From: Acidimicrobiia bacterium
Lineage (GTDB): Bacteria; Actinomycetota; Acidimicrobiia; Spongiisociales; ZC4RG35
Length of the DNA: 64,000 nt
Reading direction: 5' to 3'
NCBI GenBank assembly: GCA_965216725.1
Contig: CBDCGI010000005.1
Coordinates: forward strand, 10,343-74,342
In this document: positions 1 through 64,000 of the stretch, piece by piece
Layout of the letters: every line of letters begins with the position of its first letter
How positions within the stretch are numbered: the stretch's first letter is position 1
Made by a program: the position numbers and the translations under genes
The notes under the pieces: generated by a model
Database searches by the model: none
The model's input: only the letters and a program-made list of their open reading frames with translations
Told to the model about the DNA's origin: nothing

Positions 1-857
1 TGGCTCAAACCCATACCGAGAACTCGACCACCGCGACCGAATCATGGAGAGGCTGGCGCCGCAGTGTCTTCTACGCGATCGTCACGGTGCTACTCGTGGG
101 AGTGGGGATCGTCTTCTGGAAAGTCAACCTGTTCCCGATACTGGCCTGGCTACCCGAGGAATTTCTCAACGACTTCTATGCATCACAGCTCGAGTTCGAT
201 CACATAACTCACGGAGACTTCGGGCCTCACGTCATTCACTATCTCGCGATCTCAGCCACGCACTGGTCGCTGATGATCGGGTTGGCGTTGCAGTACAGGA
301 ACCCGCTCTCAAAGGTTGCGCCGATGTGGCAAGTCACGGGTGGAATGACAGTGGTCACACTGACATACCCGTTCGCTGACGTCTCCCGAATCCCACCACC
401 TGTGTTTGCCATCATCGCCCTGGCCGTCGTCGCCGGATTGCTCCATCCCGCGCGCATTTTCAAGACGGCACCGAAGTTTCGTGACAGGCCGATGTGGGGC
501 TTAGCGCTGGCGGCAGCGGTACCGGTTGTGTTCATGATCGTCGACCAACTCGGGCTGCAGGCATCAGGCGTTGAGGCTGACCCCCACTGGCAAGGTCTGC
601 ACTACAACTTCATGGGTGAATTCGGACTCATCTTCCTGCTGGTACTGACACTTGGTGCGAGCTCCTTGCCGGGCTGGCGTTACTCGGTGTGGACCGGAAC
701 CTTCCTCGCTGCGCTGATGGGCATGGGCTTCGTCGTCTACCCGGATATGTCATCCAGCCAGGGACTCCTCTGGGGGCTGGCTCTAGTCGGTTTCGCTGGT
801 CTCTGGATCACCCTGGGTGAAAGGCGATATCGCACTGCGGTCGGAGTTCGAGGGTGA
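1..857 (+). CDS. Polytopic membrane protein X1, 5'-partial: the reading frame is open to the window start. Paralogous to the product of 3472..4212.
   Basis: Long ORF with multiple hydrophobic helices and no stop back to position 1 in frame. A C-terminal W-R/S-Y/F-S-V-W-T-G-T block is shared with the 3472..4212 product. Confidence 0.5.
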   Translation, partial: AQTHTENSTTATESWRGWRRSVFYAIVTVLLVGVGIVFWKVNLFPILAWLPEEFLNDFYASQLEFDHITHGDFGPHVIHYLAISATHWSLMIGLALQYRNPLSKVAPMWQVTGGMTVVTLTYPFADVSRIPPPVFAIIALAVVAGLLHPARIFKTAPKFRDRPMWGLALAAAVPVVFMIVDQLGLQASGVEADPHWQGLHYNFMGEFGLIFLLVLTLGASSLPGWRYSVWTGTFLAALMGMGFVVYPDMSSSQGLLWGLALVGFAGLWITLGERRYRTAVGVRG

Positions 858-859
858 CA

Positions 860-1468
860 ATGGGAACTGGCCGCGCCGTTGCCGTCGGTGCGGGCCTCGG
901 CTTGGCTTGGGCGGTCTCATTTCGGGCCTGGATGACCCATCTCCAGTTCGACTTCTTCAAGTCTTGGCCCGTCTACACCTGGAAAGGAACCTTCCTTTCG
1001 GTTGTGCTTCCTGCTGTGTTGGTGGGAGCACTACTCGGCTACGACTGGCAGCGACGCCGGCAAGACCAACCACGAATTCCGCTTGCCGTCTGGTCGCCGA
1101 TGCTGATGGCCATCATTCCAGCACTCCTCGCTGAAGACTTCATCGGCACCCTCCTCGAAAACGGGATGGGGAGTGGAGCCATCGCCATCGTCTTGATCGG
1201 GATGGGTGGCGGCTTCGCAATCTCGGGGCGGGGACTGGCTTGGCTCCGACTAGCGGTTGGATTGATCTTCGTCAGCGTCCTCACGGTCATGGCTGTCGGC
1301 TTCTACTTCTGGGATCGTTCCATTTCAGCATCCGGAGGATTCGGGGCTGTGTACCTGGTGGTCCTGCTCGTGTCGCTATCGATCGCTTTCTCAGTTCCGA
1401 TGACGGAACTGCAGGCGATCGGCCACCCCTACCGCGACGCCATAGAGGTGCCCTCAAGGATCTCGTGA
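860..1468 (+). CDS. Membrane protein Y1, paralog of 2879..3475.
   Basis: ATG at 860 (GTG at 854 overlaps the upstream stop as GTGA). RAWMTHLQFDFFKSWPVYTWKGTFLSVVLPAVLVGALLGY aligns with RSWMTHLAIQFNDWPRFTWEGTFLAVLLPAAVVGALIGW in 2879..3475. Multi-TM. Confidence 0.55.
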   Translation: MGTGRAVAVGAGLGLAWAVSFRAWMTHLQFDFFKSWPVYTWKGTFLSVVLPAVLVGALLGYDWQRRRQDQPRIPLAVWSPMLMAIIPALLAEDFIGTLLENGMGSGAIAIVLIGMGGGFAISGRGLAWLRLAVGLIFVSVLTVMAVGFYFWDRSISASGGFGAVYLVVLLVSLSIAFSVPMTELQAIGHPYRDAIEVPSRIS

Positions 1469-2145
1469 TCGTTCCACTTCTCAGCGACTTCGGGGCGAAG
1501 GAGAAGCTGACTCAGCGATCGGTAGAGCCAGAGCTTGTAGTCGCCTACTTCCCAACCGCGTTCCTCGACCAACAGCCGATAAGTCTCGATGCTGTTAATT
1601 GCGAAGGAGACGTCTGCGGCGGCTGCAGGTGTGAGGTCTTCCTTGAGGTCACCAGTAGCCGCCACCGCTTCCATCTGAGAGTGGATCGATTTCCATCTGG
1701 AGGACATCAGGAGTTCCCAGGCCTCTGCGATGTCTGGCTCGGTCGCCATGGCCGCGACCACCGTGGGGTAGATCGGGGCAAATCGCCGGTAGATATCGGC
1801 GCCGTTTTCGCACGCCAGGGCCAGGGTCCTTCGCCCGTCGGATGCGTTGAGGGCTTCGTCCACCCAATCTCGACTCGCTGTGTCGGTGGGCTCATCGGTT
1901 CTGCCGGCCATGAACATGAAGAGCTCTCCGAGGAGACGAGCCTTCGTATTGAAGACGTAGTACACCGTCTGTACAGCAACTCCAGCCTCGTCGGCGATGG
2001 CTTCGACGGTGGTCCCCGCATACCCGTGCTCGGAGAAGAGACGGCGGGCCGCCTGCAGGATCGACCTTCTCGTGGCGGCGGCTTTCTCTTTTCTCGTTGT
2101 CGTCTCTTTGGCGATGGTGTCTCGTCTCCCGATCCGGACTATCAG
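1429..2145 (-). CDS. TetR-family transcriptional regulator. The start codon is unresolved: no ATG, GTG or TTG lies in frame upstream of the HTH.
   Basis: Manual translation upstream of the track ORF gives RKEKAAATRRSILQAARRLFSEHGYAGTTVEAIADEAGVAVQTVYYVFNTKARLL, a classic TetR N-terminal HTH. An in-frame stop at 2176-2178 bounds the 5' end. Only CTG (2143-2145), ATA or ATC are available as starts. Confidence 0.7.
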   Translation of the reverse strand: MIVRIGRRDTIAKETTTRKEKAAATRRSILQAARRLFSEHGYAGTTVEAIADEAGVAVQTVYYVFNTKARLLGELFMFMAGRTDEPTDTASRDWVDEALNASDGRRTLALACENGADIYRRFAPIYPTVVAAMATEPDIAEAWELLMSSRWKSIHSQMEAVAATGDLKEDLTPAAAADVSFAINSIETYRLLVEERGWEVGDYKLWLYRSLSQLLLRPEVAEKWNDHEILEGTSMASR

Positions 2146-2780
2146 GACATCTTGGTCGGTGTCAGCGGTGCTGCCTCATCAGACATGTTCGACACTTCCA
2201 TCAATGCGGCAACCGACATCGCGACCAGGAACCCCTGTGCTCCCACTAGAGGCCATGCCGCCCACCCACTTGCGATGAACACGGGCGTCACCACCAGCAC
2301 TGGCCAGAGCCCTGCAGCCAGTATTGAGTATCGGCGCCAACCGATCCATTTCCGTTCTCGGACTGCCTTGACTCCGGCAACGATCAGTCCCGCGCCAGAT
2401 ACGAGGGCTGCTGCTCCAAGCACTCCGGTCACGACGACACCTGCGGTCGAATCAACAGGAGACTCGCGAAACAGAATGTACGCCAGCTCAGCAGGGACCA
2501 TCACTCCAAACGCGATTGCAGAGGTCGCCAAGGCACCGACTGCCGTCCCATTGGTTGCGTCGGAGTGACGAACACCCCAAGTTCCCGCTACCGCACCTGC
2601 GTGTACTACAGCCAGGACACAAGCCGTCCACCACACCTCTTCTGCCGCAGCCGGATAGCTGAGCTGGGTATCGGCCACCCGTGGTCCAACGACCATGTCT
2701 TTCAGGCCAAGGATCAGGCCGAGAGCTCCTCCAATCACCCCGAACCAACTCAGACGTTTCACCAACATTCGACGCAGCAT
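2142..2780 (-). CDS. Membrane protein, co-oriented upstream of the TetR gene.
   Basis: Hydrophobic multi-TM ORF. An internal ATG at 2780 is preceded by AAAGGAGGA with 6-nt spacing, which is preferred over the GTG at 2810. The stop at 2142-2144 abuts the TetR region. Confidence 0.55.
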   Translation of the reverse strand: MLRRMLVKRLSWFGVIGGALGLILGLKDMVVGPRVADTQLSYPAAAEEVWWTACVLAVVHAGAVAGTWGVRHSDATNGTAVGALATSAIAFGVMVPAELAYILFRESPVDSTAGVVVTGVLGAAALVSGAGLIVAGVKAVRERKWIGWRRYSILAAGLWPVLVVTPVFIASGWAAWPLVGAQGFLVAMSVAALMEVSNMSDEAAPLTPTKMS

Positions 2781-2878
2781 GATCGATCCTCCTTTGCTAG
2801 AGTGAGCCACTAGTGACGAACTATAGTACCGACTCTGGAAGCCGTCCGAAGAATGTCAAGACGGTTCACAGCGGGACG

Positions 2879-3475
2879 ATGCCCAGGGTTCGCGCCGTTG
2901 CCATCGGCGCCGCTGTTGGTCTAGCTTGGGCACTCGCTCTGCGCTCCTGGATGACTCACCTGGCCATTCAGTTCAACGATTGGCCGAGATTCACCTGGGA
3001 AGGCACGTTTTTGGCCGTGCTCCTGCCCGCGGCTGTTGTGGGAGCGTTGATCGGCTGGAACAGTGCGACCGGGGTCGGGAATAGCCGTGGTCGGCGGTGG
3101 GTGATGTGGTCTCCCGTGCTCCTGGCTGTGGGACCGGCACTCCTCGCGGACGATTTCGTAGGAACGCTCATGGACACAGGTGAAGGCAGTGGGGCCCTGG
3201 GTGTCGTCATCATCGGCATCTGCGGTGGGTTTGCGATCTCGGACCGCGGTCGCCCCTGGCTGCGCTGGACCAACGGACTCATCGCTGTGGGGGTCACCGG
3301 CGTCATGACCTACATCTTCTACTTCGCCGAACCGCCGTTCACGAGCAGCGACGCCTTTGGAGCCCTATTGCTAGTGATGCTGATGCTTGGGCTCGCCTTG
3401 GGTTGCTCGGTTCCGAGGCGGGAGTGGGGGCCAACCGGCAAACCCGTTGAGAGCGTCCACCTGGAGACACGATGA
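2879..3475 (+). CDS. Membrane protein Y2, paralog of 860..1468.
   Basis: See 860..1468. The ATG at 2879 aligns with the paralog's N-terminus (MPRVRAVAIGAAVGLAWAL vs MGTGRAVAVGAGLGLAWAV). The track ORF begins at the GTG at 2813. Confidence 0.55.
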   Translation: MPRVRAVAIGAAVGLAWALALRSWMTHLAIQFNDWPRFTWEGTFLAVLLPAAVVGALIGWNSATGVGNSRGRRWVMWSPVLLAVGPALLADDFVGTLMDTGEGSGALGVVIIGICGGFAISDRGRPWLRWTNGLIAVGVTGVMTYIFYFAEPPFTSSDAFGALLLVMLMLGLALGCSVPRREWGPTGKPVESVHLETR

Positions 3476-4212
3476 GCTTCGGCCTCCTTCGAAGTGCGTT
3501 GTCCCAACCCACAAGGGGCGGTGCAATCTCCGGGGCGGCGGCAGTGACGACGCTGGCCATCGGAGGCTCTTTGGCAACCTTCTTTCTGTCGTCCGCTCTG
3601 TGGCTCTCTCGTATGGGCTTTGCGACTCCGGGCGGTTCTGGCGGTCGCCCTTGGACCGTGTGGTTCGTGACTGTAAGCCTTCTACTTGTTCTCCTTCCGC
3701 CCTTCCCGGGAGGGTGGGTGTGGGGCTGGGGGCTTGCACGCATGTTTGACCGTCCGACGCGATCTGCGGCCAAAACCGGGGCGTTGGCATTCGGGGGAAT
3801 GGTATGGCTGACTGCCGCCCCCACCGATCTCACACAACTGTGGCTCGATGGCCTCCCCGCATGGATGCCCTGGGACGTCCATGGCTACTTCACGGTCGTC
3901 TTCATGGTCGAAGTAGCGGTTGTAGGCGGCGTCGCCGCCTGGCGTCTCGCCAAGCGACTCGGCTCCGGACGCTGGAGTTTCTCGGTTGGCGTCTGGACCG
4001 GAACGGCGGCCGCCCTCGGGTTTCTCATCGGCTCGGTCGTGGCTGCCGCTGTCGGCTTCCGGATCTACCCGTGGGTGAGACTGTCGATGGTCTGGGCGTT
4101 TCTTACCGCACTCCCGTTTTCAACCGTGGCTGCGGGTGCCGTGCTCGGTGCTTTGCTGCACCAGTCTCTACGCATGGATACAGATGAACGCGAATTCGTG
4201 GCCCGGCTCTGA
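3472..4212 (+). CDS. Polytopic membrane protein X2, paralog of 1..857. Its start overlaps the previous stop (ATGA).
   Basis: Multi-TM. Shares the C-terminal GRWSFSVGVWTGTAAALGFLIGSVV block with PGWRYSVWTGTFLAALMGMGFVVYP of the first gene. Confidence 0.5.
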   Translation: MSFGLLRSALSQPTRGGAISGAAAVTTLAIGGSLATFFLSSALWLSRMGFATPGGSGGRPWTVWFVTVSLLLVLLPPFPGGWVWGWGLARMFDRPTRSAAKTGALAFGGMVWLTAAPTDLTQLWLDGLPAWMPWDVHGYFTVVFMVEVAVVGGVAAWRLAKRLGSGRWSFSVGVWTGTAAALGFLIGSVVAAAVGFRIYPWVRLSMVWAFLTALPFSTVAAGAVLGALLHQSLRMDTDEREFVARL

Positions 4213-4343
4213 GACATCGGACGTGGGCTCTATCAATCTCTCCCAGACGTCGACCTTGCGGCCATCCGAACTCGACCGAGCCACCAATCTTGAGTCCAGC
4301 TCGGGAGTCCTCGACTTTGGTCGTTTGAAGTCAGAGAACCAGC

Positions 4344-4553
4344 CTTGTGGGGCGCCTGTGGACCGCCAGATCTCGCCGATCACCAATATCGGTGGTGAAG
4401 AGCGATCGCGAATCGCCCTGACCAGGGGATTCGGTGGAGCTGATCGGATTTGAACCGACGACCCCCTCGTTGCGAAAGATGCGGTCAAACCTCTCTGACC
4501 AGGGGAAACGCGCCGGTTGTGGTCCTTTGTGGGGCGGCTGTGGGCCGAGCGAC
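4344..4553 (-). repeat. Composite element A: R1 motif (4344-4375), CTGACCAGGG box, a tRNA-Ala 3'-half-like pseudo-tRNA (about 4432..4510, minus strand) whose 5' half is replaced by a GGTCA..TGACC hairpin, then R2 motif (4515-4553).
   Basis: The segment TTCGCAACGAGGGGGTCGTCGGTTCAAATCCGATCAGCTCCACC matches the tRNA-Ala at 16083..16159 from the anticodon loop to the acceptor 3' strand, with compensatory T-stem changes. It is flanked by cttgtggggcgcctgtgga... and gttgtgg..tttgtggggcggctgtgggccgagcgac. Confidence 0.6.
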
Positions 4554-4646
4554 ATGAGAGGTCGCGAGACGTGGTGAGATGAGGCAGCCAGTTGCTTCCG
4601 ATTTTGTCGTCGTGGGCGCAGGTCGCTCTGCCATGTCCGACCGCCG

Positions 4647-6056
4647 CTAGGACGGTCGGATGTTCTGATTCATGTGAAAAACGTTGTTGGGGTCGTACCG
4701 ATCCTTGAGCGTCACGAGACGCTCGTAAGTGTCGGCACCGTAGGCAGAGCGCACGGCGTCATCCGTCTCATTGGCGAGGAAGTTGAGATACGGATCGCCT
4801 GCCCCGACCAGCTGGAGATCATCCCAGGTGTCCCTCACCCAACTCACATGGTCGCTTCTCGGCTCGCCTTCGTCCCACTGGCCGATCACATTGAATACAA
4901 AGGGCTTGGTTCGATGCGGAAACGCGGTGGCCGAGTCGTCCACTCGACGTACCGCACCACCTAGATGATGCAGATGGAACGTGGAGTGCGGATTCAGGTT
5001 CTCAAGACTCCGACAACGTTCGACGATCGTCCCGATGACTTCCACAGAGAGCGTGTCGAGGTACGCCGTCTTCCAGTAGTTATGCGACCCGTATGGGGCC
5101 GAATTGTCGAACATGGACTGCAGAGCCAGATAAGGCATTGGGCCGACGATGTCGACTTCAGCCGCGGTGAAGTCTCGTAGCGGTTTGAGAGACGCCTCTG
5201 CCTGGCCTTGATCGCCTATGTGGCAGCAAGCGACAGCCACCATTGGGCTGCCAACCAGCTCGGAGGGAACAAATGGCGCCGGAGGAGCAGTGAGGAAAAC
5301 CACCATCGTTGTCAAGTCATCGGGAAGGTTCTCAACCCAATTCGAGTAGAACGACAGAAGATCCTCCGCCTTGTCGGCGCCATACATGATCACCCCTCCG
5401 TAGATGATTGGACCCACCTCGTGAAGCTCGTACTCGAACTCGGTCACGACGCCGAAGTTCCCGCCACCTCCGCGAAGCCCCCAGAGAAGCTCGCTGTTCT
5501 CCTCTTCATCGGCTCGAACGAACTGTCCATCTGCAGTGACCACATCTGCTCCGATGAGGTTGTCAACGGCTAGACCGTGGCGCCGCATCAGCCAGCCGAT
5601 GCCGCCACCCAGAGTGAAGCCGGCGATTCCAGTGGAAGTCACCAGACCCCCGGTCGTTGCCAATCCAAACGCCTGCGTCTCGTGGTCCAGCTCGCCCCAC
5701 AAGACACCGCCCTGAGCTCGGGCCCGTTTCGACTTCGGGTCTACGCGAATGCCTTTCATTGGCGACAGGTCGATCACAAGTCCGCCGTCCACCGTTGCGA
5801 AGCCGGCGACGTTGTGGCCACCACCACGGATGGCGATGTCAAGATCTTCGCTCCTTGCGAACTTGATGGCCTCGGTTACGTCAGCCGCCCCAACGCAACG
5901 AACGATCAATGCGGGATGTCTGTCGATATCCCCGTTCCACACAGTCCGGGCTTCTTCGTAGACGGCATCTTCGGGCGTCACCACCCATCCCCGGATCGCC
6001 TCTCGGAGCTCTTGTACGGTCGCATCGCCGAGTCTGGAGATTTGGGTGGTAGCCAT
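4647..6056 (-). CDS. FAD-linked oxidase of the BBE/VAO-like family (FAD-binding PCMH domain plus BBE-like C-terminus).
   Basis: RGGGHNVAGFATVDGGLVIDLSPM FAD-binding motif region. C-terminal YLNFLANE...YGADTYERLVTLKDRYDPNNVFHMNQNI is a typical BBE C-terminus. ATG at 6056. Confidence 0.8.
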   Translation of the reverse strand: MATTQISRLGDATVQELREAIRGWVVTPEDAVYEEARTVWNGDIDRHPALIVRCVGAADVTEAIKFARSEDLDIAIRGGGHNVAGFATVDGGLVIDLSPMKGIRVDPKSKRARAQGGVLWGELDHETQAFGLATTGGLVTSTGIAGFTLGGGIGWLMRRHGLAVDNLIGADVVTADGQFVRADEEENSELLWGLRGGGGNFGVVTEFEYELHEVGPIIYGGVIMYGADKAEDLLSFYSNWVENLPDDLTTMVVFLTAPPAPFVPSELVGSPMVAVACCHIGDQGQAEASLKPLRDFTAAEVDIVGPMPYLALQSMFDNSAPYGSHNYWKTAYLDTLSVEVIGTIVERCRSLENLNPHSTFHLHHLGGAVRRVDDSATAFPHRTKPFVFNVIGQWDEGEPRSDHVSWVRDTWDDLQLVGAGDPYLNFLANETDDAVRSAYGADTYERLVTLKDRYDPNNVFHMNQNIRPS

Positions 6057-6177
6057 TGAGGTTGCCTTTCAGAGTCCCTCTTCGGGCCGATGTCGGCCCG
6101 AATGCATTCCGCCACTTCTACACCCCGGCTCTTTGCGACGGCTTAGCAATGCCTTGCCAAACTTCTGTCGGCCGAAC

Positions 6178-9100
6178 TCACTTGTCCAAAGACGCCCGGA
6201 GCGTCAAACACCGGTTCGCCTCATCCTCATGGCCAATTCGCTCGAAGGTCTCCGCGGCCTCGGTCAAACACAGGTAGGCCTCCTCTTTGAGCCCTGCCGC
6301 CCGCTGAGCTTCTCCGAGATCGCGCTTAGTGCAGGCGATGTTGAGGCCGAACTCGCCAAAGGCGGCGACCACCGGCAGGGACTCGTTCAGTAGCGACACC
6401 GCAGACTCGGCGTCACCGCCAGCCAGAGCCGCTTGGGCTCGCTCGGTTCCGACCAACGCCAGGCCGATGCGGTCGGCTCGTTGCCGACACAACTCTGTGG
6501 CCTCCTCGAGATAGCTCGCGGCCTCATCCAATCGTCCGCGATCCGCCAGAACACGGACAATGCTGATGAGGCTGGCAACGACCCCTCGCAAGTGGCCGAT
6601 TCGTCTCCTCGAGTTGAGACTTCGCATCAGGTGATGCTCAGCCGCATCGAGGTCTCCGCTCTCGAAATCGAGTTGGCCCCGCCACGACAACGCAAGAGCC
6701 TGACCACTTTCGTCTCCGACTTCCTCGTAATGTCGAAGGGCTGCGTCCAGCAACGAGGCGACCTGATCTAACCGCCCAGACAGCCTCTCGATGTTCGCCC
6801 TAGCCACAGCCACGGAGGCGCTGGCATGACGGCCGATTCCGTCTTCCAGAGAAACGAATGTCTCGCACCACATGTACAAGGTTTCGCCTCTACGTCTGGT
6901 CGGAGCCCAAGCACCCAGCGTGTAGATGTCGAAGACACCAGGAGTCTCGAGGGTCGAGAGGAGCGTCTCGGCTCGATCGAGAAATGCTCCAGCTTCGTCA
7001 TAGTCGAGTCGGAATGTGGCGAGCATGGCCAGGCAGAGATATGCGGAGACCTCGAGCGCATCATCATCAACGCCACGCGCCAGGTCACGGGCTTGTTTGA
7101 ACAAGGCACCCGCGATCTCGAATTCGTCGCGATCGAATGGTCCTATCGCTGCGAGTAGCAGTGCCCGGCCAACCCGCGAATCGTCTGCCAGGGCCGTCGC
7201 CTCTGCGGCGCTCAGAGCGGCGAAACGCTCCATCTCCTCGAATCCCTTCCATCGAAAGGCAACCGCGGAGGCTGCCAACAGCAGGTCTGCCCGATCAGCC
7301 GACGGTCCAGATGCGTGCTCGAGTACACGCTCGATCAACTCGAGCCCTTCACCTAGATGGGCCAGCCAGAGCCAATAGGGCCACAGTCGCGACGCGAGAC
7401 GAACGGCAAGGCTGGGACTCGTGGCCAAGAGATGGTCGACTGCAGGGCCAAGTTCATCGCGTACCGCCGAGAGACGCGCGACCAGTTCAGCGCGGTCCGA
7501 CGCATCGGTCATCCCGCCGGATTCTGACAATCGGAGCAACCACTCGGCGTGGGAGTCCCTCGTTTCTCGGAGAGCACCCTGGTGTCGCAAGGAGTCGAGG
7601 CCGTACTCTCTCATCGTCTCGAGAAGGCGATAGCGGAACTGTCCGTCGGCCGTGATAGCGACCATCGACTTCTCGGCCAGACGACTGAGAAGAGAGGCAA
7701 TCTCACCCTGGATGTCCGACTGCGCTATCGACTGGGCTGCCTCCAGATCAAATGGACCGTTGAACACCGACAGCCTCAGAAACAAAGACTGCTCCGGTTC
7801 TGAAAGCAGATCGAAACTCCAATCGACGGTGGCCTTGAGGGTCCGCTGGCGACTCAAGGCAGTTCGCGCCCCGTCTACCAAAAGCCCCAAACGGTCATCG
7901 AGATTCTTCGCAACGTCGGCGACTGACAAGGTAGGAACGCGTGCCGCAGCCAGTTCGAGCGCCAAAGGCATACCATCGAGCCGGAAACACACCTGAGCAA
8001 CCTCGGTCATGTTTTCTTCGCTGACTTCGAAGTCTGGTTGCACGGCCTGGACCCGCTCACGAAACAACGTGATCGCGTCGAACCGATACATCTCGTCTGC
8101 GGGCGGCAGGTCAGTCGGGTCGGGTACGCGCAACGACGAGACTCTGCGAACTATCTCTCCCGGAACTCGGATCGGCTCTCGACTCGTGGCGAGCACAGTC
8201 AATCCGGGACAGCTCTCCAGGAGGTTTGCCATGGCTACGGCCACGCCATCAGCAACGTGTTCGCAATTGTCCAATATCAGAAGCACTTCGTCCTCGGCGA
8301 TTCGGTCGGCGACAGCCTCGACGGCGGTTCTATCAGGCCCGCGGCGAACGTCCAGAGCCCTCATCAGCTCCGCGGACACCTCATCTGCCCGTGCCACCGG
8401 GGCAAGTTCGACGAGGAACACACCACCACTGAAGTCGTCGAGATGCCTTCGGCCCGCTTCAACGGCCAGCCGAGTCTTTCCGCATCCTCCGGGACCGACC
8501 AGTGTCACCGTCCGACCACTAGACAGCGCCTCTCCGAGTTCGCGCAGCTCCTTCTCTCGCCCGACGAAACTCGACAAGGGAGCACCGATATTCGTCGCAG
8601 GTCGCGACCTGGAAGACGCTCCCGGCTCGACCGGTAACAAGCGGCCCATCGCGATTTCGTCACGAAGACTCTGCGACGTCTTGTCGGGTGCAACGCCCAA
8701 TTCGTCTTGCAGGACCCGCTCCAGCACGTCGTACTGACGCGCAGCAGCGCTCCTTTCGCCCGCCTTGGCGTAGAGCCGCATCAGCTCTCGATGAGCTGAC
8801 TCGTTGGTCGGATCCTCCACCAGGATCTGGCGCAAGAGGTCCGCCGCCGCGTTCGCCTCACCAGAGTCTTCGAGCGCGTTGGCCAGCCCACGCATGAGGT
8901 CCAGATTCAAGCGGTGAAGGATCTCCCGTCGCCCAATTGCCCAATCTGAATATCGATCATCCGGCAGGAGTTCTCCTGGGTAGAGATTCAGAGCGGTCTC
9001 GTAGTCCAATCTTGTCTGACTAACCAGCGCGTGACGCGCCGCAGACTCGAACTCCTCGACGTCCACCGAGAGCCCTCCGCCAGGGCACAAGACCAACGTC

Positions 9101-9393
9101 TCCGCCTCCAAGGACAGAAGGGCACGCCCGTCGCCACCCGCCGAATCGATCGCCCGTCGGGCGGCATGCAGAACCTGATACAGATTGTTGGCTGCTGCAT
9201 CCATATCCCTATCGGGCCACAGAAGATCAAGAACTTCGTCGCGCTGCTTTCGCCAACCACGCGAAAGGGCAAGCAGTTTGATTAGATCCCTGGCCTTGCT
9301 CAGACGCCACACCGATGGCTCGACGGATCGGTCGCCAACCCAGACTTGGAAGTCGCCGAGAAGCACAACACGGAGTTGGCTGTTGTGACCCAT
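6178..9393 (-). CDS. AfsR/SARP-like multidomain regulator: OmpR-type winged helix, BTAD, NB-ARC-like P-loop NTPase and TPR repeats.
   Basis: N-terminal LRVVLLGDFQVWVGDRSVEP...RDEVLDLLWPD (OmpR/SARP DNA-binding domain). BTAD segment LYPGELLPDDRYSDWAIGRREIL. Walker A TLVGPGGCGKTRLAVE. Long C-terminal TPR-like helical repeats. Confidence 0.8.
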   Translation of the reverse strand: MGHNSQLRVVLLGDFQVWVGDRSVEPSVWRLSKARDLIKLLALSRGWRKQRDEVLDLLWPDRDMDAAANNLYQVLHAARRAIDSAGGDGRALLSLEAETLVLCPGGGLSVDVEEFESAARHALVSQTRLDYETALNLYPGELLPDDRYSDWAIGRREILHRLNLDLMRGLANALEDSGEANAAADLLRQILVEDPTNESAHRELMRLYAKAGERSAAARQYDVLERVLQDELGVAPDKTSQSLRDEIAMGRLLPVEPGASSRSRPATNIGAPLSSFVGREKELRELGEALSSGRTVTLVGPGGCGKTRLAVEAGRRHLDDFSGGVFLVELAPVARADEVSAELMRALDVRRGPDRTAVEAVADRIAEDEVLLILDNCEHVADGVAVAMANLLESCPGLTVLATSREPIRVPGEIVRRVSSLRVPDPTDLPPADEMYRFDAITLFRERVQAVQPDFEVSEENMTEVAQVCFRLDGMPLALELAAARVPTLSVADVAKNLDDRLGLLVDGARTALSRQRTLKATVDWSFDLLSEPEQSLFLRLSVFNGPFDLEAAQSIAQSDIQGEIASLLSRLAEKSMVAITADGQFRYRLLETMREYGLDSLRHQGALRETRDSHAEWLLRLSESGGMTDASDRAELVARLSAVRDELGPAVDHLLATSPSLAVRLASRLWPYWLWLAHLGEGLELIERVLEHASGPSADRADLLLAASAVAFRWKGFEEMERFAALSAAEATALADDSRVGRALLLAAIGPFDRDEFEIAGALFKQARDLARGVDDDALEVSAYLCLAMLATFRLDYDEAGAFLDRAETLLSTLETPGVFDIYTLGAWAPTRRRGETLYMWCETFVSLEDGIGRHASASVAVARANIERLSGRLDQVASLLDAALRHYEEVGDESGQALALSWRGQLDFESGDLDAAEHHLMRSLNSRRRIGHLRGVVASLISIVRVLADRGRLDEAASYLEEATELCRQRADRIGLALVGTERAQAALAGGDAESAVSLLNESLPVVAAFGEFGLNIACTKRDLGEAQRAAGLKEEAYLCLTEAAETFERIGHEDEANRCLTLRASLDK

Positions 9394-9478
9394 TTGGAGG
9401 ACCCTATTTTGTCGGCTGCCACCGAGCCGAGGGATTGCGAGAGCACCTCGCAGAAAATGAGGGGGTCACGGCACGAAT

Positions 9479-9688
9479 CTTGTGGGCCCTCTGTGGAGCG
9501 CGAGAATCAACCAGCGCCTCAATCGGCTCGTCGGACGCGGTCAGAAATCGCCCTGACCAGAGTGTTTAGTGGAGCTGACGGGATTTGAACCCGTGACCCC
9601 CTCGTTGCGAAAGATGCGGTCATAGCCCTCTGACCAGGGGGAACGATCTGCAATTGCGGCGTTGTGGGGCGGCTGTGGGCCGAGCGAC
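9479..9688 (-). repeat. Composite element B: R1 motif (9479-9506), CTGACCAG box, a tRNA-Ala 3'-half-like pseudo-tRNA (about 9568..9645, minus strand) whose 5' half is replaced by a hairpin, then R2 motif (9661-9688).
   Basis: The segment TTCGCAACGAGGGGGTCACGGGTTCAAATCCCGTCAGCTCCAC is identical to the 3' half of the tRNA at 16083..16159 except for the terminal CTA (tRNA has CCA). The upstream ~130 bp also aligns with the region downstream of the real tRNA (15955-16082). Confidence 0.65.
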
Positions 9689-9875
9689 GTGAGATCACGT
9701 GAGACGCCGGGCATGCAACAAGATCGAAGAATGGCACACCCAACCGCAACTCTCCTATCGCCAGCGGCACACGCCACCTCGCCGGTCGTGACACGGGAAA
9801 GTCCACTCAGCATGGTGTTGGGGCGAGCACTGGCCATAGAATCTCTGACTCGTCTGGAGGGATACCACCGTCACT

Positions 9876-10559
9876 CTGAAACCGAGAACAATCTTCGTTG
9901 ACGAGAGTGGCGTGGGTGGTCAAGGACCCTTCATCGTCGTCGGCGCTCTCAAGTTCGCTAGGGACTACGGCTTGGTCACAAACGAACTTGTCACCTTGCG
10001 TGACAAGGCCAACTGGAGATCCGAAGCCCACTTTTCCAAGATCAATCGGACCACCGAGCATCTCTACCGGGAGACCATCAAGATTGTCGCCGAATCCGGT
10101 GCCCGCTTTAGGTACGTGGTTCACGATCGGCGGCAACCGAACCTCGACTTTGAACGCCATAAGGAACCCTGGAAGCGTGACGCTCAACTGGCGATTCGCC
10201 TCCTACGGTCGGCCACATGGACCGGCGAGACAGTCACGTCCATCATCGACTACGTGTCAACGCCGCGCTCGGTTAATTACGAGAACTACATCCACGTAGC
10301 TGTAAATCGGCTGCTCGGGGAGGAACAGGTTGTCTCTGTTCTCAGAATGGACTCCAAGACCTGTTGGGGCCTCCAACTCGCTGACATCCTCACTGGAGCG
10401 GTAGCGCACCAATACATGCAGTCAGTCAAGTCCGAGGTCAAGGCGACGACGCCAAAAGGGAGGGTCGCTGGGTTCGTCGCCGAGACCTACAACCTTGAGT
10501 CACTGATCATGGCTGATTCCAAGAAACTCAAAATGATCGGACTACCAAAGAAGGATTAA
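9876..10559 (+). CDS. DUF3800-family protein. The start codon is unresolved: the conserved N-terminus lies upstream of the first canonical start.
   Basis: Manual translation upstream of the GTG at 9912 gives TIFVDESGVGGQGPF, the (I/Y)(F/I)(I/V)DESG signature of DUF3800. C-terminal LQLADILTGAV matches the second DUF3800 signature. No ATG, GTG or TTG lies between the in-frame stop at 9846-9848 and the motif (candidates: CTG at 9876, ATC at 9891). G+C is visibly lower than in the neighbouring genes. Confidence 0.55.
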   Translation: MKPRTIFVDESGVGGQGPFIVVGALKFARDYGLVTNELVTLRDKANWRSEAHFSKINRTTEHLYRETIKIVAESGARFRYVVHDRRQPNLDFERHKEPWKRDAQLAIRLLRSATWTGETVTSIIDYVSTPRSVNYENYIHVAVNRLLGEEQVVSVLRMDSKTCWGLQLADILTGAVAHQYMQSVKSEVKATTPKGRVAGFVAETYNLESLIMADSKKLKMIGLPKKD

Positions 10560-10695
10560 GGGTTCACTAAAGGGCACCGACGCTATAGAGTGGACGGTGT
10601 CCACGGTGTGAGTCTCCGACTCCTAGCCGTGGCCGAGGTGCGAGCCCCCGGCTCTCAGCCTCGCAGCGCCACACGGCGCAACACATCATTACTCA

Positions 10696-10727
10696 GGAAG
10701 GGGCCTCTCAAACGGGAGGTCCCTTCC
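10696..10727. terminator. Hairpin GGAAGGGGCCTC-(loop)-GGGAGGTCCCTTCC followed by tcctttat, lying between convergent genes. Candidate bidirectional intrinsic terminator.
   Basis: Imperfect 12-bp stem followed by a T-rich tail, read directly from the sequence. Confidence 0.4.
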
Positions 10728-10879
10728 TCCTTTATCGGCCAATCTCTTGGTCCGCGGGCGACAGACCCAGATCTTTCGAGCCGGGGATGTCGCTCGAATA
10801 GATGGACTGCGGGCCCGGCGTGAGTCAGGAACCACGAAGATCGCGTGAGTGTGTGCAGGGTCAAGGCCTGAGATTGTGG

Positions 10880-11158
10880 TCAGGAGCAGTTCTGAAGGAA
10901 TTGCTCGATCGCCGCGTCATCCTCAAACGTCGAAGCCAACTCGGACGCTCGTTTGATTGGTCCCTTGACCTCATTTGGGGCGACCTCATATAGAGCGGCC
11001 ATCGCCTCTTGCCTGCTCTGGTCCCGCACCGTCTCGTACGTCTGACAGAACACACCGATCTCCTCGACGGTCGCTGGCAACGGAGCCGTGGTCGCAGTGT
11101 TGGGAGCGCCAGCACACGCAGCCAACACCACCGCCATCAAGACCATGTGTCGCCTCAT
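10880..11158 (-). CDS. Small secreted lipoprotein, about 92 aa.
   Basis: N-terminus MRRHMVLMAVVLAACAGAPN: signal peptide with LAAC lipobox. The ATG at 11158 overlaps the stop of the upstream gene (ATGA). The long N-terminal extension in the track ORF is read-through and is not supported. Confidence 0.5.
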   Translation of the reverse strand: MRRHMVLMAVVLAACAGAPNTATTAPLPATVEEIGVFCQTYETVRDQSRQEAMAALYEVAPNEVKGPIKRASELASTFEDDAAIEQFLQNCS

Positions 11159-11964
11159 GAGGACAGTTTGTGACGCAAGCTCCGGATGATTCGTATCACG
11201 AGTGCAAGTCCGGCAATCGCCCAGCAGGCCAACATTCCTTGAATTGCGAACCCCGCCAGAGAGTCGGCCGTCTCGACCGACCAAGGCAGTGCGATCGGGT
11301 TTGGAATCGAGCCGACGAGCATCGGATGAAACAGGGCGATTATCCCGAGCGCTGCTGCCACGACGTAGGTGAATCGGACTGCCCAGCGCCAACCTCTCGA
11401 AGGGAGGCGGCCGTTGGGGATCGTCATCAAGAAACGAGGAACGATCACTACCAGCAGAAGGATCCACGTAACCGAACCAACTAGCGCCGCGAGCCGACCG
11501 CCGGGCAGACTCCCAGGTTCGATCATCGTCCCCCTTACCGCATACGCACCGGCAACCGCACCGACCAAGTCGACTAGTGGACCGAGAATCAGAAGCCATC
11601 CGATCTGATTCCCCCACCTGAGCACCAGTAATGCTCCAAGAGCAGCGATTGCAGTCAGCACCACCGGATACGCAAATCCACCGTGATCATCGAATGGGAC
11701 ACATTCCACCTGCCCTGAAGCGACGAGCTCCCCGGCGTCGGAACAGACAGGCTGGCCGCTGTAAACAAGCTGCTCGTAAGCCTCGACGTCGAAGTCACTT
11801 GAGCTGACGTAGCTCGGGATCGGTTCATCGGATAGACCGGACTCGAGCACCGTCAGCACCAACCCAAGGGCCAATACCAGAAAGACCAAGCCGTAGATCC
11901 GGACTCGCCGTCTGCCGTAGGTAGTCGGCCTGGCATGGGGTTCCACTGTTGTGTTCGAATTCAC
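11155..11964 (-). CDS. Membrane protein that is a stand-alone paralog of the transmembrane sensor domain of the histidine kinase at 12074..14269.
   Basis: LLLVVIVPRFLMTIPNGRLPSRGWRWAVRFTYVVAAALGIIALFHP aligns with HK VVLGPLLLLTFPNGRLVSTRWRWVPGVALLSGALLLVQLAHP, and the flanking helices also align. The GTG at 11964 is preceded by AAAGGAGGAGAAGGA. Confidence 0.55.
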   Translation of the reverse strand: MNSNTTVEPHARPTTYGRRRVRIYGLVFLVLALGLVLTVLESGLSDEPIPSYVSSSDFDVEAYEQLVYSGQPVCSDAGELVASGQVECVPFDDHGGFAYPVVLTAIAALGALLVLRWGNQIGWLLILGPLVDLVGAVAGAYAVRGTMIEPGSLPGGRLAALVGSVTWILLLVVIVPRFLMTIPNGRLPSRGWRWAVRFTYVVAAALGIIALFHPMLVGSIPNPIALPWSVETADSLAGFAIQGMLACWAIAGLALVIRIIRSLRHKLSS

Positions 11965-12073
11965 TCCTTCTCCTCCTTTGGAGACGTCATTCGAACGTAA
12001 GGTCCGATCCGGCCAACCGACACATGGCCTACCCCACATCTGATCACCGTGGAGACACCACCCGGCTTTAGGT

Positions 12074-14269
12074 ATGCCAACGGTGTCTCCAACGCCCCGT
12101 GGTTGGCATGATTGGGCGATGACCCGGGCCTGGATGGTTTTAGTGGGTGTCCTGATCGCTGCCGTGGCCACGCTCGTCCTCACGCTGGGAACCTCGGACA
12201 CGCGAGCACCTGTCGTCGCCTTCGAAGATTTCACCTATCAGGAGGCCGAGCGGACCCTGAGCGAGGTTCCACTACTGCTGGCAGACGACCCGGCGCTTGA
12301 CGTTGAAGACTTGGATGGTCGATACCCGCTCCTGACTGCCATCGAAGGGCCGGAGCCTGCAGGCGTGGCATGGGCAGCCCTCGGCGTTCTGACCGCACTT
12401 CTTGGGGTTCTTGCCTGGGTCCGGGCATCCAACCGGTTCGGCTGGTATCTGATGGCGGTTGGAATCGTGGCGGTGGCGTTTGGAATGGCGCGCGCTGTCT
12501 CCGATTTCGCAGTCCACAGAAGCCCTACGGAATCGGTCTTCGGATCCCAGGCGGCTTTTGCACTCGCAGACACTCTGTGGATTCCCTTGGGTGTCGTCTT
12601 GGGGCCGCTTCTCTTGTTGACGTTTCCCAATGGCCGGCTTGTCTCGACGAGGTGGCGCTGGGTTCCAGGGGTGGCGTTGCTGTCCGGTGCGCTTTTGTTG
12701 GTTCAACTGGCTCATCCCCGTCGTTACGACGGACGTGCCCTGGCTCCATACCCAGCTCCGAATCTCGACATCCTCGAGCCTCTCTTCAATCTGGGGATCT
12801 ACCTATGGATGCTGGCCTTGGCGGTCGCCGGTTTGTCTCTGATAGTGCGGTTCTTCCGATCGGCCGGCTCAGAGCGGGACCAGCTCAAGTGGGTTACGTA
12901 TGGGCTCGTGGTCTCCCTAGCTCTGCTCGCCTTGTCAGACCTGGCGCAGCGATTCGGCGGTGATCCAGCCATCTGGGGGCCCGTTGCCAGTGCCGGCTTC
13001 CTCTTCTTGTTACCCCTCACGTTTCTCTTCTCGATCTTTCGCTACCGACTTTTCTCTATCGACATCGTGATCAACCGCACAGTGCTGTTCGGTGTCCTCT
13101 CTCTGCTCGTGGCATTGACATACGTCGCTGCCATCGCAGTGGCTGGATCGCTGGTAGGAGCCGGAAATGTGACGTCAGCTCTCATTGCGATGACCGTCAC
13201 GGCCTTCGCGTTCGAGCCACTGCGAGTGAGGACCGTGTCCCTCTTCGACCGGCTCGTCTGGAGGAGGCGCTCGGAGCCAGGCGACGCGCTGACCGAAGTA
13301 TTCACCACAATCGAAGACCGAGACGGAGATGAGGGCATGACGACCGTCGTCGGTGCCGTTGCTGAGGCTACCAATGCCCGCTACGTGGCGCTTTGGATCA
13401 ACAATGGGGAAGACATTCGGCTGTTGGTGACAGCTCCTTCGGACGTTGAACAGTCGCTGGACGACGGGTGGGACGTCGTCGCACCAGTTGGCGACACCGG
13501 AGCTCTCGGGGTCCGCATGTCACCCGGCGACCGGCTCCGGCGACAGGAGAGGAGACTTGTCCACGACCTGGCGGGGCTCGCTGCGCTCCTCCTCAAGAAC
13601 AACCAGTTGCGGTCAGATTTGGACGGCATAGTCGCTGAGCTCGAAACCAGGCACGGCGAGCTCATAGCCGCCGAAAGACGTCTGCAGGATGTCGTCGATC
13701 GGACACGAGCGGATGTGGAGCGCGACCTCCACGACGGGGCACAGGCGAGAGCTGTTGCCCTTGCCTCGGCCATCGGATTGGCCCGGGTCGCCCCCACCTC
13801 CACAGACCCGCAGCAACTGGCTTCTCTAATCGAGAACGCAGAAGAGGAGGTCGTTTCCTTCGCAAACGGCCTGTACCCCGCCGCTCTTGGCGCGAGCGGA
13901 CTCGAAGGAGCGATTCGGGGTCAAGCTCGCCTCCTCCTGCCGGACGCAGTCGTCCAAGTGGAAGCTGACGGGGTACCCCAAGACATCGCGGCAGTTGCGT
14001 ACCTGGTGGCCAGCGAAGCCATCTTGAACGTGGCCAAGCACGCCGGGTCGTCGCAAAACCCACCAAGGATCAGATGCGCGACGGATGGTTCCGAGCTCAG
14101 CATCGTTGTCAGCGACGACGGACCAGGCTTCTCGGTTCCTGCGCGGTCGACTGGCTCAGGGCTCAAAAACATCAGGGAGAGAGTCGAAGCCCTGGAGGGC
14201 TCCCTTCGTGTTGACTCGACGCCCGGCTATGGAACCAACCTCCTAGCCACAATCCCTGTGACACCATGA
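12074..14269 (+). CDS. Sensor histidine kinase: polytopic N-terminal sensor with FPNGRL / RWRW motifs, a HisKA_3-type DHp domain and an HATPase_c domain.
   Basis: About 350 aa of membrane region, then ERDLHDGAQARAVAL (HisKA_3 H-box), then ILNVAKHAGS...VSDDGPGF...GSGLKNIRERVEALEG (N, G1 and G2 boxes). The start could instead be the internal ATG at 12119. Confidence 0.8.
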   Translation: MPTVSPTPRGWHDWAMTRAWMVLVGVLIAAVATLVLTLGTSDTRAPVVAFEDFTYQEAERTLSEVPLLLADDPALDVEDLDGRYPLLTAIEGPEPAGVAWAALGVLTALLGVLAWVRASNRFGWYLMAVGIVAVAFGMARAVSDFAVHRSPTESVFGSQAAFALADTLWIPLGVVLGPLLLLTFPNGRLVSTRWRWVPGVALLSGALLLVQLAHPRRYDGRALAPYPAPNLDILEPLFNLGIYLWMLALAVAGLSLIVRFFRSAGSERDQLKWVTYGLVVSLALLALSDLAQRFGGDPAIWGPVASAGFLFLLPLTFLFSIFRYRLFSIDIVINRTVLFGVLSLLVALTYVAAIAVAGSLVGAGNVTSALIAMTVTAFAFEPLRVRTVSLFDRLVWRRRSEPGDALTEVFTTIEDRDGDEGMTTVVGAVAEATNARYVALWINNGEDIRLLVTAPSDVEQSLDDGWDVVAPVGDTGALGVRMSPGDRLRRQERRLVHDLAGLAALLLKNNQLRSDLDGIVAELETRHGELIAAERRLQDVVDRTRADVERDLHDGAQARAVALASAIGLARVAPTSTDPQQLASLIENAEEEVVSFANGLYPAALGASGLEGAIRGQARLLLPDAVVQVEADGVPQDIAAVAYLVASEAILNVAKHAGSSQNPPRIRCATDGSELSIVVSDDGPGFSVPARSTGSGLKNIRERVEALEGSLRVDSTPGYGTNLLATIPVTP

Positions 14270-15060
14270 CATCCCAGAGCCTTCCCGCCACGGCACGCAT
14301 ATTGATCTCCAGTGCTAGCGGCCTCGTCGCCGTGACAGTCTTCTCTCTCATGGCGCTGCCGTTCGGCTTCGCAGGGCTCACCGAGCCGACACCAGCGCCC
14401 ATCCTCTTGGGCGCTGCAATTCTGACAACTGTCATGCCACAGGTTCGCAGGTCTATGGGGCGGGTCATTGAACGGAATCCAAGATGGGCGAGCGGCGACT
14501 CATATGAGCTCATGGCAGCCGGATCGCGCCTCAAGCCTGAGACCGGGCCCAATGCTGTGCTCAGCGAACTGGCTGAGCTTGCCCGAAGGTCTGCGGCTGG
14601 CAGTTCAGCCAAGGTCCAATCCGAAATCGGTGAAGCAGAATCCGGCACTCCCAGCTCAACCGCGTTCCGAACCTCCGTGAACCACCTAGGCCGGGAGATC
14701 GCTTCAATAACGGTAACGAGTTCTAGCCCTCTGAAGCCTCAGCAGCGAAAGAGAGTGGAGCAGCTGGCATTGTCAGTCGGAGTGGTTGTAGCCAATGCTG
14801 TTGTCATCGGCAGCATCGAGGAGAGAATCTCGGAGTTGGATCGCACCATCGAACTCATCACGATGAGAAGAAGGTCTGTCGTCGAAGCGGAGGCAGCGGA
14901 AAGGCAACGGGTCGCCAGCGATGTTGTCGCCGGGACCGAGCCCATGTTTCGACAACTTGAGTCATCCATAGGGGCCGGGGACTTCGGCGACGCCGCAGAC
15001 ACGTGTGACCAGCTCATAGTGTTTCTCCGTGGCTTCTCGACGGCCATGCGGGAGCAATGA
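14266..15060 (+). CDS. Histidine-kinase-like protein with 2 TM helices, a juxtamembrane segment and a DHp-like region. It has no phospho-acceptor His and no ATPase domain.
   Basis: The start overlaps the HK stop (ATGA). SSPLKPQQRKRVEQLALSVGVV...EAEAAERQRVASDVVAGTEPMFRQL aligns with HK SPGDRLRRQERRLVHDLAGLAAL...RTRADVERDLHDGAQARAVAL. The H-box His is replaced (ASDVVAG vs ERDLHDG). Confidence 0.5.
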   Translation: MTSQSLPATARILISSASGLVAVTVFSLMALPFGFAGLTEPTPAPILLGAAILTTVMPQVRRSMGRVIERNPRWASGDSYELMAAGSRLKPETGPNAVLSELAELARRSAAGSSAKVQSEIGEAESGTPSSTAFRTSVNHLGREIASITVTSSSPLKPQQRKRVEQLALSVGVVVANAVVIGSIEERISELDRTIELITMRRRSVVEAEAAERQRVASDVVAGTEPMFRQLESSIGAGDFGDAADTCDQLIVFLRGFSTAMREQ

Positions 15061-15752
15061 CGATACGTGTACTGGTAGCGGAGGATGATCTCCTGGTTCG
15101 TCGCGGCATCGTCGCCCTCCTAAGCACACAGGACGACATCGAAATCGTCGCCACAGCCGAAGACCTGGAAACGCTCCTCTCTGCCGTCTCCGAGCACCAG
15201 CCAAGTGTCGTGCTCACTGACATCAGGATGCCGCCGAGCCACACCGATGAGGGGATACGAGCCGCCGTCACCCTTGCGGACCGCCATCCAGGTGTGGGTG
15301 TTGTTGTCCTGAGCCAGTATGACGACCCCGAGTACGCAGTGAGGCTGCTCGAAGACGGGAGCGAGGGGCGCGGCTACCTCCTCAAAGAGAGGGTCTCGAA
15401 CGTGGCACATTTGGTGGAAGCCCTCCAAAAAGTGAATCGAGGCGGTTCGTACGTAGACCCCAGGGTGATCGATCGCTTGGTTGACGCGAAGAGGTCTGAG
15501 CCATCCGGCATCAAGTGGCTTACTCCGAGGGAAGGTGAAGTCCTCGCCGAGATGGCACAAGGGAGGGACAATGCAACGATCGCGGACACTTTGTCGATCA
15601 ACATCCGGTCTGTCGAGAAACACATCAACTCGATCTTCGCCAAGCTGGGCCTGACCGAAGAGAGCGGCATCAGCAAGCGAGTCGCTGCCGTTCTCTCCTA
15701 TCTCAATGCAGCCGACGATGCTCCAGGACACAACAAGGCTGACACCCCCTGA
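15057..15752 (+). CDS. NarL/FixJ-family response regulator: REC domain plus LuxR-type HTH.
   Basis: VLVAEDDLLVRRGI...VVLTDIRMP receiver domain. C-terminal LTPREGEVLAEMAQGRDNATIADTLSINIRSVEKHINSIFAKLG LuxR HTH. Start overlaps the previous stop (ATGA). Confidence 0.85.
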   Translation: MTIRVLVAEDDLLVRRGIVALLSTQDDIEIVATAEDLETLLSAVSEHQPSVVLTDIRMPPSHTDEGIRAAVTLADRHPGVGVVVLSQYDDPEYAVRLLEDGSEGRGYLLKERVSNVAHLVEALQKVNRGGSYVDPRVIDRLVDAKRSEPSGIKWLTPREGEVLAEMAQGRDNATIADTLSINIRSVEKHINSIFAKLGLTEESGISKRVAAVLSYLNAADDAPGHNKADTP

Positions 15753-16082
15753 CGATCCGAGAAATCTCAAACGCCGGGTCACGGTCCGAAACCCGGTTCT
15801 AGGAGCCGCCGCGAGTTCTGAGGGACCAAGCCGAGTTCTCGGAGAGTGATCGGCGTCGCTTGACCGGCAGTCCCGTGGCACGCCTGCCACTTCTGGGCAC
15901 CAAGAGCTACAGCCCTCGCTCGATCGACTTCGCTCAGGAACCAGCAACTCAGCCTGACCCCCTCGCAGCAAATGAGGGGGTCAGCGATCAGATCTTGTGG
16001 GGCGCCTGTGGAGCGCGAGACTCGACCAACGCCCAATTCGGCCGACTGGGAGCCAGTCAGAAACGGTCCTGACCAGGGCAAA

Positions 16083-16159
16083 TGGTGGAGCTGACGGGAT
16101 TTGAACCCGTGACCCCCTCGTTGCGAACGAAGTGCTCTGCCAGGCTGAGCTACAGCCCC
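16083..16159 (-). tRNA. tRNA-Ala, anticodon CGC.
   Basis: The reverse complement reads GGGGCTGTAGCTCAGCCTGGCAGAGCACTTCGTTCGCAACGAGGGGGTCACGGGTTCAAATCCCGTCAGCTCCACCA: a cloverleaf with a G3:U70 pair, anticodon-loop CGC and an encoded CCA. Confidence 0.85.
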
Positions 16160-16300
16160 GTGTTTGGGAACGAGAATTGTACCGATGGACTTCGAGATGA
16201 CCGCATTCGGCGATTCCGCGCGGGGAACGTCCCAAATCTGACCCTCTGCTCCTAAGGAAGCCGGGTTGGGCAGCGGCCGGGCCGTTTCGTGAGCCCCCGC

Positions 16301-16747
16301 CTAGCTGACGGCGTCTTGCACCAGCGCCTCGACCCGTTTCGCAACCTCGTCGGTCCATTCGACAATGGCGAAGCTCGTCGACCACATGTCGCCTTCGTCC
16401 AACCGAGCACTATCGGAGAAACCGAGGGTCGCATAGCGGGCGTCGAATTTCTCAGCAGATTGGAAGAACAAGACCACATCTTTGCCGTCGGCATACGCGG
16501 GCATTCCATACCAGGTCTTCGGCAGGAGATGCGGGGCGATTCGAGTGACCGCAGCGTGCACTCGCTCGGCGATATGTCGATCGTTGTCGGGCATCTCGGC
16601 GATCGCGTCGAGCGCTGCCTGCAGGTTGTCGGCCTTCTTCCTTCCGCCGCGTTCGGCTTTCAGTTCCTCCGCCCGTTGTCTCATCGCGGCGCGCTCCGTC
16701 TCGGTGAAACCCGACTCCTGACGTTCTTCGTTTGCTTGTTGGTTCAT
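16301..16747 (-). CDS. DUF1801 (YdhG/YdeI-like) domain protein.
   Basis: MPDNDRHIAERVHAAVTRIAPHLLPKTWYGMPAY resembles the DUF1801 core. ATG at 16747 (MNQQANEERQ). Confidence 0.45.
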   Translation of the reverse strand: MNQQANEERQESGFTETERAAMRQRAEELKAERGGRKKADNLQAALDAIAEMPDNDRHIAERVHAAVTRIAPHLLPKTWYGMPAYADGKDVVLFFQSAEKFDARYATLGFSDSARLDEGDMWSTSFAIVEWTDEVAKRVEALVQDAVS

Positions 16748-16851
16748 GCTGCTCCTATCGAGGCTAAGTGACCTGAGCCCCACGGCCCCAGTTGGCAATT
16801 CTGTTTGGCAAATGTCCCATATGTGACGCCGTCCTCCTAAGGACTGCGGGT

Positions 16852-17460
16852 TTAGGAACCCGAGAGGTCCCGACGCAGCCGCTCTTGGACCACTGTGGCG
16901 GTCAGATCGGCACGAGAGCGTTCAACCAAGGACCGTGACACGTCCGTGGTGCGTCGCAGTCCGTGGGTCATGCCGTCGGGATAATCCACCTCGGCCAGCC
17001 GGTCAACGATCTCGTCCATCACCTCGAGTATGCGCGCTGCCTCCGTCACCCGGTCGGAGCGGAGCAAGTCGAGCAGTCTTCGACGCATCTCCCCCACCGA
17101 CTCGCCTAATCCGTGCAAATACGGGACAGGGTCCACACCGAGTTCCCCGAAACCAGGGAGGTCATGGCCTCGGAACAGCGCGGCGGTAAGCCGCGCTTCC
17201 GAATACTCCTTGGCCGCGTCGTGCGAATAGCCGGCGTTGGCGATATCCGGATGACCGGCCAACGCCTGTTGCATCGCAACCAGTCGATCGCCCGCCTCAG
17301 ATATCAACTCATCAGCACGGTCGACCTCGCCGCGATGCAGGGCCCTGATGGCGTTGGCGCAGGCTCTGATGACCTTGCGCGATTCAGTGATGGCGATCTC
17401 ACGAGCTGAGAAGCGCTCGTCGAGTATGGCCCTGGCTGCTTCGATTGAATCTGGGCTCAT
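16852..17460 (-). CDS. Translin-family-like protein (COG2178-like).
   Basis: YLHGLGESVGEMRRRLLDLL resembles the translin/TRAX Y-x-x-G-x-x-D-x-x-GEL-x-R motif. All-helical, about 200 aa. Confidence 0.35.
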   Translation of the reverse strand: MSPDSIEAARAILDERFSAREIAITESRKVIRACANAIRALHRGEVDRADELISEAGDRLVAMQQALAGHPDIANAGYSHDAAKEYSEARLTAALFRGHDLPGFGELGVDPVPYLHGLGESVGEMRRRLLDLLRSDRVTEAARILEVMDEIVDRLAEVDYPDGMTHGLRRTTDVSRSLVERSRADLTATVVQERLRRDLSGS

Positions 17461-17471
17461 CGCCTGGCGGA

Positions 17472-17909
17472 CTAGTTGGCGATGACTCGTATCTGCGGCT
17501 CAGCGGACGAAGCCGTCCGCTCGGAGACATGAACCAGCTTCATGCGCTCCCGCTTTCGCTGGTTCATCTGCGAGACGGCAGCAGCGAACAGCACGATGAG
17601 GGAATCCAGGAACAGGTGAACCAGCAACCAGGCCCAGGAACCCGAGCTCCAGGCCATGTAGAGCGAACCCAGCGCAAGAACTCCGAGGATGAGAAAAACC
17701 CTCCGTCGCCGGCTCCTCATGACATCCCGCTCATTGATCTGCCGGCTGCTGAAAGGGCGACTCTGAACGTCATTCATAACGTGGGTCCAGTTGTCGAATT
17801 CCTCCGTGGAATTGATCGGAGCGTCCTTACGCCCAAAGAAACTGGGGAAAAGGTAGATGCCCCACACCCCTGCAATCAACAGGAGGCCGACCAAGATGCT
17901 GGCTTCCAT
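17472..17909 (-). CDS. Small membrane protein.
   Basis: Two or three predicted TM helices. ATG at 17909 preceded by GGAGTGA. Confidence 0.4.
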   Translation of the reverse strand: MEASILVGLLLIAGVWGIYLFPSFFGRKDAPINSTEEFDNWTHVMNDVQSRPFSSRQINERDVMRSRRRRVFLILGVLALGSLYMAWSSGSWAWLLVHLFLDSLIVLFAAAVSQMNQRKRERMKLVHVSERTASSAEPQIRVIAN

Positions 17910-17971
17910 TTACCTAAATCACTCCGTCCGAAAATCGAGCGTAGCCGCCGGGGCCGCGCTCAAGCAACGAC

Positions 17972-18451
17972 TTACTCCCTCTCCCAGGCTCCGGACCTTC
18001 CCCCACTCTTTCGCAAGAGGCGGATCTTCTCGATCGTGACCTCCCGCTCCACGCTCTTGACCATGTCATAGACCGTGATGGCCGAAATCGAGACGGCAGT
18101 AATGGCTTCCATCTCGACGCCAGTGCGACCGTGGGTGCTAACGGTAGCTCGCACCCGAATCCCATGCCCAGTCGACTCGAGATCAACGGCTACCGAGTCG
18201 AGCTCGATGGGATGGGCCAGAGGCACCAGCTCCCAGGTTCGCTTCGCTGCTTGGATACCGGCGATGCGCGCCGTGGCGGCCGCGTCACCTTTGCCGAGCC
18301 CACCACCCACGAATCGGTCGACCATCTCGGCCGACATTGACACCAGGGCCTCTGCCGTCGCCTCCCGACGTGTCACCTCTTTGTCACCCACATCGACCAT
18401 GTGGACCTCTCCGGCTTTGTTGAGGTGTGTCAGCTCTGACGATTCACTCAT
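17972..18451 (-). CDS. moaC: Cyclic pyranopterin monophosphate synthase MoaC.
   Basis: LTHLNKAGEVHMVDVGDKEVTRREA...AGIQAAKRT...ITVYDMVK is a typical MoaC. Confidence 0.85.
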   Translation of the reverse strand: MSESSELTHLNKAGEVHMVDVGDKEVTRREATAEALVSMSAEMVDRFVGGGLGKGDAAATARIAGIQAAKRTWELVPLAHPIELDSVAVDLESTGHGIRVRATVSTHGRTGVEMEAITAVSISAITVYDMVKSVEREVTIEKIRLLRKSGGRSGAWERE

Positions 18452-19672
18452 TCATCGCACCTCTTCGGACTCGCCCGACTTGATCAACTCCATTGTCATC
18501 GTCTCCCCTTGCTCCACTTTGGACACGCCGACAGGTACCACCGCCAACCCGTCGGCGTATGCGGCAGCCGACAGAACGTTCGATGACTGACCTCCGGACG
18601 CCTCCACCACCCAAGAACCGTCTTCACGGCCCACGACCCGCACCCGGAGGAAGACCTGCTTCGCCGGATCGGTCTCGAAATCCTGACCTGCGATTACGCC
18701 AATCCGGGGCCTGAAAAGCGATCTCGACCCTGCCATCTTCAGTAGGGCGGGCCGCACCAGCTGTTCGTATGACACGAAGGCCGATACCGGATTGCCGGGT
18801 AGGCCGAAGAATGGTGTCCCGCCGAAAACCCCGAACGCGAAAGGCTTCGCCGGCTGAATCGCAACCTTCCAGAACCCCACTTCGCCGCCTCCTTCGAGCA
18901 ACAGTTTGGTGACGTCGTGATCCCCCATTGATACCCCACCACTGGACACCATGGCGTCGAGATCGGTCCCTCGTTCCAGAGCCGTAGCCAGTTGGGCCGG
19001 ATCGTCGGGGATTCGGCCTAGATCCACCCCCTGCAAACCTGTCGCTTCGAGCATCGCGGCAATCATCGGACGGTTGGAGTCGCGAATCATCCCAGGCTGT
19101 AGGGGGCCACCGTCGATCGCTGCCAGTTCGTCGCCAGTGGACATGTAGCCGACGCGAACCATGCGGTACACGGTCGGCTGATGGATGCCCAGAGTCGCCA
19201 GAACACCGATATGGGTCGGACCGAGCCGCGTTCCGACTTCGAGGACCAGATCACCGGCGGTGACGTCGCCACCGGCGGGTCGGACGGCAGTTCCTTCGGA
19301 GACCGCTACAAGGATCTCGACTTTGTCCCCGTCTGAATCGGTGTCTTCAACTCTCACCACCGCATCCGCGCCATCGGGCATCGGCGCCCCGGTCATTATC
19401 TTCAATGCCTCTCCACGGCCGACCGTCGTCGTTGGAATCATCCCGGCGGCAAGGTCTCCGATCAGCCTCAGAACCGAGCCTGGCTCTGCCACGTCCGCAG
19501 AGCGAACCGCGTACCCGTCCATGGCCGAGTTCCGGAAAGGCGGAACATCCTCGGCGGCCAGCAGGTCCTGGGCCAGTATCCGGCCCAAGGCCTCAGCCAA
19601 GGGGACATCCTCGGATTCGACAGGAGAAACGAGATCCAAGACCCCTGCCAGGACCTCCTCGATTGGGGTCAT
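18452..19672 (-). CDS. moeA: Molybdopterin molybdotransferase MoeA.
   Basis: MoeA N-terminus (FRNSAMDGYAVRSAD) and MoCF-binding domain (VSSGGVSMGDHD). ATG at 19672 preceded by GGAGTGG; the track ORF start at 19708 would overlap galU. Confidence 0.85.
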   Translation of the reverse strand: MTPIEEVLAGVLDLVSPVESEDVPLAEALGRILAQDLLAAEDVPPFRNSAMDGYAVRSADVAEPGSVLRLIGDLAAGMIPTTTVGRGEALKIMTGAPMPDGADAVVRVEDTDSDGDKVEILVAVSEGTAVRPAGGDVTAGDLVLEVGTRLGPTHIGVLATLGIHQPTVYRMVRVGYMSTGDELAAIDGGPLQPGMIRDSNRPMIAAMLEATGLQGVDLGRIPDDPAQLATALERGTDLDAMVSSGGVSMGDHDVTKLLLEGGGEVGFWKVAIQPAKPFAFGVFGGTPFFGLPGNPVSAFVSYEQLVRPALLKMAGSRSLFRPRIGVIAGQDFETDPAKQVFLRVRVVGREDGSWVVEASGGQSSNVLSAAAYADGLAVVPVGVSKVEQGETMTMELIKSGESEEVR

Positions 19673-19685
19673 CTCGATTCCACTC

Positions 19686-20489
19686 CTAGTCCTCGGCCCG
19701 GCTGTCAAACTCGACGCCGAACTGGTGGCGACCCAGCTCCAGCGAAGCCTGCAAGAGGCCGAGCGGAGTCCCCACGTCTAGGAGATCGTGTTCGGAGACA
19801 AATCCGCGGAGACGCCCTCGCTCGCCAAGAATGTGTATTGCATCGGTGAGTTGGATCTCACCGCCTGCCCCTGGTTCCAGACCGCCCAGGATCTCGAACA
19901 CTTCGGACGTGAACAAGTATCTCCCCACGATCCCGAGATTGCTGGGGGCCGCTTCGACACCAGGTTTTTCGACGGCACCAGCCAGATCGAGATACCCCTC
20001 CCGCTCGTCGGAATCGGGTATGACGATCCCGTACTTCGACAAGTACTCCTCACCGAGGCGGCGAACACACACAACCGACGTGTCACCGTCTCTACTTCCC
20101 GAAGCAAGCTGGGACAGAACATCTGCTCCTGGGCGAACGATCATGTCAGCGAGCAGACAGAAGAAGGGACGATCGCCCACCATGTGCATTGCCTCGTTGA
20201 CGGCATGACCCAGGCCCAGTGGCTCCTCCTGGACGACTGGCCTCAGCCCAACGTCGTCCAAACCGGGCAGCGGCCCTTCGAGGCTGAAGTGCTGGGCAAC
20301 CAGGTGACCGGCGTCGAGGTCGACCACGACAATGGCCTCCTTGGCGCCGGCACGAGCCGCCTCTTCGACCGCATACTGGATCGCGGGACGGTCGACGACC
20401 GTCAGCAGCGCTTTGGGCACCACCCGCGTCGCCGGACGCATCCGAGTGCCCCGTCCCGCCGCCGGGATCACCGCAACGTCAATACTCAT
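19686..20489 (-). CDS. galU: UTP--glucose-1-phosphate uridylyltransferase.
   Basis: VIPAAGRGTRMRPATRVVPKALLTVVDRPAIQY nucleotidyltransferase motif. ATG at 20489 preceded by AACGGAGGAA. Confidence 0.85.
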   Translation of the reverse strand: MSIDVAVIPAAGRGTRMRPATRVVPKALLTVVDRPAIQYAVEEAARAGAKEAIVVVDLDAGHLVAQHFSLEGPLPGLDDVGLRPVVQEEPLGLGHAVNEAMHMVGDRPFFCLLADMIVRPGADVLSQLASGSRDGDTSVVCVRRLGEEYLSKYGIVIPDSDEREGYLDLAGAVEKPGVEAAPSNLGIVGRYLFTSEVFEILGGLEPGAGGEIQLTDAIHILGERGRLRGFVSEHDLLDVGTPLGLLQASLELGRHQFGVEFDSRAED

Positions 20490-21088
20490 GTGGAAACCTT
20501 TTCCTCCGTTCCGCTGACCATCCGCCTGATGTTCCCCCTGTGCCGCCACACCACGAGCACGAGCATCAATCCCGTCCAAAGAAGGCTCAGGCCGGCCACA
20601 CCCTGCCACACCAGAAGAGGGATCGTCATGATGACGACCACCATCGAGCCGACCGAGGCGGTCTTAGTCACCACTACCACAGCCACCCAGATGGCAATGT
20701 CGAGTATGCCGACCAAAGGGGCAGACCAGAGAAGCATTCCCGCGCTCGTGGCCACGCCTTTCCCGCCACTAAACCTGTGGAAGACGGGGTAGCAATGCCC
20801 TACCACAGCTGCCAGGCCTCCGGCGAACGCCCAATGTGTGATCTCGGCGGCGCCGTCGGCAGCTGCAATCGTGGCCATCGCGGCGCCGATGAAACCCTTG
20901 AGCATGTCGAGAAGGAAGACCAACGCCCCTGGGAAACGTCCCAATGTGCGTCGCACATTCGAAGCGCCCGGGTTGCCACTGCCCTCGTTGCGAATGTCCA
21001 CCCCGTACATCCGAGCCACGATCACGGCAAAGTCGATGCTTCCCACCACATAGGCGGCAACCAGGGCGAGAGCTATCTGGGGAGTCAT
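20486..21088 (-). CDS. plsY: Glycerol-3-phosphate acyltransferase PlsY.
   Basis: GSGNPGASNV motif. Polytopic. The stop overlaps the galU start. Confidence 0.8.
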   Translation of the reverse strand: MTPQIALALVAAYVVGSIDFAVIVARMYGVDIRNEGSGNPGASNVRRTLGRFPGALVFLLDMLKGFIGAAMATIAAADGAAEITHWAFAGGLAAVVGHCYPVFHRFSGGKGVATSAGMLLWSAPLVGILDIAIWVAVVVVTKTASVGSMVVVIMTIPLLVWQGVAGLSLLWTGLMLVLVVWRHRGNIRRMVSGTEEKVST

Positions 21089-21182
21089 CGCTGGCGATGA
21101 TATCGACGAGTCACGGAATGGAACCAGCGAGCACACGGTTGTAGAATTCGCCCCGTCCACCAACCCCTAGCGGTCGAACCTC

Positions 21183-21458
21183 ATGCCTACCTACGAGTAC
21201 ACCTGTAAAAGCTGCGGCACCAATCTCGAGGTGTTTCAGTCGTTCTCGGACAAGCCGCTCAAAAAGTGCCCGGAATGCGCCGGCGAGCTTCAGAAGGTGT
21301 TCCACGCTCGAGGCGTCGTCTTCAAAGGAACCGGCTTCTACGCAACCGACTCCAGGGGCAAATCCGCCGCCGAGAACGGGGACAGCAAGCCAGCGAAGAA
21401 CGGCGCCAAGCCCAAGCCTGCCGAAAAGAAGCCGGCCTCCACCACGTCCGGCGACTGA
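21183..21458 (+). CDS. FmdB-family zinc-ribbon protein.
   Basis: MPTYEYTCKSCG...KKCPECAG: CxxC...CxxC zinc ribbon with a Lys/Pro-rich tail. Confidence 0.7.
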   Translation: MPTYEYTCKSCGTNLEVFQSFSDKPLKKCPECAGELQKVFHARGVVFKGTGFYATDSRGKSAAENGDSKPAKNGAKPKPAEKKPASTTSGD

Positions 21459-21503
21459 CGCGCCACCCTTCCCTGGGCTCCAATCCCGGCATACGTTGGA
21501 CGT

Positions 21504-22022
21504 GTGCTTTGGCTACAGACCCCAGCCTGGGGACGACGGCTGGCAGCGCTCGCCCTGGCCGGTATTGCCGTCTTCGTCGAGTTCTCGCCGTCGTCGTCTG
21601 CGGATCATCCTTTTCTCACCTCAGACGTCGTAGCCGGCGACGAGATAGGCGACTGGAACACTGACATGCGCCAGGTACCCGAAGGCGTATTCGGCGAAGT
21701 GAGCTTGCCAGCGGTGGCCGGCCAGCCCATCAACGCCGGCGAGCCCCTATTGGCATCGATGCTGGGAGGTGCCGAAGACCTGGTTCCCCCTGGTTGGCTG
21801 GTGCTCGAAATCGAGCTACCCCCATCAGCGACCCGGGGTTCATCGGCGAAGCTGGTGCTGGTGAACACGGGAGACATCTTCGACGCGGTCGTGGTCTCAG
21901 TGTCGGGCGAAAGCGCGCTGGGTGCGACTCGAGGAGAAGTTGCCGTAGAGGACCGAGCAGCGGGAGCCGTGGCTGGCGCAGTCGCCCGGGGCGACGCCTT
22001 GGCCTTGATCGAGACCCGATGA
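21504..22022 (+). CDS. SAF-domain-like secreted or membrane-anchored protein.
   Basis: N-terminal hydrophobic segment, then a VVAGDEIGD...AGQPINAGEPL SAF-like segment. Sits between fmdB and uppP. Confidence 0.35.
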   Translation: MLWLQTPAWGRRLAALALAGIAVFVEFSPSSSADHPFLTSDVVAGDEIGDWNTDMRQVPEGVFGEVSLPAVAGQPINAGEPLLASMLGGAEDLVPPGWLVLEIELPPSATRGSSAKLVLVNTGDIFDAVVVSVSGESALGATRGEVAVEDRAAGAVAGAVARGDALALIETR

Positions 22023-22041
22023 GAGCCGCCACTAGCGTGGC

Positions 22042-22818
22042 ATGGTGCTCGAAACCATCGTCTGGGGGATCATCCAGGGGCTGACCGAGTTCCTGCCCGT
22101 GTCTTCGTCGGGCCACCTGGTGGTGATTCCGGCGTTCCTCGCGGAACTGGGGTTTGACATCTCGGCGCCGTCGCTGGCCGTTTCAGCGGTGCTCCATTTG
22201 GGGACTCTGCTCGCAGTCGTCTTCTACTACCGGCGGGATCTCGCCAAGGTTCTTCGGATGCGGCACGACGCCGAAGGCCGGACGATCGCACTACTTGTCG
22301 GTGTCGGCACCGTCCCGGTGCTGGTCGGCCTACCACTCGAGGCCACTCTCGACAACTTTCAGGACACCGCTAGAAATGTGGGATGGGCCTTGATCGCGAC
22401 AGGGTTGGTTCTGGTGGCGGGGCAAAGGCTCGCCGTAGGCACGCGGGCCCTGACCACGGGAAAGGTCCCCGATGCGATCGTCGTCGGGATCGCACAGGCC
22501 TTTGCGCTGATACCGGGTATCTCTCGATCGGGAGTGACGATTTCGGCCGGCAACGGTCGGAAGTTCGATCCATCCGAGGCGGCGCGTTTTGCCTTTCTGC
22601 TGGGCATTCCAGCCATAGCAGGGGCCGGAATCTCCCAGTTGCCGGACCTCTTCGAGGAAGGCGGGTCGGGCGGCGAGCTAACCGTAGGTCTTCTCGTCGC
22701 CGCTGTGACCGGGTATCTGGCGATCTCGCTTCTTCTCAACGCCATCCGGCGCGTCGGTCTTTACCCGTTTGCCGCGTACTGCCTTCTCATCGGGGGCCTC
22801 ACGTTGGCATTCCTCTAG
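22042..22818 (+). CDS. uppP: Undecaprenyl-diphosphatase.
   Basis: GLTEFLPVSSSGHL and SRSGVTI motifs of the BacA/UppP family. Confidence 0.85.
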   Translation: MVLETIVWGIIQGLTEFLPVSSSGHLVVIPAFLAELGFDISAPSLAVSAVLHLGTLLAVVFYYRRDLAKVLRMRHDAEGRTIALLVGVGTVPVLVGLPLEATLDNFQDTARNVGWALIATGLVLVAGQRLAVGTRALTTGKVPDAIVVGIAQAFALIPGISRSGVTISAGNGRKFDPSEAARFAFLLGIPAIAGAGISQLPDLFEEGGSGGELTVGLLVAAVTGYLAISLLLNAIRRVGLYPFAAYCLLIGGLTLAFL

Positions 22819-22853
22819 GGGTCTAACCTCGGCTCACCTACCACGGAGATGAC

Positions 22854-23333
22854 ATGACACACCCCCTGCTCCAGGAGCAAATGGACAGGCGCGCCTACGT
22901 CCGCACATTGCTGGATCGGACGCCAGATCAGTACGCCGCCGTACGCGACCTGTGGAAGGCACATTCTCTGGCGGAGGACGCTCGAGACATCCCGGGTTTG
23001 ATGGCCACTCTCACCGAGGACTGTGTGTACGAGCTACCGCAGTTCGGCCACAAATGGGAAGGGCATAGCGGTGCGACACGCTTCTACACGGAGCTTCTGA
23101 CCGCGTTCCCTGATATCGACTTCGCCCTGACCAACATCATCGTCGGGCCCCAAGGGGTATGCGAAGAGGCAGTCACCTGGGGTACGCATCGAGGGGCCTG
23201 GCTCGGGGCCGAGCCCAGCGGACAACAGGTGGTATGGCGCAACGTCATCTTCTTCCCGTGGGATCCCGACGAGCGGCTCTTCACCGGTGAGAGGGTGTAC
23301 TCATACTTCCCCGACGGTGAGATCGCCGGTTGA
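22854..23333 (+). CDS. SnoaL-like / NTF2-like fold protein.
   Basis: The size and the ATLTEDCVYE...WRNVIFF pattern resemble SnoaL-like polyketide cyclase-family proteins. Confidence 0.45.
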   Translation: MTHPLLQEQMDRRAYVRTLLDRTPDQYAAVRDLWKAHSLAEDARDIPGLMATLTEDCVYELPQFGHKWEGHSGATRFYTELLTAFPDIDFALTNIIVGPQGVCEEAVTWGTHRGAWLGAEPSGQQVVWRNVIFFPWDPDERLFTGERVYSYFPDGEIAG

Positions 23334-23423
23334 CCCAGTCGGGCCGCAGCATCCGCGGCACGGTGCTTTCATCGAGGTTCGCTTGTGTCGAGCCGCTTTT
23401 CGTTGAGCCCGCTTTTTGTCGAA

Positions 23424-23612
23424 CCTGCACCAGAACGCGCCATACGCGGCTCAATGCACGGTCGACAAAACGGATCCCACCCTCACTCCACGAGCCTGCA
23501 CCAGAACGCGCCATACGCGGCTCAATGCCGGGTCGACAAAACGGATCCCACCCTCACTCCACGAGCCTGCACCAGAACGCGCCATACGCGGCTCAATGCC
23601 GGGTCGAGGAAC
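23424..23612. repeat. Tandem direct repeat with a ~70-bp unit, about 2.6 copies, in the convergent intergenic region between the SnoaL-like gene and dapB.
   Basis: Unit ctgcaccagaacgcgccatacgcggctcaatgc(a/c)(c/g)ggtcgacaaaacggatcccaccctcactccacgagc appears at 23424-23493 and 23494-23564, with a partial copy to about 23612. Confidence 0.85.
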
Positions 23613-23652
23613 CATGCTGGCTCGATGGCAACCCGAGGCGAGAGTCGTCGAA

Positions 23653-24399
23653 TCAGATGACGGCGTCGAGACCGACATGGACACCTCGACCCAGTCGGCC
23701 CACACCCCGGATTGCCGCCAACGCGCCTCCCACAAACGACTGGTAGCTGGTGGAAAGGTGCTCGAGCGTGAGGACCTCTCCCCCATTCGACAACACAACT
23801 TCCTGTTGAGCGATGACGCCCGGCAACCGAAGCGAATGCACCGACACCCCTTCCACGTCGGCACCCAGTGCACCATTGACCAACTCCTCCGACCGCCGAA
23901 TCGAGGAGCCGCCTGCCTGCGCAATACGGGCCGCGGTGGCAAGAGCCGTTCCCGAAGGTGCATCGGGTTTGGATGCACCGTGACGCTCTACCACTTCGAC
24001 CGCCTCGAAATGAGCGGACGCCTCTCCGGCGAAACGCATCATCAGCACCGCTCCGATGGAGAAGTTGGGGACGACCAGGCAAGGCCGATCTGAATTCCAT
24101 TGCGATTCGAGCAGGCCAAGACGCTCCGTGGTGAATCCGGACGTGCCCACAACGGCCGCCACACCCAGCTCACACCAGGCATCGAGGTTGTCGAGGACGA
24201 CATCAGGGTGCGCGGTCTCCAACACCACATCAGCCTCCACGACGTCGAAGGTTGCGGCGACGGCGACACCAGCGATCACCTCTCCAGCGCGGTTGGGGTT
24301 GTAGAGAGCTGCCAACTCGATGTCGTCGGCGGCGGCGATCGCCTCGATTATCGGAGTTGCCAGCCGTCCGCCGGCACCCGAAACCGCAACCCGGGTCAA
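23653..24399 (-). CDS. dapB: 4-hydroxy-tetrahydrodipicolinate reductase.
   Basis: MTRVAVSGAGGRLA NAD-binding N-terminus and DapB C-terminal domain. TTG start at 24399 overlaps the stop of the upstream gene (TTGA). Confidence 0.8.
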   Translation of the reverse strand: MTRVAVSGAGGRLATPIIEAIAAADDIELAALYNPNRAGEVIAGVAVAATFDVVEADVVLETAHPDVVLDNLDAWCELGVAAVVGTSGFTTERLGLLESQWNSDRPCLVVPNFSIGAVLMMRFAGEASAHFEAVEVVERHGASKPDAPSGTALATAARIAQAGGSSIRRSEELVNGALGADVEGVSVHSLRLPGVIAQQEVVLSNGGEVLTLEHLSTSYQSFVGGALAAIRGVGRLGRGVHVGLDAVI

Positions 24400-25709
24400 G
24401 CCAACGCCTCGTTCAGAGACTCTTCGAATACCTGCAGCGTCTTGGCAACATCCTCGTCGGTGTGAGCGGCGCAGATGAACCAGGTCTCGAGCGCATCCGG
24501 ACACGGCATCACACCCTTCCTGATCATTCGCATGCAGACGTCCTCGTAAAGGTCACCGTTGTGTCGGGCGGTGTCGCGGAACTCGGTCATGACCCCTTCA
24601 CCGATGAACACCGAGAACATCGAAGGATGGCCGGTGATGCTGGATGTCACCCCGCGATCGGCCAGGACCCCAGCCAACCCTTCCATCAGAGCGACACCGA
24701 CGGAGTTGATCCGCTCGTGAGGCTCGCCGGTCGACAGCCGGTCGATCGTCGCCGCAGCGGCCGCCGTCGACGTGCCGTTGCCCGAGTAGGTCCCCGCCTG
24801 CCCGATTCCGCCTTCGAGCCACCCTTGTGCGGCGGATCCTCGCATCGCAATTGCCGCGACCGGGTAGCCGTTACCCATCGACTTCGCATAGGTGCCGATG
24901 TCCGGAGTCACCCCAAAGACCTCTTTGGCTCCTCCCACGGCGGTCCGGAATCCGGTCTTGACCTCGTCGAAGATCAACAGCGCCTCATACTCGTCGCAGA
25001 GCTGGCGCAGCCCCTCGAGGAAACCTGGGATCGGCATGATGCCGAACGTATTTCCGAGGATCGGCTCAACGATCACCGCGGCGATCCTGTCGCCCTCGTT
25101 ACGGAACAGTTTCTCCACGATGTCGAGGTCGTTGTAAGGCAAGGTCCGGATGTAAGTCCTGATCGTTTCGGGTATGCCCTTGCTGGTCGGTGCCGGAGTT
25201 GGCTCTTCTCGGTCCCCCAGGGCCTCCACTTTCGAGCTGGCGGTGGAGAACATGACGTAGTCGTGCACCCCGTGGTACTGGCCTTCGAACTTGAGCACCA
25301 CGTCACGTCCAGTCAGGCCTCGCGCCAGACGGATGGAATGCATCGTGGCCTCGGTGCCGGTGTTGGTGAACCGCATCGTCTCGGCCCAGCCCAGTGCGCC
25401 GATGACTTTCTCCGCCGCCTCCACCTCGCGGCGCTGGGTCATCGCAAAGCTGGTTGCTCCGTCTCTCGCCGCCTCCGCCACCGCATCGGCGACAGCTTCA
25501 TCGCCGTGACCGAGAATCACAGGGCCGAACCCAAGCTGGTAGTCGATATAGCGTTTCCCGTCCATATCGATGAGGTGGCCGCCCTCTCCGCGATCTATGA
25601 CGATCGTGTCCTCGTCACCCCAATATCGGAACTGGCTAGACACCCCGTTGACCAGGGAGCCTTTCGCCCGCTGAAACCATTGGCTTGTCTGCTGGCCCTG
25701 CAGGCCCAT
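24396..25709 (-). CDS. Class-III aminotransferase, glutamate-1-semialdehyde 2,1-aminomutase-like.
   Basis: GSLVNGVSSQFRYWGDED...IDYQLGFGPVILGHGD...FDEVKTGFR is the PLP fold-type I class-III pattern. Confidence 0.75.
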   Translation of the reverse strand: MGLQGQQTSQWFQRAKGSLVNGVSSQFRYWGDEDTIVIDRGEGGHLIDMDGKRYIDYQLGFGPVILGHGDEAVADAVAEAARDGATSFAMTQRREVEAAEKVIGALGWAETMRFTNTGTEATMHSIRLARGLTGRDVVLKFEGQYHGVHDYVMFSTASSKVEALGDREEPTPAPTSKGIPETIRTYIRTLPYNDLDIVEKLFRNEGDRIAAVIVEPILGNTFGIMPIPGFLEGLRQLCDEYEALLIFDEVKTGFRTAVGGAKEVFGVTPDIGTYAKSMGNGYPVAAIAMRGSAAQGWLEGGIGQAGTYSGNGTSTAAAAATIDRLSTGEPHERINSVGVALMEGLAGVLADRGVTSSITGHPSMFSVFIGEGVMTEFRDTARHNGDLYEDVCMRMIRKGVMPCPDALETWFICAAHTDEDVAKTLQVFEESLNEALA

Positions 25710-25745
25710 GAAACACGCTCCTGAAGTCGGATCGAGCGGCGAACG

Positions 25746-27191
25746 CTAGCCCGTGCGGAACGGCTGGGTAAGGAGCTGGTCAACCGGGGCGAAGTCATCC
25801 CGCAGCGGCCTCGCATTGTCGATGAAGACGGCGAGACGCCGTCCCGTGAACCCGTTCTCCGAGCCACCTCTGGCGCGGATGCGAGCTTCGATGTCCTCCA
25901 CCGCGATGGGCCGATCGGACCCGACGACCACGAAGTTCCCGCCTGTTGTGCCCTGCAGATAGCTGGGAGGACCAAAAACGGCTACCTCATCGAACACCGC
26001 CTGCATCGCCGCCAGCTCGGCTCGCACGAAACCCAGCGGGGGGTAGTCGATGATGTTTGCCACATAGATGCCACCGTCTGCGAGCCGGGACTGGATGGTC
26101 TCGATGAACTCGGTGGTGGTGAGATGCCAGGGAACGCTGAAGCCACTGAATGCGTCACCCACTATCAGGTCGAGCGAACTTGGCGCCAAATCGGCAAGTG
26201 AGTTGCGGGCGTCGTCTACGACGACGGCATCGGATTGCTCGAATCCGAGCTCGGAGACTCCGATGTCCACCAGCTTCGAGTCGATCTCCAAGATCGTGTT
26301 TTTCGTCCCGGGACGGGTGGCGGTGAGGAAGGTCGGGTAGGTGAACCCGCCGCCACCGATGTGGGCAACCTGAAGGGGCCCTTCGGGGAGCTGCGTGGAT
26401 ACCACATCGTCCAGCGCCCGCAGATATCGGAACTCGAGGTGAGTGGGATCGGCGAGGTCGACGTAGCTGTTCCGCACCGTATCGAGGACCAGGGTCCGCC
26501 CCGAGGACCTGTCGTCATCGGCCACAACCAGCGCACAGTGATAGGTGGTTTCGAACTGACAGGGTGGCTCGCCCAAGAAGAGGAAGGCTCCGAGGAGAGC
26601 AAGGACGGCAAGTGACCAGCTCCAACTGGCGCCGGTGAGAATCACTCCGGTGACCGTGATGGCTGCGCCCAAGAGATACACGATGGGCCTGGTCGGGAAA
26701 GCGGCAATGAGGAAGTAGCCGGTGAGGAAAGTGCCCAGGATGGCGCCGGCAGTGCCTATGGCAGAAAACGAGCCGACAACCGTCCCCGTCTCGTCCAGTG
26801 ACGCCAATCTGATCTTGACCACCACGGGGGCCACCGCCGACAGAATCGCTGCGGGCAGGAAGAACCCGAGTGCCGTGATGAGGACGATCTGGATGGGTGC
26901 TGGCGAGAATTCGGGCCCTACCAGGTCGACGATGATGGGTGCCGCGACGGCGGCGAGCCCACCGAAAACCAGCAAAGGACCGGGAAGACGGTTGGGATCG
27001 CTCCGGTCGGCGAGCCGGCCGCCTATCCATGCCCCGGTTGAGATCCCGGCGAGGATGACACCGATGATCCCGGTGAACACCTCCAAGCTCACCCCCAGAT
27101 ATGGAGCGAGGATCCGGCCGGCGAGGATTTCGAGGACCAGCACGGCTGCAGACGTCGAGAACACGAGGACCCTTGCCAGCCGCTGAGACAT
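25746..27191 (-). CDS. Fused polytopic-membrane plus spermidine-synthase-like (aminopropyltransferase / class I MTase) protein.
   Basis: N-terminal ~200 aa multi-TM region, then VAHIGGGGFTYPTFL...LDLIVGDAF spermidine-synthase-like fold. Confidence 0.7.
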   Translation of the reverse strand: MSQRLARVLVFSTSAAVLVLEILAGRILAPYLGVSLEVFTGIIGVILAGISTGAWIGGRLADRSDPNRLPGPLLVFGGLAAVAAPIIVDLVGPEFSPAPIQIVLITALGFFLPAAILSAVAPVVVKIRLASLDETGTVVGSFSAIGTAGAILGTFLTGYFLIAAFPTRPIVYLLGAAITVTGVILTGASWSWSLAVLALLGAFLFLGEPPCQFETTYHCALVVADDDRSSGRTLVLDTVRNSYVDLADPTHLEFRYLRALDDVVSTQLPEGPLQVAHIGGGGFTYPTFLTATRPGTKNTILEIDSKLVDIGVSELGFEQSDAVVVDDARNSLADLAPSSLDLIVGDAFSGFSVPWHLTTTEFIETIQSRLADGGIYVANIIDYPPLGFVRAELAAMQAVFDEVAVFGPPSYLQGTTGGNFVVVGSDRPIAVEDIEARIRARGGSENGFTGRRLAVFIDNARPLRDDFAPVDQLLTQPFRTG

Positions 27192-27225
27192 GACCGCATG
27201 CTATGGCCCTGTGTAACTTTGCAGG

Positions 27226-28662
27226 ATGGCTCAAGATCTGAAGATCCTCATCGGCGGAGAATGGACCGAAGGCACCGGAGAAGAGTTCTACGAGATCTCC
27301 TCGCCCGCCACCGGCGAACACATCTACAACGTGCCCAAAGCCTCTCCTGCCGACATCGACCGGGCAGTCAAAGCCGCACACGAGGCGGCTGACGAGATGC
27401 GTCACTGGACGGCGTTCGAGAGGGCGGAGATGTGTCTTCGCGTCTACGACCTCTGGCAAGAGCGCATAGAGGATGTGGCTCGAATCCTCACTCTCGAGCA
27501 GGGCAAGCCTCTCCAAGAGGAGTCGATCGACGACATCGCCGAGTCCGGGGACTACTTCCAGATCGCCGCCGAAGATGTGAAGCGACTCGCAGGAGAGGTC
27601 ATCCCGACGACCGAAAGGAACCGTCGGATGTTCACGGTGCACCGGCCGGTGGGAGTCTGGGCGGCGATCACGCCGTGGAACTTCCCTGTGATGATTCCCA
27701 TGGAGTACGTAGGGCCCGGCCTGGCGACAGGCAACGCCTTGATCGTCAAGCCCCCGGAGTTCACGTGTTGGGCGCTGCTCGAAATGGCTGAGGTCTTTGG
27801 CGAGGCGGGTGTCCCCAAAGGGGCGATTTCCATCATCCCGGGTGCCGGCGAAATAGGGGAACTACTGGTCACCCACGACGGCGTGGACGCCGTGGGGTTC
27901 ACCGGGTCGTCTGCAACGGGCAAGAAGATCGTCGCCGCGATGGGACTCAAACGCTCGATCATGGAAATGTCGGGAAACGGGCCGACGGTGGTCACCTCCG
28001 ATGCCGACGTGAAGAAGGCGGCGGAAGCCGCGGTTTATGGGGCCTACTACAACGCAGGCCAGGTCTGTGTCGCCACGGAGCGGCTCATAGTGGTCGACGA
28101 GGTGCACGACGAGTTCGTCGAGGCGTCCATCAAGGCCGCCGATGTCGTCAAGCTAGGTGACCCGTTCTCGGAGGCAACCAACATGGGCCCTCTCAACAAC
28201 GAGCCGACAGCGGCGAAAATGGACGAGCACATTGCGGACGCCGTGGCCAAGGGAGCCGAGCTCGTGATGGGCGGGGCCAGGGCCAAGGGGTTCCCGACCG
28301 ACCTCTACTACGAGTTCACCATCCTCGACAGGGTGCCCGAGCACTCGTTGGTCTCCCAGCAGGAATCGTTCGGCCCGGTGCTGCCCATTCTCACCGCTAA
28401 AGACGACGAAGACGCAGTGGGAGTCGCCAACCGGACCCATCTAGGCCTTCAGGCTGCGGTCTTCACCAACGACCTCACCAAAGCGTTCTGGTACGCGGAT
28501 CGGATTCGCTCTGGGACCGTGATCGTCAATGACTCCACCGACACCTGGGAGACGTTCCAGCCCTTCGGCGGAGCAGCCGGCACCGACACGGGATGGGGAC
28601 GGCAGCGAATCGAAGAGTTCACCGATCTCCAAACCGTGGTGTTCACGCTGCGCGACGAGTAG
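27226..28662 (+). CDS. NAD(P)+-dependent aldehyde dehydrogenase.
   Basis: Catalytic Cys in YNAGQVCVATERL and a Glu region EMSGNGP. Full-length ALDH. Confidence 0.85.
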   Translation: MAQDLKILIGGEWTEGTGEEFYEISSPATGEHIYNVPKASPADIDRAVKAAHEAADEMRHWTAFERAEMCLRVYDLWQERIEDVARILTLEQGKPLQEESIDDIAESGDYFQIAAEDVKRLAGEVIPTTERNRRMFTVHRPVGVWAAITPWNFPVMIPMEYVGPGLATGNALIVKPPEFTCWALLEMAEVFGEAGVPKGAISIIPGAGEIGELLVTHDGVDAVGFTGSSATGKKIVAAMGLKRSIMEMSGNGPTVVTSDADVKKAAEAAVYGAYYNAGQVCVATERLIVVDEVHDEFVEASIKAADVVKLGDPFSEATNMGPLNNEPTAAKMDEHIADAVAKGAELVMGGARAKGFPTDLYYEFTILDRVPEHSLVSQQESFGPVLPILTAKDDEDAVGVANRTHLGLQAAVFTNDLTKAFWYADRIRSGTVIVNDSTDTWETFQPFGGAAGTDTGWGRQRIEEFTDLQTVVFTLRDE

Positions 28663-28684
28663 CCGGGGCCAATGACGAGTGCAT

Positions 28685-28707
28685 CAGGCCACCTGATAGG
28701 TGGCCTG
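28685..28707. terminator. Perfect hairpin CAGGCCACC-tgata-GGTGGCCTG between convergent genes. Candidate bidirectional terminator.
   Basis: 9-bp perfect stem with a 5-nt loop, read from the sequence. Confidence 0.5.
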
Positions 28708-28724
28708 ACACACACGAACGGTTG

Positions 28725-29408
28725 CTAGAAGCTGGGCCCTCCGCCTCCTGACGAAGAGCCTCCATCGTCTGGGCTGCCGTATCTGGCCCACCACTTCTTG
28801 CCGGCATCGATGCCACCGATCCCGAACGCGATCGCGCCAGCGATCGCCACTGCGGTGACCAGGATCTTCACGATGTCCTCGGCGAAGTTGATATCGAGCA
28901 TGTCGAGAGCGAAGAGCACTCCAAACAGAACGACGCCGATGTTGACCAGCGATCCGAGCCAGCCGACGTTCTGGCGTTCAGCGAACGGCTGAACGAGCCC
29001 AGCCGCCCATCTTCCGGCGGCGGCAGAAATGATCACAATGATCGCCGCCAGCAATAGCAGGGGTATCCAGGCCAGCAGTCGCTCCAGGAGATCCTCGATA
29101 GTGTCCATCCGCAGTATGCGGGTGACAATGAGGAGCAGGGCGACGAGCAGGTAGGCATAGATGATCGTGGCCGCCACCGAGGCGGGGGTCTGGCCCGTTC
29201 CCTCAACTGCCCGGGAGATCCCTGACGTGCTCCAAACGTTCTCCATGGCGGGGGATCCCAGCAGTCTCTCGGTCAGCCTCCTCAGCCACCGGATCACCCA
29301 ACGACCAATGATGAGCACGAGTAATGCGGCGATGATCAGAATTCCCCATTCGACGATCGCCTCGCCTAACTCCTCCGCTCGTTCAACAAACCGGTCCCAA
29401 AATGACAT
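28725..29408 (-). CDS. Membrane protein with repeated TM helices (conserved-TM-helix family-like).
   Basis: ATG at 29408 preceded by GGAAGGAG. Hydrophobic repeats and a Gly/Ser-rich C-terminus. Confidence 0.45.
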   Translation of the reverse strand: MSFWDRFVERAEELGEAIVEWGILIIAALLVLIIGRWVIRWLRRLTERLLGSPAMENVWSTSGISRAVEGTGQTPASVAATIIYAYLLVALLLIVTRILRMDTIEDLLERLLAWIPLLLLAAIIVIISAAAGRWAAGLVQPFAERQNVGWLGSLVNIGVVLFGVLFALDMLDINFAEDIVKILVTAVAIAGAIAFGIGGIDAGKKWWARYGSPDDGGSSSGGGGPSF

Positions 29409-29489
29409 AGGTCTCCTTCCTGTGGGCACCGGCGCCGAACCTACGCGAGTGGAAATGCCGGATGCAGGACAGGAGCAGGGAGCCGTCGG

Positions 29490-29711
29490 CTATTCGGTCA
29501 TGGTCGCCGCCATGCCGGCGAAGCCACCTCCAAAGGCACCAAGCAACACTCCGGGGAGGATGGCAGTGGCGAAAGAATCGGCGAGGTCGTTGTCGGTGAA
29601 AAGCCAGATCGCCGCAGTAATCGCCACGATGACGACCGGCAGCCCGATCAATACTCCTTTGATGATCGCCTGGCCCATGATGGCCGCTGGTGTCCGTTCC
29701 ACTTCCGCCAT
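29490..29711 (-). CDS. Small membrane protein of 73 aa.
   Basis: Two hydrophobic helices. Tentative. Confidence 0.3.
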   Translation of the reverse strand: MAEVERTPAAIMGQAIIKGVLIGLPVVIVAITAAIWLFTDNDLADSFATAILPGVLLGAFGGGFAGMAATMTE

Positions 29712-29729
29712 GAGACGATTGTGCCAGAT

Positions 29730-31016
29730 TCAGTCCGAGCCGGTTGGCCAAGGATCGGAAACGACGTCCGCAGGCAAGTCGAGCCTCTTCACCCCGATGA
29801 TGAAGGGGAGTCGCAACACATAGAGGGCTCCCGCCACGACATAACCGGTGCCGAGCGAGTGCACGTCCGCGACCCGTCCCAGCGCAGGTTGTGTGACCAC
29901 TCCGCCGGCGCTCCCCATCAGGGAGTTGAAGGAGAGGACGGTGGCCCGCTGGGCGGACGGAATCACCTCGTTCATGTACGCCTGCTGCATAGGCCCGCTC
30001 ACCGCCCAGACCAGCGCAGTGATCGCCAACAGCGCAATTGCCGTCCAGAAGCCCAGAGGCCGTGGCAGACCCTCGGCTAGCCCGACCATCACCAGCGCCA
30101 ACGCACCGACGATTATCTCGACGATTATCAGGGAGGTACGTGACCGGAACACCCGGCGCACCGTGTTAACCGAGCTGCCGCCGGCGATCTGGGCAACCGC
30201 GAACAACGCGGCCGCAATGCCCGACAGATAGATGGCGTCCGGGTCACCGAATAGCTCGAGGAGATATGGCTGGAACGCGTAGAACACCCAGATCCCGACA
30301 CCCGCCGCGAAAGGAGCCCCGAGCATGAACAAGCGGATGGGCGGGTTCCCAATTCCGTGGGTCAAGGAACCGCGCACGATCGACCGCATTTCGCCCGAGA
30401 TCGAACGGCTCTTGCGAGGCTCAAAACCAAGGTCGTGCATCCAGAGGAAAGCCGACCAGATCACGGCAACCAAGAGCACCGATCTGGCCAGATAGGGAAT
30501 GCCGAGACTCACGGTTCCGAGGACGCCTCCGAGGATGGTGCCGACAAGTGTGGCGAGCCCGGTCGCCGCCTGGCCACGCCCAAACACCCCCTCCAAGGAC
30601 CCTTCGAATCCGGTGGCGTCGAGCGCGTCGACGAGCCAGGCCTCAGTCGCACCGGAGAAGAAGGTGAATCCCAGGCCGATCAGCGCGGAGACGAGGATCC
30701 ACCAGATGATTCCCGCCGACCACACCCAGAGCAGGAGGTAGGCGAGCGTTGCGACCAGCAAGGTTGCCGCTCCGAGAATGAAAGACGCCCTGCGGCCCCG
30801 TGCATCAGCCACTACTCCGGTGGGGACCTCGAACACCACCATTCCAGCCGTGAAGGCTGCGTTGGCGACAAAAGCCTCGGTGATCGAAAGCCCGGCGTCC
30901 AGAAGGAACAGGGTGTTGACGCCCCAGATGAGAGAGGCTGCCAGAGTCTGGAGAAGGACCAGTGTGAGATAGGTTCGTTGGATTCGCTCGGGAGTGTCTC
31001 GGGGTCCGGGTTCCAA
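29730..31016 (-). CDS. MFS transporter.
   Basis: Twelve-helix pattern and a D-R/K-x-G-R-R motif (ADARGRRASFILG). TTG start at 31016. Confidence 0.7.
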   Translation of the reverse strand: MEPGPRDTPERIQRTYLTLVLLQTLAASLIWGVNTLFLLDAGLSITEAFVANAAFTAGMVVFEVPTGVVADARGRRASFILGAATLLVATLAYLLLWVWSAGIIWWILVSALIGLGFTFFSGATEAWLVDALDATGFEGSLEGVFGRGQAATGLATLVGTILGGVLGTVSLGIPYLARSVLLVAVIWSAFLWMHDLGFEPRKSRSISGEMRSIVRGSLTHGIGNPPIRLFMLGAPFAAGVGIWVFYAFQPYLLELFGDPDAIYLSGIAAALFAVAQIAGGSSVNTVRRVFRSRTSLIIVEIIVGALALVMVGLAEGLPRPLGFWTAIALLAITALVWAVSGPMQQAYMNEVIPSAQRATVLSFNSLMGSAGGVVTQPALGRVADVHSLGTGYVVAGALYVLRLPFIIGVKRLDLPADVVSDPWPTGSD

Positions 31017-31037
31017 GTCGGTTAGCGTACCGCCGGG

Positions 31038-32045
31038 ATGTACACGCCTTACGAGAAGCGCCGGGACGAGGTCCCCTTTGCCTCATCGGAGTACATCTCA
31101 TTCGCTTCACGCAACTCGTTCCTCGGCGTTCCGGCAGTGACTCTCAACGATCTCGGCGACGGCGATGTCGTCATCGTCGGGGCACCATTCGATTGGGGGA
31201 CATCGTTCCGGCCCGGCGCCCGGTTCGGGCCGGCCGCCATCAGGAACGCTGACTACGGAGCCATGGATGGTTATCGCCCACACCTCCCCACCGGCATCGA
31301 CCCCTTCGGCGTTCTCGGCGTGGTCGACGTGGGCGACGTCTACGTCAGGCCGGGCGAGCTGGAGATTTCGATCGACCGCATTGCCGACGTCGTCGAGGCC
31401 GTCGCCGCCGCGGGCAAGGTACCGGTGGTTCTTGGTGGCGACCACACCATCACGTGGCCCGACGCGCTCGGCGTGGCGCGGGTCCACGGTTTTGGGGAAG
31501 TTGCGCTGATCCATTTCGACGCGCACGCCGACACCGGATTCATCCAAAACGGATCGCTTCACGGACACGGGACACCAATGCGGAGGTTGATCGAATCTGG
31601 AGCCGTTCCCGGCCATCGCTTCGTCCAGATAGGGCTCCGGGGCTACTGGCCCGAGCCCGAGGTGATGGAGTGGATGCGCGAGCAGAAGATGCGGTCATTC
31701 ATGATGGGTGACATCGTGGAGCGCGGGTTGGACGCCGTGGTCGATGAGGCGGTCGACTACTCCTTGGCAGGCGGAGCCAAAGGAATCTTTCTCTCCGTTG
31801 ACATCGACGTAGTCGACCCGGGTCTTGCCCCAGGCACCGGAACCCCCGAACCCGGTGGCCTCAACTCGCGCCAGGTGCTGGACACTGTGCGCCGACTCTC
31901 CAAGGACCTGAAGGTCCTGGGCGCAGACATCGTCGAGGTCTCGCCCCCCTACGACGGGCCAGGCGAGCAGACCGCCTACCTCGCCAACCGGGTGGTGCTG
32001 GAGATCCTCAACGGCATGGCAGAGAGGAAAGCCGCCACGGGCTGA
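31038..32045 (+). CDS. Agmatinase / ureohydrolase (arginase-family) enzyme.
   Basis: GGDHTIT, DAHADT and SVDIDVVDP manganese-binding motifs. Confidence 0.8.
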   Translation: MYTPYEKRRDEVPFASSEYISFASRNSFLGVPAVTLNDLGDGDVVIVGAPFDWGTSFRPGARFGPAAIRNADYGAMDGYRPHLPTGIDPFGVLGVVDVGDVYVRPGELEISIDRIADVVEAVAAAGKVPVVLGGDHTITWPDALGVARVHGFGEVALIHFDAHADTGFIQNGSLHGHGTPMRRLIESGAVPGHRFVQIGLRGYWPEPEVMEWMREQKMRSFMMGDIVERGLDAVVDEAVDYSLAGGAKGIFLSVDIDVVDPGLAPGTGTPEPGGLNSRQVLDTVRRLSKDLKVLGADIVEVSPPYDGPGEQTAYLANRVVLEILNGMAERKAATG

Positions 32046-32099
32046 CCCGGGGCGGATCATCTGCGCAGGTCTCGTGCGAATTCGCCCGGGACGACTGAC

Positions 32100-33128
32100 T
32101 CAGAAGCGGAACGACTCCCAAGGCTGATCGCCGGGGACACCCCAGACAGCCTTCATCTCACGCTCCCGAGGGTTCATGATCACGGCGCCGCAGGTTGCGG
32201 TCGAGACCGGATCCAGGGCGCGCTTCGAGATCCGGGGATTGGCAAAGAATTCCTCGAAGTCATGCGCCAACTGACGGCCTACCTCGAGTCGGATGTCGGA
32301 GTCCTCGACATAGACCTGCTCACGAAAGCCTTCCTCGAGCCGGGTCTCGGCCTCGAGGCAATGGTTCGAATGCACGAAAGGCTCGTTCTCGATCCGGGTC
32401 ACATGTTGTCGGTCCGGCATGGCTTCGATATTCACGCCATGCCCGTCAGGGCCCACGATCGCGAAGTTGTGCCCTCCGGCTAGCGGGGCATCAAGGACGC
32501 ATTTCACGGCGTCATCGAGATCTGACTGCTGGAGGACTTTGCGGACAACAAATGGCCAGGTGACACCGGGACGGCCGATTGATGTCAGATTGTTGATGCC
32601 GACACCGATGCCCGCCTCGTTCATGCCGATCTGACCGAGACACCCCATGGTCGTGTGCACATATGCCGCCGGGCCCGAATCCGGCTCGACATGAAGAAGG
32701 ATCACGAACTCGCCGGCAGACGCATGCATATCCCATGTCTGGGCATAGGCGCCCGATTCTGGGTCGAGCACCAAGGTGCATTCGTCGATCACCGGGGACT
32801 CGGCTCGAGCGCGGACGACATCGATCAAATCAGTGAACCCTCCGACAACAACTGCCTCTTCGGGACTGATGCCAGCCGACGTCGCCAGCGAAACCATCTC
32901 CTCGTGGAGGTCGGGCGCATACCGATGATGAAAAGGAAGTGTTTCGACGGCGAGATCAAGCACCTGACCTGGCGGAACGCTCCTGCCCGACCATGCCCTT
33001 TCACTGGCAAGGGCGAGCCGATCGCTGAGATAGCTCGAGATGCCGTCAGCGTATCTGGCTCCGTGGGCGCGCCCCCGTCGGGCGGCATCACCCGACACAT
33101 GGAGGACACGAAGAGGGCCGGTATGCAT
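32100..33128 (-). CDS. Peptidase C45-family acyl-CoA:6-aminopenicillanic acid acyltransferase-like autoproteolytic enzyme.
   Basis: Length, a conserved Cys (DECTLVLD) and overall similarity to isopenicillin-N acyltransferase-like (Ntn-hydrolase) proteins. Confidence 0.6.
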
Positions 33129-33181
33129 CGGCTCAAGTTAACGCGACATGCGCGACAACACACTGGTACGTTCCGCCCTCC

Positions 33182-34258
33182 ATGATCCAGGAAGCCGCCG
33201 CAGTTGGCCTTCACGGTGTCACCAAGAGGTTCGCCGGGGATGTGACGGCAGTCGATGCCATCGATCTCGAGATCGGCGATGGCGAGTTCTTCTCGCTCCT
33301 CGGTCCGTCGGGCTGTGGCAAGACGACCACCCTCAGGATGATTGCCGGCCTCGAGTTCCCGACCGAAGGCAGCGTTCAGATCTTTGGCGAGGAGATGGGC
33401 ATCAAGCCGCCCAACAAGCGTCCGGTCAACACCGTCTTCCAGTCTTATGCACTGTTCCCTCACATGAGTGTTGCCGACAACGTGGCCTTCGGCCTCCGCA
33501 TGCGAGACGTGGAGACCTCAGAGTTGGAGCGACGCGTCGACGACGCGATCGACCTCGTCCGCCTGTCGGGAATGGGAAATCGCAAGCCAAAGGCCCTCTC
33601 CGGCGGACAGCAGCAGCGAGTCGCCCTGGCCAGGGCCTTGGTCAACCGCCCCAAGGTGCTTCTCCTCGACGAGCCCCTCGGTGCCCTCGACCTCAAACTC
33701 CGCCAGGCTATGCAACTCGAGCTCAAGGACATCCAACAAGAGGTGGGCATCACGTTCGTATATGTCACCCACGACCAGCAGGAAGCTCTGACGATGTCCG
33801 ATCGCATAGGTGTGATGAACGAGGGGAATCTGCTTCAGGTGGGGACTCCAGAGGAGATCTACGAGTCCCCAGTCAACAGATTTGTCGCCGACTTCATAGG
33901 TGAGACCAACTTCATCGAAGGCGAGGTGACCAAACCCGGCGAGGTCCGACTCTCCAATGGCGCGATTGTGATGGCGCGGACCAGCAGCGACCCGGGCTCC
34001 AAGGTGACCCTCACACTCCGACCGGAGAAACTCCGGGTCAATCCGCCAGACACTGCCATTGAAGAGGGCCGATGCTCACTCGAAGGCGAAGTGGTGCGGC
34101 GCATCTACTACGGCGACGCCCTGTATTACGAAGTCGACGTCGGCGCCGGGATTGTCGATGTGATGGTCGAGAACCGGCCGGGTCTCCAACGGTGGGATCA
34201 GGGCGACCAGGTGATCCTCGATTTTCACCCTGAAGCGGCAGAGGCACTCACCGAGTGA
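33182..34258 (+). CDS. potA: Spermidine/putrescine ABC transporter ATP-binding protein.
   Basis: GPSGCGKTT Walker [16 protein letters not shown] signature, and C-terminal TOBE domain. Confidence 0.85.
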
Positions 34259-35151
34259 CCCGACTCGACTCTCGCTCCGAGCCAGCGGTAACGCCGGACC
34301 TGGAGGCTGATGCCGAGCGGGCACGGTCCCGACGAGGTCTTTTCACCGCCCTCCCCGCATACGTGTATCTGATCGTCTTCTTTGCCATCCCGTTGGTGAT
34401 TGTCTTCGTCTTCTCGTTTGCGTCGCGAAGCCGCACCGGCAGGCCGATCCTCGAAGACTGGAACCTCGACTCCTGGGAGAAGCTGCTCGACCCGCTGGTG
34501 CGGGAGATCGCATTGCGCAGCCTGGGAGTTGCAGTGCTGAACACGCTGCTTTGCCTGCTCATCGGCTACCCCTTTGCATATTGGATCGCGACACGCCGCT
34601 CGGCGGCGGTGCGTTCTCTGTTGCTGGTGCTGGTGCTGATCCCGTTCTGGTCCAACTTCCTGGTAAGGACCTACGCATGGCGGACACTTCTCGACTCCGA
34701 CGGCTTGGTGACCCAGTTCGGCCAGGCGACCGGCCTCTGGGACCAACTCCTGTTCACGCTGCCGGCGGTCTTCATCGGGCTTCTCTACGGATACCTGCCC
34801 TTCATGGTCCTTCCGCTATACGCCGCCATAGAGCGGATCGACTGGAGCCTCGTCGAAGCGGGGCGCGACCTGTATGCCAACGGTTGGAGCGCATTCCGCA
34901 AGATCACCCTGCCTCTTTCAAAGCCGGGCATCATCGCCGGGTCGATCCTGGTCTTCATCCCAAGCCTGGGCGCATATATCACCCCCGACATCCTCGGAGG
35001 CGCCAAGACGACTCTCCTCGGAAATTACATCGTCACCCAGTTCGGGTCAGCGCGAAATTGGCCGTTCGGATCGGCTTTGTCTGGTGCGATCCTCATCGTC
35101 ATGCTCATCGCCTCGGTCTATTACTTCCGTTCTGGAGCCGACGAGTTGTGA
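34255..35151 (+). CDS. potB: Spermidine/putrescine ABC transporter permease.
   Basis: Polytopic permease with the EAA-loop region. Its start overlaps the potA stop. Confidence 0.8.
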
Positions 35152-35960
35152 GCTATCGCGAAGGCACGGCAAACCGACCAGGGGTCGACCGAATCCTGAC
35201 GATCAACGGCTGGCTCGTATTTTTCTTTTTGTATGTGCCGATTCTGATCGTCATGGTCTTCTCCTTCTCGGACAACCCCAACGTCGGTATCTGGGGAGGA
35301 TTCACCCTCGACTGGTACGACCGGATGTTCGGCAACGAGCAGCTGATGCGTGCTCTTCGGAACTCGGTGGTGGTGGCACTGGTATCGACAGTGATCTCCA
35401 CCGTCCTCGGAACCGCGGCCGCAATAGCCCTGGAGAGATATCGCCGATGGCTCGGGAGGGGTGCGTTCGACGCGTTGCTATATCTGCCGGTGATCATCCC
35501 CGACGTGACCATGGCCGTGATGTTGCTCCTGTGGTTCACCCAGATCGGGACGACCCTGTCTCTCACGACCATCATCATTTCCCATATCGCCTTCAATATC
35601 TCGTTCGTGGCGATTGTCGTGAGGGCCCGGCTGGCCAATATGGATGAGTCGCTCGAGGAAGCGGCGGCCGATCTCTACGCAGGAAGGTGGCAGGCGTTTC
35701 GAAGGGTGACCTTGCCCCTCATCGCTCCCGGGGTCATCGGAGGAGCACTGCTCGCCTTGACGATCTCACTCGACGACGTTGTGGTCACCTCCTTCGTCCA
35801 GGGGCCAGGATCGACGACGCTTCCGGTCTATGTCTTCGGCCTGATCAAGAGGTCGGTCACGCCTGAGATCAATGCCGTTTCTACTTTGATGTTGGTAGCG
35901 TCAATGGTGCTCGTCTTCGTGTCTCTGGGTTACCAGGGATACCGCGGGTCGAAAGAATGA
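35148..35960 (+). CDS. potC: Spermidine/putrescine ABC transporter permease.
   Basis: GTG start overlapping the potB stop (GTGA). EAAADLYAGRWQAFRRVTLP EAA loop. Confidence 0.8.
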   Translation: MSYREGTANRPGVDRILTINGWLVFFFLYVPILIVMVFSFSDNPNVGIWGGFTLDWYDRMFGNEQLMRALRNSVVVALVSTVISTVLGTAAAIALERYRRWLGRGAFDALLYLPVIIPDVTMAVMLLLWFTQIGTTLSLTTIIISHIAFNISFVAIVVRARLANMDESLEEAAADLYAGRWQAFRRVTLPLIAPGVIGGALLALTISLDDVVVTSFVQGPGSTTLPVYVFGLIKRSVTPEINAVSTLMLVASMVLVFVSLGYQGYRGSKE

Positions 35961-35973
35961 TTGGGAGGACGGA

Positions 35974-37122
35974 ATGAAGAGATTGATGGCCCTGTCGTGG
36001 GCCTTTGTGCTGGTCCTGGCTGCCTGTGGCTCAGATGACGGGAGTGATGTCCAGGCGGCGGCAGACGCGTGCGAAGCCGGAGAGACAGACGGGGACCTCA
36101 ACTTCTACAACTGGACCGAATACATCCCCTACGGCTCGGCGGCCGAGGACGCGGAGGTGGATGACCTCCTGGCAGCCTTCGAGGAGGAATTCGGAGTGGA
36201 GGTCACCTACACGGAGTACGACTCCAATGAGACGATGCTCGCCCAGGTGGAAGCGGGCGGAGCCCCTTACGATTTGGTGGTCCCTTCCGACTACATGGTT
36301 TCGATCATGTCCGATGCCGGACTCTTGGTGGAGTTAAACGACGATGCGATTCCCAACCTCGCCAACCTCGATCCGGCTTTCACTGGTCTCCCCTTCGACC
36401 CCGATGACCAATACTCGGTCCCCTATCAGTGGGGAACCACTGGAATCGGGTTCAGCTACGAATATGTAGATGACACCGACGGTGTCTCGTGGGGGGTCAT
36501 ATTCGACCCGGAACAGCGCGCCGACCACGCAGGCAAGATCTCGTTGCTCAACGACGAGCGAGAGGTATTCGCCGGGGCCCTCAAGTATCTGGGTTACTCA
36601 CTCAACACAACTGACCAGGGTGAACTGGACGAGGCAATTGAGCTGCTGAAGGAGACCAAAGGGGATATCGCGACGTTCAACTCAGATTCGTATTGGGATC
36701 TGGTGACTCAAGGCGAGATCTTTGTCGCCCACGGCTACAGCGGCGACTTCTTCGCGGCATACGACGGAGTCTCTACAGACGACTACGACGCATACGAGGA
36801 CTTTGGCTACGCCATTCCCAACGAGGGAGGCGTTGTCTGGGTGGACACCATCGCCGTCCCGACGACCGCCGAACATCCTTGCACCGCGATGACCTTCATC
36901 GACTTCCTGCTGGATGCCGAGAACGGCGCCACTCTCACCAACTACAACTACTACGCAAGCCCGAACGCGGCAGCCTCGGATTTCATCTTCGAGGAGATCC
37001 TGGAAGATGAGACCATCTATCCACCGCAGGAGATGCTCGACGACGGCTCGCTCGAATTCATCACCGACGTCGGCGATTTTGCCACTGCGTATGCGGATGG
37101 CTTCGCTGAGGCCAAGAGCTAG
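35974..37122 (+). CDS. potD: Spermidine/putrescine-binding periplasmic lipoprotein.
   Basis: Signal peptide with lipobox (LAACGS). PotD/PotF-family substrate-binding fold. Confidence 0.8.
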   Translation: MKRLMALSWAFVLVLAACGSDDGSDVQAAADACEAGETDGDLNFYNWTEYIPYGSAAEDAEVDDLLAAFEEEFGVEVTYTEYDSNETMLAQVEAGGAPYDLVVPSDYMVSIMSDAGLLVELNDDAIPNLANLDPAFTGLPFDPDDQYSVPYQWGTTGIGFSYEYVDDTDGVSWGVIFDPEQRADHAGKISLLNDEREVFAGALKYLGYSLNTTDQGELDEAIELLKETKGDIATFNSDSYWDLVTQGEIFVAHGYSGDFFAAYDGVSTDDYDAYEDFGYAIPNEGGVVWVDTIAVPTTAEHPCTAMTFIDFLLDAENGATLTNYNYYASPNAAASDFIFEEILEDETIYPPQEMLDDGSLEFITDVGDFATAYADGFAEAKS

Positions 37123-37130
37123 GCCGATTT

Positions 37131-37163
37131 CTCCCCCAGCGATCGCAACGTTTGCTGGGGGAG
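37131..37163 (+). terminator. Hairpin CTCCCCCAGC-(13 nt)-GCTGGGGGAG immediately after potD. Candidate intrinsic terminator with no U-tract.
   Basis: Perfect 10-bp G+C-rich stem read from the sequence. Confidence 0.45.
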
Positions 37164-37186
37164 TCGAGGCCTGACGCCACGGAGGG

Positions 37187-37723
37187 GTGGTGCAACGAAT
37201 CTCTGTCATCGGCTCGTCAGGATCGGGCAAGACAACAGTCGCTCGTCGCCTTTCCCGCGTCTTGGGCCTGCCCCATTTGGAGCTCGACTCAGTGTTCCAT
37301 CAGCCGGGTTGGGAACCCCTCCCCGATCCAGAATTCCGGGCACGGCTGGAAGAATTCGCGTCGGGTCCGAAGTGGGTGGTCGATGGCAACTACACCAGCC
37401 ACGGCACCGCCGAGCTGGTCTGGCCCCGAGCCGATTCGGTCGTCTGGTTGGACTTGCCCAGGCGTTCGACCACCTGGAGGGTGACCAAAAGAACCATCAA
37501 GAGGGCCGTGACACGTGAAGAGCTGTGGAACGGGAATCGGGAGCCTTTGACCAACCTCTACAGCCCTGACCCCTACAAGAACATCGTGGTTTGGTCCTGG
37601 ACAAGACACCGTGGGACCCGTCACCGGTATGAGGAACACCAAAAGTTGGGGACCTGGTCCCACTGCGAGGTCCATCGGCTCCGTTCTAGAACTGACGTTG
37701 AAGTCCTGTTGGCCAGCCTGTAA
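37187..37723 (+). CDS. P-loop NTPase of the adenylate-kinase / topology-modulation (FlaR-like) type.
   Basis: Walker A VIGSSGSGKTTVARRL and a small kinase-like fold. Confidence 0.5.
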   Translation: MVQRISVIGSSGSGKTTVARRLSRVLGLPHLELDSVFHQPGWEPLPDPEFRARLEEFASGPKWVVDGNYTSHGTAELVWPRADSVVWLDLPRRSTTWRVTKRTIKRAVTREELWNGNREPLTNLYSPDPYKNIVVWSWTRHRGTRHRYEEHQKLGTWSHCEVHRLRSRTDVEVLLASL

Positions 37724-37737
37724 CTACGATCCCGAGC

Positions 37738-38979
37738 ATGTCCTCCTTCTGGCACCCATTTGCGGAGATGTCCCGGGTCAAGCTGGATCCCTTCATCATC
37801 GACCGTGGCGAAGGCATCTACGTCTACGACGAGTCTGGCAAGCGTTACCTCGATGCGGCAGCTTCTCTTTGGTACATGAACGTCGGCTACGGGCGCGACC
37901 AGATCCTCGACGCGATGGACGCCCAGGCCCGCAAACTCCCCGCTTTCCACACATTCATCGACTACGCCACGAGGCCACCGCTCCAACTAGCCGAGAGAAT
38001 CGCCGCGGTAGCCCCGATCCCTGACTCCAAGGTCTTCTTCGGATCGGGGGGATCTGACGCCGTGGACAGCGCGGCCAAGATCGCGAGACGATACTTCAGC
38101 GTCATCGGGCAACCCGAGCGGACCGTTTTCATCTCACGGGAGTGGGCTTATCACGGCATGCACCCGTATGGCACGACACTCGGAGGGTTGGAGGCGAACC
38201 GAGAAGGCTACGGGGGTGATCTGGTCAGCGACGTGGTGCGCGTGCCTCATGACGATCCTGAGGCAGTGGAGAAGGCCATTGAGCACGCAGGCCCGGAGCG
38301 TATCGCCGGCATCTTTGTCGAGCCGGTGATAGGAGCCGGCGGAATCAGGCCCGTTGACGCCGACTACCTCCAGACGGTTCAACGGCTGGTCCACGATGCC
38401 GGCGGTGTCTATGTCTCGGACGAGGTCATCACAGGGTTCGGTCGGGCCGGCGACCATTGGTTTGCAGCGACCAAGTTCGGCCTGGAGCCTGATCTGATCA
38501 CGTTTGCCAAAGGCGTCACCTGTGGATACGCCCCACTGGGTGGGGTTATCGCGGCCCCTCACATCGCCGAGCCCTTCTTCACGCAGCCGGGCCTCGTCTT
38601 CCGCCACGGTTACACCTACTCCGGCCATTCCGTGGCGTGCGTGGCCGGCCTGGAGGTGATGTCCATCATCGAGGCCGAAGGGCTGCTGGAGCGGGCGGGC
38701 AAGCTCGAGCAGGAGATCTACCAAGCCCTGACGCCACTCGAAGAACTCGAGGTGGTCGACCACATCAGACGCGGCGTCGGGGCCCTCGCCGCCATTCAGC
38801 TTCGAACCGGCGACGACGAGACCCTGCCCAATCGCGCGGCGGCCGCCTGCCGCGAAAAAGGAATCATCACCCGTGCCATCGCCGGGGGTGGACTCCAGGT
38901 TTCGCCACCCTTGATCATGTCCAAGGCTCAGGTCGTCGAAATGTCGGAGCTCTTCGCTGCCGGTCTCGGGACCCTGTGA
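37738..38979 (+). CDS. Class-III (omega) aminotransferase, putrescine / beta-alanine-pyruvate transaminase-like.
   Basis: AASLWYMNVGYGR, DEVITGFGRAG and FAKGVTCGY (PLP Lys). Confidence 0.8.
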   Translation: MSSFWHPFAEMSRVKLDPFIIDRGEGIYVYDESGKRYLDAAASLWYMNVGYGRDQILDAMDAQARKLPAFHTFIDYATRPPLQLAERIAAVAPIPDSKVFFGSGGSDAVDSAAKIARRYFSVIGQPERTVFISREWAYHGMHPYGTTLGGLEANREGYGGDLVSDVVRVPHDDPEAVEKAIEHAGPERIAGIFVEPVIGAGGIRPVDADYLQTVQRLVHDAGGVYVSDEVITGFGRAGDHWFAATKFGLEPDLITFAKGVTCGYAPLGGVIAAPHIAEPFFTQPGLVFRHGYTYSGHSVACVAGLEVMSIIEAEGLLERAGKLEQEIYQALTPLEELEVVDHIRRGVGALAAIQLRTGDDETLPNRAAAACREKGIITRAIAGGGLQVSPPLIMSKAQVVEMSELFAAGLGTL

Positions 38980-40250
38980 AATCGACCCCATTCTGGGTCG
39001 ATGACTTTCCCAGGCCCCATGGACTTGACACAGCGCTGCCAGGAGAGACCGATTATCTGATCGTCGGCTCCGGCCTGACCGGGCTCTCTTGTGCGTTGCG
39101 CCTGGCAGACTCCGGGAAACGCGTGACCATCCTCGACTCGGGCGAGATCGCGTCTGGCGCCTCGTCGATGAATGGGGGGATGGTGTCCCCCGACGTCAAA
39201 GCGGGGATGAAAGCGATCGAGGCACGACATGGCCCCTCTGTCGCTGACGAGATGTGGGCATCCACGGTGGAATCGGTGACGCTCATCGACGACATCGATA
39301 GTCGCTACGGGCTCGACGCCGTGGTCGCCAGGGGCGGGATGACCGGTCTCGGCCTGCGGGCTGACGACCTGAGCCGGTTCCGCGACCAAGTCGACTGGTA
39401 CAACGAGAGATTCGATACCGGCTGGCAGGCCGTGGACCGGGAAGGGATCGGCGCCCTTGTAGGTGAATCCAGAGCCTTCACCGCCGCCTTCTACGAGCCC
39501 GAAGGGCTCGGGGTCCACCCCGCCCGTCTCGCTTTTGGGTTGGCCAGGGTGGCTAGGGACGCGGGAGTTGACCTGGTGCCCCAGGCCGGCGCGGAAGTGA
39601 TCGAAAGCGACCGATCCGGATTCGCCATACGCACCGCTCAGGGTCGGGTGAAGGCAGGGAATGTCATCTTGGCAACCAATGGATACACAACAACTCGGCC
39701 GCTGCCCGCTCTGAGAAAGAAGTTGGTTCCGGTCGGTTCCTACGTGATCGTGACGGAGCCTCTTCCTGAGGCAACCGCCAAGGCCATCTTCCCCACCAAC
39801 TCGATGGCCTACACGCCCCGGCGTCTCCTCAACTACATGAGGAGAACTCACGACAACAGAATCCTCATAGGCGGGCGGCGAAACCTGCGTACCGGCCTCG
39901 ATCTCGAAGAGTCGGCTGCCGATCTAAGACGCCGGCTCATCCAGTTCTGGCCTCATTTGGAAGAGACCGAGATCAGTCACGTTTGGGGCGGTCAACTCGC
40001 AGTGCCTTTCGACCTGACACCCCATATCGGACGTATCGGTGGGGTGTGGTACGCCCTGGGATATGCCGGCCACGGAGTCGCCCTTTCTACTCAGCTCGGC
40101 CACGAGCTTGGGGGGATGCTTCTCGGAGAGAGCGCGCCCAGCGTCTACAGCCGCATCCCGCATAGGGGACGGTTCTACTACAGGGGACGCCCATGGTTCC
40201 TGGGCCCAGCCTCGATTCTCTTCAGGACTCTCGACAGATTCGGCCGATAG
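38976..40250 (+). CDS. FAD-dependent oxidoreductase, DAO-family, gamma-glutamylputrescine oxidase-like.
   Basis: GTG start overlapping the previous stop (GTGA). DYLIVGSGLTGLSCA dinucleotide-binding motif. The long N-terminal extension of the track ORF is not supported. Confidence 0.75.
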   Translation: MKSTPFWVDDFPRPHGLDTALPGETDYLIVGSGLTGLSCALRLADSGKRVTILDSGEIASGASSMNGGMVSPDVKAGMKAIEARHGPSVADEMWASTVESVTLIDDIDSRYGLDAVVARGGMTGLGLRADDLSRFRDQVDWYNERFDTGWQAVDREGIGALVGESRAFTAAFYEPEGLGVHPARLAFGLARVARDAGVDLVPQAGAEVIESDRSGFAIRTAQGRVKAGNVILATNGYTTTRPLPALRKKLVPVGSYVIVTEPLPEATAKAIFPTNSMAYTPRRLLNYMRRTHDNRILIGGRRNLRTGLDLEESAADLRRRLIQFWPHLEETEISHVWGGQLAVPFDLTPHIGRIGGVWYALGYAGHGVALSTQLGHELGGMLLGESAPSVYSRIPHRGRFYYRGRPWFLGPASILFRTLDRFGR

Positions 40251-40260
40251 GGTTGTGCGA

Positions 40261-40557
40261 ATGACGATTTGCCCGTTTGCTCTGGCGACCGGCACCGCGT
40301 GCCCGGGGTGTGGAATGACCCGGGCGGTGATCAACTTGCTGAAGGGTGACATCGGAGCCGCCGTCGAGTTTCACCCTCTGGCTCCACTGATTCTTGGCCA
40401 GCTCGTCTTCATGGCCGTCTGGTGGTTCTTGCGGCGAAGTGACGCGGTCGGACCCATCCCGCGCCGGGTGGGCAACGCTGTGGTTGTCGTCACGGCGCTC
40501 GCCATGCTCTCGGTTTGGGGAATGAGGCTCTCGGTCGGAGGGCTGCCCCCGGTGTGA
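40261..40557 (+). CDS. DUF2752-domain membrane protein.
   Basis: CPFALATGTACPGCGMTRA signature followed by two TM helices. Confidence 0.5.
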   Translation: MTICPFALATGTACPGCGMTRAVINLLKGDIGAAVEFHPLAPLILGQLVFMAVWWFLRRSDAVGPIPRRVGNAVVVVTALAMLSVWGMRLSVGGLPPV

Positions 40558-40574
40558 GCACCTAGCTCCTCAGC

Positions 40575-41435
40575 TCAGGCGGCGAGGTCGATTTCGGGTT
40601 TTGGCTCCCTGTCGAGAGGTTTGCTCTCGGGTCGCCTGCGCTTCCCGTACCAAGTCGCCACCACCGCAGCGGCGGCAGTAGCTCCAACGATCAGGGGCTC
40701 CGTCCAGTGGCCCCCAAGGACGGAAGAAGCTGCCTCGGACACCGGCGCCCTCCCCCCGCCCGGGTCGACGACCCAAGAGCCGATCCGCAACAGCACCGCA
40801 AATGACAGCCCGCCCAGCGCGATTCGTTCCAGCAGTCTCCTCGCTTCGGCCGACTTGTCATCGGAGGTTGTCAGCAAGTAAGCACCCACTGTGAGGAGAA
40901 CGAGCGCAGCGAGCACCGTCGCTATGCCAAGCCGGCTTGCGAGCTCGGACTCGGGACCTATGCGCGGGCGCTCTCCAGGCTCGTTTATGACCAGGGGGTC
41001 GAGATCCTCCACTACCGAATCGACTTCGGTCCGAGAGACGTCGAGTCCCGCCGTGCGGAGTGCCGCCGTGATCTCGGGAACGGAGGGCTCCATGGCGGCT
41101 GCAACATCCACCGATGAGCCCGCGGACCCGCCGGCCGCCGCCGCAGCGACGACCTCGGCGACGAGCTGGCTCAGCGCGTCGTCCACCGCTGAGGATGCCA
41201 GCACCTCAGCTGCGGCCAGGTCGGCACCGTCCCTTTCGAAACCGGCCGCCACAAGCTCCGCCTCCAGCCACCGTGAGAAACGGTCTTCGACCAACTGCGA
41301 CGCACCCAAAGGCGACGCGGCCTCGGCGAGGGCATCGGTATCCACCACAACAGCCCTTCCCCAAAGAGAAATGAAGAAGACGGATAGGGCGACGCTAAAC
41401 ACCCAGCCGGCGCTGTGATTCAACAGACGGCGCAT
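40575..41435 (-). CDS. Membrane protein, hypothetical.
   Basis: N- and C-terminal TM helices around an Ala/Asp-rich helical region. Confidence 0.4.
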   Translation of the reverse strand: MRRLLNHSAGWVFSVALSVFFISLWGRAVVVDTDALAEAASPLGASQLVEDRFSRWLEAELVAAGFERDGADLAAAEVLASSAVDDALSQLVAEVVAAAAAGGSAGSSVDVAAAMEPSVPEITAALRTAGLDVSRTEVDSVVEDLDPLVINEPGERPRIGPESELASRLGIATVLAALVLLTVGAYLLTTSDDKSAEARRLLERIALGGLSFAVLLRIGSWVVDPGGGRAPVSEAASSVLGGHWTEPLIVGATAAAAVVATWYGKRRRPESKPLDREPKPEIDLAA

Positions 41436-41439
41436 AGTC

Positions 41440-42522
41440 TCAGTTGATCACCAGGGCAGGGTTAGTGCGAATCCTCGGGCGTTTCTCCTCAACGGCCGAT
41501 GCCAGGGCTTCGAAGGACGCCTCCGCCTCCGAGCCCGGCGCTACAACCGAGACCGGGTGACCGGAGTCGGCACCCCGTCCCATCGCCGGGACCAAGGGTA
41601 TCTGGGCCATGAGGTCCACCCCGAGCTCTTCAGCAAGGGTTGCGCCTCCCCCGGAGCCAAACAGCTCATATCGCTTGCCGTCATCCCCGGTGAACCAGGA
41701 CATGTTCTCGACGACACCAACCACCTCTTGATCGACCTCGGCGGCCATCAGAGCCGCACGTCGGGCGACTCGCTGTGCGGTTGGTTGCGGCGTGGTGACC
41801 AACACCACCTGAGCACGGGGAAGGAACTGCGACATCGAAATCGCGATGTCTCCGGTTCCGGGAGGCATGTCCACGATCAGGAAATCCGGGTTGTCCCAAA
41901 ACACGTCCTTCAGGAACTGTTCAATGGCTCGATGCAACATGGGTCCCCGCCAGATGACGGCTTTGTCCTCCCCGACGAAGTAATCCATGGACATGACCTT
42001 CACCCCGAAGGCAACGGGAGGGATGATCGACTCGCCCAGCATCGTGGGAGGGTGATCAACTCCCATCATCGCCGGTACCGAGAAACCCCAGATGTCACCG
42101 TCCACGATTCCGACGGTGTGCCCTGAGCGACGCATGGCGACGGCCAAGTTGCAGCTGACCGACGACTTCCCGACGCCTCCTTTCCCCGAAGACACGGCAA
42201 CCACACGGGTCGTAGAGCCTGGCTGGCCGATACCTGGCCCTGATTTGGCAACGAGCTCGGCCATCCACCTCCCTGCTGACTCCTCATCCAGGACATCGGC
42301 AGTGATGTCGGCGCCTCGGCCGAACGGCTCCAAGGCATCCCGCAAGAGAGACTCGAGGTCTTCGGGCGCAGCAGGCGAGGGAAGAAGGAGATCCACCTTC
42401 ACCTTGCCAGTCACGGTCTTCGAGACGTCTTTGACCATTCCCAGCTCCCCAAGCGTCCTACCGACGAACATCGGCGATTCGATGGACGCGACAGCTTGTC
42501 GTGCTTGATCTGTGACGGACAT
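41440..42522 (-). CDS. mrp: Mrp/ApbC/NBP35-family iron-sulfur cluster carrier ATPase.
   Basis: N-terminal DUF59/MIP18-like segment, then VSSGKGGVGKSSVSCNLA deviant Walker A, and a C-terminal CxxC (CNLxxxC). Confidence 0.85.
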   Translation of the reverse strand: MSVTDQARQAVASIESPMFVGRTLGELGMVKDVSKTVTGKVKVDLLLPSPAAPEDLESLLRDALEPFGRGADITADVLDEESAGRWMAELVAKSGPGIGQPGSTTRVVAVSSGKGGVGKSSVSCNLAVAMRRSGHTVGIVDGDIWGFSVPAMMGVDHPPTMLGESIIPPVAFGVKVMSMDYFVGEDKAVIWRGPMLHRAIEQFLKDVFWDNPDFLIVDMPPGTGDIAISMSQFLPRAQVVLVTTPQPTAQRVARRAALMAAEVDQEVVGVVENMSWFTGDDGKRYELFGSGGGATLAEELGVDLMAQIPLVPAMGRGADSGHPVSVVAPGSEAEASFEALASAVEEKRPRIRTNPALVIN

Positions 42523-42546
42523 GTTTCCCCTACGACAGCAGTGGTT

Positions 42547-42562
42547 AGAAGACCTCGAAAAC
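42547..42562. promoter_or_regulatory. Perfect 16-bp palindrome GAAAACTATAGTTTTC in the divergent mrp / regulator intergenic region. Candidate operator.
   Basis: Self-complementary sequence read directly. Lies 28 nt upstream of the regulator's ATG. Confidence 0.45.
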
Positions 42563-42589
42563 TATAGTTTTCAGCAGGCAATATCAGGC

Positions 42590-43306
42590 ATGGACACCAA
42601 GACACTCGATCGGCAGATCAAAGATCTCACCTCGGCACTAGGCGATCCGACCCGGCGCGCCATCTACATCTCGGTGCGGGAGTCGGCGAAGCCGCTCACC
42701 ACGTCCGAGATCGCCGGCCTGTTCGGAGTTCACCCCAATGTGGCACGGCATCATCTCGACCTCCTGGTCGAGGAGGGCTTCTTGTCCGTTGCCCCTCCCC
42801 GGCGACGCAACGGCGGCCCCGGCGCCGGACGCCCGGCAAAGCGTTACGAGGCCACCAGCAAAGAAGTCTCCGTGCACTTCGCACCGCGCCGGTTCGAGAT
42901 GCTCGTCGAGATGCTGATCAAAGTTCTCGACGAGTTGGGGCCGGAGAATATCTCTGAGGTCGCAGAAAAAGTGGGTCGCTCATACGGGGAGGAGCTGGCT
43001 GTCGAGATCGGTCCCAGCACCCAGCCCGGCTATGACGACGCCATACAGGCGGTAGCTCAGGCAATGACCGGCTTGGGATTCTCCATCAACCCCGAGCCGG
43101 AGGAGCACCGACTCCTGACTTCCCACTGCCCGTTCGGGGAGGCGGCAACCAATCACCCCGAAGTGATCTGCTCTCTCGACAGAGGCATCGTCGCCGGTCT
43201 CTTTGGGGGTCTGTCTTACTCCTGCGACCCCGTGGTGATTCCTCACAAGGTGCTCGAAGACGACTGCGTTACCGAAGTGCCCGTCACCATCGGCGTTTCG
43301 GGTTAG
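42590..43306 (+). CDS. ArsR-type winged-HTH regulator with a Cys-rich C-terminal domain (SufR-like).
   Basis: LGDPTRRAIYISVRESAKPLTTSEIAGLFGVHPNVARHHLDLLVEEGFL is an ArsR HTH. Four C-terminal Cys residues. The track ORF start at 42512 would overlap mrp, so the ATG at 42590 is preferred. Confidence 0.55.
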   Translation: MDTKTLDRQIKDLTSALGDPTRRAIYISVRESAKPLTTSEIAGLFGVHPNVARHHLDLLVEEGFLSVAPPRRRNGGPGAGRPAKRYEATSKEVSVHFAPRRFEMLVEMLIKVLDELGPENISEVAEKVGRSYGEELAVEIGPSTQPGYDDAIQAVAQAMTGLGFSINPEPEEHRLLTSHCPFGEAATNHPEVICSLDRGIVAGLFGGLSYSCDPVVIPHKVLEDDCVTEVPVTIGVSG

Positions 43307-43418
43307 TGGTTTCGGCGTTCGAAAAACCTCACGTTGTTCGCGGCTGTGCCCTGATAGAGAAGGCGGAGGGCCGAATTAGTGTCATGAGAAAGAACAACTG
43401 ACGACCCGAAAGGCGACC

Positions 43419-46142
43419 ATGAACCACGATCCATTCGGGGCGCGCGCTGCGATCGACACCCCATTGGGCCCACGCCAGATCGTCCGGCTCGACGCAATCG
43501 ACGGCGCCGACAACTTGCCCTACTCGATCAAGGTCCTGCTCGAATCCGCGCTTCGCAACTTGGACGGAACCTCCATCACAGCGGACGACGTAGAGCGGAT
43601 TGCCCGCTACGACGCGACCAAGGTCGGGGACCAGGAGGTCCCCTTCATACCGGGCAGGGTGGTCCTCCAGGACTTCACCGGAGTACCAGCCGTTGTCGAC
43701 CTGGCAGCCATGCGCTCTGCCATTGTCCGGATGACGGGCGACCAGACTGCCGCCCTCAAGGTGAACCCACAAATCCCCGCTGACTTGGTGATCGACCATT
43801 CGGTCCAGGTCGATGCCTTTGCGAGACCCGATGCACTTGTCATCAATTCGCGCAAGGAATTCGAGCGCAACCAGGAGCGGTACGAGTTCCTCAAGTGGGG
43901 ACAATCCGCCTTCGCCGACTTCCGGGTCGTCCCTCCCGCTACCGGCATCGTCCACCAGGTGAACCTGGAATATCTGGCCAGAGTCGCTTGGGACGACGGC
44001 ATCAGCATCTACCCCGACAGCCTGGTTGGCACAGACAGCCACACGACGATGATCAATGGTCTCGGAGTGGTGGGCTGGGGTGTTGGAGGAATCGAAGCCG
44101 AGGCGGCGATGGTGGGCCAGCCGATCTACATGCTCCTCCCGGAGGTCGTCGGCTTCAAGCTCACAGGTCAGCTCGCCGACGGCGCAACCGCGACCGATCT
44201 CGTGCTGCGGGTCACCGAGATGCTTCGGGCCCACGGCGTGGTGGGGAAATTCGTCGAATTCCATGGGCCGGGCCTGGCAGATATGCCCGTGGCCAACAGG
44301 GCAACCATCGCCAACATGGCCCCCGAGTACGGGGCGACCGTCGGGTTCTTCCCGGTCGACGATCAAACCCTCTCCTATTTGAGGCTGACGGGACGAGACG
44401 ACAAGCTGATTGACACCGTCGAGCAGTACTACAAACAGCAGGGCCTCTGGCATTCCGATCGCGACATCACCTACTCGGCATACCTAGACCTGGATATGTC
44501 GACGGTTGTCCCGTCGCTGGCCGGCCCGAAACGGCCCCAGGACCGCATCTCGCTGTCCGGCATGAAACACCAGTGGCGACAAGACCTGGCCAACACCTTT
44601 GGGCGGGCAAGCCAGGCCCACCACGGCACAGTCGGAGGCATGGCGGCCGAGGGCGGGCCACCGGCAAACGAGCCTTCAGCGCCTGGCACCGCGGAAGTCA
44701 CCTACGAGGGTGAGAGCCTCCAACTGCGAGATGGGCACGTGGTGATCGCTGCCATCACGTCGTGCACAAATACCTCGAACCCCGACGTGATGATCGGCGC
44801 AGGCCTCGTGGCGAGGAAGGCACGCGAACTCGGCCTGGCTAGGAAGCCCTGGGTGAAGTCTTCTCTTGCGCCGGGCTCCAAGGTGGTGACGGAGTATCTG
44901 CAGAGCGCAGGCTTGCTCGATGACCTGGAACATCTCGGCTTTCATGTGGTTGGATACGGGTGCACGACGTGCATCGGGAACTCCGGTCCCCTCCCGCCCG
45001 AGATCTCCCTTGGGATAAACCAAAACGATCTAGTCGCCGCCTCGGTGCTCTCCGGGAACCGGAATTTCGAAGGCCGAATCTCGCCTGACGTCAGGGCCAA
45101 CTATTTGGCTTCACCACCGCTGGTCGTGGCCTACGCGCTCGCCGGCACCGTCGACTGGGATCCTTCCAATGAGCCACTCGGGACCACCGACGATGGCACA
45201 GAGGTCTTCCTCTCGGATATCTGGCCTTCTCAGGAGGAGATCGCCGGCCTCGTCGCGGCCAACGTCAACCAGCATCAATTCACAGACAAATACTCGGATG
45301 TGTTTACAGGCTCCGAGGAATGGCGTGCGATCCGCACCCCAGAGTCGGCCCTCTACGAGTGGAAAGACGACTCGACCTACGTCCAGGAGCCACCTTTCTT
45401 CACCGAACTGACACCGGACGTGGGGCCGATTGAGGCGATCGTGGGAGCACGAGTCTTGGTGATGGTGGGGGACTCGGTGACGACCGACCACATCAGTCCC
45501 GCCGGTTCGATCGCAGCGAACTCTCCGGCGGGCCAATACTTGATAGAGAAAGGCGTTCAGCCAGCGATGTTCAACTCCTACGGCTCACGCCGTGGAAACG
45601 ACCGAGTCATGACACGGGGGACATTTGCCAACATCCGGGTTCGCAACCAGCTGGCACCCGGAACGGAAGGCGGCTGGACGACCGACTTCTTGGATGGTCA
45701 GCTCAAGTCGATCTACGAAGCTTCTATCCACTACCAGGCCGAAGGTGTTCCCTTGGTGGTCTTGGGAGGTCTCGATTACGGCATGGGATCGTCGCGCGAC
45801 TGGGCGGCAAAAGGATCCTTCCTGCTGGGGGTGCGTGCCGTCATCGTGGAGTCCTTCGAGCGGATTCACCGTTCCAATCTGGTGATGATGGGGATTCTCC
45901 CCCTTGAGTTTGCCGACGGCGACAACGCCGCCAGTTTGGGATTGGACGGGACCGAGGTCTTCGACATACCTGTGGGCGACGACTTGTCGCCAAAGCAGAG
46001 AATCTCCGTCACGGCTACGCGTCACGATGGGACCTCGATCTCCTTCGACTCGGTTGCGAGGGTCGACACACCCATCGAGGTGGACTATCTGCGCAATGGT
46101 GGGATCCTTCACTACGTGCTGAGAAGGATGGCCTCTGGCTGA
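43419..46142 (+). CDS. acnA: Aconitate hydratase A.
   Basis: 907 aa full-length aconitase with cluster-binding CTNTSN..CIGNSG motifs. Confidence 0.9.
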
Positions 46143-46185
46143 AGACACCCCGATCACCCCTGATCCGCTGCCAACGAGGTTCGGG

Positions 46186-46689
46186 TTGCTCACCGCCGTG
46201 TTCCTCGGGGTGGTCGCGGTAGGGCTGGTTGTGGCCTGGATCGTCGCCGATGGCTCAGGGGACGATGTGGCGGGACGCAACAAGCCGGCCCCGAACTTCT
46301 TGGTGGATCTACTCGATGGCGGCGAATTCGAGCTCTCCGAGCACCTAGCCGAGGACGGGCGCCCGCTGGTGCTCAACCTCTGGGCCTCCTGGTGCGGGCC
46401 CTGCCGCGCCGAGATCCCGGAGATCTCTGATTGGGCTGCAGCCAACCCGGATGTCTACGTGTTGGGAGTAGCGGTCGAGGACCGTGAGGCCGATGCCCGC
46501 GAGCTCGCCGCTGAACTGGACCCGTCCTATGACCTGGCGATTGGCGACCAGGATTTCCGCAACTCATATCCGAGCATCGGGTTGCCGGCCACCTACTTCA
46601 TCGATGCGGACGGCGACATCGCCGAATTGGTCAACGGCATCGTCACAGCCGAGTCCCTCGACGAGATGGTGGGCGCTATATCCGGCTGA
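46186..46689 (+). CDS. TlpA/ResA-like membrane-anchored thiol:disulfide oxidoreductase.
   Basis: N-terminal TM helix and a WASWCGPCR thioredoxin-fold CxxC. Confidence 0.7.
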   Translation: MLTAVFLGVVAVGLVVAWIVADGSGDDVAGRNKPAPNFLVDLLDGGEFELSEHLAEDGRPLVLNLWASWCGPCRAEIPEISDWAAANPDVYVLGVAVEDREADARELAAELDPSYDLAIGDQDFRNSYPSIGLPATYFIDADGDIAELVNGIVTAESLDEMVGAISG

Positions 46690-47365
46690 GGTAGTCGATG
46701 TACTCCAGATTGGGGCCCGAAACCAGTTCCGCCGTGATGATGAGTCGCTCCCGGGCCGAGTACTTCGGGTTGCACGTGGTGAGCGTGAGCCAGCCGCCTT
46801 CTTTGGGGTTGGTGACCCAGACATCGGTTGGCAGAACGACAAACGCCTCACGGACCTCATAAACGTGAGTACCGATCGCCGTCTCGACTTCGATCACATC
46901 TCCCTCATCGAGCTGATCGAAATCGTGGAAGGGACGGCCGTAGGTGGTGCGGTGGCCAGATATGACGGAGTTTCCCGGCTGACCCGGCAGAGGTGTCTCC
47001 GGCATGTGTCCTGGCCCCTTGGTCAGAGTCTCTCGGTCGACACCTTCAAAGACGACAAAGTCGACGTCCAGCGTCGGTACTGAGATCCTGGCGAAACCGT
47101 CCCGGACGTCGGGCTCGGGCTCCTGGTAGAAGCTGACGGGCTCGGGCGGAGATCCGTCGGGCGTCGATTCGGGGACGACCTCCACGACATCGGGGGGCAC
47201 TGATCGCTGCTCTTCCAGATGCACAACAAGTTCTGCCTGGGCGTCGTCCTGCACTCGCGCATTGACAAAATCGGTGCCGTAGAGCTGCCAGCCGATGTAA
47301 CCGAAAATGAAGACGCCACTCCAAATGAGGGTCCAGCCCACAACCTGGATTCTTCGCCGCACCAA
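46676..47365 (-). CDS. Sortase (class E-like).
   Basis: N-terminal TM anchor, catalytic TLTTCNP (TLxTC) and conserved His region. Confidence 0.75.
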   Translation of the reverse strand: MVRRRIQVVGWTLIWSGVFIFGYIGWQLYGTDFVNARVQDDAQAELVVHLEEQRSVPPDVVEVVPESTPDGSPPEPVSFYQEPEPDVRDGFARISVPTLDVDFVVFEGVDRETLTKGPGHMPETPLPGQPGNSVISGHRTTYGRPFHDFDQLDEGDVIEVETAIGTHVYEVREAFVVLPTDVWVTNPKEGGWLTLTTCNPKYSARERLIITAELVSGPNLEYIDYLSRI

Positions 47366-47413
47366 GTCAGGCTAAATCGGGTTCGAGCAAAAGCTTCTAG
47401 GTCTCAAGACCAA

Positions 47414-48187
47414 TCATTCCGTCCAGGTCGGGTCCCGCTTCTCGAGAAAGGCGTTGACTCCTTCGGCGGAATCCTCGCTCAGCATGATTTCGGTTAGGGC
47501 GAGCTGGAGCCGGTCTAACGCGGTGTCAAGGTCCGCAGCCAACATGCCAAAGAACGAGTCTCGACCCAGCATCGTCACCGTCGGGCTGGTGGCCATGATG
47601 GCCTCGACGACCTCGTCGACAGCGGTGTCGAGCTCGGATCGGGGCACCACTCGAGAGACAGCCCCCAGCCGATTCGCCTCCTCGGGATTGATCATGCGCC
47701 CGGTGAGCATCATCTCGAGAGCCGCCTTTCGGGGCATGGAGCGAGCGAGGATGGCCGAGATCATCGATGGCCAGAGCCCGACTCTCGCCTCGGTGGTGCC
47801 CAATTTGGCGTCGTCGACACAAACCGTGATGTCACAAGCGACCGCCAACCCGAACCCGCCGGCAAGGGCGTGGCCGTTGACACGCGCCACCGTCGGCTTT
47901 CCCCCGCGCCACATCTCACGAAAGAGATCGGCAAAGGCCGCTCGTTGTCCATGGAGGCCGATCGCCTCGTCGGCGAAGGATCCGGCCAGATCTCCGCCCG
48001 CCGAGAAAGCACGCTCGCCCGCGCCGGTGTAAACGATGACCCTCACGCTGTTGTCTGCGACCGCCTCGCGGGTGGCTGCCGTGAGGCCGGCCATCGTCGA
48101 TACCGACAGAGGATTCATCTTCTCGGGCTCGTTGATGGTGATGGTTGCCCGCCCAGCATCTACCTCGTAGAGGGGGTTTGACTCCAT
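47414..48187 (-). CDS. Enoyl-CoA hydratase/isomerase family protein.
   Basis: VIVYTGAGERAFSAGGDL crotonase-fold motif. Confidence 0.8.
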   Translation of the reverse strand: MESNPLYEVDAGRATITINEPEKMNPLSVSTMAGLTAATREAVADNSVRVIVYTGAGERAFSAGGDLAGSFADEAIGLHGQRAAFADLFREMWRGGKPTVARVNGHALAGGFGLAVACDITVCVDDAKLGTTEARVGLWPSMISAILARSMPRKAALEMMLTGRMINPEEANRLGAVSRVVPRSELDTAVDEVVEAIMATSPTVTMLGRDSFFGMLAADLDTALDRLQLALTEIMLSEDSAEGVNAFLEKRDPTWTE

Positions 48188-48224
48188 TCCCGATCAGCCT
48201 TTCACGTGATTACCGTCAACAGCC

Positions 48225-48815
48225 ATGTTATGGCTTGCGATCGTCCTCTTTCTTGCTCTTGTGATCGCAATGCTCCGGGGCGGCCGGCTATCGAACCTGG
48301 GCGACATCAGATTGCGCGCCTGGTGGCTGCTGGTGATTGGCGTGGCGCTGCAGTTGGGTACCCGCCTGCTGCCTGAAGATGAGTGGGCCGAGACGACGGG
48401 CGTGGCGATGGTTCTCCTCTCGTTTGGCCTGCTTCTGCTCATGGTGATCCTCAACCGTCGTGAGCCGGGCATGTGGTTGGCGGGTCTTGGGATACTCATG
48501 AATTTCACAGTGATCGCTGCCAACGGCGGAATGCCAGTGATGCGAGAGGCAGCCGAGGTGGCGAGTGGGTTTACCGTCTCCGAGCCAGACATCTCTGGCT
48601 CGTTCAATCATGTTCCCCTCGACGAAGACTCGAATCTGGTTTTCCTCGCCGATGTGATCCCGCTGCGGCTGGGAACCATGGGCACGGTGATCAGTCTCGG
48701 GGATGTTCTCTTGGCGGTCGGTTTGGGCCGCTTCCTCGAGGCCGAGCTCAGACGACCCAGAAGGTGGTTCCGTCACGGAGCCTCCGCAGAACCAGGGAGT
48801 GCTGCGGGCAGCTGA
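48225..48815 (+). CDS. Membrane protein, hypothetical.
   Basis: Four or five hydrophobic helices. No recognisable catalytic motif. Confidence 0.4.
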   Translation: MLWLAIVLFLALVIAMLRGGRLSNLGDIRLRAWWLLVIGVALQLGTRLLPEDEWAETTGVAMVLLSFGLLLLMVILNRREPGMWLAGLGILMNFTVIAANGGMPVMREAAEVASGFTVSEPDISGSFNHVPLDEDSNLVFLADVIPLRLGTMGTVISLGDVLLAVGLGRFLEAELRRPRRWFRHGASAEPGSAAGS

Positions 48816-48822
48816 CCGGGCG

Positions 48823-50070
48823 CTATCCAGTTCGGACCGTTGTCAGCACGCCCCTGGTCTGGAGAAGGCGTCGCACCGAGGCCACAACCCTGGGGTCGTA
48901 TTCGTACGCAGCTCCGGCGTGGAGGTTTTCCAAGGCCTGGAGTGGCGAGAGACCCTCTTCGTGAACCTGCCAGTCGTACGCAGCCGCGACCTTGATGATG
49001 CGGGAGACGATGGAAACCTCCGGATCAGACTCTTCGCCGGGTCGCCGGTAAGGCTCGTAGAGGTCGCGGACATGAGAGGCGACTTTGTCCAAGTAAGGCG
49101 ACTCGGCAATGATCTCTGCGCTCCAACGGGCAATGTCGTCGTCGGTAAAGCCCATCCTGAGCACTTGAGGCTCGTTGAGACTGACACGGCCGATGTCATG
49201 CATGAGCGAGGCGTATTCCACTTCTTCCACCTCGAGGGGACCGAGCCCTATCTCCTTGGCGATCGAGGAGGCAAGAGCGGTGGTCCGATCGGCGTGGCCG
49301 TCGACGCCCAGCCCTGAGACCTCAGGAATCCGTGCCAGAGCGCGAATGGTCTGCTTGTAGGTGACGCGTGTCTCTTGAAATCTTCGGAATGCACTGTGGG
49401 CGAACGCGTACGGGAGGACAGAGATCGGAGCGGCCCACCATCCGATCGCCGGGAACATCTCACCGAATAATGCCCCGGTGAGCGCAAGCCCGACGAACAC
49501 GTTGAGATCGTGGATCAGGGCTCTGGCCAGATAGGTGCGGGATAGTTCCCTGGGGCCGAGGATGAGAAGCGCGCGAAGGGTCACCTCGACCAGAATCCAC
49601 GCAGCCAATGCCACACTGAACGGAAGCAGATCCTCCCAACCGCCATCCAGGTTGGCGAAGACTCCCACTCGCATCATCGAGTAGACGGATGCGTAGGTCA
49701 CGTAGCCGATCAGACGTCGGGTGAGGGAGGGCAAAAGCTCACCGTGCTCCTCGCCACGCGAATACCGGAGAGTCCAAACCAGGGCCAAGCCCAGGCCATA
49801 GACACCTATGGCACCCGCCAGATCGACGCCCTCACCGTCGCCGAGCACGAACGGAATCGCCGCCGCGACTGCCACCCCTGTTGTGAAGCGGTTGCCAGAG
49901 TTGGAGGTCGAGACTCCGATGAGTGATGCCACCGCAAGCATCGCGATTGCGGCAACTAGACCCAGCGGCTGAGTCGAAGCCCTCACGACGCCGCTGATTC
50001 CCACGACCAGGGCAACGACAGGGAACGCCCACGAGAGGGCGGCGACTGTACGCTTGCTCCACTCAGCCAC
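48823..50070 (-). CDS. Membrane-anchored HD-domain protein, HD-GYP-like but without the GYP motif.
   Basis: Polytopic N-terminus. YASLMHDIGRVSL HD motif. No HHExxDGxGYP. Confidence 0.6.
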   Translation of the reverse strand: MAEWSKRTVAALSWAFPVVALVVGISGVVRASTQPLGLVAAIAMLAVASLIGVSTSNSGNRFTTGVAVAAAIPFVLGDGEGVDLAGAIGVYGLGLALVWTLRYSRGEEHGELLPSLTRRLIGYVTYASVYSMMRVGVFANLDGGWEDLLPFSVALAAWILVEVTLRALLILGPRELSRTYLARALIHDLNVFVGLALTGALFGEMFPAIGWWAAPISVLPYAFAHSAFRRFQETRVTYKQTIRALARIPEVSGLGVDGHADRTTALASSIAKEIGLGPLEVEEVEYASLMHDIGRVSLNEPQVLRMGFTDDDIARWSAEIIAESPYLDKVASHVRDLYEPYRRPGEESDPEVSIVSRIIKVAAAYDWQVHEEGLSPLQALENLHAGAAYEYDPRVVASVRRLLQTRGVLTTVRTG

Positions 50071-51457
50071 GGAGGGTCAACTCCGGTTCCTCAGCCAGAC
50101 GGCGGGCCATTTCCTCGTCGTTCACGTGAGGAGCCCCCCAGGTCTGGCCGGTCTTGTTCAGCGCCCTTTCGAACGCGTCAACGACGTCGGGGTGGAACTG
50201 GCGCCCGGAGTGCCTGCGTAGCTCTCCCAAGGCGTACTGCTGTGACAACGCCATCCGGTAGCTGCGTGCCGACGTCATGGCGTCGAAGGAGTCGGCAACG
50301 GCGACGATGGAAGCCTCGAGGCTCGGAGTGCGCCCTTCGGTGTGCCCCTGACCTCCGTAGCCGGTCCCGTCGTAGTTGGAGTGATGGCCGGAGGCGATAT
50401 AGACCATCGGTTGCAGGAAATCCACTTCGGCGAGGATCTCCTCCACGAGGTGGGCGTGCTTCTTCATCTCCTCGTACTCGTCGTCGTCGAGACGACCTCT
50501 CTTCCGAATCAGCTCGGTGGGGACGGCCAATTTCCCCAGATCATGGATGAGTGACGCCCACTTCACCGTTTCCAGCTGGGTGCCTGTGAAAGCCAGCTCC
50601 TCTCCGATCAACTGGGCGAAGTAGGCCACACGCTCCGTATGACCTCTGGTGTACATGTCTTTGGCCTCGAGGGTCTTGACGAAACCTTTGATCGAGCTGA
50701 GATGGGCCTCTCGCAACTGGGAAAAGGCATACAACGACATGTGGCCGATGCCATAGACCCCGACCACCAGCACCAGGAGGGCAGGACGATCCACGATGAG
50801 ATAGGCGGCACCGATCAGACCTCCGAGAAGGCCCATGCCCACTTCCGAGGTGAAGATGACGTGCATCTTCGACCAGGGCTCCAGGTTGTCTCCGCCAAAT
50901 ACACTCTTGACCGCCGCGCGGATCATCAAAGTCTGCACGGTGACGTAGGCAAGAGCTGCGAGTGTGCAGGCAACCGCCACACGAACGAGATCCTCCTGGC
51001 CAATGTCGACTACCCGACCCAGATTTGCGTCGAGAATGAAACCGGCCACCGCAGCAGCAACGACGATCTGGCCGGCGTTGGCCACCGGTTGGAACACACG
51101 ACGATCCCGGAGATCATCCGGAGTGAGAAAAGCGGTGGCCCCCATCAGGGCCATGCCAAACATGGCGTCCGATCCGGGTTGGATGGCGAAGATCACCCCG
51201 GCCGTCATCATCACCATTACTGACGATGAAGCGAGCATCCGATCGTTCACCTCGACAGCGAAGAAGTCGAGAATCACAAAGAGGATGGTGAAGGGGAGCC
51301 AGACGGACCAAGAGAACGGCTCAGATACCGCGTAGGAGACCACAAGCGCTGAGACGCCGAGAGCCAGATATGTGGCTCCGATCTTGAGCTTCCGTTGCGC
51401 GGTCAGACCAAGACGGTCATACCGTCCCCGCCAGCCGTTTCGTTGATTCCATTCCAT
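50063..51457 (-). CDS. Membrane-anchored HD-GYP domain phosphodiesterase.
   Basis: Polytopic N-terminus. HTERVAYFAQLI, ASLIHDLGKLAVP and HHSNYDGTGYGG (HD-GYP). Confidence 0.7.
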   Translation of the reverse strand: MEWNQRNGWRGRYDRLGLTAQRKLKIGATYLALGVSALVVSYAVSEPFSWSVWLPFTILFVILDFFAVEVNDRMLASSSVMVMMTAGVIFAIQPGSDAMFGMALMGATAFLTPDDLRDRRVFQPVANAGQIVVAAAVAGFILDANLGRVVDIGQEDLVRVAVACTLAALAYVTVQTLMIRAAVKSVFGGDNLEPWSKMHVIFTSEVGMGLLGGLIGAAYLIVDRPALLVLVVGVYGIGHMSLYAFSQLREAHLSSIKGFVKTLEAKDMYTRGHTERVAYFAQLIGEELAFTGTQLETVKWASLIHDLGKLAVPTELIRKRGRLDDDEYEEMKKHAHLVEEILAEVDFLQPMVYIASGHHSNYDGTGYGGQGHTEGRTPSLEASIVAVADSFDAMTSARSYRMALSQQYALGELRRHSGRQFHPDVVDAFERALNKTGQTWGAPHVNDEEMARRLAEEPELTLRG

Positions 51458-51468
51458 AACCGGGCCCC

Positions 51469-51486
51469 GACAGTTGACTAACTGTC
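51469..51486. promoter_or_regulatory. Inverted repeat GACAGTT-gact-AACTGTC lying 12-30 nt upstream of the HD-GYP start codon. Candidate operator.
   Basis: 7-bp perfect arms read directly. Located at the 5' end of the HD-GYP gene, within a 420-bp lower-G+C intergenic region. Confidence 0.4.
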
Positions 51487-51879
51487 ACATATGGAGGTGG
51501 TGAGCCGGCGTCTTTCCTCAGCCGATCCTTAACCCTTTACGCAACCAGCCTCCGCCGGTGGGCGTATTGGGGAAATCGGTATCCGTGCAAACGGGCCATT
51601 TTGATCTCGACGCTCACCTCGGGGTGTCTATTTCACCGACCTGGTGTCGGTGCTGACGATCCGCTCCGCTGGGTAGTAGATGTGCGTTTTACTTCATAGG
51701 CCGACGTCTGACGCCGGTCTCACCCTTCCCGTCGATCTCTCGACGGAACCTTCACATGTCAAAAGGCCCCTGACTTCGCCCGCCATGTGGGCCGGGGCTG
51801 ACGGGTCAAGGACCACATCGCCCCACGGCTACCTGAATGGATAGCTCCAGCGGGAGCCAATCTAGAGGTTCGGTACCGG

Positions 51880-52566
51880 GTGAACAAGAAGAAAGTCACT
51901 CAATGTCGTCACGGGCGACGCTCCGAGTTGTACGCTTCCCTGGCCATGGATGTTGTCGCCCTCCAGGAGAAGATCACTCGCATCGATGGGGTCGAAGCGG
52001 CACGAGTCGTGGGCGGCAAAGGCAGAGTCGCCGAGATTCATGTTCTTGCCCGCCGCAACAAGACCCCAAAACAGCTCGTACGCGATGTGCAATCACTGAG
52101 CCAGGCCCTGTTCGGCCAAGACATCGACCGGCGTGTGGTCTCGGTGGTCCAACTAGCCGACTCCGACCTCGACGGAGGAGTCAGGCCGGCTCTGGTGGAC
52201 GTTGCGGAGACGCTCGACGGATCACGGGCCGAGGTCAAGGTCACACTCCGCTGGGATGGCCAACTCCTCACCGGGCTGGCCACCGGCGCCGCGGCATCGA
52301 CGATGCGAGCGCGCCAGGTTGCCGAGGCAACTGTTGACGCGATTCGAGCCGCCACCCACCCAGACGCCGCATTGGCGGTCAGTTCGATGGACGTGCCGAC
52401 TCTCGGAAGCCGCAAGGTGGCGGTGGCACAAGTGGTCCTGGTCACCGAGGCCACGGAGAAACACCTGATCGGCGCGGCCTATATCGACGAAGACGAAGCG
52501 CGCGCCGTGGTACGTGCGGTGCTGGACGCCCTGAATCGCGTCTTGCCCGACTTGAAGACCGACTAG
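51880..52566 (+). CDS. Tandem-domain protein with Asp23/Gls24-like repeats. The start is uncertain and could be the ATG at 51946.
   Basis: Two ~75-aa repeats matching the pattern GV...V.V.V.....G..I.EV...V. Tentative. Confidence 0.3.
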   Translation: MNKKKVTQCRHGRRSELYASLAMDVVALQEKITRIDGVEAARVVGGKGRVAEIHVLARRNKTPKQLVRDVQSLSQALFGQDIDRRVVSVVQLADSDLDGGVRPALVDVAETLDGSRAEVKVTLRWDGQLLTGLATGAAASTMRARQVAEATVDAIRAATHPDAALAVSSMDVPTLGSRKVAVAQVVLVTEATEKHLIGAAYIDEDEARAVVRAVLDALNRVLPDLKTD

Positions 52567-53576
52567 CTGCGAATCTGTCGGATCACCTCCGACTGGGCAT
52601 CGGGGTCGAGCGACATCACGTTGCCCAGGGCATAGAAGCCGACCCGTTGCAATCTTCCGGTGCACCGATCCCTGATCGCTTCGCCAAGCTTTTCGATGGG
52701 GGCGATCACCGCCACTGCCTCTACGGCCTCGTCGGGCACGACGCCGATCATCTTGTCCCACTCTCCACGCCTCGACATCGCACGCAGCTCACCGTTGAAG
52801 TCCCAATCCTCGGCCTCGAAGATTGGTGCGTAAGACGGCGTTGACCCGTAGAACGAGATCTGCTGGCGGATCGGCTCCATCGCCTGCTCCAATTCGGCCT
52901 GACTCTCACCGGTGGCAACAAACAGGGCGGTAACACGCTCGACATCGCCAAGGGTGCGTCCACCTGCCTCAGCGCCCTCTTCGATCTGCGGCAGCACAAC
53001 ATCGTCCAGATAGCGTGCCGTGTGAAACGGGTGGACATGGAAACCATCGCATATCTCCCCTGCCATCCTCGAGAGGTAAGGGCCTACGCCCGCGATGTAG
53101 ACCGGAACATCCGGGTGGTTGATCGGACCTGGATCAAAAAAGGGTGTCATCAGAGAGAATTGGTAGAACTCACCGTCATAGCGAAGTGGGGTCGACTGTT
53201 GCCACGCGTCCCAAATGGCACGCATGGACAGGATGTAGTCGCGAAGACGGGGACCGGGCTTGTCCCAAGCAGTCGAGAATCGACGGGTGATATGCGCCCT
53301 CACCTGGGTTCCAAGTCCGAGCATGAACCTGCCTCGGGACATCCGGGCTAGATCCCATGCCACCATCGCCATTGCCATCGGCGACCGAGGAAAGGCCACC
53401 GCGATTCCCGTACCCAGCTCGAGATCGGCCCCCACCGACGAGGCCACCGCCAAGGGAAGAAAAGGGTCGTGCTGAGTCTCGGCGGTGAAGAAACCGTCGA
53501 AGCCGATGCTTTTGGCCCGTTGTGCAGCCTCGGCGGCGACCTCGGGGGCGCCTGAGTACCAGAAATCCACTTTCAT
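52563..53576 (-). CDS. F420-dependent luciferase-like monooxygenase (LLM class) oxidoreductase.
   Basis: MKVDFWYS...GFDGFFTAETQHDPFLPLA...RFMLGLGTQVRAHITRRFSTAWDKPGPRLRDYI is the LLM TIM-barrel pattern. The track ORF N-extension is not supported. Confidence 0.75.
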   Translation of the reverse strand: MKVDFWYSGAPEVAAEAAQRAKSIGFDGFFTAETQHDPFLPLAVASSVGADLELGTGIAVAFPRSPMAMAMVAWDLARMSRGRFMLGLGTQVRAHITRRFSTAWDKPGPRLRDYILSMRAIWDAWQQSTPLRYDGEFYQFSLMTPFFDPGPINHPDVPVYIAGVGPYLSRMAGEICDGFHVHPFHTARYLDDVVLPQIEEGAEAGGRTLGDVERVTALFVATGESQAELEQAMEPIRQQISFYGSTPSYAPIFEAEDWDFNGELRAMSRRGEWDKMIGVVPDEAVEAVAVIAPIEKLGEAIRDRCTGRLQRVGFYALGNVMSLDPDAQSEVIRQIRS

Positions 53577-53946
53577 GAAAGCCAGGTTAGGGGGGCTCGC
53601 CGAGCGGGTAGCCTTGGTAGCCATGAATCGAGCCGCAAAGCTGCTGGGAATCATTGGAGGAGCAATCGCGATCCTTTGGGCCATGCGCGACCGGTTCATC
53701 TCGGTCGCGGCGTCTCGCGAACCCGAATCGCCACACTTTCGGGCGGTGACGCCGATCCGTGTCGGTGACAGGAGCGTCAGTGAGATCGACGGAATAGGGC
53801 CCGTCTTCGCCGGCCGTCTCCAGGATGCGGGTCTCGAAACGATCTCAGATTTGGGTGCGGCGTCTCCCGATCTGGTGGCAGAGGCGGCCGGAGTGTCGGC
53901 AGCCCGTGCCCGCGCCTGGATCGAGCAGGCCCGCTCTGTCGACTGA
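53575..53946 (+). CDS. Membrane-anchored helix-hairpin-helix (DUF4332-like) protein. The start is uncertain and could be the ATG at 53623.
   Basis: TM helix (LLGIIGGAIAILWA) then IDGIGPVFAGRLQDAGLETISDL HhH. The ATG at 53575 shares the CATG with the divergent LLM start. Confidence 0.4.
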   Translation: MKARLGGLAERVALVAMNRAAKLLGIIGGAIAILWAMRDRFISVAASREPESPHFRAVTPIRVGDRSVSEIDGIGPVFAGRLQDAGLETISDLGAASPDLVAEAAGVSAARARAWIEQARSVD

Positions 53947-54973
53947 CTCGCCGTACCTGACGGCACCAGAAGCACTCGGCGACCTCCTGGCGGATCAGCC
54001 GCCGTATCGCACCCGACAGCTCCAGTACTGGCTCTATCAACAACCCGTGACGGACGCCGACTCGATGACCAACCTGCCAATGGAGCTGAGGGCAGCGCTG
54101 GGGCCCGTGTTGTGGCCATTCGAAGTGGAGGCGCATCAGTCCTCAGATTCAGGCGCAACCGTGAAGTGGTTGTTCCGTGCCCGGGACGGTGCCGCCTATG
54201 AGGCGGTGCTGATGGGATATCGGAACCGGGTCACCCTCTGCATTTCGAGCCAGGCAGGCTGTGCACTGGGGTGCACCTTCTGTGCCACGGGTCAGTTCGG
54301 CTTCGAGAGGCACCTGGATGCAGGAGAGATCGTGGCCCAGGTTGCCTATGCGCGGGCATTCGTGCGCGAGCTCGGTCTCCCGGGATCGCCGGACCGGGTC
54401 ACCAACGTCGTGTTCATGGGGATGGGCGAGCCGCTGGCCAACTATGAAAGAGTCCGAGAGGCGATCCGACGCATGGTGGACGTGATGGGAATCTCGGCTC
54501 GATCGATCACCGTCTCCACAGTCGGCATGGTCCCCGGGATACGAAAGCTCACCGACGACCCGTGGCCCGTATACCTCGCCATCAGCCTCCACGCCGCCGA
54601 CGACGATCTCCGATCAAGCCTGGTGCCGATCAACAAGAGATACCCGCTGGCCATGCTGGAGGAGGCGGCCCAGGCATATTTCGATCGCAAGGGAAGACGT
54701 ATCTCGATCGAGTGGACGATGATCGACGGCATCAACGACACCCCCGATCAGGCCGACAAACTGGCGGGCATCGCCCTCAGGTTGAGGGCACACGTCAATC
54801 TCATCGCTCTGAACCCGACCCCACTCACTGAAATGGCTGCCTCTTCCAAAGCCAGCATCCAGTCGTTCGCAAAACGGCTTTCCGACAAAGGGGTCAATGT
54901 GACCGTTCGGGACACGAGAGGGCGCGACATCGACGCCGCGTGTGGGCAGCTCAGGGTAATTGCTGGCAAATAG
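53906..54973 (+). CDS. rlmN: 23S rRNA (A2503-C2) / tRNA methyltransferase, radical SAM enzyme.
   Basis: CALGCTFCATGQ radical-SAM CxxxCxxC, GMGEPLAN, and C-terminal Cys. The GTG at 53906 places about 37 aa before the conserved YRTRQL, typical for RlmN. No ATG is available. Confidence 0.8.
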   Translation: MPAPGSSRPALSTDSPYLTAPEALGDLLADQPPYRTRQLQYWLYQQPVTDADSMTNLPMELRAALGPVLWPFEVEAHQSSDSGATVKWLFRARDGAAYEAVLMGYRNRVTLCISSQAGCALGCTFCATGQFGFERHLDAGEIVAQVAYARAFVRELGLPGSPDRVTNVVFMGMGEPLANYERVREAIRRMVDVMGISARSITVSTVGMVPGIRKLTDDPWPVYLAISLHAADDDLRSSLVPINKRYPLAMLEEAAQAYFDRKGRRISIEWTMIDGINDTPDQADKLAGIALRLRAHVNLIALNPTPLTEMAASSKASIQSFAKRLSDKGVNVTVRDTRGRDIDAACGQLRVIAGK

Positions 54974-55024
54974 GCCCCCCGTGGGTAGTCTTCTTCGGGC
55001 GGAGCGGTTCAGGGGCTGAAGGAG

Positions 55025-56203
55025 TTGTGCCTTCACATGCCCAAGCTTCGTCGTACGCGTGCAGCCGCGGTCACTCTCTCCCTCATCCTGATTGTGGCGA
55101 CGGTGTCTGTCGATTACACGGTCCAGCAAGGCGACACACTCGGCCGGATTGCCCGCGATCAAGGTGTATCGCTGAGTGATCTCATCGAGGCCAACGACAT
55201 CGACAACCCCAACCTGATCTATCCCGGACAGGTTCTGATCATCCCCGGCGAGGAGGGGAAACCTCCCGTGATCCACATCGTCAGCAGGGGCGAGACGCTC
55301 AACAAGATCGCAGCGAGCTACGGAGTCAGCGCTGCCACCTTGGCCAAGATCAACGAGCTGTCCAACCCCAATCTGATCTACCCGGGACAGGAGCTCGTCG
55401 TCGAAGAAGGTAAGGAGCCCGGAGATCCGGGCAACGGTGGAGCTGGTGGCGGAGGCACCAACGACCCCTACCAGGCCACGCGCTCCGGCCGAACCCACAT
55501 AGTCCGGCGAGGGGAGACCCTCCAGTCGATAGCCGCCCAGTACAAGGGAATCTCAGCTGCGAACATCCAAAGAGCCAACGGCATGGTCGACGGTCGCATC
55601 TACTCGGGAACCCGCCTCTTCCTGGATGGCCCCTCCTTCACTGCCGGGGGTGGGCAGGGTCAGGCCCAATACCGTGTCGTACGTGGCGATCGGCTCAGTG
55701 ACATCGCCGCTCGCTTCAACACGTCCGTTGGAGCCATTGCCCGGCTCAACGGCATCCAGAACGTCAACCAGATTGGAAGTGGCCAGATACTCAAGCTCCC
55801 CGGTGGCAAGGGGTCATGGGTTTGCCCGGTTGACTCGGGGACGTTCTTCAACGATTGGGGCTTCCCTCGTTCGGGTGGCCGCTACCACGAGGGGAACGAC
55901 ATCTTCGCCGCATTTCGGACACCCGTAAGGGCGCCCGTCTCCGGCGTGGTTCAGTTCATCACAGGGAGCGTGGGCGGCTACCAATTCACCCTCATGGGAG
56001 ACGACGGGGCGCGTTATCTCGGAAGCCACATGGACGGTTTCGAGGGCGAGAGCGGGCGCCGGGTGGAGGCGGGAGAGGTCGTTGGATACATCGGCAACTC
56101 AGGCAACGCTGTGGGGACCCGTCCTCACCTCCATTTCGGGATCTACATCGGCGCCCTCGCCGTCAACCCCTACCCGAGCCTGCAGGCAAACGGCTGCAAA
56201 TGA
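55025..56203 (+). CDS. Secreted peptidoglycan hydrolase with four LysM domains and a C-terminal M23 peptidase domain.
   Basis: Four repeats of the YTVQQGDTLGRIA type. C-terminal HEGNDIFA...GNSGNAVGTRPHLHFGIY (M23 HxxxD / HxH). Confidence 0.8.
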   Translation: MCLHMPKLRRTRAAAVTLSLILIVATVSVDYTVQQGDTLGRIARDQGVSLSDLIEANDIDNPNLIYPGQVLIIPGEEGKPPVIHIVSRGETLNKIAASYGVSAATLAKINELSNPNLIYPGQELVVEEGKEPGDPGNGGAGGGGTNDPYQATRSGRTHIVRRGETLQSIAAQYKGISAANIQRANGMVDGRIYSGTRLFLDGPSFTAGGGQGQAQYRVVRGDRLSDIAARFNTSVGAIARLNGIQNVNQIGSGQILKLPGGKGSWVCPVDSGTFFNDWGFPRSGGRYHEGNDIFAAFRTPVRAPVSGVVQFITGSVGGYQFTLMGDDGARYLGSHMDGFEGESGRRVEAGEVVGYIGNSGNAVGTRPHLHFGIYIGALAVNPYPSLQANGCK

Positions 56204-56400
56204 GAGTTCTGAGTGATGCTCAGGCCTGGATCGACGCCGTGCGCGCCCTAGCCGGCCGCTGGAGCATAAGTCGAGCCCACCGGGCCCATCAGAGGGCGAT
56301 GCGACCCAGGGTGACACCGCTCCGGCTCATACACGGAGACGAAATCGCCGGTTCCCACAACCAACAATGGGATCCACCACTCGACGAGGCGGTTTGAACT

Positions 56401-57009
56401 TCAGCGAGAGCGGGTGATCTCGAACCGATCCCGCGTGAGGGTGTAGCTGGTGCCCGACATGCGCCCGACAGCGTCGATTACCTCAGGCTTGACTCTCGTC
56501 CCGTCAAGGGCGTCTTCACGGACGTGAATCGCCAGCACCTGACCAATGACTAGACGGGTCGTGGGCTCCTCGCCGAAAGCCAGCATCTCTTCGACCCTGC
56601 ACTCCAGATTCGCCGGGGCCTCATCGACGAGCGGCGCATCGGTCACCGATCCCGGCACCGGAGTAAGGCCTGCGATCGCGAACTCATCGTCGTCGGGGCC
56701 GAAGGAGCCCGAGGTGACACTCATCGCTTGAGCCAAGTCGGCGGACACGATGTTCACGGTGAACTCCCCCGTTTGATTTGCCAGCTCGACCGAGTCCTTG
56801 GGCCGATCGGGGTGACGGCCCCCTGAGAACAGGACCATTGGCGGCGAGGTGGAGACTACGTTGAAGAACGAGAACGGAGCCAGGTTGTAGCTCCCGTTTG
56901 GCCTTCGGGTTCCGATCCAACCAATCGGCCTGGGCACCACGAGGCCGGACAACAGCTTGTAGCGGTCGCGGCGTTCGCTCCCGTCGAGGGCGAAGAAGGC
57001 CTTGTTCAA
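56401..57009 (-). CDS. Flavin reductase (NADH:FMN oxidoreductase family).
   Basis: LLSGLVVPRPIGWIGTRRPNGSYNLAPFSFFN flavin-reductase-like domain. Confidence 0.75.
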   Translation of the reverse strand: MNKAFFALDGSERRDRYKLLSGLVVPRPIGWIGTRRPNGSYNLAPFSFFNVVSTSPPMVLFSGGRHPDRPKDSVELANQTGEFTVNIVSADLAQAMSVTSGSFGPDDDEFAIAGLTPVPGSVTDAPLVDEAPANLECRVEEMLAFGEEPTTRLVIGQVLAIHVREDALDGTRVKPEVIDAVGRMSGTSYTLTRDRFEITRSR

Positions 57010-58664
57010 ACCAGGGCCTCACGCAGGTGATCCAGCCGAATTGGCCCCGCCTCGAGCATTCTGCGATGGAAGTCGGCGAGGCTGAAGTCGGATCCCTGGT
57101 TCTTCATGGCCTCGTCGCGAATGTCGATGATCACTCGCTCGCCGACCTTGTAGGAGATTGCCTGGCCCCACCACCCCAGGTACCGCGTCACTTCGGATTT
57201 GGCAATGTCGAGGGCCTGCACAGCTACCTGATGCATGTAGTCGACACCGATGTCGTAGTTCCAGACCTCACCGGCGTGGAGGGGCGCGCTGTCGGGAATC
57301 CTCAGCTGGAGGTGGCATCCGATGTCCAGCACGACCCGCACCGCTCGAAACAGCTGGCTGTTCAGGTAGCCCAGTCGCCACTCTGGATTCTCCAAAAAGC
57401 CCAACTCGTCCATGAGACGTTCGGCGTATAGCGCCCAACCTTCTCCGGAACCTGAATACCAGATGGCAAGCCGATGGAATCGCGACAACTGCTCACGAAG
57501 CAGGGTGACGGTCCCTACCTGGAGGTGGTGGCCGGGAAACCCTTCGTGGTAGGCGGTCGAGACCTCACCCCAATAAGGAAGACGCTCCCGCTCACCTGGC
57601 GCATACCAGATGGATCCCGGCCGTGAGAAGTCCTCAGAGGGTGCGGCATACCAGGCGCCGAGTGGCCCCCCCGGGGGAGCCACATTGACCGTGACCACCT
57701 TGATCTCGTCGGGCACATCGAAGTGTGTTCCGCTCAGTTTGGCGACGGCGTCATTCTGAAGGCCCTGAACGAAGTCGATGAATGTCTGACGGTCGGGGGC
57801 AGAGCGCTCGGGGTCGGTGTCGAGCAGGTGATAGACCTCCTCCAGGGAAAGCCCCGGATCGATGAGTCGAGCCGTGGCCCGGGACTCATCAAGCAAGCGA
57901 GAGACCTCGCCCCAGCCCCATTCGTATGTCTCCTCGAGGTCGATCTCGGTCCCGAGGAACTGGTCGAGATCTTGCAAATAGCGCTCCTCCCCGACGCCGT
58001 CCTCGGAACGAGCATGAGGCAGATAGTCGGCCTCGAGCCAGCCTGCGAACTCGGCAGCAGATGCACGCACCCGTCCCAAAGCCGCGCTCAGAGCCTCAGG
58101 GTCGCCTCCTGTGTCGGTCGCCTCCGCCGGGAAGGAAGCGAACCTGTTGTCGTCTGCCGCGATCTCACGTGCCTGCTGAATCACACTCTCGACCTGGCGT
58201 CTGGCCGCAGTCCGGCCTCTGCCCAGACCCACTTCGAGAGACTCTCGATAGCCGGCCAGCGGCTCGCCGAACGACGCGAAGCGTGCCTGGATGTTGGCCC
58301 AGTTCTCGGGTCCGTTCCGAGGCATGAGATCGAATACACCGACCATCCCCTGAAGAGGGCTAGCGATGTGGTTGAGGTCCTCGACCCAATCTCCCCGATC
58401 GAACGAATCGACCCTCTCACCCAGATATGCGGCCATCACCTTGGCAGCTCGGGCCTGCACCGGATCAGGATGGTCGAGGTGCTGAATCAGCCGAGATCGA
58501 GCCGTTCTCTGCAAGTCGGCGAGCTCCGCCACGTCATCGGGCCCAAATCCTGGCCACCGATCATCGTGGCCGCTGACACCCATGTAGGTGGCGCCGAGTG
58601 GGTTGAGTCTGCAGTAATCGTCGGTGAAGGCGTCTGAGATCTGAAACGGGCTTGGGTCGGTCAT
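57006..58664 (-). CDS. DUF885-family protein.
   Basis: Length and a conserved HEGFPGHHLQ segment, typical of DUF885. Confidence 0.65.
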   Translation of the reverse strand: MTDPSPFQISDAFTDDYCRLNPLGATYMGVSGHDDRWPGFGPDDVAELADLQRTARSRLIQHLDHPDPVQARAAKVMAAYLGERVDSFDRGDWVEDLNHIASPLQGMVGVFDLMPRNGPENWANIQARFASFGEPLAGYRESLEVGLGRGRTAARRQVESVIQQAREIAADDNRFASFPAEATDTGGDPEALSAALGRVRASAAEFAGWLEADYLPHARSEDGVGEERYLQDLDQFLGTEIDLEETYEWGWGEVSRLLDESRATARLIDPGLSLEEVYHLLDTDPERSAPDRQTFIDFVQGLQNDAVAKLSGTHFDVPDEIKVVTVNVAPPGGPLGAWYAAPSEDFSRPGSIWYAPGERERLPYWGEVSTAYHEGFPGHHLQVGTVTLLREQLSRFHRLAIWYSGSGEGWALYAERLMDELGFLENPEWRLGYLNSQLFRAVRVVLDIGCHLQLRIPDSAPLHAGEVWNYDIGVDYMHQVAVQALDIAKSEVTRYLGWWGQAISYKVGERVIIDIRDEAMKNQGSDFSLADFHRRMLEAGPIRLDHLREALV

Positions 58665-58682
58665 GGGGCCAGGGTAGAGCTA

Positions 58683-59744
58683 TTGATATCGTGTCCAGTA
58701 GTGAGCGATCTGATCCCTGTGAGAGACGACGAGGGATTCGATGTCGCTGCCCTCGTAACATGGCTGGTGGGCCAGGACAGCCTTCCTCATGAGTCACCCG
58801 AAATACTCCAGTTCGGCGGAGGCAAGGCGAATCTGACCTATCTGCTGCGCTTTCCGTCGGGAGAGGAATTGGTTTTGCGGCGCCCGCCCCTGGGTCCGGT
58901 CGCCGCGTCCTCGCATGACATGGGGCGCGAATATCGGGTGCTGTCCCGTCTCTGGAGGGAGTTCGACAAGGCCCCCCGTGCGCTGGCGCTGTGCGACGAC
59001 CCCTCGATCATCGGGGCAACCTTTCTGGTTATGGAACGCCGTGACGGAATTGTCGTCCGGCAGAAAGTACCCGACATCTTCGGTGGCGGTGCTGACACGA
59101 ACGCCAATCGCGTGCTCTCTAACGCCGTGGTGGAGACCCTCGCCGAGTTCCACGCAGTCGATCCGGCCTCTTGTGACCTGGATCAGCTGGGCCGACCGGA
59201 AGGGTTCCTGAAGCGACAGGTCGATGGGTGGCTCACAAGATGGGACGCCGCCAAGGATGATGACAATCCCGTCGCCGATGAGGTAGGCAGGTGGCTGTTG
59301 GACCACCTGCCGTCGTCGCCTGAGCCCACCCTCCTCCACAACGATTGGCGTCTGGACAATATGGCGGTGAGCTCCGACGATCCAGGCCGCTGCGTCGCCG
59401 TGTACGACTGGGACATGGCAACCAGAGGTGACCCCCTCGCCGACCTGGGGACTCTGATGGGATCGTGGTTCGACCCGGGCGAGGCCCCCGAAGGTTTGGG
59501 CATGATGCCGACCACGGCTCCGGGTTGGATCCCGAGGAGCCAGGCCGTTCAGATGTACGGGGACTACTCAGGCCGGGACCTGTCGGCCGTCGACTGGTAT
59601 CTGGTCTTCGGTTCATGGAAGCTGGCCGTCATCCTCCAGCAGATCTTCATCCGCTGGCTCCGTGGACAGACCCGGGACCAGAGGTTCGCGGGTCTTGGAG
59701 ATGGAGCCCGTGTCCTTTTCGAGCTGGCAGCCGAACGCCGGTGA
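58683..59744 (+). CDS. Phosphotransferase-family (APH-like) kinase.
   Basis: LHNDWRLDNM catalytic loop and DWDMATRGDPLADL (Brenner/APH motifs). Confidence 0.7.
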   Translation: MISCPVVSDLIPVRDDEGFDVAALVTWLVGQDSLPHESPEILQFGGGKANLTYLLRFPSGEELVLRRPPLGPVAASSHDMGREYRVLSRLWREFDKAPRALALCDDPSIIGATFLVMERRDGIVVRQKVPDIFGGGADTNANRVLSNAVVETLAEFHAVDPASCDLDQLGRPEGFLKRQVDGWLTRWDAAKDDDNPVADEVGRWLLDHLPSSPEPTLLHNDWRLDNMAVSSDDPGRCVAVYDWDMATRGDPLADLGTLMGSWFDPGEAPEGLGMMPTTAPGWIPRSQAVQMYGDYSGRDLSAVDWYLVFGSWKLAVILQQIFIRWLRGQTRDQRFAGLGDGARVLFELAAERR

Positions 59745-59782
59745 TTGCTTGCCCCAGAGTGGGGCCATAATTACCGACTCGC

Positions 59783-60748
59783 ATGCATGCCGTTGAAGCC
59801 CAGGACATCGTCAAGACCTTCGATGACGTGGTGGCATTGAACGGAGTCACCGTCGCTTTCGAGCCCGGGATCATCTACGGCTTATTGGGACCCAACGGTG
59901 CGGGGAAGACGACCCTTATCCGGGTCCTCACCACCCTGCTGAAGCCCGACTCGGGTTCGGCGAGCGTTGCCGGTATCGACGTTGCCGCAATGCCGGTGGC
60001 GGTTAGGCACAGGATCGGCCTCGCCGGCCAGTACGCGGCGGTGGACGAGTATCTGACAGGACGCGAGAACGTGGAGATGGTGGGTCGGCTCTACAACCTC
60101 GAGGCCGCCGAGGCCCACAGGCGCACCAGTGACCTATTGGAGAGGATCAAACTCACTGAGGCCGCCGATCGGCAAGTGAAGACTTACTCGGGTGGAATGC
60201 GCCGCCGACTCGACCTGGCCGCCTCGATCGTCGGCCGTCCCGAGGTTCTCTTCCTCGACGAGCCCACAACCGGAATCGACCCGGCCTCGAGACTCGACCT
60301 GTGGGACCTCATCGAGGAGTTGGTCGAAGGTGGTACCACCCTGCTCCTGACTACCCAATACCTCGATGAGGCAGACCGCCTGGCCGACCGCATCGGTGTG
60401 ATCAACCACGGTCGGCTGATCGCCGAAGGCACTTCCGACGAGCTCAAGACCCAGATGGGTGGTGACGTGGTCGAGATTCACGTCTCAGAGAGCGATCGCG
60501 CCGGCGCCGCCCAGGCGCTGATGACGGTGAGTGGCGGGGAGCTGGCTCAAGAGAGGAACACATTCTCGATTCCCGCTCCAAACGGCTCGAGAACGTTGAC
60601 TGCCGTTGTCCGCGAGCTGGATGCCCGAGGCGTGGAGCCCAACGACATAGCCCTGCGGAAGCCGACGCTGGACGACGTCTTCCTGGCTCTGACCGGCGGG
60701 CGGACCGAAGCCGAAGTCGGTGCTCCTGTGGAGGTACAAGGAGAATGA
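59783..60748 (+). CDS. ABC transporter ATP-binding protein (DrrA-like).
   Basis: GPNGAGKTT, LSGGMRRRLDLAASIV and LLFLDEPT. Confidence 0.85.
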   Translation: MHAVEAQDIVKTFDDVVALNGVTVAFEPGIIYGLLGPNGAGKTTLIRVLTTLLKPDSGSASVAGIDVAAMPVAVRHRIGLAGQYAAVDEYLTGRENVEMVGRLYNLEAAEAHRRTSDLLERIKLTEAADRQVKTYSGGMRRRLDLAASIVGRPEVLFLDEPTTGIDPASRLDLWDLIEELVEGGTTLLLTTQYLDEADRLADRIGVINHGRLIAEGTSDELKTQMGGDVVEIHVSESDRAGAAQALMTVSGGELAQERNTFSIPAPNGSRTLTAVVRELDARGVEPNDIALRKPTLDDVFLALTGGRTEAEVGAPVEVQGE

Positions 60749-61578
60749 CCGTCACCGCCGAAATGGCAACTCGGATCGGGCCTCGACAGGCTCTCACCCA
60801 CATTCGGGTGGTCACTAAACGCAATGTGTTGCGAAACCTGAGACTCCCCCAGTTGCTCCTCTTCGCCACGGTGCAGCCAGTGATGTTCCTGTTGCTCTTC
60901 AATTACGTTTTCGGCGGAGCGATCATCTCGGGTGGCGAGGCAGGAGCCGACGATTACATCAACTACCTCATACCCGGCATCCTGGTGCAGACGGCGGTGT
61001 TCGGAGCGGCGCAGACTTCACTCGGCCTCACCGAAGACCTGGCAGCGGGTGTCATCGACCGTTTCCGTTCCTTACCGATCGCACGGTCTGCGGTCCTCGC
61101 CGGACGGACGATCGCCGACTTCTTGCGAAATCTGTTCGTCAACATCTTGATGCTGGTCGTCGGGTTCTTGATGGGCTGGCAATTCGACCAGGGCTTCGTC
61201 CGAATGGCGACCGGCGTGCTGATCGTGCTCTTGTTCGGCTATGCGATGTCCTGGGTCATGGCGACGATCGGCCTGGTGGTAAAGACGCCTGAGGCTGCCC
61301 AATCAGCGGCTTTCCTCCCAATGTTCCCGTTGGTGTTCGCCTCCTCGATCTTTGTTCCGGTGGAGACGATGCCGAGCTGGCTGCAAACGTTCGCCGAGGT
61401 GCAACCGATCACGATTCTGTCCAACACGGCCCGTTCGCTGATGCTGCCCGAGGAAGCCGCATCCTTCCTTGGACTCGACAGCGCAACGCTCATCGTCCAG
61501 TCGCTTCTGTGGATCCTGGCGATTCTTGTCCTGTTCGTGCCCCTTGCGGTTCGCCAGTACCGGAAGACCGTCAGCTGA
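60745..61578 (+). CDS. ABC-2 family transporter permease (DrrB-like).
   Basis: Six TM helices. Start overlaps the upstream stop (ATGA). Confidence 0.75.
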   Translation: MTVTAEMATRIGPRQALTHIRVVTKRNVLRNLRLPQLLLFATVQPVMFLLLFNYVFGGAIISGGEAGADDYINYLIPGILVQTAVFGAAQTSLGLTEDLAAGVIDRFRSLPIARSAVLAGRTIADFLRNLFVNILMLVVGFLMGWQFDQGFVRMATGVLIVLLFGYAMSWVMATIGLVVKTPEAAQSAAFLPMFPLVFASSIFVPVETMPSWLQTFAEVQPITILSNTARSLMLPEEAASFLGLDSATLIVQSLLWILAILVLFVPLAVRQYRKTVS

Positions 61579-61600
61579 TAACGGCGGTAGGTTGACATCG

Positions 61601-62482
61601 ATGAAGGCCCTGGTTGGAACCACTTCGGGTTTGCTCACCGTCGACAGCTCGGTGGAGGAGCTCATAGCAGGTACGCGGATCAACCACGTCCTCACATCGG
61701 AAGATGGGTGGTGGGCAGTCGACGGCAAGGGCCGGGTCCATCACAACGGGCAGGTGGTTGCATCGATGCCGCCAGAAACGACTCCCCTATGTGTGCAACC
61801 AGGACGTGACGTGACCTGGATCGGCACCTCGGAGGCCCACCTGTTTGTTCTCGAGGGCGACCGACTCAGCAAGGACGAGTTCTTTGACAACTCGCCAGGC
61901 CGAGAAGCCTGGCACACCCCGTGGGGAGGCCCGCCCGACACCCGGTCTCTGGCTTTGGACACCGATCTCACACTCTTTGTCAACGTTCATGTCGGTGGGA
62001 TTCTCAGATACGACAACACCGGCCCGACACCCACTCTCGACATCACTGCCGACGTCCACCAGGTGGCCGCCCATCCCAGTCGAGGTGGAGTTGTGCTTGC
62101 GGCATCTGCTCGAGGTCTGGCTTTCTCACGCAATGGCCACGACTTCGACTTCGTCGATGACGGGCTGCATGCTCCCTATTGCCGCGCCGTCGCCGTTGCC
62201 GACGACTGGCTTTTGGTGTCGGCATCAACCGGGCCCCGTTCCGATCGGGCGCGGGTCTACCGATCACAGCTGGGGGCCACGACGCTCCAGCCGGTCACGG
62301 CGGGGCTGCCAGAGTGGTTTGACGCCAATGTCGACACCCATTGCCTGGCCGTGAGCGGCCCGTCCGCGTTCTTGGGTCACGGAGACACGCTCTGGCGATC
62401 GGACGATGCCGGTTTGAGTTGGTCGGTGGTTGCGGACAAGCTGCCGCGCGTCACCTCCGTGGCGGCTTGGCCCTCGATCTGA
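61601..62482 (+). CDS. BNR/Asp-box repeat beta-propeller-like protein.
   Basis: SDDAGLSW Asp-box (S-x-D-x-G-x-x-W) plus repeated beta-strand pattern. ATG at 61601; the track ORF N-extension is not supported. Confidence 0.45.
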   Translation: MKALVGTTSGLLTVDSSVEELIAGTRINHVLTSEDGWWAVDGKGRVHHNGQVVASMPPETTPLCVQPGRDVTWIGTSEAHLFVLEGDRLSKDEFFDNSPGREAWHTPWGGPPDTRSLALDTDLTLFVNVHVGGILRYDNTGPTPTLDITADVHQVAAHPSRGGVVLAASARGLAFSRNGHDFDFVDDGLHAPYCRAVAVADDWLLVSASTGPRSDRARVYRSQLGATTLQPVTAGLPEWFDANVDTHCLAVSGPSAFLGHGDTLWRSDDAGLSWSVVADKLPRVTSVAAWPSI

Positions 62483-62520
62483 CCGTCCGCGCCACCTCTC
62501 CGCCATCGCCCTGCAGGCCG

Positions 62521-62660
62521 CACCCCCTCCGCCGCCTTCGGCGCCACCTCCCCTCATCGGCCCTAATGGGCCTCACCCCCTCCGCCGCCTTCGGCGCCAC
62601 CTCCCCTCATCGGCCCTAATGGGCCTCACCCCCTCCGCCGCCTTCGGCGCCACCTCCCCC
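62521..62660. repeat. Tandem direct repeat with a 53-bp unit, about 2.6 copies.
   Basis: Unit caccccctccgccgccttcggcgccacctcccctcatcggccctaatgggcct. Each unit contains a GGCCC-TAAT-GGGCC hairpin. Confidence 0.85.
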
Positions 62661-62661
62661 A

Positions 62662-62745
62662 ATGGTCGCTCCGCTCCCTGGGGGAGGAAATGGTCGCTCC
62701 GCTCCCTGGGGGAAGAAATGGTCGCTCCGCTCCCTGGGGGAGGAA
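62662..62745. repeat. Tandem direct repeat with a 28-bp unit in three copies.
   Basis: Unit atggtcgctccgctccctggggga(g/a)gaa occurs three times with no intervening spacers. Confidence 0.85.
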
Positions 62746-62752
62746 ATGGCCG

Positions 62753-63337
62753 CTAGTAGTCGATCCCTCGTCTGGCCATGATCCCGGCGTCGAAGGCGTG
62801 TTTGACCTTCTTCATCTCGGTGACGGTGTCGGCGGTGTCGATCAGGTCTTCGGGTGCATCGCGGCCGGTCAGGATGACGCTCACCGCCTCTGGTCGAGTA
62901 CGCAGGACCTCGACGACGTTTCCGAGATCTATCCAGCCCCAGTTGATGGGATAGGTCACCTCGTCCAAAATCACCAGCCCGTACTCCCCCGACTGGATCA
63001 CCTGACGTGCCGCTTGCCACGCATCACGCGCCAGAGCTTCCGACTCGTCCATGTCATCGGAGTCCCAGGTGAAACCGTCCCCGAGAGCCCGCCACTCGAT
63101 ACCCAGTTGGCGGCCGATCTTCTCCTCCCCAACACTCCAATCTCCTGACTTGAGGAACTGAACCACCGCGACTTTCCAACCCCGGGCCACCGCTCTGATG
63201 GCGGTGCCGAACGCGGCGGTCGATTTGCCTTTACCGTCGCCGGTGTGGACCAGAATCAGACTCGGTGCTCGTTCGGTGGCCTTCCGAGGTGGATCAGTCG
63301 GAGGAGTTTCAGAGGGAGGAGTCGGTGCTTCAACCAT
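62753..63337 (-). CDS. cobO: Cob(I)yrinic acid a,c-diamide adenosyltransferase (CobO/BtuR type).
   Basis: HTGDGKGKSTAAFG P-loop and YGLVILDEVTY. Typical length. Start overlaps the upstream ABC gene's stop. Confidence 0.85.
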   Translation of the reverse strand: MVEAPTPPSETPPTDPPRKATERAPSLILVHTGDGKGKSTAAFGTAIRAVARGWKVAVVQFLKSGDWSVGEEKIGRQLGIEWRALGDGFTWDSDDMDESEALARDAWQAARQVIQSGEYGLVILDEVTYPINWGWIDLGNVVEVLRTRPEAVSVILTGRDAPEDLIDTADTVTEMKKVKHAFDAGIMARRGIDY

Positions 63338-64000
63338 GTTCTCTTCTCGAAGGAATCACTATCGGACCGTTACCGTCGTGAACGACCCTGACGCGTGAAC
63401 CGTAGCTTGATCGCAGCACGTCCTCGGTGAGCACCTCGTGGGGAGAGCCCTCGACCTCGATACGTCCTCGTGTGAGCAGTGCAAGACGATCGGCAAACTG
63501 ACCGGCGAGTGTCAGATCATGAATGGCCGTCACCACGGTCAAGCCACCGGAGCGACGCAGATCGTCGATCATCTCCAGCACCTCCAGGCCATGCCCGACA
63601 TCGAGACTCGACGTCGGCTCGTCGAGCAACAACACTGGCGCCTCCTGGGCCAGCGCCCTGGCGAGCACCGCCCGCTGTGCCTCGCCACCGGAGAGGGTTA
63701 CGAGTTGCCTATCCGCAAGATCGACCATGCTCACTCGCTGCAGTGCCAACTCAACCGAATCCAGGTCGTGGGGGCGTTCCGACTTGAGATATCCGAGATG
63801 TGGGGTTCTGCCCAAGAGCACGTAATTGGCGACGCTCATCTCATCAGGCAGGTGCGGACGCTGGGGCATCCATGCGACGTCCAAACCTGGCCGGGCGACA
63901 CCGCCGTTCAATTCCACCTCACCAGAGAACGGAACTGCACCGATCGCTGATTTGATCAGAGTTGACTTGCCTGCGCCGTTGGGCCCGATCAGCCCAAGCC
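63330..64000 (-). CDS. ABC transporter ATP-binding protein of the FecE/BtuD-like iron-siderophore/cobalamin type. 5'-partial: it continues beyond the window end.
   Basis: LSGGEAQRAVLARAL and LLLDEPTSSLD. The reverse complement of 63940-64000 encodes the Walker A GPNGAGKST, so the gene starts outside the window. Confidence 0.75.
   Translation of the reverse strand, partial: LGLIGPNGAGKSTLIKSAIGAVPFSGEVELNGGVARPGLDVAWMPQRPHLPDEMSVANYVLLGRTPHLGYLKSERPHDLDSVELALQRVSMVDLADRQLVTLSGGEAQRAVLARALAQEAPVLLLDEPTSSLDVGHGLEVLEMIDDLRRSGGLTVVTAIHDLTLAGQFADRLALLTRGRIEVEGSPHEVLTEDVLRSSYGSRVRVVHDGNGPIVIPSRREHG

Follow-up and report, generated by a model that had tools for sequence, protein, structure and literature searches.

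A possible pair of TetR-controlled operons for membrane proteins of undescribed families in an Acidimicrobiia bacterium

The first 4,212 nucleotides of a 64,000-nucleotide stretch of DNA from an Acidimicrobiia bacterium (the whole stretch is called the window in the following) carry five genes for membrane proteins and one for a TetR-family regulator. Does this arrangement represent a duplicated membrane complex under a single repressor, as a first-pass annotation had proposed, or an assembly of separately controlled genes? Our analysis gives an even chance to the view that the region consists of two small TetR-controlled operons, the membrane proteins of which belong to undescribed families.

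Gene content and selection

The ORF list of the window contains six open reading frames at the positions given by the first-pass annotation. Together with the control region between them, they are:

X1, 1..857, plus strand: open reading frame for a 285-aa membrane protein with eight predicted transmembrane helices, undescribed family
Y1, 860..1468, plus strand: open reading frame for a 202-aa protein with six transmembrane helices, new Y family, coupled to X1
TetR-B, 1429..~2146, minus strand: TetR-family regulator (PF00440), second gene of the M5 operon
M5, 2142..2780, minus strand: open reading frame for a 212-aa polytopic membrane protein, first gene of the M5-TetR-B operon
Control region, 2781..2878, no strand: 98 bp, divergent, candidate TetR-B operator and promoter region
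Y2, 2879..3475, plus strand: open reading frame for a 198-aa Y-family protein
X2, 3472..4212, plus strand: open reading frame for a 246-aa membrane protein of an undescribed family without detectable relation to X1

The six genes are genuine, and purifying selection acts on each of them. Compared with a relative of 92.5% identity (locus L013), in which the entire order Y1 / TetR-B / M5 / Y2 / X2 is preserved, pN/pS lies between 0.14 and 0.34 across the six genes (0.34 for the alignable part of Y1, 0.29 for Y2, 0.24 for M5 and 0.22 for X2). X1 is complete save for the A of its ATG, which lies one base to the left of the window, and is 100% identical to a database protein of 285 aa (P0187). The gene junctions are those described earlier: X1 and Y1 abut (stop codon at 855-857, Y1 ATG at 860; an alternative GTG start of Y1 at 854 overlaps as GTGA), while Y2 and X2 overlap in the ATGA at 3472-3475. 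The 3' ends of TetR-B and Y1 overlap by 40 bp. The region adjoins tRNA-Ala-derived repeats.

Two start codons deserve comment. Databases start Y2 at GTG 2813, giving a protein of 220 aa. In 2813-2878, however, the differences to L013 are three non-synonymous versus one synonymous, and the extra N-terminal residues lack conservation in A1, one of the two profiles (A1 and A2) by which the Y family is defined here; for these reasons a start at ATG 2879 is favoured. The start of M5 at 2780 is supported by the fact that the same codon is GTG in the orthologous L013, and the strong ribosome-binding site noticed previously is indeed present, with the Shine-Dalgarno sequence AAAGGAGGA 5 nt before the ATG.

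The assignment of the regulator was correct. TetR-B matches PF00440 with 60.8 bits (cut-off 24) at residues 27-73 of its 236-aa translation, many NCBIfam TetR models match its helix-turn-helix, and residues 16-216 align full-length with the TtgR chains 2xdn/2uxh (E 1.5e-8). It thus combines a TetR_N helix-turn-helix with an all-helical C-terminal ligand-binding and dimerisation domain of ~130 aa, for which weak TetR_C_11 and TetR_C_7 matches were obtained. Its frame is open from about 2175 and holds no ATG, GTG or TTG before the helix-turn-helix, that is between the stops at ~2176-2181 and position 1965; candidate starts are ATC 2115 (GGGAGA 9 nt upstream) and CTG 2146, which overlaps the M5 stop. 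The pN/pS of 0.16 for the part encoding the helix-turn-helix argues that it is translated; the missing canonical start counts against taking the expression of TetR-B for granted. It is co-transcribed with M5, divergently from Y2-X2.

Families of the membrane proteins

X1, Y1, M5, Y2 and X2 are all hydrophobic, multi-spanning proteins. As stated in the first-pass annotation, they carry no recognisable transporter signature: X1, X2, Y and M5 have no match above cut-off in Pfam, NCBIfam, PADLOC, PHROGs or PDB sequences (for M5, no match in four libraries), and none of the 61 Y, 44 X1 and 18 X2 family members matches Pfam or NCBIfam above cut-off. Profiles of known transporter superfamilies (MFS, ABC, RND, SMR, MATE, DMT and others) likewise gave no significant match, and AlphaFold2 models of Y and X1, the two proteins modelled, matched no solved fold, transporters included. 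An orthologue of M5 was seen in L013 only.

Judged by their alignment, Y1 and Y2 are true paralogues. They share 96 of 201 residues (48%, E 5e-54), and this relationship is far stronger than originally claimed. The Y profile matches both over ~190 positions (E 1e-64 for Y1, 1e-69 for Y2), and the match is full-length, including W17, R22, the W40-x-G-T-F motif and the G-x-G-x-GA loop. By these profiles Y is one new family of six-helix proteins, with about 350 clusters in a collection of 1.84 billion representatives, that stands between unrelated partners, X1 upstream and X2 downstream. Judged from topology prediction and model, Y would have six transmembrane helices and both termini inside; the model of Y2 reaches a pLDDT of 91.7. 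The best-conserved motif, WSP..P..DF.GTL..G.G.GA, lies in the third helix, which is broken by proline. No catalytic residues appear among the conserved columns of the family alignment. Elsewhere, at least nine clusters are full tandem Y-Y fusions with linkers of 5-29 aa, which suggests that the functional Y unit is most likely a dimer. A Y1 orthologue of 84% identity follows the X1 orthologue in L002; in L015-L017, Y is reduced to a stub of 30 aa.

X1 has at least 50 homologous clusters; all consist of hypothetical proteins, and no Pfam domain occurs in any of them. Its model (pLDDT 90.2) consists of eight long helices, and the conserved residues are H77, H80, H88, H149, H196, H201, D194, E207 and R227. 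Going by helix positions and the positive-inside rule, the six histidines together with the Asp and the Glu would sit mostly near the outer face. X1 looks like a putative metal- or haem-binding component. It gives a match to DUF2070 that stays below the gathering score (20 bits, cut-off 30) and was seen in just three of 44 X1 members. A 286-aa protein behind a distant Y in L003 comes near the threshold of DUF6220 (27.6 versus 29.8 bits), a domain not mentioned in any paper found by literature search. To our knowledge, no function is known for either domain.

X2 has 26 homologous clusters, again without Pfam domain. In L001 and L013 a Y2-type gene precedes it; in L003 and L004 it is found without Y. 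The paralogy of X1 and X2 on which the idea of a duplicated module was built does not hold: BLASTP returns just the shared block, 33 residues long and gapped at 10 positions (E 0.47), and hhalign of the X1 profile (44 sequences) against the X2 profile (18) gives a probability of 0.14% (E 0.41) and leaves the W-x-G-T block unaligned. Since Y carries a similar block (T39-W40-x-G42-T43-F44), this is a short recurrent motif and no evidence for X1/X2 homology. On profile comparison X1 and X2 are unrelated families without detectable relation, and comparison of the X and Y families detected none either. Only Y is duplicated, and with the homology of X1 and X2 the duplicated module of swapped gene order falls as well. 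Nor is there support for the suggested paralogous complex as an obligate one, because the partners are interchangeable across relatives: X1 is followed by Y, a third family Z, other small membrane genes or a decayed Y stub, and X2 and Y each also occur alone in some loci.

Two TetR regulators and their candidate operators

The notion of a single unit under one TetR finds no support in the relatives, in which X1-Y1 goes with a second, different regulator. This TetR-A is encoded divergently to X1 in L006, L007-9, L010-12, L014, L015 and L017, always at a distance of 72-160 bp, and in L001 it is divergent from Y-X2-Z. The TetR-A proteins are 39-62% identical among themselves and only ~28% identical to TetR-B. 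In L014, a close relative with 86% DNA identity across X1 and the start of Y1, TetR-A lies 84 bp upstream of X1. By extrapolation from these relatives, a TetR-A gene is probably located just left of base 1, outside the window. In these relatives the TetR-A/X1 gap holds a -35/-10 promoter (TTTACA ... TATAGT), with which one or two copies of the conserved 15-bp palindrome TAYAGT-N3-ACTRTA overlap. All TetR-A intergenic regions contain this motif, with 0-2 mismatches; L015 and L017, which lay outside its derivation, show 1 mismatch, and 0 of 2000 shuffles was as good. A TetR-A paralogue in L001 lies directly upstream of a gene for an MFS pump, and an MFS pump next to a TetR gene is the usual efflux context.

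The divergent gap between M5-TetR-B and Y2-X2 measures 98 bp. TetR-family regulators encoded divergently less than 200 bp away regulate the neighbouring gene (Ahn et al., 2012, PMC3511530). Because the gap is under 200 bp, regulation of 2781..2878 by TetR-B is inferred, and the TetR control of the divergent genes envisaged at the outset is plausible. Both palindromes named in the first-pass annotation are present, CACTAGTG at 2808-2815 and ACTATAGT at 2820-2827, their centres 12 bp apart, and on both strands of the region TATAGT resembles a -10 hexamer. The window contains 258 perfect 8-bp palindromes (0.004 per bp), and the three observed here (at 2781, 2808 and 2820), where ~0.4 would be expected per 98 bp, are weakly unusual. 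Both palindromes are retained in L013, the region being 94% identical there, an identity that makes their retention uninformative. The region does not match the TetR-A palindrome, its nearest site differing from that operator at 3 positions (p about 0.07). The two palindromes are likely candidate TetR-B sites and are built on the same ACTA/TAGT words as those of TetR-A. ACTATAGT is also found within an unrelated operator-like site, at 42561.

A proposed explanation, its rivals and its meaning

An explanation to which we would give equal chances of being right or wrong is that of two independent, ligand-released TetR switches, each driving a short operon of translationally coupled membrane-protein genes for a response at the membrane. 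The first module would be X1-Y1, repressed by the divergent TetR-A just left of base 1, and the second would comprise M5-TetR-B leftward and Y2-X2 rightward, both starting from 2781-2878. Without ligand, each TetR dimer would sit on its palindromes and keep the promoters in both directions shut; it would be freed by a small ligand, probably lipophilic or membrane-active, and the membrane proteins would then be made in fixed ratios. The Y dimer may act as a 6+6 permease-like or scaffold unit, with X2 and M5 as additional, unrelated cargo, and the whole might have a protective or export role.

Duplication of an X-Y module with inversion of the gene order in one copy, leading to two paralogous hetero-oligomeric complexes under the intervening TetR, would account for the paralogy of Y1 and Y2, the tight coupling within each pair, the short S-V-(x)-W-T-G-T block common to X1 and X2 and the pairing of Y1-type with X1 and Y2-type with X2 on several independent contigs. 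It is nevertheless highly improbable given that X1 and X2 have no sequence or profile homology and differ in size (285 versus 246 aa), transmembrane profile and conserved residues, that the W-x-G-T motif is found in Y too, that X1-Y1 is tied to another TetR group in relatives and that the neighbour of X1 differs from locus to locus. That each X:Y pair, with X non-homologous between the pairs, is an obligate heteromer making up a new type of small secondary transporter or efflux pump, for which TetR senses the drug or ligand in the manner of TetR/TetA and QacR/QacA, appears doubtful: no transporter family or fold was matched at a meaningful score, X1 is also seen beside Z or other genes, X2 and Y occur alone, and the fusions of Y are Y-Y, not X-Y. 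These fusions, at least nine of them full and with short linkers, would fit a Y1+Y2 heterodimer working as a 12-helix unit, with X1, X2 and M5 accessory or unrelated and co-regulated. The even number of helices with both ends inside would permit a parallel fusion, and both this locus and L013/L014 have two Y genes within 2 kb of each other. Against this stand the location of Y1 and Y2 in separate operons, probably under separate repressors, the single Y in other loci examined (L001, L002, L005) and the age of the two clades (48% identity), which track different partners, so that we regard the heterodimer as quite improbable.

There is next to no likelihood that the frames are chance products of GC-rich DNA or pseudogenising accessory DNA near tRNA-associated repeats, and functionless. 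The abutting tRNA-Ala-derived repeats, the lack of a canonical TetR-B start and the 30-aa Y stub of L015-L017 would be in keeping with decay, but pN/pS of 0.14-0.34 for every gene against L013 essentially refutes it, and tens to hundreds of homologues with conserved motifs and confident AlphaFold2 models speak against it too. A more far-reaching proposal, in which Y is a new superfamily of six-helix half-transporters (dimers or 6+6 fusions) and X1 a new eight-helix, histidine-ligated metal or haem enzyme that together with the TetR-A switch make up an inducible membrane detoxification or export system not recognised before, met so far mainly among Acidimicrobiia- and Nitriliruptoria-like Actinomycetota, is in our opinion unlikely.

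With two TetR switches the layout is the ordinary one of a TetR repressor plus membrane targets, filled with unfamiliar cargo. As in TetR/TetA(B), QacR/QacA, TtgR/TtgABC and ActR/ActA, a regulator with TetR_N helix-turn-helix is combined with membrane-protein targets, the divergent gaps are short (72-160 bp for TetR-A, 98 bp for 2781..2878), two palindromes overlap a -10-like element, and TtgR, an efflux repressor, is among the best full-length relatives of TetR-B with solved structure. The locus differs in that its targets belong neither to MFS, RND, ABC, SMR or MATE nor to any other described family, and in that TetR-B is not itself divergent, being the second gene behind M5, and has no canonical start codon. 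For Y, half-size transporters that are dimeric or fused (SMR/EmrE-Gdx pairs; 6+6 proteins such as MFS) are close known systems.

Actinobacterial genomes often carry hypothetical membrane genes beside TetR genes, and this, together with the uncultured state of the organisms, limits the practical value. If our reading holds, the conserved families Y, X1, X2 and Z would join the repertoire of TetR regulons, as would M5, and TetR-A with TAYAGT-N3-ACTRTA would provide a ready, testable operator-repressor pair. The pairing of Y with unrelated partners shows small membrane genes being shuffled as modules, and not a complex being duplicated.

Gene layout, start codons and flanking DNA

Six genes occupy positions 1-4212 of the window, and all five non-TetR products are strongly hydrophobic and multi-spanning, in line with the first-pass annotation of X1, Y1, M5, Y2 and X2 as membrane proteins.

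Genes at window positions 1-4212
1..857, plus strand: X1, 100% identical to the 285-aa database protein P0187
860..1468, plus strand: Y1, starting two bases past the X1 stop (alternative GTG at 854 with a GTGA overlap)
ending at 1429, minus strand: TetR-B, a TetR-family gene
2142..2780, minus strand: M5, upstream of TetR-B on the same strand, with AAAGGAGGA 5 nt before its ATG
2879..3475, plus strand: Y2, following a 98-bp gap and sharing an ATGA overlap with X2
3472..4212, plus strand: X2, sharing the ATGA overlap with Y2

Since P0187 is identical throughout, the window must begin at the second base of the X1 ATG. The arrangement is kept in a relative's 3.4-kb contig, L013, which is 92.5% identical to window positions 1021-4443. 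Comparison with this contig (Nei-Gojobori) gave pN/pS values of 0.34 for part of Y1, 0.15 for TetR-B, 0.24 for M5, 0.29 for Y2 and 0.22 for X2, which indicates that purifying selection acts on all five genes. The ATG of M5 is supported as its start because the corresponding codon is GTG in L013. In the databases Y2 is called from GTG 2813, but the resulting 22-codon extension is not conserved in homologues and aligns to L013 with three non-synonymous changes versus one synonymous change; ATG 2879 is therefore preferred. For TetR-B the frame (window 1965-2181, minus strand) contains no ATG, GTG or TTG from the in-frame stops upstream down to codon 1965, which already lies within the helix-turn-helix (HTH). 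The HTH-coding part nevertheless shows purifying selection (pN/pS 0.16), and L013 carries the region without change. Two non-canonical codons are candidate starts: ATC 2115, with GGGAGA 9 nt upstream, and CTG 2146, which overlaps the M5 stop as CCTGA. A search of the 12-codon overlap for a slippery heptamer, as a -1 frameshift fusing M5 to TetR-B would need, found none. The 3' ends of the convergent genes Y1 (plus) and TetR-B (minus) overlap by 40 bp (1429-1468), and no terminator-like hairpin was found there.

Downstream of the six genes the window carries three copies, about 80% identical, of a 90-250 nt repeat (4330-4571, 9440-9706 and 15956-16159) that contains the 3' ~50 nt of tRNA-Ala(CGC) and its downstream flank. 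The sole intact tRNA among them is at 16083-16159 (minus strand). ARAGORN and Rfam call no tRNA or tmRNA in 4213-4646, which holds a partial tRNA-Ala copy instead. Contig L013 terminates within the first copy. Such a layout resembles tandem accretion at a tRNA site, but the two segments between the repeats contain no integrase and encode a BBE/FAD oxidase, a BTAD-AAA-TPR regulator, a DUF3800 protein, a histidine kinase and a LuxR-type response regulator.

The membrane-protein families

The first-pass annotation had described a duplicated X-Y module, with swapped gene order, on either side of the TetR gene and M5. For Y the relationship goes far beyond the about 40 residues then noted: Y1 and Y2 are identical at 96 of 201 residues (E 5e-54). 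BLASTP of X1 versus X2 recovered only the C-terminal block on which their paralogy had been based, whose 33 columns include 10 gap positions (E 0.47), and comparison of profiles from 44 X1 homologues and 18 X2 homologues yielded a probability of 0.14% (E 0.41) and left that block unaligned. As a W-x-G-T-F motif also begins a helix in Y, the block is a short recurrent motif. X1 and X2 thus have no detectable relation, so that there is neither a duplicated X-Y module nor a swapped order. Y alone is duplicated; one member follows X1 in its operon, and the other precedes the unrelated X2 in a second operon.

A word-indexed search of 5.8 billion proteins returned only 11 clusters of the Y family, and an exhaustive profile search found 347 representatives (E <=1e-3) among 1.84 billion. 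Those listed include at least nine complete Y-Y tandem fusions with linkers of 5-29 aa. These fusions had raised the idea that X is a diverged Y; this was rejected, as the X1 and X2 profiles do not match the Y profile (probabilities of 4.6% and 1.0%, respectively), a Y-HMM scan of X1 yielded only a 17-residue motif match, and BLASTP matched neither X1 nor M5 to those halves of fusion proteins that are not Y. Y2 was modelled confidently by AF2 (pLDDT 91.7), and the helices of the model together with the positive-inside rule point to six transmembrane helices and both termini on the inner side. Prolines interrupt the third helix (residues 69-100), which bears the most conserved motif, WSP..P..DF.GTL..G.G.GA. 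In the wide family conservation of polar residues is limited to W17, R22, W40, T43 and R129, which speaks against Y being an enzyme. Comparison of the N half with the C half by hhalign detected no internal repeat (probability <1%), and no Pfam domains were found fused to longer Y-family proteins.

The X1 family comprises at least 50 clusters from Acidimicrobiia and Actinomycetota MAGs, all named 'hypothetical protein'. The X1 model (pLDDT 90.2) has eight long helices. Conserved are H77, H80, H88, H149, H196, H201, D67, D194, E207, R227, S229 and S253, a pattern that, judged from the alignment, is enzyme-like or cofactor-like; with the inferred topology, most of these residues would be at or near the outer face. 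For X2 26 clusters were found, one from a Nitriliruptoraceae MAG, and the only M5 homologue in the data at hand is the L013 orthologue.

None of X1, X2, Y and M5 reached a Pfam or NCBIfam cut-off, nor did any of 61 Y, 44 X1 and 18 X2 family members scanned singly. PADLOC and PHROGs gave no matches, on which a defence or phage origin was rejected, and sequence profile searches of the PDB returned nothing for these proteins. The earlier statement that they carry no recognisable transporter signature is borne out by all of these searches.

Loci in relatives and predicted operators

A divergent TetR gene precedes the X1 orthologues in the relatives' loci L006, L007-L009, L010-L012, L014, L015 and L017. 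These regulators form one group, TetR-A, whose members are mutually 39-62% identical and only ~28% identical to TetR-B; a regulator of this type faces Y-X2-Z in L001. Locus L014, from an organism closely related to ours (its DNA is 86% identical to window 45-1050), has TetR-A 84 bp upstream of X1, so that the TetR-A gene of our organism very probably lies just left of window base 1.

X1 is followed by Y in the window and in L002 and L014, by Z in L006 and L007, and by other small membrane genes in L010. In L015-L017 Y is reduced to a stub of 30 residues from its N-terminus, at 73% identity. Read as sequence remnants, these stubs are evidence of cassettes gaining and losing partners. L004 has X2 but no Y, and X2 has no Y gene next to it in L003, where a distant Y lies upstream of a DUF6220-like protein (no literature mention of DUF6220 was found); Y stands alone in L005. 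Scanning with the Y profile recovered only L005 from genome contigs and only three loci, all with stubs, from metagenomes; exact look-ups of X2 and the database proteins P0001 and P0015 found no contig. Family Z, absent from the window, comprises undescribed membrane proteins of 209-229 aa (57-62% mutually identical, without Pfam match) that in TetR-A loci take the place of Y after X1 or come after X2.

Y stubs, Z genes and conserved promoter-operators in relatives
L015 3662-3751; L016 543-632; L017 1575-1664: Y stub downstream of X1
L006 6924-7613; L007 6925-7581; L001 7119-7748; L015 1442-2221: Z family genes
L014 4620-4703; L006 5911-6000; L007 5841-6000; L010 5914-6000; L015 2713-2784; L001 5724-5801: conserved promoter-operator

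Large BTAD/AAA/TPR (SARP/AfsR-like) regulator genes are present at window 6178-9393 (minus strand) and L005 3004-5778, and a shorter BTAD/AAA_16 gene (291 aa) at L003 2744-3619. In three loci that otherwise differ, a BTAD regulator gene is found within a few kb of a Y or X2 gene, which may be chance in the regulator-rich Actinomycetota.

A 15-bp palindrome, TAYAGT-N3-ACTRTA, is present in every TetR-A intergenic region, usually in two copies and with 0-2 mismatches. L015 and L017, left out when the palindrome was defined, fit it with one mismatch, which was equalled by none of 2000 shuffles. The promoter-operators upstream of X1 (in L001, of Y) consist of a -35 TTTACA or TTGACA, a -10 TATAGT and one or two overlapping palindromes. 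Because TTTACA or TTGACA is followed after 16-17 nt by the left half-site TATAGT, this half-site is predicted to serve also as the X1 promoter's -10 box; such an operator, as read from the sequence, has the classic repressor layout. With this design a predicted operator is at hand for the TetR-A group, TATAGTGACACTATA being a candidate target site.

No TetR-A palindrome occurs in the window at <=2 mismatches, as expected if TetR-A lies outside it, and the best fit within 2781-2878 has three mismatches (p ~0.07). In this gap the palindromes CACTAGTG and ACTATAGT, with centres 12 bp apart, share ACTA/TAGT words with the TetR-A palindrome and include a TATAGT that can be read on either strand. 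As TetR-B sites or -10 elements they are reasonable candidates; both are kept in L013, which is uninformative at 94% identity of the region. By the experimentally established <200-bp rule for regulation of neighbours by TetR-family proteins (PMC3511530), TetR-B would control Y2-X2 and M5-TetR-B. A further copy of ACTATAGT, at 42561, belongs to a different, perfect 16-bp palindrome, GAAAACTATAGTTTTC (42557-42572), located within or close to the short interval that separates a 360-aa ORF (41440-42522, minus strand) from an HTH regulator gene (ATG ~42590; listed ORF from 42512). It is probably the operator of that regulator, and the recurrence is a coincidence.

Proposed regulatory switches and possible roles of the membrane proteins

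The best-supported reading is that of two separate ligand-responsive TetR switches, each of which would drive a coupled pair of membrane proteins. A duplicated paralogous membrane complex is rejected on the non-homology of X1 and X2. An obligate X:Y transporter is weakened, since partners are swapped among loci and modular cassettes of this kind argue against an obligate complex. The Y-Y fusions suggest a Y1:Y2 heterodimer, but Y1 and Y2 belong to separate operons. That the genes are decaying junk is refuted by purifying selection.

In the reading of two TetR switches the regulatory architecture is well supported; for the biochemical role of the membrane proteins we infer that Y may be a dimeric unit, permease-like or scaffold, and X1 a probable metal- or haem-binding component. 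The locus would work in the manner of TetR/TetA-type units and shares with them the HTH, the C-terminal domain and the short divergent gap, whereas its cargo fell outside every known transporter family and fold searched. Unannotated membrane genes beside TetR genes are common in Actinomycetota. What was most striking in the first-pass claim was not borne out. Regulators and layout are of an ordinary kind, whereas the membrane families are undescribed and rare.

Follow-up and report, generated by a model that had tools for sequence, protein, structure and literature searches.

Our analysis suggests that small integrative islets have been stacked in a tandem array on the 3' half of a tRNA-Ala(CGC) gene by a lineage-specific tyrosine integrase, and that the islets of the window (the whole 64,000-nt stretch of DNA analysed here, numbered from its first letter) are integrase-less, CIME-like units; we put the probability of this reading at roughly three in four. 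Stacking at the 3' half of a tRNA gene is a known principle of genomic-island building, and the family seen here is large, undescribed and unusually cassette-like, almost all of its members being without an integrase of their own. The islets of the window fit the cis-mobilizable definition because they have no integrase and keep both attachment-site arms: segments 9689-16082 and 4554-9478 are each bounded by the core and both arms of a repeat (that is, attL and attR are kept), integration and transfer genes are absent from them, and their contents are cargo genes only.

ARAGORN found a single tRNA gene in the window, the intact tRNA-Ala(CGC) on the minus strand at 16083..16159, which serves as attL and as the point of entry into the array. 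The repeated core is a 43-nt stretch of this gene running from the anticodon loop to the acceptor end (16085-16127, minus). A search within the window with the pattern TTCGCAACGAGGGGGTCNNNGGTTCAAATCCNNTCAGCTCCAC returned three exact matches, all on the minus strand (16085-16127, 9569-9611 and 4434-4476), compared with 0.00 expected by chance from shuffles. The three cores share one orientation, and one end of the series is the intact tRNA; the search for dispersed copies in the bacterium's own genome covered the 64-kb window. Partial copy B (9569..9611, minus) is identical to the tRNA 3' half over all 43 nt and forms the junction between islets 1 and 2. Partial copy A (4434..4476, minus) matches the pattern and differs from the tRNA solely in its T-stem, where ACGGG/CCCGT has become GTCGG/CCGAT with pairing kept. 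The 5' half of the tRNA is absent from both copies, in agreement with the initial annotation, which had described two echoes of the gene from the anticodon loop to the 3' end.

That annotation had also seen the compensatory T-stem substitutions of copy A, correctly, and had offered two explanations for them. Copy A does not derive from another isoacceptor, because its anticodon loop is still CGC, and its GTCGG/CCGAT stem is also the T-stem of a genuine tRNA-Ala(CGC) in an actinobacterial MAG (L056). As for selection for RNA structure, each type of fully paired T-stem variant examined among the partial copies was also found in a real tRNA, and therefore compensatory change alone is no proof of selection on the copy. 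About half of the variant T-stems among partial copies are broken, and chimeric T-stems such as ACGGG/CCCCC exist among them.

The repeat had been taken for the tRNA 3' half, and while that core is present at all three sites, the unit proves to be bigger, at about 300 nt, and consists of a U arm, the 43-nt core and a D arm. The U arm (about 95 nt, common to both partial copies) carries CTCAC repeats, CCACAG-N4-CCCACAA and GGTCA-N8-TGACC, and the D arm (about 110-130 nt, common to all three copies) holds CCCTGGTCAGG and TCCACAGGCGCCCCACAAG. The X motif occurs five times in the window, only at repeat sites, with 0.06 occurrences expected. The D arm after the tRNA, at the left end of islet 1 (15954..16082, minus), has its Y motif, CCCTGGTCAGGA, at 16067-16078 and its X motif, TCCACAGGCGCCCCACAAG, at 15994-16012, and also contains a terminal hairpin CTGACCCCCTC-N9-GAGGGGGTCAG (15954-15984); this same arm stands after cores in L014, L022, L023, L026, L047 and L054. 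At its right end, islet 1 has a U arm (9612..9706, minus) that matches the consensus of 137 U arms. The CTCAC repeat is present twice in it, alongside GTCGCTCGG; its X motif reads CCCACAGCCGCCCCACAAC (9661-9679), and its Y motif at 9628-9639 belongs to the Y inverted repeat GGTCA-N8-TGACC. The D arm after copy B, at the left end of islet 2 (9441..9568, minus; Y 9551-9562, X 9479-9497, terminal hairpin region 9441-9470), matches the arm that follows the tRNA in L022 at 84% identity over 124 nt. The U arm of islet 2 (4477..4571, minus; X 4526-4544, Y 4493-4504) has slightly degenerate repeats (CTCGC/CTCAT), and the D arm after copy A (4344..4433, minus; Y 4416-4427, X 4344-4362) is without the terminal hairpin. 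Across the 137 copies, which stand beside unrelated cargo, most positions along some 90 nt of the U arm show conservation of about 70% or more.

Islet 1 (9689..16082, 6.4 kb with its arms) encodes a LuxR-type response regulator (15057-15752, +), a gene of unknown type (14266-15060, +), a 731-aa HATPase protein (12074-14269, +), one or more unknown ORFs (10880-12234, -) and a DUF3800 protein (9912-10559, +); histidine kinase/response regulator cargo related to it is also found in other arrays. The cargo of islet 2 (4554..9478) consists of a SARP-type BTAD/STAND-ATPase/TPR regulator (6178-9393, -) and a BBE-like FAD oxidase (4647-6056, -). Pfam thus agrees with the gene content first assigned to the two segments, and neither Pfam nor phmmer found a recombinase in positions 1-16200 or in the whole 64 kb, as had been stated. 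Islet 2 has a close counterpart elsewhere: window positions 4646-9702 align with positions 412-5483 of L096 at 77% nucleotide identity over 5.1 kb (74% and 87% for the two proteins), and the L096 cassette has the same bounding repeats and different neighbours.

The two delimited segments are both bounded by repeats, as annotated, although two is a minimum, since a third islet probably lies below position 4344. The genes there had been regarded as ancestral neighbours of the tRNA. We consider the open-ended segment 1..4343 most likely a third element, and not ancestral flank, because none of the 80 related loci has a homologue of its genes downstream of the tRNA, its composition is foreign and an element-type D arm precedes it. 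None of its five ORFs has a significant Pfam match (a sub-threshold DUF2070 hit for 87-857 being the only one), and the product of 87-857 has a 38%-identical homologue adjoining a partial copy in L150. In the composition check that the initial annotation had proposed, all three pieces were outliers against the rest of the window by tetranucleotide distance (islet 1, GC 0.600, z = 4.4; islet 2, GC 0.605, z = 4.6; 1..4343, GC 0.607, z = 3.8).

In relatives, the tRNA-Ala(CGC) lies downstream of MoeA in 60 of 80 related loci, a synteny kept across Acidimicrobiia, and the DNA beyond the tRNA is hypervariable and unrelated between relatives; the presence/absence polymorphism is judged from this unrelated downstream content at the 80 loci. 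Nine of 49 related loci break off no more than 300 nt beyond the tRNA, as would be expected of assembly breaks. Five other MAGs have one partial copy 2.6-5.8 kb downstream of the tRNA, and the segments so enclosed contain no recombinase by Pfam and, by phmmer, one integrase remnant (L013).

Tyrosine integrases or their remnants do occur in relatives, at the tRNA-Ala or at partial copies, consistent with the earlier suggestion that the recombinase of the window elements has been lost or acts in trans. An integrase inside the element beside the att site was seen only in related members (L043, L066 and the pseudogenes of L187/L196/L201). In L066 a Phage_integrase + SAM_3 gene adjoins the tRNA. 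The integrases of L043, L187/L196 and L186 are about 73% identical to one another; the gene begins just after the core, on the tRNA strand, in L043 and L187/L196, and is reduced to a C-terminal remnant inside a cassette in L186. Between the core and the ATG in L043 lie a Y-like inverted repeat, four to five CTCAC repeats and CCCACAGAGGTCCCACAAA, which are the motifs of the cassette arms, and the D arm corresponds to the integrase-upstream region of the integrase-bearing members. One of these, in L201, is a 10.1-kb element between two partial copies, with a standard U arm. At the same time, the cognate integrase is a pseudogene wherever this can be judged: those of L187/L196/L201 carry frameshifts and have lost the C-terminus in 12 contigs. 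That of L043 is interrupted by a contig end, the 11 close database homologues are all fragments, 87-152 aa long, and no intact member of the family was found among the loci and database homologues examined. The nearest full-length example found, L066, is 33-48% identical to it.

From this arrangement we infer the crossover position, a circular intermediate and present-day mobilisation in trans. The circular element would carry an attP of about 300 bp. On one side of the 43-nt core, its U arm would bring phased CTCAC repeats together with CCACAG-N4-CCCACAA as a direct repeat and GGTCA-N8-TGACC as an inverted repeat; on the other side, its D arm would have another GGTCA inverted repeat and another CCACAG-CCCACAA repeat as well as the terminal hairpin. 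The integrase would join attP with the tRNA gene, whose sequence would then be completed by the 3' half that the element brings, while its original 3' half moves distally. Further rounds of integration, whether into the restored tRNA or into any of the partial copies, would stack the elements. Once the integrase gene, placed directly after the core behind the same motif block, is lost, cargo-only cassettes would be left, which could move given a cognate integrase in trans or within a larger composite, and which may also be reshuffled by homologous recombination between repeats.

The repeat family extends well beyond the window. We found the U/core junction in at least 120 soil and sediment metagenome loci, with up to three co-oriented copies per contig, and metagenome loci, MAG loci and window together yield 203 cores in all, along with 40 bounded segments that measure between 113 nt and 11.3 kb. 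Cargo-only units of 1-7 kb make up the majority, the cassettes are multi-gene with genes on both strands, and few integrase-like ORFs turn up in the 725 kb of metagenome loci. All core copies are co-oriented and begin exactly in the anticodon loop, and arrays are anchored on an intact tRNA-Ala wherever their start is assembled. Cassettes that are 97.8-99.8% identical have different left or right neighbours in L145/L173, L103/L104, L093/L105, L098/L167, L086/L155, L087/L112 and L150/L195. Moreover, from the tRNA onward L147 (= L011) and L183 show 100% identity over 7 kb or more, compared with only about 84% upstream of it; the whole array has thus spread horizontally, with its boundary at the tRNA. 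Together with the hypervariable downstream DNA, the five MAGs, L096 and the integrases of relatives, these loci support the original view of the serial partial copies as scars of successive site-specific integrations.

The breakpoints of the shuffled cassettes fall at several positions and not at one: some are at the GGTCA repeats of the U and D arms, others at the 3' end of the core, at the D-arm hairpin or where the U arm ends on its outer side. This scatter over the ~300-nt unit, together with the chimeric T-stems, is explained by RecA-type recombination between repeats no less well than by one site-specific crossover. Perhaps the array is a fossil, built by old integrase insertions and now immobile, in which reshuffling and the seeming recurrence of one cassette in different contexts come only from homologous recombination, gene conversion and large-block transfer anchored on the conserved tRNA and the repeats. 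The degenerate state of every judgeable cognate integrase would agree with this, as would the failure to find an excised circle or attP junction among the 32 segments searched or in viral contigs, plasmids and phages. We nevertheless regard a fossil array as somewhat improbable. The noncoding U arm is kept in 137 copies beside unrelated cargo, where neutral decay would erase it (gene conversion could homogenise it), its phased CTCAC and CCACA repeats are typical of protein-binding arm sites, three or four breakpoints lie within or beside the spacers of GGTCA-N8-TGACC inverted repeats, and the family is abundant in many samples.

A different division of labour, in which the tRNA-Ala locus is a dedicated cassette site and an integrase encoded elsewhere, chromosomal or element-borne, routinely inserts and excises integrase-less cassettes via U-core-D, is in our estimation unlikely; the crossover may in that case take place at the GGTCA-N8-TGACC repeats flanking the tRNA half. 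It would account for the predominance of cargo-only units of 1-7 kb with conserved arms, for the lack of linkage between the core and either flanking cassette in L093/L105, L150/L195 and L098/L167, where the Y repeats hold the breakpoints, and for CCTGGTCAG, which 18 of 40 related genomes have no more than 40 nt beyond the intact tRNA. However, no recombinase is among the genes on the conserved side of the tRNA (MoeA, MoaC, a 145-aa and a 202-aa protein), the cassettes are multi-gene and in both orientations, the arms are not attC-like in structure, and other breakpoints fall outside the Y repeats. It is very improbable that the units are not attachment sites but modules with an RNA or regulatory function (for example tRNA-like processing signals, terminators or insulators) duplicated with neighbouring genes: there are local hairpins (GGTCAG-N8-CTGACC, and CTGACCCCCTC-N9-GAGGGGGTCAG after the tRNA) and several paired T-stem variants are retained in partial copies, but the arms fold no better than shuffles (z-scores -1.8 to +1.4), no Rfam family matches beyond the tRNA-like part, about half of the variant T-stems are broken, the copies are co-oriented from the anticodon loop in arrays anchored on intact tRNA-Ala, and integrase genes lie directly behind the same motif block.

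An integrase-built array of islets invites comparison with the actinobacterial elements that integrate into tRNA genes by tyrosine integrases, such as mycobacteriophage L5 at tRNA-Gly, pSAM2 at tRNA-Pro and SLP1 at tRNA-Tyr. These share an identity block, 43 nt long here, that reaches from the anticodon loop to the 3' end of the tRNA, and a complex attP with phased arm-type repeats on both sides and an adjoining integrase gene; they differ in that the window units are without integrase, excisionase, replication or transfer functions and that the cognate integrase here has only 33-48% identity to L066. Membership of the AICEs was rejected, as there is no int-xis, Rep or FtsK-like Tra in the window segments or in L186/L201. 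The likeness to integrons is a functional analogy only, recombinase-less cassettes with their own recombination sites at one chromosomal entry point; here intI, attI and Pc are all lacking next to the array, the sites do not fold as attC-type hairpins, and we rejected integron membership given the lack of a recombinase by the tRNA, the arm folding (z = -1.8 to +1.4) and the multi-gene, bidirectional cassettes. The ssrA-specific islands of Dehalococcoides reportedly each carry their own recombinase and target tmRNA, unlike the present units, which target tRNA-Ala and whose tyrosine integrase is mostly absent. They are tandem islands at one small-RNA gene, separated by direct repeats of its 3' end, likewise in an uncultured or environmental lineage (PMC3146451). 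The tycheposons of Prochlorococcus are similar as cargo elements at tRNA genes, with neighbours separated only by a partial tRNA copy, fragmented integrases, extra partial tRNAs scattered in the island and adaptive or regulatory cargo (bioRxiv 10.1101/2020.12.28.424599). By their description they differ in phylum and integrase lineage, and integrase-less units are the rule here, not remnants; Pfam scans of the window, the MAG segments and the integrase-bearing relatives gave no helicase or primase domains of a tycheposon-like replication module. A further close model is tandem accretion of CIMEs at att sites, established for instance for the ICESt1-related elements of Streptococcus thermophilus and the Streptomyces pathogenicity islands (PMC5704250). 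The units here differ from CIMEs in being much smaller (mostly 1-7 kb) and far more numerous, in having ~300-bp arms strongly conserved across a bacterial class, with cis-mobilisation inferred from sequence, and in showing no conjugation or mobilisation genes even in the integrase-bearing L186 and L201. They resemble them in the loss of integration genes with attL and attR kept, in tandem stacking at a tRNA 3' end (PMC5704250) and in that whole composites may move together, to which the array identity of L147 and L183 points indirectly.

A single tRNA gene is predicted by ARAGORN in the window, a tRNA-Ala(CGC) on the minus strand at 16083-16159. Searching the window with a 43-nt pattern that runs from the anticodon loop to the discriminator gave three matches, all on the minus strand (16085-16127, 9569-9611 and 4434-4476), where none would be expected by chance, so the serial partial tRNA copies described in the initial annotation are real. 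Copy B (9569-9611) shows no difference from the tRNA 3' half over the 43 nt, the sole change in copy A (4434-4476) is in the T-stem, from ACGGG/CCCGT to GTCGG/CCGAT, and both copies lack the tRNA 5' half. The tRNA part makes up only a portion of the repeated unit. Read in tRNA orientation, all three copies are followed by a D arm consisting of CCCTGGTCAGG, which is a piece of the inverted repeat GGTCAG-N8-CTGACC (Y motif), a spacer of about 45 nt and TCTCGCGCTCCACAGGCGCCCCACAAG, with a hairpin beyond these motifs after the tRNA and copy B. Ahead of both partial copies lies a U arm with CTCAC repeats, GTCGCTCGG, CCCACAGCCGCCCCACAA, a spacer of about 20 nt and CCCCTGGTCAGAG..TGACCGCATCT. The word CCACAG-N4-CCCACAA (X motif) occurs five times in the 64 kb, against 0.06 expected, and is confined to the sites of the tRNA and of copies A and B. 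With its 43-nt identity block starting in the anticodon loop and its phased direct and short inverted repeats in both arms, the anatomy of the unit is that of a classical complex attP.

Two likenesses within the unit were seen along the way. The Y motif of the U arm, CCCTGGTCAGAG (9628-9639 and 4493-4504), resembles the D-loop region of the tRNA, AGCCTGGCAGAGC at about 16134-16146, with CCTGG-CAGAG in common, and recurs 6 nt past the end of the tRNA (3' side). Either the U arm represents, perhaps, a tRNA 5' part in very degenerate form, or an integrase may recognise CCTGGnCAG to either side of the crossover. In the D arm, the terminal hairpin (15954-15984) has a 3' arm, ..TGCTGCGAGGGGGTCAG, that looks like the beginning of the core, ..TTCGCAACGAGGGGGTCAC, and in two related loci, L102 (4999-5197, tRNA orientation) and L175, the D arm runs at the hairpin directly into a second core, giving a "segment" of 113 nt, which hints at a secondary recombination site.

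No Rfam family was found in the units beyond the tRNA-like part, and the folds of the arms were not significant. Rfam, run in E-value mode, labelled the tRNA-Ala (16083-16159, 42 bits) and copy B (9567-9629, 25 bits) as tmRNA, presumably because the tRNA-like domain of tmRNA is of the alanine type; both scores are below the 47-bit gathering score, and these are not tmRNAs. On the minus strand, ORFs of about 100 aa at 9541-9837 and 4168-4488, which span the unit, formed the largest "protein" cluster and were rejected as coding, since they cross the tRNA half and there are non-triplet indels between the arms.

The T-stem of copy A had been ascribed to a different isoacceptor or to selection for RNA structure. 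It stems from no other isoacceptor and gives no evidence of selection on the scar: the intact tRNA-Ala(CGC) of one actinobacterial MAG (L056) has the same GTCGG/CCGAT stem. The remaining fully paired variant types examined among partial copies (GGGGG/CCCCC, AGGGG/CCCCT and GCGGG/CCCGC) are each likewise present in real tRNAs. Copy A is therefore best read as the 3' half of a formerly functional tRNA-Ala(CGC), which could have been the ancestral one of this lineage or that of another host.

The DNA between the units carries accessory-type content, as had been proposed. The genes in segment 4554-9478 code, by Pfam, for a SARP-type regulator (BTAD/STAND/TPR) and a BBE-like FAD oxidase; those in segment 9689-16082 code for a DUF3800 protein, ORFs of no assigned function, a 731-aa HATPase protein, a 264-aa protein likewise unassigned and a response regulator of the LuxR type. 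None of the five ORFs left of 4344 had a significant Pfam match. The three pieces downstream of the tRNA have a GC content of 0.600-0.607 (0.621 ± 0.008 in 5-kb windows of the other 48 kb) and tetranucleotide distances of 0.177-0.186 (null mean 0.131, maximum 0.164), so that all three are outliers in composition. The genes below 4344 had been taken for the ancestral neighbours of the tRNA, a view that does not survive: this region starts with a D arm, is foreign in composition and has no syntenic counterpart, and the homologue of one of its genes adjoins a partial copy in another locus (L150). The array probably extends past the left edge of the window.

No exact protein matches to the BBE oxidase or MoeA of the window are on record, and among 185,579 species genomes the nearest MoeA homologues, at 60% identity or less, are in Acidimicrobiia MAGs, with no close strain among them. 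The gene order MoeA, MoaC-like, 145-aa protein, 202-aa protein and tRNA-Ala(CGC) is kept, with the tRNA where expected in 60 of 80 related loci. Downstream of the tRNA no conserved DNA was seen in these 80 loci, nor any syntenic homologue of the window genes in 1-16082, and nine of 49 loci break off within 300 nt of the tRNA. In five MAGs (L011, L013, L014, L023 and L026) the tRNA is followed, 2.6-5.8 kb further on, by a partial copy with U and/or D arms as in the window. One of their segments encodes an Rce1-like protease, a HisKA_3 kinase and a LuxR regulator; the others carry a GAF kinase, an ECF sigma factor, a PIN-like/DUF433 pair with an M15 peptidase, and proteins of no assigned function. 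None of the five contains an intact recombinase in its segment, L013 having an integrase remnant.

Several further features of the locus were recorded. In L053 (12962-14767) a SulP/STAS permease gene starts 22 nt past the tRNA, with no arm motifs, and in L017 (13178-16753) an adenylate-cyclase/TPR gene separates this permease from the tRNA. L053 may be an unoccupied site in its own clade; the permease as ancestral neighbour of the tRNA is not transferable to the lineage of the window. On the other side of the tRNA, the window has an extra ORF of about 160 aa (16301-16798 on the minus strand, or 16289-16771 on the plus strand, the latter with no Pfam match) between the 202-aa gene and the tRNA, most relatives lack it and have the 202-aa gene ending about 100 nt before the tRNA, and L201-L204 have a PPK2 gene at its position; the upstream side is therefore also somewhat plastic. 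Elsewhere in the window, a 71-nt unit stands three times in tandem at 23420-23632 (100%, 96% and 66% identical to the first copy), and two C-rich tandem arrays with GGCC..CCTCC words adjoin each other at 62516-62754, one with a 53-nt unit (62516-62674) and one with a period of 28 nt (62661-62754), each of three repeats. The records of the MFD* MAGs (L007, L008, L013, L016, L017, L019, L023, L025 and L053) are titled "uncultured Acidobacteriota bacterium", a label that is probably wrong; these MAGs share the MoeA-tRNA-Ala synteny, 55-60% MoeA identity and nucleotide similarity with Acidimicrobiia MAGs.

When metagenomes were scanned with the U/core junction, which intact tRNAs lack, matches were found in at least 120 contigs (725 kb), mostly from soil and sediment as judged from JGI sample sets. 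Together, the metagenome matches listed, the MAG loci and the window hold at least 203 cores, 57 of these in intact tRNAs, and bound at least 40 segments, whose lengths range from 113 nt to 11.3 kb with a median of about 3.8 kb. Cores within one contig are all co-oriented, with up to three per contig among the matches listed. Over about 90 nt of the 137 U arms among those listed, most positions are conserved at roughly 70% or more, with the consensus tctcaC-cacgt-CTCAC-gacgt-CTCACGTCGCTCG-cc-CCACAGCCGC-n-CCACA ... CCCCTGGTCA-g-AG-g-GTTTTGACCGCATCT; conservation is weaker in the D arm, which retains the Y motif, the X motif and the terminal hairpin AGCACCTC-N9-GAGGTGCT. Recurrent cargo among the matches listed comprises LuxR response regulators, histidine kinases, SARP/STAND regulators, ECF sigma factors, assorted enzymes and an IS481-type transposase. 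An origin from phages, satellites or plasmids was rejected, the junction having no match in IMG/VR and the unit none in plasmid and phage collections.

IS481-family DDE transposases (LZ_Tnp_IS481 and rve) are a second layer of mobile DNA in these islands, with at least eight dereplicated copies inside arrays (L081 273-1847, L201 7171-8220 and relatives), the transposase among the clustered proteins being called by eye from its sequence, with support from precomputed Pfam matches (rve/LZ_Tnp_IS481) on an equivalent L201 gene.

Several findings mark the cassettes as discrete and exchangeable. Window 4646-9702 (U arm, copy B, D arm, SARP and BBE genes) is 77% identical to 412-5483 of locus L096, the SARP and BBE proteins being 74% and 87% identical; in L096 partial copies flank the cassette at both ends, and the DNA beyond differs from that of the window. 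Several cassettes are 97.8-99.8% identical yet have different left or right neighbours. L147 (the L011 locus) and L183 share 100%/99.98% identity over a stretch that starts at the tRNA, takes in the first cassette and the partial copy and goes on for at least 4 kb, against about 84% directly upstream of the tRNA; near-identity that starts at the tRNA indicates recent horizontal spread of the whole array, with the tRNA as its left boundary. Breakpoints between cassette pairs lie at the GGTCA repeat of the U arm (L093/L105, L150/L195) or of the D arm (L098/L167, L086/L155), at the 3' end of the core (L087/L112), at the D-arm hairpin (L145/L173) and at the outer edge of the U arm (L103/L104), positions too heterogeneous to derive a single crossover point. 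The core's T-stem variant goes with neither the left nor the right neighbour in three cassette pairs, and 11 of 21 variant T-stems are broken, with chimeras such as ACGGG/CCCCC and GGGGG/CCCGT among them. Such scatter is compatible with homologous recombination among the repeats, with site-specific exchange at two or more positions, or with a combination of these. Junctions of excised circles or tandem duplicates were seen for none of 32 segments.

No recombination gene is present in the window, as the initial annotation stated: Pfam gave none in the segments 4554-9478 and 9689-16082, and phmmer gave none among all six-frame ORFs of the window, the queries, also run against the loci, being XerD, Cre, lambda Int, gamma-delta resolvase and Acidimicrobiia integrases. 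Clustering of the array proteins among the matches listed yielded regulators, enzymes and the IS481-type transposase, with no recurrent new recombinase candidate. Integrases do occur in relatives. A more distant one, L066, has a bona fide tyrosine integrase next to the tRNA-Ala, with Phage_integrase and SAM_3 domains; L063, L073 and L077 have candidate integrase-sized ORFs adjoining the tRNA, with a weak XerD match and P4-like by eye. The family's own lineage is found right after the intact tRNA (L043), right after a partial copy (L187, L196 and L201-L208) and in L186, its members being about 73% identical to each other and 33-48% to that of L066. The 140 nt between core and ATG in L043 contain a CCTGGT...ACCAGG inverted repeat, four to five CTCAC-type repeats and GTCGTCCCACAGAGGTCCCACAAA. 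This is the same vocabulary as in the cassette arms, and the D arm of integrase-less cassettes therefore matches the arm upstream of the integrase, minus the gene. The array of L201, in which a complete member is seen, starts with the intact tRNA, a 6.8-kb cassette and a partial copy, followed by a 10.1-kb integrase-led element that ends in a standard U arm, another partial copy and a BTAD/STAND cassette. A frameshift breaks the L187/L196/L201-type integrase into parts of 103 and 194 aa, with its C-terminus missing in all 12 contigs, only the C-terminal part remains in L186, and the L043 gene is interrupted by the contig end. A full-length cognate integrase was not found; the L043 N-terminus as query returned 11 close database homologues, all fragments of 87-152 aa.

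The best explanation of the array is successive integrase-mediated insertion at the tRNA-Ala, after which loss of the integrase would have left att-flanked, cargo-only units. The exchangeable cassettes, the foreign composition of the pieces in the window and the integrase-bearing relatives lend support to serial integration scars bounding accessory segments. On present-day mobility the evidence points both ways. We give roughly one chance in four to the reading that soil Acidimicrobiia have a working cassette platform in their tRNA-Ala(CGC) locus, on which hundreds of integrase-less packets of 1-7 kb, rich in two-component, SARP/STAND and sigma-factor genes and each with a complete attP-like site of about 300 bp around the tRNA half, would be inserted, excised and exchanged by a dedicated tyrosine integrase in trans, with crossover possibly at the GGTCA-N8-TGACC repeats to either side of that half. 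Nearly all units are cargo-only yet keep long, strongly conserved attachment arms, identical cassettes recur across arrays and genomes, and the family spans Acidimicrobiia MAGs class-wide and at least 120 metagenome contigs, in an uncultured and abundant soil class. If mobilised in trans, the units would provide a simple, sequence-defined tracer of the flow of regulators and small metabolic modules among uncultured actinobacteria, and a new tRNA-specific integrase/att pair with a well-delimited site of about 300 bp; if not, they are a clear case of MAG assembly breaks and hypervariable regions arising at one tRNA.

Genomic islands that arise from repeated integration at tRNA genes are textbook biology, and the principle seen here, tandem accretion at a tRNA leaving CIME-like remnants, is already known. 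Att-flanked, cargo-only units are what the literature defines as CIMEs and tandem accretion (PMC5704250), and tycheposons are comparable tandem elements with partial tRNAs between them (bioRxiv 10.1101/2020.12.28.424599). As far as we could find, this specific family is apparently undescribed in the literature, and it is unusual in the number of its units, their small size, their cargo-only nature and the conservation of arms over about 300 bp. Should the platform reading be true, it would be a second, tRNA-based answer to the task of integrons.

Follow-up and report, generated by a model that had tools for sequence, protein, structure and literature searches.

Introduction

Site-specific insertion into tRNA genes and the tandem accretion of inserted DNA are textbook processes, with integrative elements of actinomycetes among the examples. 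Elements that target tRNA genes by means of a tyrosine integrase, such as pSAM2 (tRNA-Pro), SLP1 (tRNA-Tyr) and mycobacteriophage L5 (tRNA-Gly), share with their target an identity block that starts at the anticodon loop and extends to the 3' end of the gene, and the tRNA sublocations of such integration sites were reportedly classified by Williams in 2002. Host XerC/D is used by the pdif modules of Acinetobacter plasmids and by IMEX elements. Integron arrays consist of mostly promoterless single-ORF cassettes in one orientation, with attC sites of 57-141 bp that show imperfect dyad symmetry (R''/L''/L'/R'), and have intI, attI and Pc at their head.

Tandem accretion has been described for the CIMEs (cis-mobilizable elements) and for ICESt1/ICESt3 of Streptococcus thermophilus (Pavlovic 2004; Bellanger 2011; both as summarised in PMC5704250). 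A CIME arises from an ICE or IME by decay, and is mobilised in cis by a functional element that has accreted with it. For the tycheposons of Prochlorococcus, which occupy tRNA-linked islands, a screen reported elements that carry integrases, and fragmented integrases as their remnants (bioRxiv 10.1101/2020.12.28.424599). Tandem genomic islands at ssrA are reported for Dehalococcoides (PMC3146451).

In this study, we analysed a family of repeated units that separate gene cassettes downstream of tRNA-Ala(CGC) in a genome of the Acidimicrobiia, and traced the family through genomes and metagenomes. The window referred to below is the whole stretch of 64 kb that was analysed.

Results and discussion

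Architecture of the repeated units

The tRNA-Ala(CGC) gene at which the array starts was the only tRNA gene detected by ARAGORN in the 64-kb window, and three units (copies C, B and A) follow from it (Table 1). They are built around a 43-nt block (TTCGCAACGAGGGGGTC....GTTCAAATCC..TCAGCTCCAC), present in three co-oriented copies, of which B and C are identical and only C is a tRNA. The T stem of the core in copy A reads TCGG/CCGA vs. CGGG/CCCG in B and C, a compensated difference, and the overall identity of A and B is 80% over 170 nt. Upstream of the core (P arm), TGACCGCATCT stands in for the tRNA 5' half in A and B, with a GGTCAG-n-TGACC hairpin, a CCCTGGTCAGAG box and the motif R2 (CCACAGCCGCCCCACAA) ahead of it. 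On the 3' side of the core (P' arm), a C(C/T)CTGGTCAGG box is present in A, B and C, with the motif R1 (CCACAGnnnnCCCACAAG) 55-56 nt further on. The full order of the module is therefore phased CTCAC/CCACA boxes with R2, CTGGTCAG box, GGTCA-n8-TGACC hairpin, 43-nt tRNA end, CTGGTCAGG box, R1 and an inverted tRNA-like palindrome.

Table 1. Positions in the window of the tRNA gene, the units and the cassettes
Feature	Position	Strand	Remarks
tRNA-Ala(CGC), intact	16083-16159	-	Array anchor (putative attL side); ARAGORN; Rfam RF00005, 64.8 bits
Module around the real tRNA-Ala(CGC)	15955-16159		
Copy C, core	16085-16127	-	43-nt identity block, anticodon loop (TTCGCAA) to discriminator; identical to block of copy B
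Copy C, P' arm	15954-16084	-	Family profile positions 118-296
Copy C, CCCTGGTCAGGA box	16067-16078		
Copy C, box hairpin	16055-16074		
Copy C, R1	15994-16011		
Copy C, perfect 11-bp palindrome	15954-15984		CTGACCCCCTC-n9-GAGGGGGTCAG
Cassette 1, ~6.2 kb	9721-15953		DUF3800 protein, unknown ORFs, 731-aa HATPase_c protein, LuxR-type response regulator; no integrase found (Pfam, phmmer)
Copy B, full hybrid unit	9421-9720	-	Profile positions 16-315, E 2e-85
Copy B, TCTCAC boxes	9688-9704		P side
Copy B, R2	9661-9678		P side
Copy B, CCCTGGTCAGAG box	9628-9639		P side
Copy B, hairpin	9618-9635		GGTCAG-n-TGACC
Copy B, pseudo 5' half	9612-9622		TGACCGCATCT
Copy B, core	9569-9611		43 nt
Copy B, box 2	9551-9562		P' side
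Copy B, box hairpin	9539-9558		P' side
Copy B, R1	9479-9496		P' side
Copy B, imperfect palindrome	9442-9469		GTGACCCCCTC-n9-GAGGTGCT
Cassette 2, ~4.8 kb	4586-9420		No integrase found (Pfam, phmmer)
BTAD-ATPase-TPR regulator, 1071 aa	6178-9393	-	Cassette 2
BBE-type FAD oxidase	4647-6056	-	Cassette 2
Copy A, hybrid unit	4331-4585	-	P' arm truncated; profile positions 16-270, E 1e-60
Copy A, boxes	4553-4579		P side
Copy A, R2	4526-4543		P side
Copy A, CTGGTCAG box	4493-4504		P side
Copy A, hairpin	4483-4500		GGTCAG-n-TGACC
Copy A, pseudo 5' half	4477-4487		
Copy A, core	4434-4476		
Copy A, box 2	4416-4427		P' side
Copy A, R1	4344-4361		P' side; palindrome absent
Cassette 3, partial	1-4330		Membrane proteins; runs past the left end of the window

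R1 was found in all three copies and R2 in A and B only, which bears out the preliminary description, where copy C was said to carry R1 without a convincing R2. All five occurrences of the 17-nt R motif in the 64 kb lie within units, as do five of the seven CTGGTCAG boxes in the window. A match to TTCGCAACGAGG at 20983-20994 falls within a PlsY-like coding sequence and was put down to chance. The features first listed for the units (R1, R2, boxes, hairpin and tRNA half) were all present at or next to the positions given for them, including the perfect palindrome with an 11-bp stem beside the real tRNA. A degenerate palindrome had been proposed for copy B as well; an imperfect version does exist there, at 9442-9469. 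The unit had been estimated at ~210 bp, and this repeat is real but the estimate was too short, since a profile made from related copies spans 255 nt in copy A and 300 nt in copy B. The additional length consists of phased TCTCAC-type boxes past R2 and, in B, of the palindrome.

Distribution and classes of copies

The distribution of the units was assessed by scanning 185,579 species genomes with a pattern devoid of tRNA sequence (CTGGTCAGG, gap, R1), which yielded nine true loci. Seven of these have titles that name Acidimicrobiia, Acidimicrobiaceae or Actinomycetota, and two (L005 and L008) are titled as uncultured Acidobacteriota. A tenth locus (L007) was rejected as a chance pattern match in coding DNA. 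With a slightly looser pattern, 29 loci were obtained from metagenomes. The preliminary description had suggested a wider search for the unit, and such a search by nhmmer, with a profile built from twelve full units, brought the family to 67 distinct copies in 53 loci, nearly all of them labelled Acidimicrobiia or Actinomycetota. At least two copies were present in 25 of the 53 loci, always on a shared strand and with start-to-start spacings of 1.0-8.6 kb. The copies form one co-oriented series per locus, starting from an intact tRNA-Ala, and none was found elsewhere in the 64-kb window or in the fetched chromosomal flanks. Unit repeats break assemblies, and many contigs end within a unit.

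The largest class, 31 of the 67 copies, comprises P arm, core and P' arm. The real tRNA (or a contig-cut equivalent) is followed by a P' arm in 16 copies, including copy C of the window and copies in L001, L004, L017, L028-L030, L032, L034 and L037. Eight copies have a P arm and core only, and in several of these (L005 7557-7708, L016, L023 and L051 20007-20157) the similarity breaks off no more than a few nucleotides from the tRNA 3' end and gives way to unrelated sequence. The three types of copy with tRNA and P' arm, with both arms, and with P arm and core match the prediction for attachment (att) sites in a tandem array. A partial P' arm was found in seven copies, and three copies (in L016, L021 and L004) consist of a P' arm alone that starts directly past the tRNA 3' end; small fragments were detected in addition.

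R1 and R2 were invariant even in copies that had not been selected by the search pattern (L002b and L005b), and they lie in 11-bp phase with the CTCAC boxes, i.e., approximately one helical turn. Compensatory changes had been claimed for the unit and a covariation test proposed. They hold for the T stem of the tRNA, where pairs switch between A-U and G-C (10:10) and between C-G and G-C (12:7), and were found nowhere else in the unit: the P-arm hairpin that replaces the acceptor/D arm is almost invariant and showed no covariation. The restriction of covariation to the T stem is probably explained by the need for each cassette to complete a working tRNA-Ala 3' half.

Cassettes and their cargo

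Upstream of the tRNA, the window contains housekeeping genes, namely those for a 202-aa HAD/translin-named protein, MoeA, a nucleotidyl transferase, PlsY and BacA. The cassettes on the other side are of different content (Table 1), and genes homologous to those of cassette 3 sit between two units in L061. Across the family, the cargo included regulators (BTAD/LuxR/STAND, some with kinase and WD40 domains), hydrolases, PEP-utilising enzymes, a beta-lactamase-fold protein and ABC transporters. Cassettes can be as small as ~0.7 kb and still have full arms (L005 6890-7557). A two-gene module of ~700 bp recurs at differing array positions in eight loci (L002, L004, L005, L016, L018, L022, L025 and L033), its copies in L022 and L025 being identical; searches of Pfam and NCBIfam for its identity gave only a weak HTH match. 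The possibility that the cargo forms a defence island was discarded, PADLOC having returned only generic kinase/TPR matches and one candidate match, to the DUF3800 protein.

Empty site, complete array and strain breakpoints

Contigs with the chromosomal flank were fetched via homologues of a conserved flank protein. One of them (L049) represents an empty site: the upstream synteny of MoeA, MoaC, a 146-aa ORF and the 204-aa flank protein is kept and the tRNA-Ala is intact, but it is followed by unrelated sequence with neither R1 nor any arm. Another (L051) holds a complete array of two cassettes, which begins with the tRNA and a partial P' arm, continues with a second unit and closes with a terminal copy of P arm and core.

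Four strains (L043, L044, L046 and L047) are 99.3-99.7% identical from the chromosomal flank through the tRNA and cassette 1 up to and including the P arm of copy 2. L043 splits from the other three immediately 3' of TTCGCAACGAGG in copy 2, while L044, L046 and L047 have the T arm in common and diverge from each other in the trailer just past it. Beyond these breakpoints, the DNA differs among the strains compared. The breakpoints place the point of exchange in or next to the anticodon-loop/stem block, and the difference in cassettes between strains so closely related argues for recent exchange.

The position of the breakpoints varied within the unit. L043 and L047 have a P' arm in common up to the palindrome, where they diverge, and similarity is lost at or just before the palindrome in copy A, in L009 and in copy 1 of L043. 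The T arm differs between L043 and L047 amid otherwise shared P and P' arms, a mosaic that looks like the outcome of gene conversion. The half-sites of the palindrome are of two types, both copies of tRNA sequence flanking the anticodon loop (X = AGCACCTC, Y = GACCCCCTC), and combine as X-X' (about 20 copies), Y-X' (7), Y-Y' (4) and X-Y' (3). Further CTCAC boxes often come after an X' arm, and unrelated DNA after Y'. Some copies do not fit a single crossover point, namely those consisting of a P' arm alone and those with losses or divergence at the palindrome. The breakpoints at the palindrome could reflect either a second exchange site or fragility of the palindrome itself.

Proposed route of cassette insertion

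We consider it likely, with a probability of roughly 75%, that the units are the attachment-site modules of gene cassettes. In this view, the cassettes enter the tRNA-Ala(CGC) gene of Acidimicrobiia by conservative site-specific recombination and stack there in tandem. A free cassette would carry an attP of ~300 bp. Its P arm would comprise three to six CTCAC/CCACA boxes, ~11 bp apart, up to R2, and then the CTGGTCAG box and the GGTCA-n8-TGACC hairpin; its core (TGACCGCATCT, TTCGCAA and CGAGGGGGTCA in succession) would duplicate the 3' part of the tRNA, starting at the anticodon loop; and its P' arm would comprise the CTGGTCAGG box, a spacer of ~55 nt, R1 and the tRNA-like palindrome. In the core, imperfect inverted half-sites flank a 7-nt overlap, TTCGCAA. 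Through strand exchange within the anticodon loop or beside it, the 5' half of the chromosomal tRNA would be joined to the 3' half brought by the cassette, giving rise to copy C as attL, the core of which was presumably contributed by the neighbouring cassette. The displaced tRNA 3' half would come to lie at the far end of the insertion. Later cassettes would enter the existing sites, and such insertion would leave both arms at the internal junctions, as in copies B and A.

Judged from its sequence, the anatomy of the unit matches that of a lambda-type attP, and the enzyme would be a lambda-type tyrosine integrase acting in trans. The invariance of R1 and R2, the occurrence of direct repeats in both arms and the ~11-bp spacing suggest that these motifs and the CTCAC boxes are arm-type or accessory-protein binding sites, and the CTGGTCAG boxes and GGTCA/TGACC motifs may be further putative protein sites. 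The remark in the preliminary description that the conservation exceeds the needs of a simple att scar was a fair one, since the units look like complete, maintained attP-type modules. Of the explanations it offered, conserved att arms of related integrative elements fit the tandem co-oriented arrays, the terminal copies, the empty site and the strain breakpoints.

A more far-reaching proposal, which we put forward only tentatively and hold to be rather doubtful, is that of a dedicated integron-like platform on tRNA-Ala(CGC). Cargo-only cassettes, each with a maintained attP-type module of ~300 bp, would be put in, taken out and reshuffled by one recombinase, the gene for which would lie at another place in the genome or on a rare helper, and the palindrome might serve as a second exchange site. 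If a trans-acting recombinase does serve the cassettes, integron-like gene capture would have evolved a second time, independently. It would operate in an abundant, poorly studied class of soil and water bacteria, and would account for the differences among strains in regulators, hydrolases, transporters and resistance-like genes at one hotspot. As a probe, the conserved 300-bp module could serve for counting cassettes in metagenomes, for finding the recombinase by co-occurrence and for recombination in vitro.

Search for a recombinase or helper element

No Pfam match to Phage_integrase was obtained among ~80 ORFs beside the units and at the array ends. Likewise, no integrase was present among the precomputed Pfam labels of the genes called in the 19 fetched loci (L043-L061), nor was one found with a regular expression for the catalytic motif. 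Searches by phmmer with lambda Int, L5 Int and XerC, which as a set of three seeds are of moderate sensitivity, were negative in the 64-kb window and in L001-L039. Among the genes tested, no integrase was thus found in ~0.5 Mb of array DNA, including the complete array of L051. Decayed integrases, transfer genes or a functional partner element were not seen in the 53 loci either, and neither the hallmark tyrosine recombinase of tycheposons nor their replication/packaging modules were found in any of them. The unit was absent from IMG/VR (three pattern scans) and from phage and plasmid collections (blastn), so that no autonomous helper is known. One IMG/VR contig with a tRNA-Ala core (L062) was set aside, as it contained an ordinary tRNA beside a LacI-type gene and no P' arm.

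Alternative explanations

The arrays might instead be fossil scars, left by once-autonomous integrative elements that each lost their integrase, in which case the inert units would be alike through recent common descent. Many copies are indeed partial or decayed (eight with P arm and core, seven with a partial P' arm, three with a P' arm alone, and fragments), IS110 and IS256-type transposases lie within some cassettes, and decay to integrase-less CIMEs is a documented route in streptococci (PMC5704250). We nevertheless regard this explanation as unlikely. Both arms are intact in nearly half of the copies (31 of 67) and R1 and R2 are invariant over many species; no integrase remnant was seen in the ~0.5 Mb of array DNA, and even cassettes of ~0.7 kb carry full arms. 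The differing cassette content of strains that are 99.3-99.7% identical also speaks against inert units.

Less probable again is that the units serve some local role, as a tRNA 3' trailer, processing signal or insulator, and merely offer homology for the swapping of cassettes by homologous recombination after uptake, with no dedicated recombinase. Site-specific insertion is needed to account for the initial duplication of the tRNA 3' half and for the terminal copies at the tRNA 3' end, and nothing on the chromosome at the empty site of L049 corresponds to the P arm, although the failure to find a recombinase, the T-arm mosaic of L043/L047 and the existence of more than one breakpoint location would all be in keeping with such swapping. 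Phased direct-repeat boxes are, moreover, typical of protein-bound att arms, and a pattern scan that tested the palindrome as a possible terminator gave no terminator-like pattern within the units. Homologous exchange between units may well contribute to cassette turnover.

A family of structured small RNAs or tRNA-like RNAs expressed downstream of tRNA-Ala, as envisaged in the preliminary description, is very improbable. Fold z-scores were -1.48 and -1.31, ARAGORN was silent on copies A and B, and Rfam returned no family, only sub-threshold tmRNA-like matches of 14-20 bits against a gathering score of 47. It is true that several short hairpins are conserved, with 87.6% of cells paired, and that the predicted fold of copy B pairs GUGACCCCCUC with the tRNA-derived GAGGGGGUCAC. 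However, the palindrome is mismatched at two positions in ~45% of copies, covariation is confined to the T stem and missing from the hairpin, and no promoter-like site was found in the units. A self-multiplying, tRNA-derived MITE/SINE-like repeat had also been suggested, and a conserved unit that is short, tRNA-derived in its core and present in many copies would suit it. It can be dismissed, since each locus has all its copies in one co-oriented array behind a single tRNA gene, with none dispersed in the window or the fetched loci. The copies bound kilobases of cargo (1-8.6 kb of unrelated genes), and terminal inverted repeats and target duplications are absent from them.

Comparison with known systems

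As proposed attachment modules of stacked cassettes, the units resemble the tRNA att sites of tyrosine-integrase elements. They share with these the 43-nt block that starts at the anticodon loop, the presumed regeneration of the tRNA, the imperfect inverted half-sites, the direct motifs in both arms over ~300 bp and the existence of an empty site in a relative. Unlike such elements, however, no integrase or excisionase gene was found adjoining the 67 copies, the inserts are cargo-only and as small as ~0.7 kb, and the arrays in Acidimicrobiia keep the arms at nearly every internal junction. The pdif modules and IMEX elements resemble the cassettes in having no recombinase of their own, in being bounded by short half-site pairs and in the possibility of tandem stacking. 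The arms of the core and palindrome (AGCACCTC and GACCCCCTC) are nevertheless unlike what we take to be the dif consensus, and long arms with phased repeats are, to our knowledge, no feature of dif sites.

With integron arrays, they have in common that recombinase-less cassettes lie between conserved structured sites, are hypervariable among strains and include small toxin-antitoxin-like cassettes. In contrast to integrons, the array is headed by a tRNA gene, and no adjacent integrase, attI or Pc was seen; the genes upstream of the array head are housekeeping genes (HAD/translin-named protein, MoaC, MoeA, nucleotidyl transferase and PlsY). The sites are ~300 bp long, tRNA-derived and equipped with attP-like arms, compared to attC hairpins of 60-140 bp, and the cassettes, of 1-8.6 kb, hold multiple genes in both orientations with regulators of their own. 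The arrays are therefore integron-like in their cargo-only behaviour, yet differ from integrons in that no intI or attI was seen, in sites unlike attC and in multi-gene cassettes.

Tycheposons and the ssrA islands of Dehalococcoides are similar in that older elements are displaced inward as new ones integrate at one tRNA or tmRNA gene, with partial tRNA copies as separators and strain-variable adaptive cargo. The arrays described here differ from tycheposons in that neither intact nor fragmentary integrases were found, and their att module far exceeds a partial-tRNA repeat in length and conservation. Like cassettes 1 and 2 of the window and those of L051, the CIMEs have att sites on both sides and no genes for integration or transfer, and are stacked at the 3' end of their target gene. 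CIMEs are described as occasional decay products beside a functional ICE or IME (PMC5704250), whereas here entire arrays, in many species, are made up of such elements alone, with no functional partner seen. By the anatomy of its site, the family belongs with the att sites of tyrosine-integrase elements, although everywhere examined it was unaccompanied by an integrase of its own. What sets it apart from the systems above is the combination of lineage-wide arrays with units that are each cargo-only and still carry a full, two-armed attachment module.

Palindrome downstream of R1

The palindrome that follows the conserved motif R1 in the P' arm (the downstream side of the unit) was compared between its two instances in the window and loci L001-L039 from other genomes and metagenomes. 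In this set it was composed of two types of half-site, X (AGCACCTC) and Y (GACCCCCTC), each of them a copy of one side of the anticodon arm of the tRNA. All four pairings of X and Y were found, flanking a constant asymmetric loop, ATTTCCTGC, and further CTCAC boxes (phased repeats) followed the palindrome only behind the X' arm. In L016 such a box was enlarged to a (CCTCA)n run, CTCACCTCACCTCACCTCACCTCACC, suggesting slippage of the box motif. Some of the breakpoints between strains were located at the palindrome.

Positions of the features discussed
Feature	Sequence	Position (nt)	Remark
Palindrome, copy C (real tRNA-Ala)	window	15954-15984	
Palindrome, copy B	window	9442-9469	
(CCTCA)n run	L016	262-300	
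P'-arm-only unit	L016	119-262	
P'-arm-only unit	L021	4818-4959	
P'-arm-only unit	L004	1661-1786	
T-arm remnant	L016	6844-6910	
tRNA-like sequence	L006	2640-2760	
Direct repeat	window	16201-16267, 16786-16852	67 nt, 70% identity
ORF	window	16289-16771	
202-aa protein gene	window	16852-17460	minus strand
Two-gene module	L005	6939-7453	~700 bp
Two-gene module	L004	475-980	~700 bp
Membrane-protein paralogues	window	854-1468, 2813-3475	
Transposase	L061	15236-16294	
Transposase	L036	11537-12862	

Partial units and tRNA remnants

Three loci carried a P' arm only, beginning within a few nucleotides of the expected position of the tRNA 3' end and preceded by unrelated DNA; the one in L016 was near-identical to the P' arm beside the real tRNA of L017. 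These units hint that the 3' end of the tRNA marks an additional breakpoint, which may stem from a different element targeting that sublocation. About 40 nt past a terminal copy of P arm and core, L016 also contained an isolated second remnant (GCTTCAAATCCCGTCAGTTCCAC), derived from the T arm and 3' end of a tRNA, which looks like a scar left by an older event. The tRNA-like sequence of L006, situated between an immediately preceding dihydrouridine synthase (Dus) gene and a normal P' arm, had a proper acceptor stem (GGAGCTG...CAGCTCC) with A3-U70 in place of the alanine identity pair G3-U70, and received no ARAGORN call.

Contigs frequently ended within a unit (many loci, including L003, L010, L013, L015, L026, and L046). 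The unit repeats therefore break metagenome assemblies, and arrays are probably under-represented in MAGs.

Upstream side of tRNA-Ala

Upstream of the tRNA gene in the window, the copies of a direct repeat flank an ORF on both sides. The 202-aa protein encoded next to tRNA-Ala is conserved throughout Acidimicrobiia (2034 homologues, E<=1e-10) and is annotated as "translin" by JGI vs. "haloacid dehalogenase" by NCBI; its gene adjoins tRNA-Ala at occupied and empty sites alike.

Cassette cargo

Transposases of the IS110 (DEDD_Tnp_IS110) and IS256/Mutator families were present within cassettes of two arrays, those of L061 and L036, respectively. The two membrane-protein paralogues of the partial cassette in the window share the motif AWMTHL...W(P)..TW(K/E)GTFL and had only 15 homologues among 5.8 billion proteins. 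A recurrent two-gene module, the smallest cassette among those observed, also occurred in L002, L016, L018, L022/L025, and L033, with 63-100% identity across loci. It encodes an ~80-aa protein (VVDIEASARKHGV...VIHTMKARKKF) and one of ~90 aa with a C-terminal HTH (MSKSRAERAKALEEW...GVSKQAAQRKYG). Neither matched any Pfam or NCBIfam family, and the module looks toxin-antitoxin-like.
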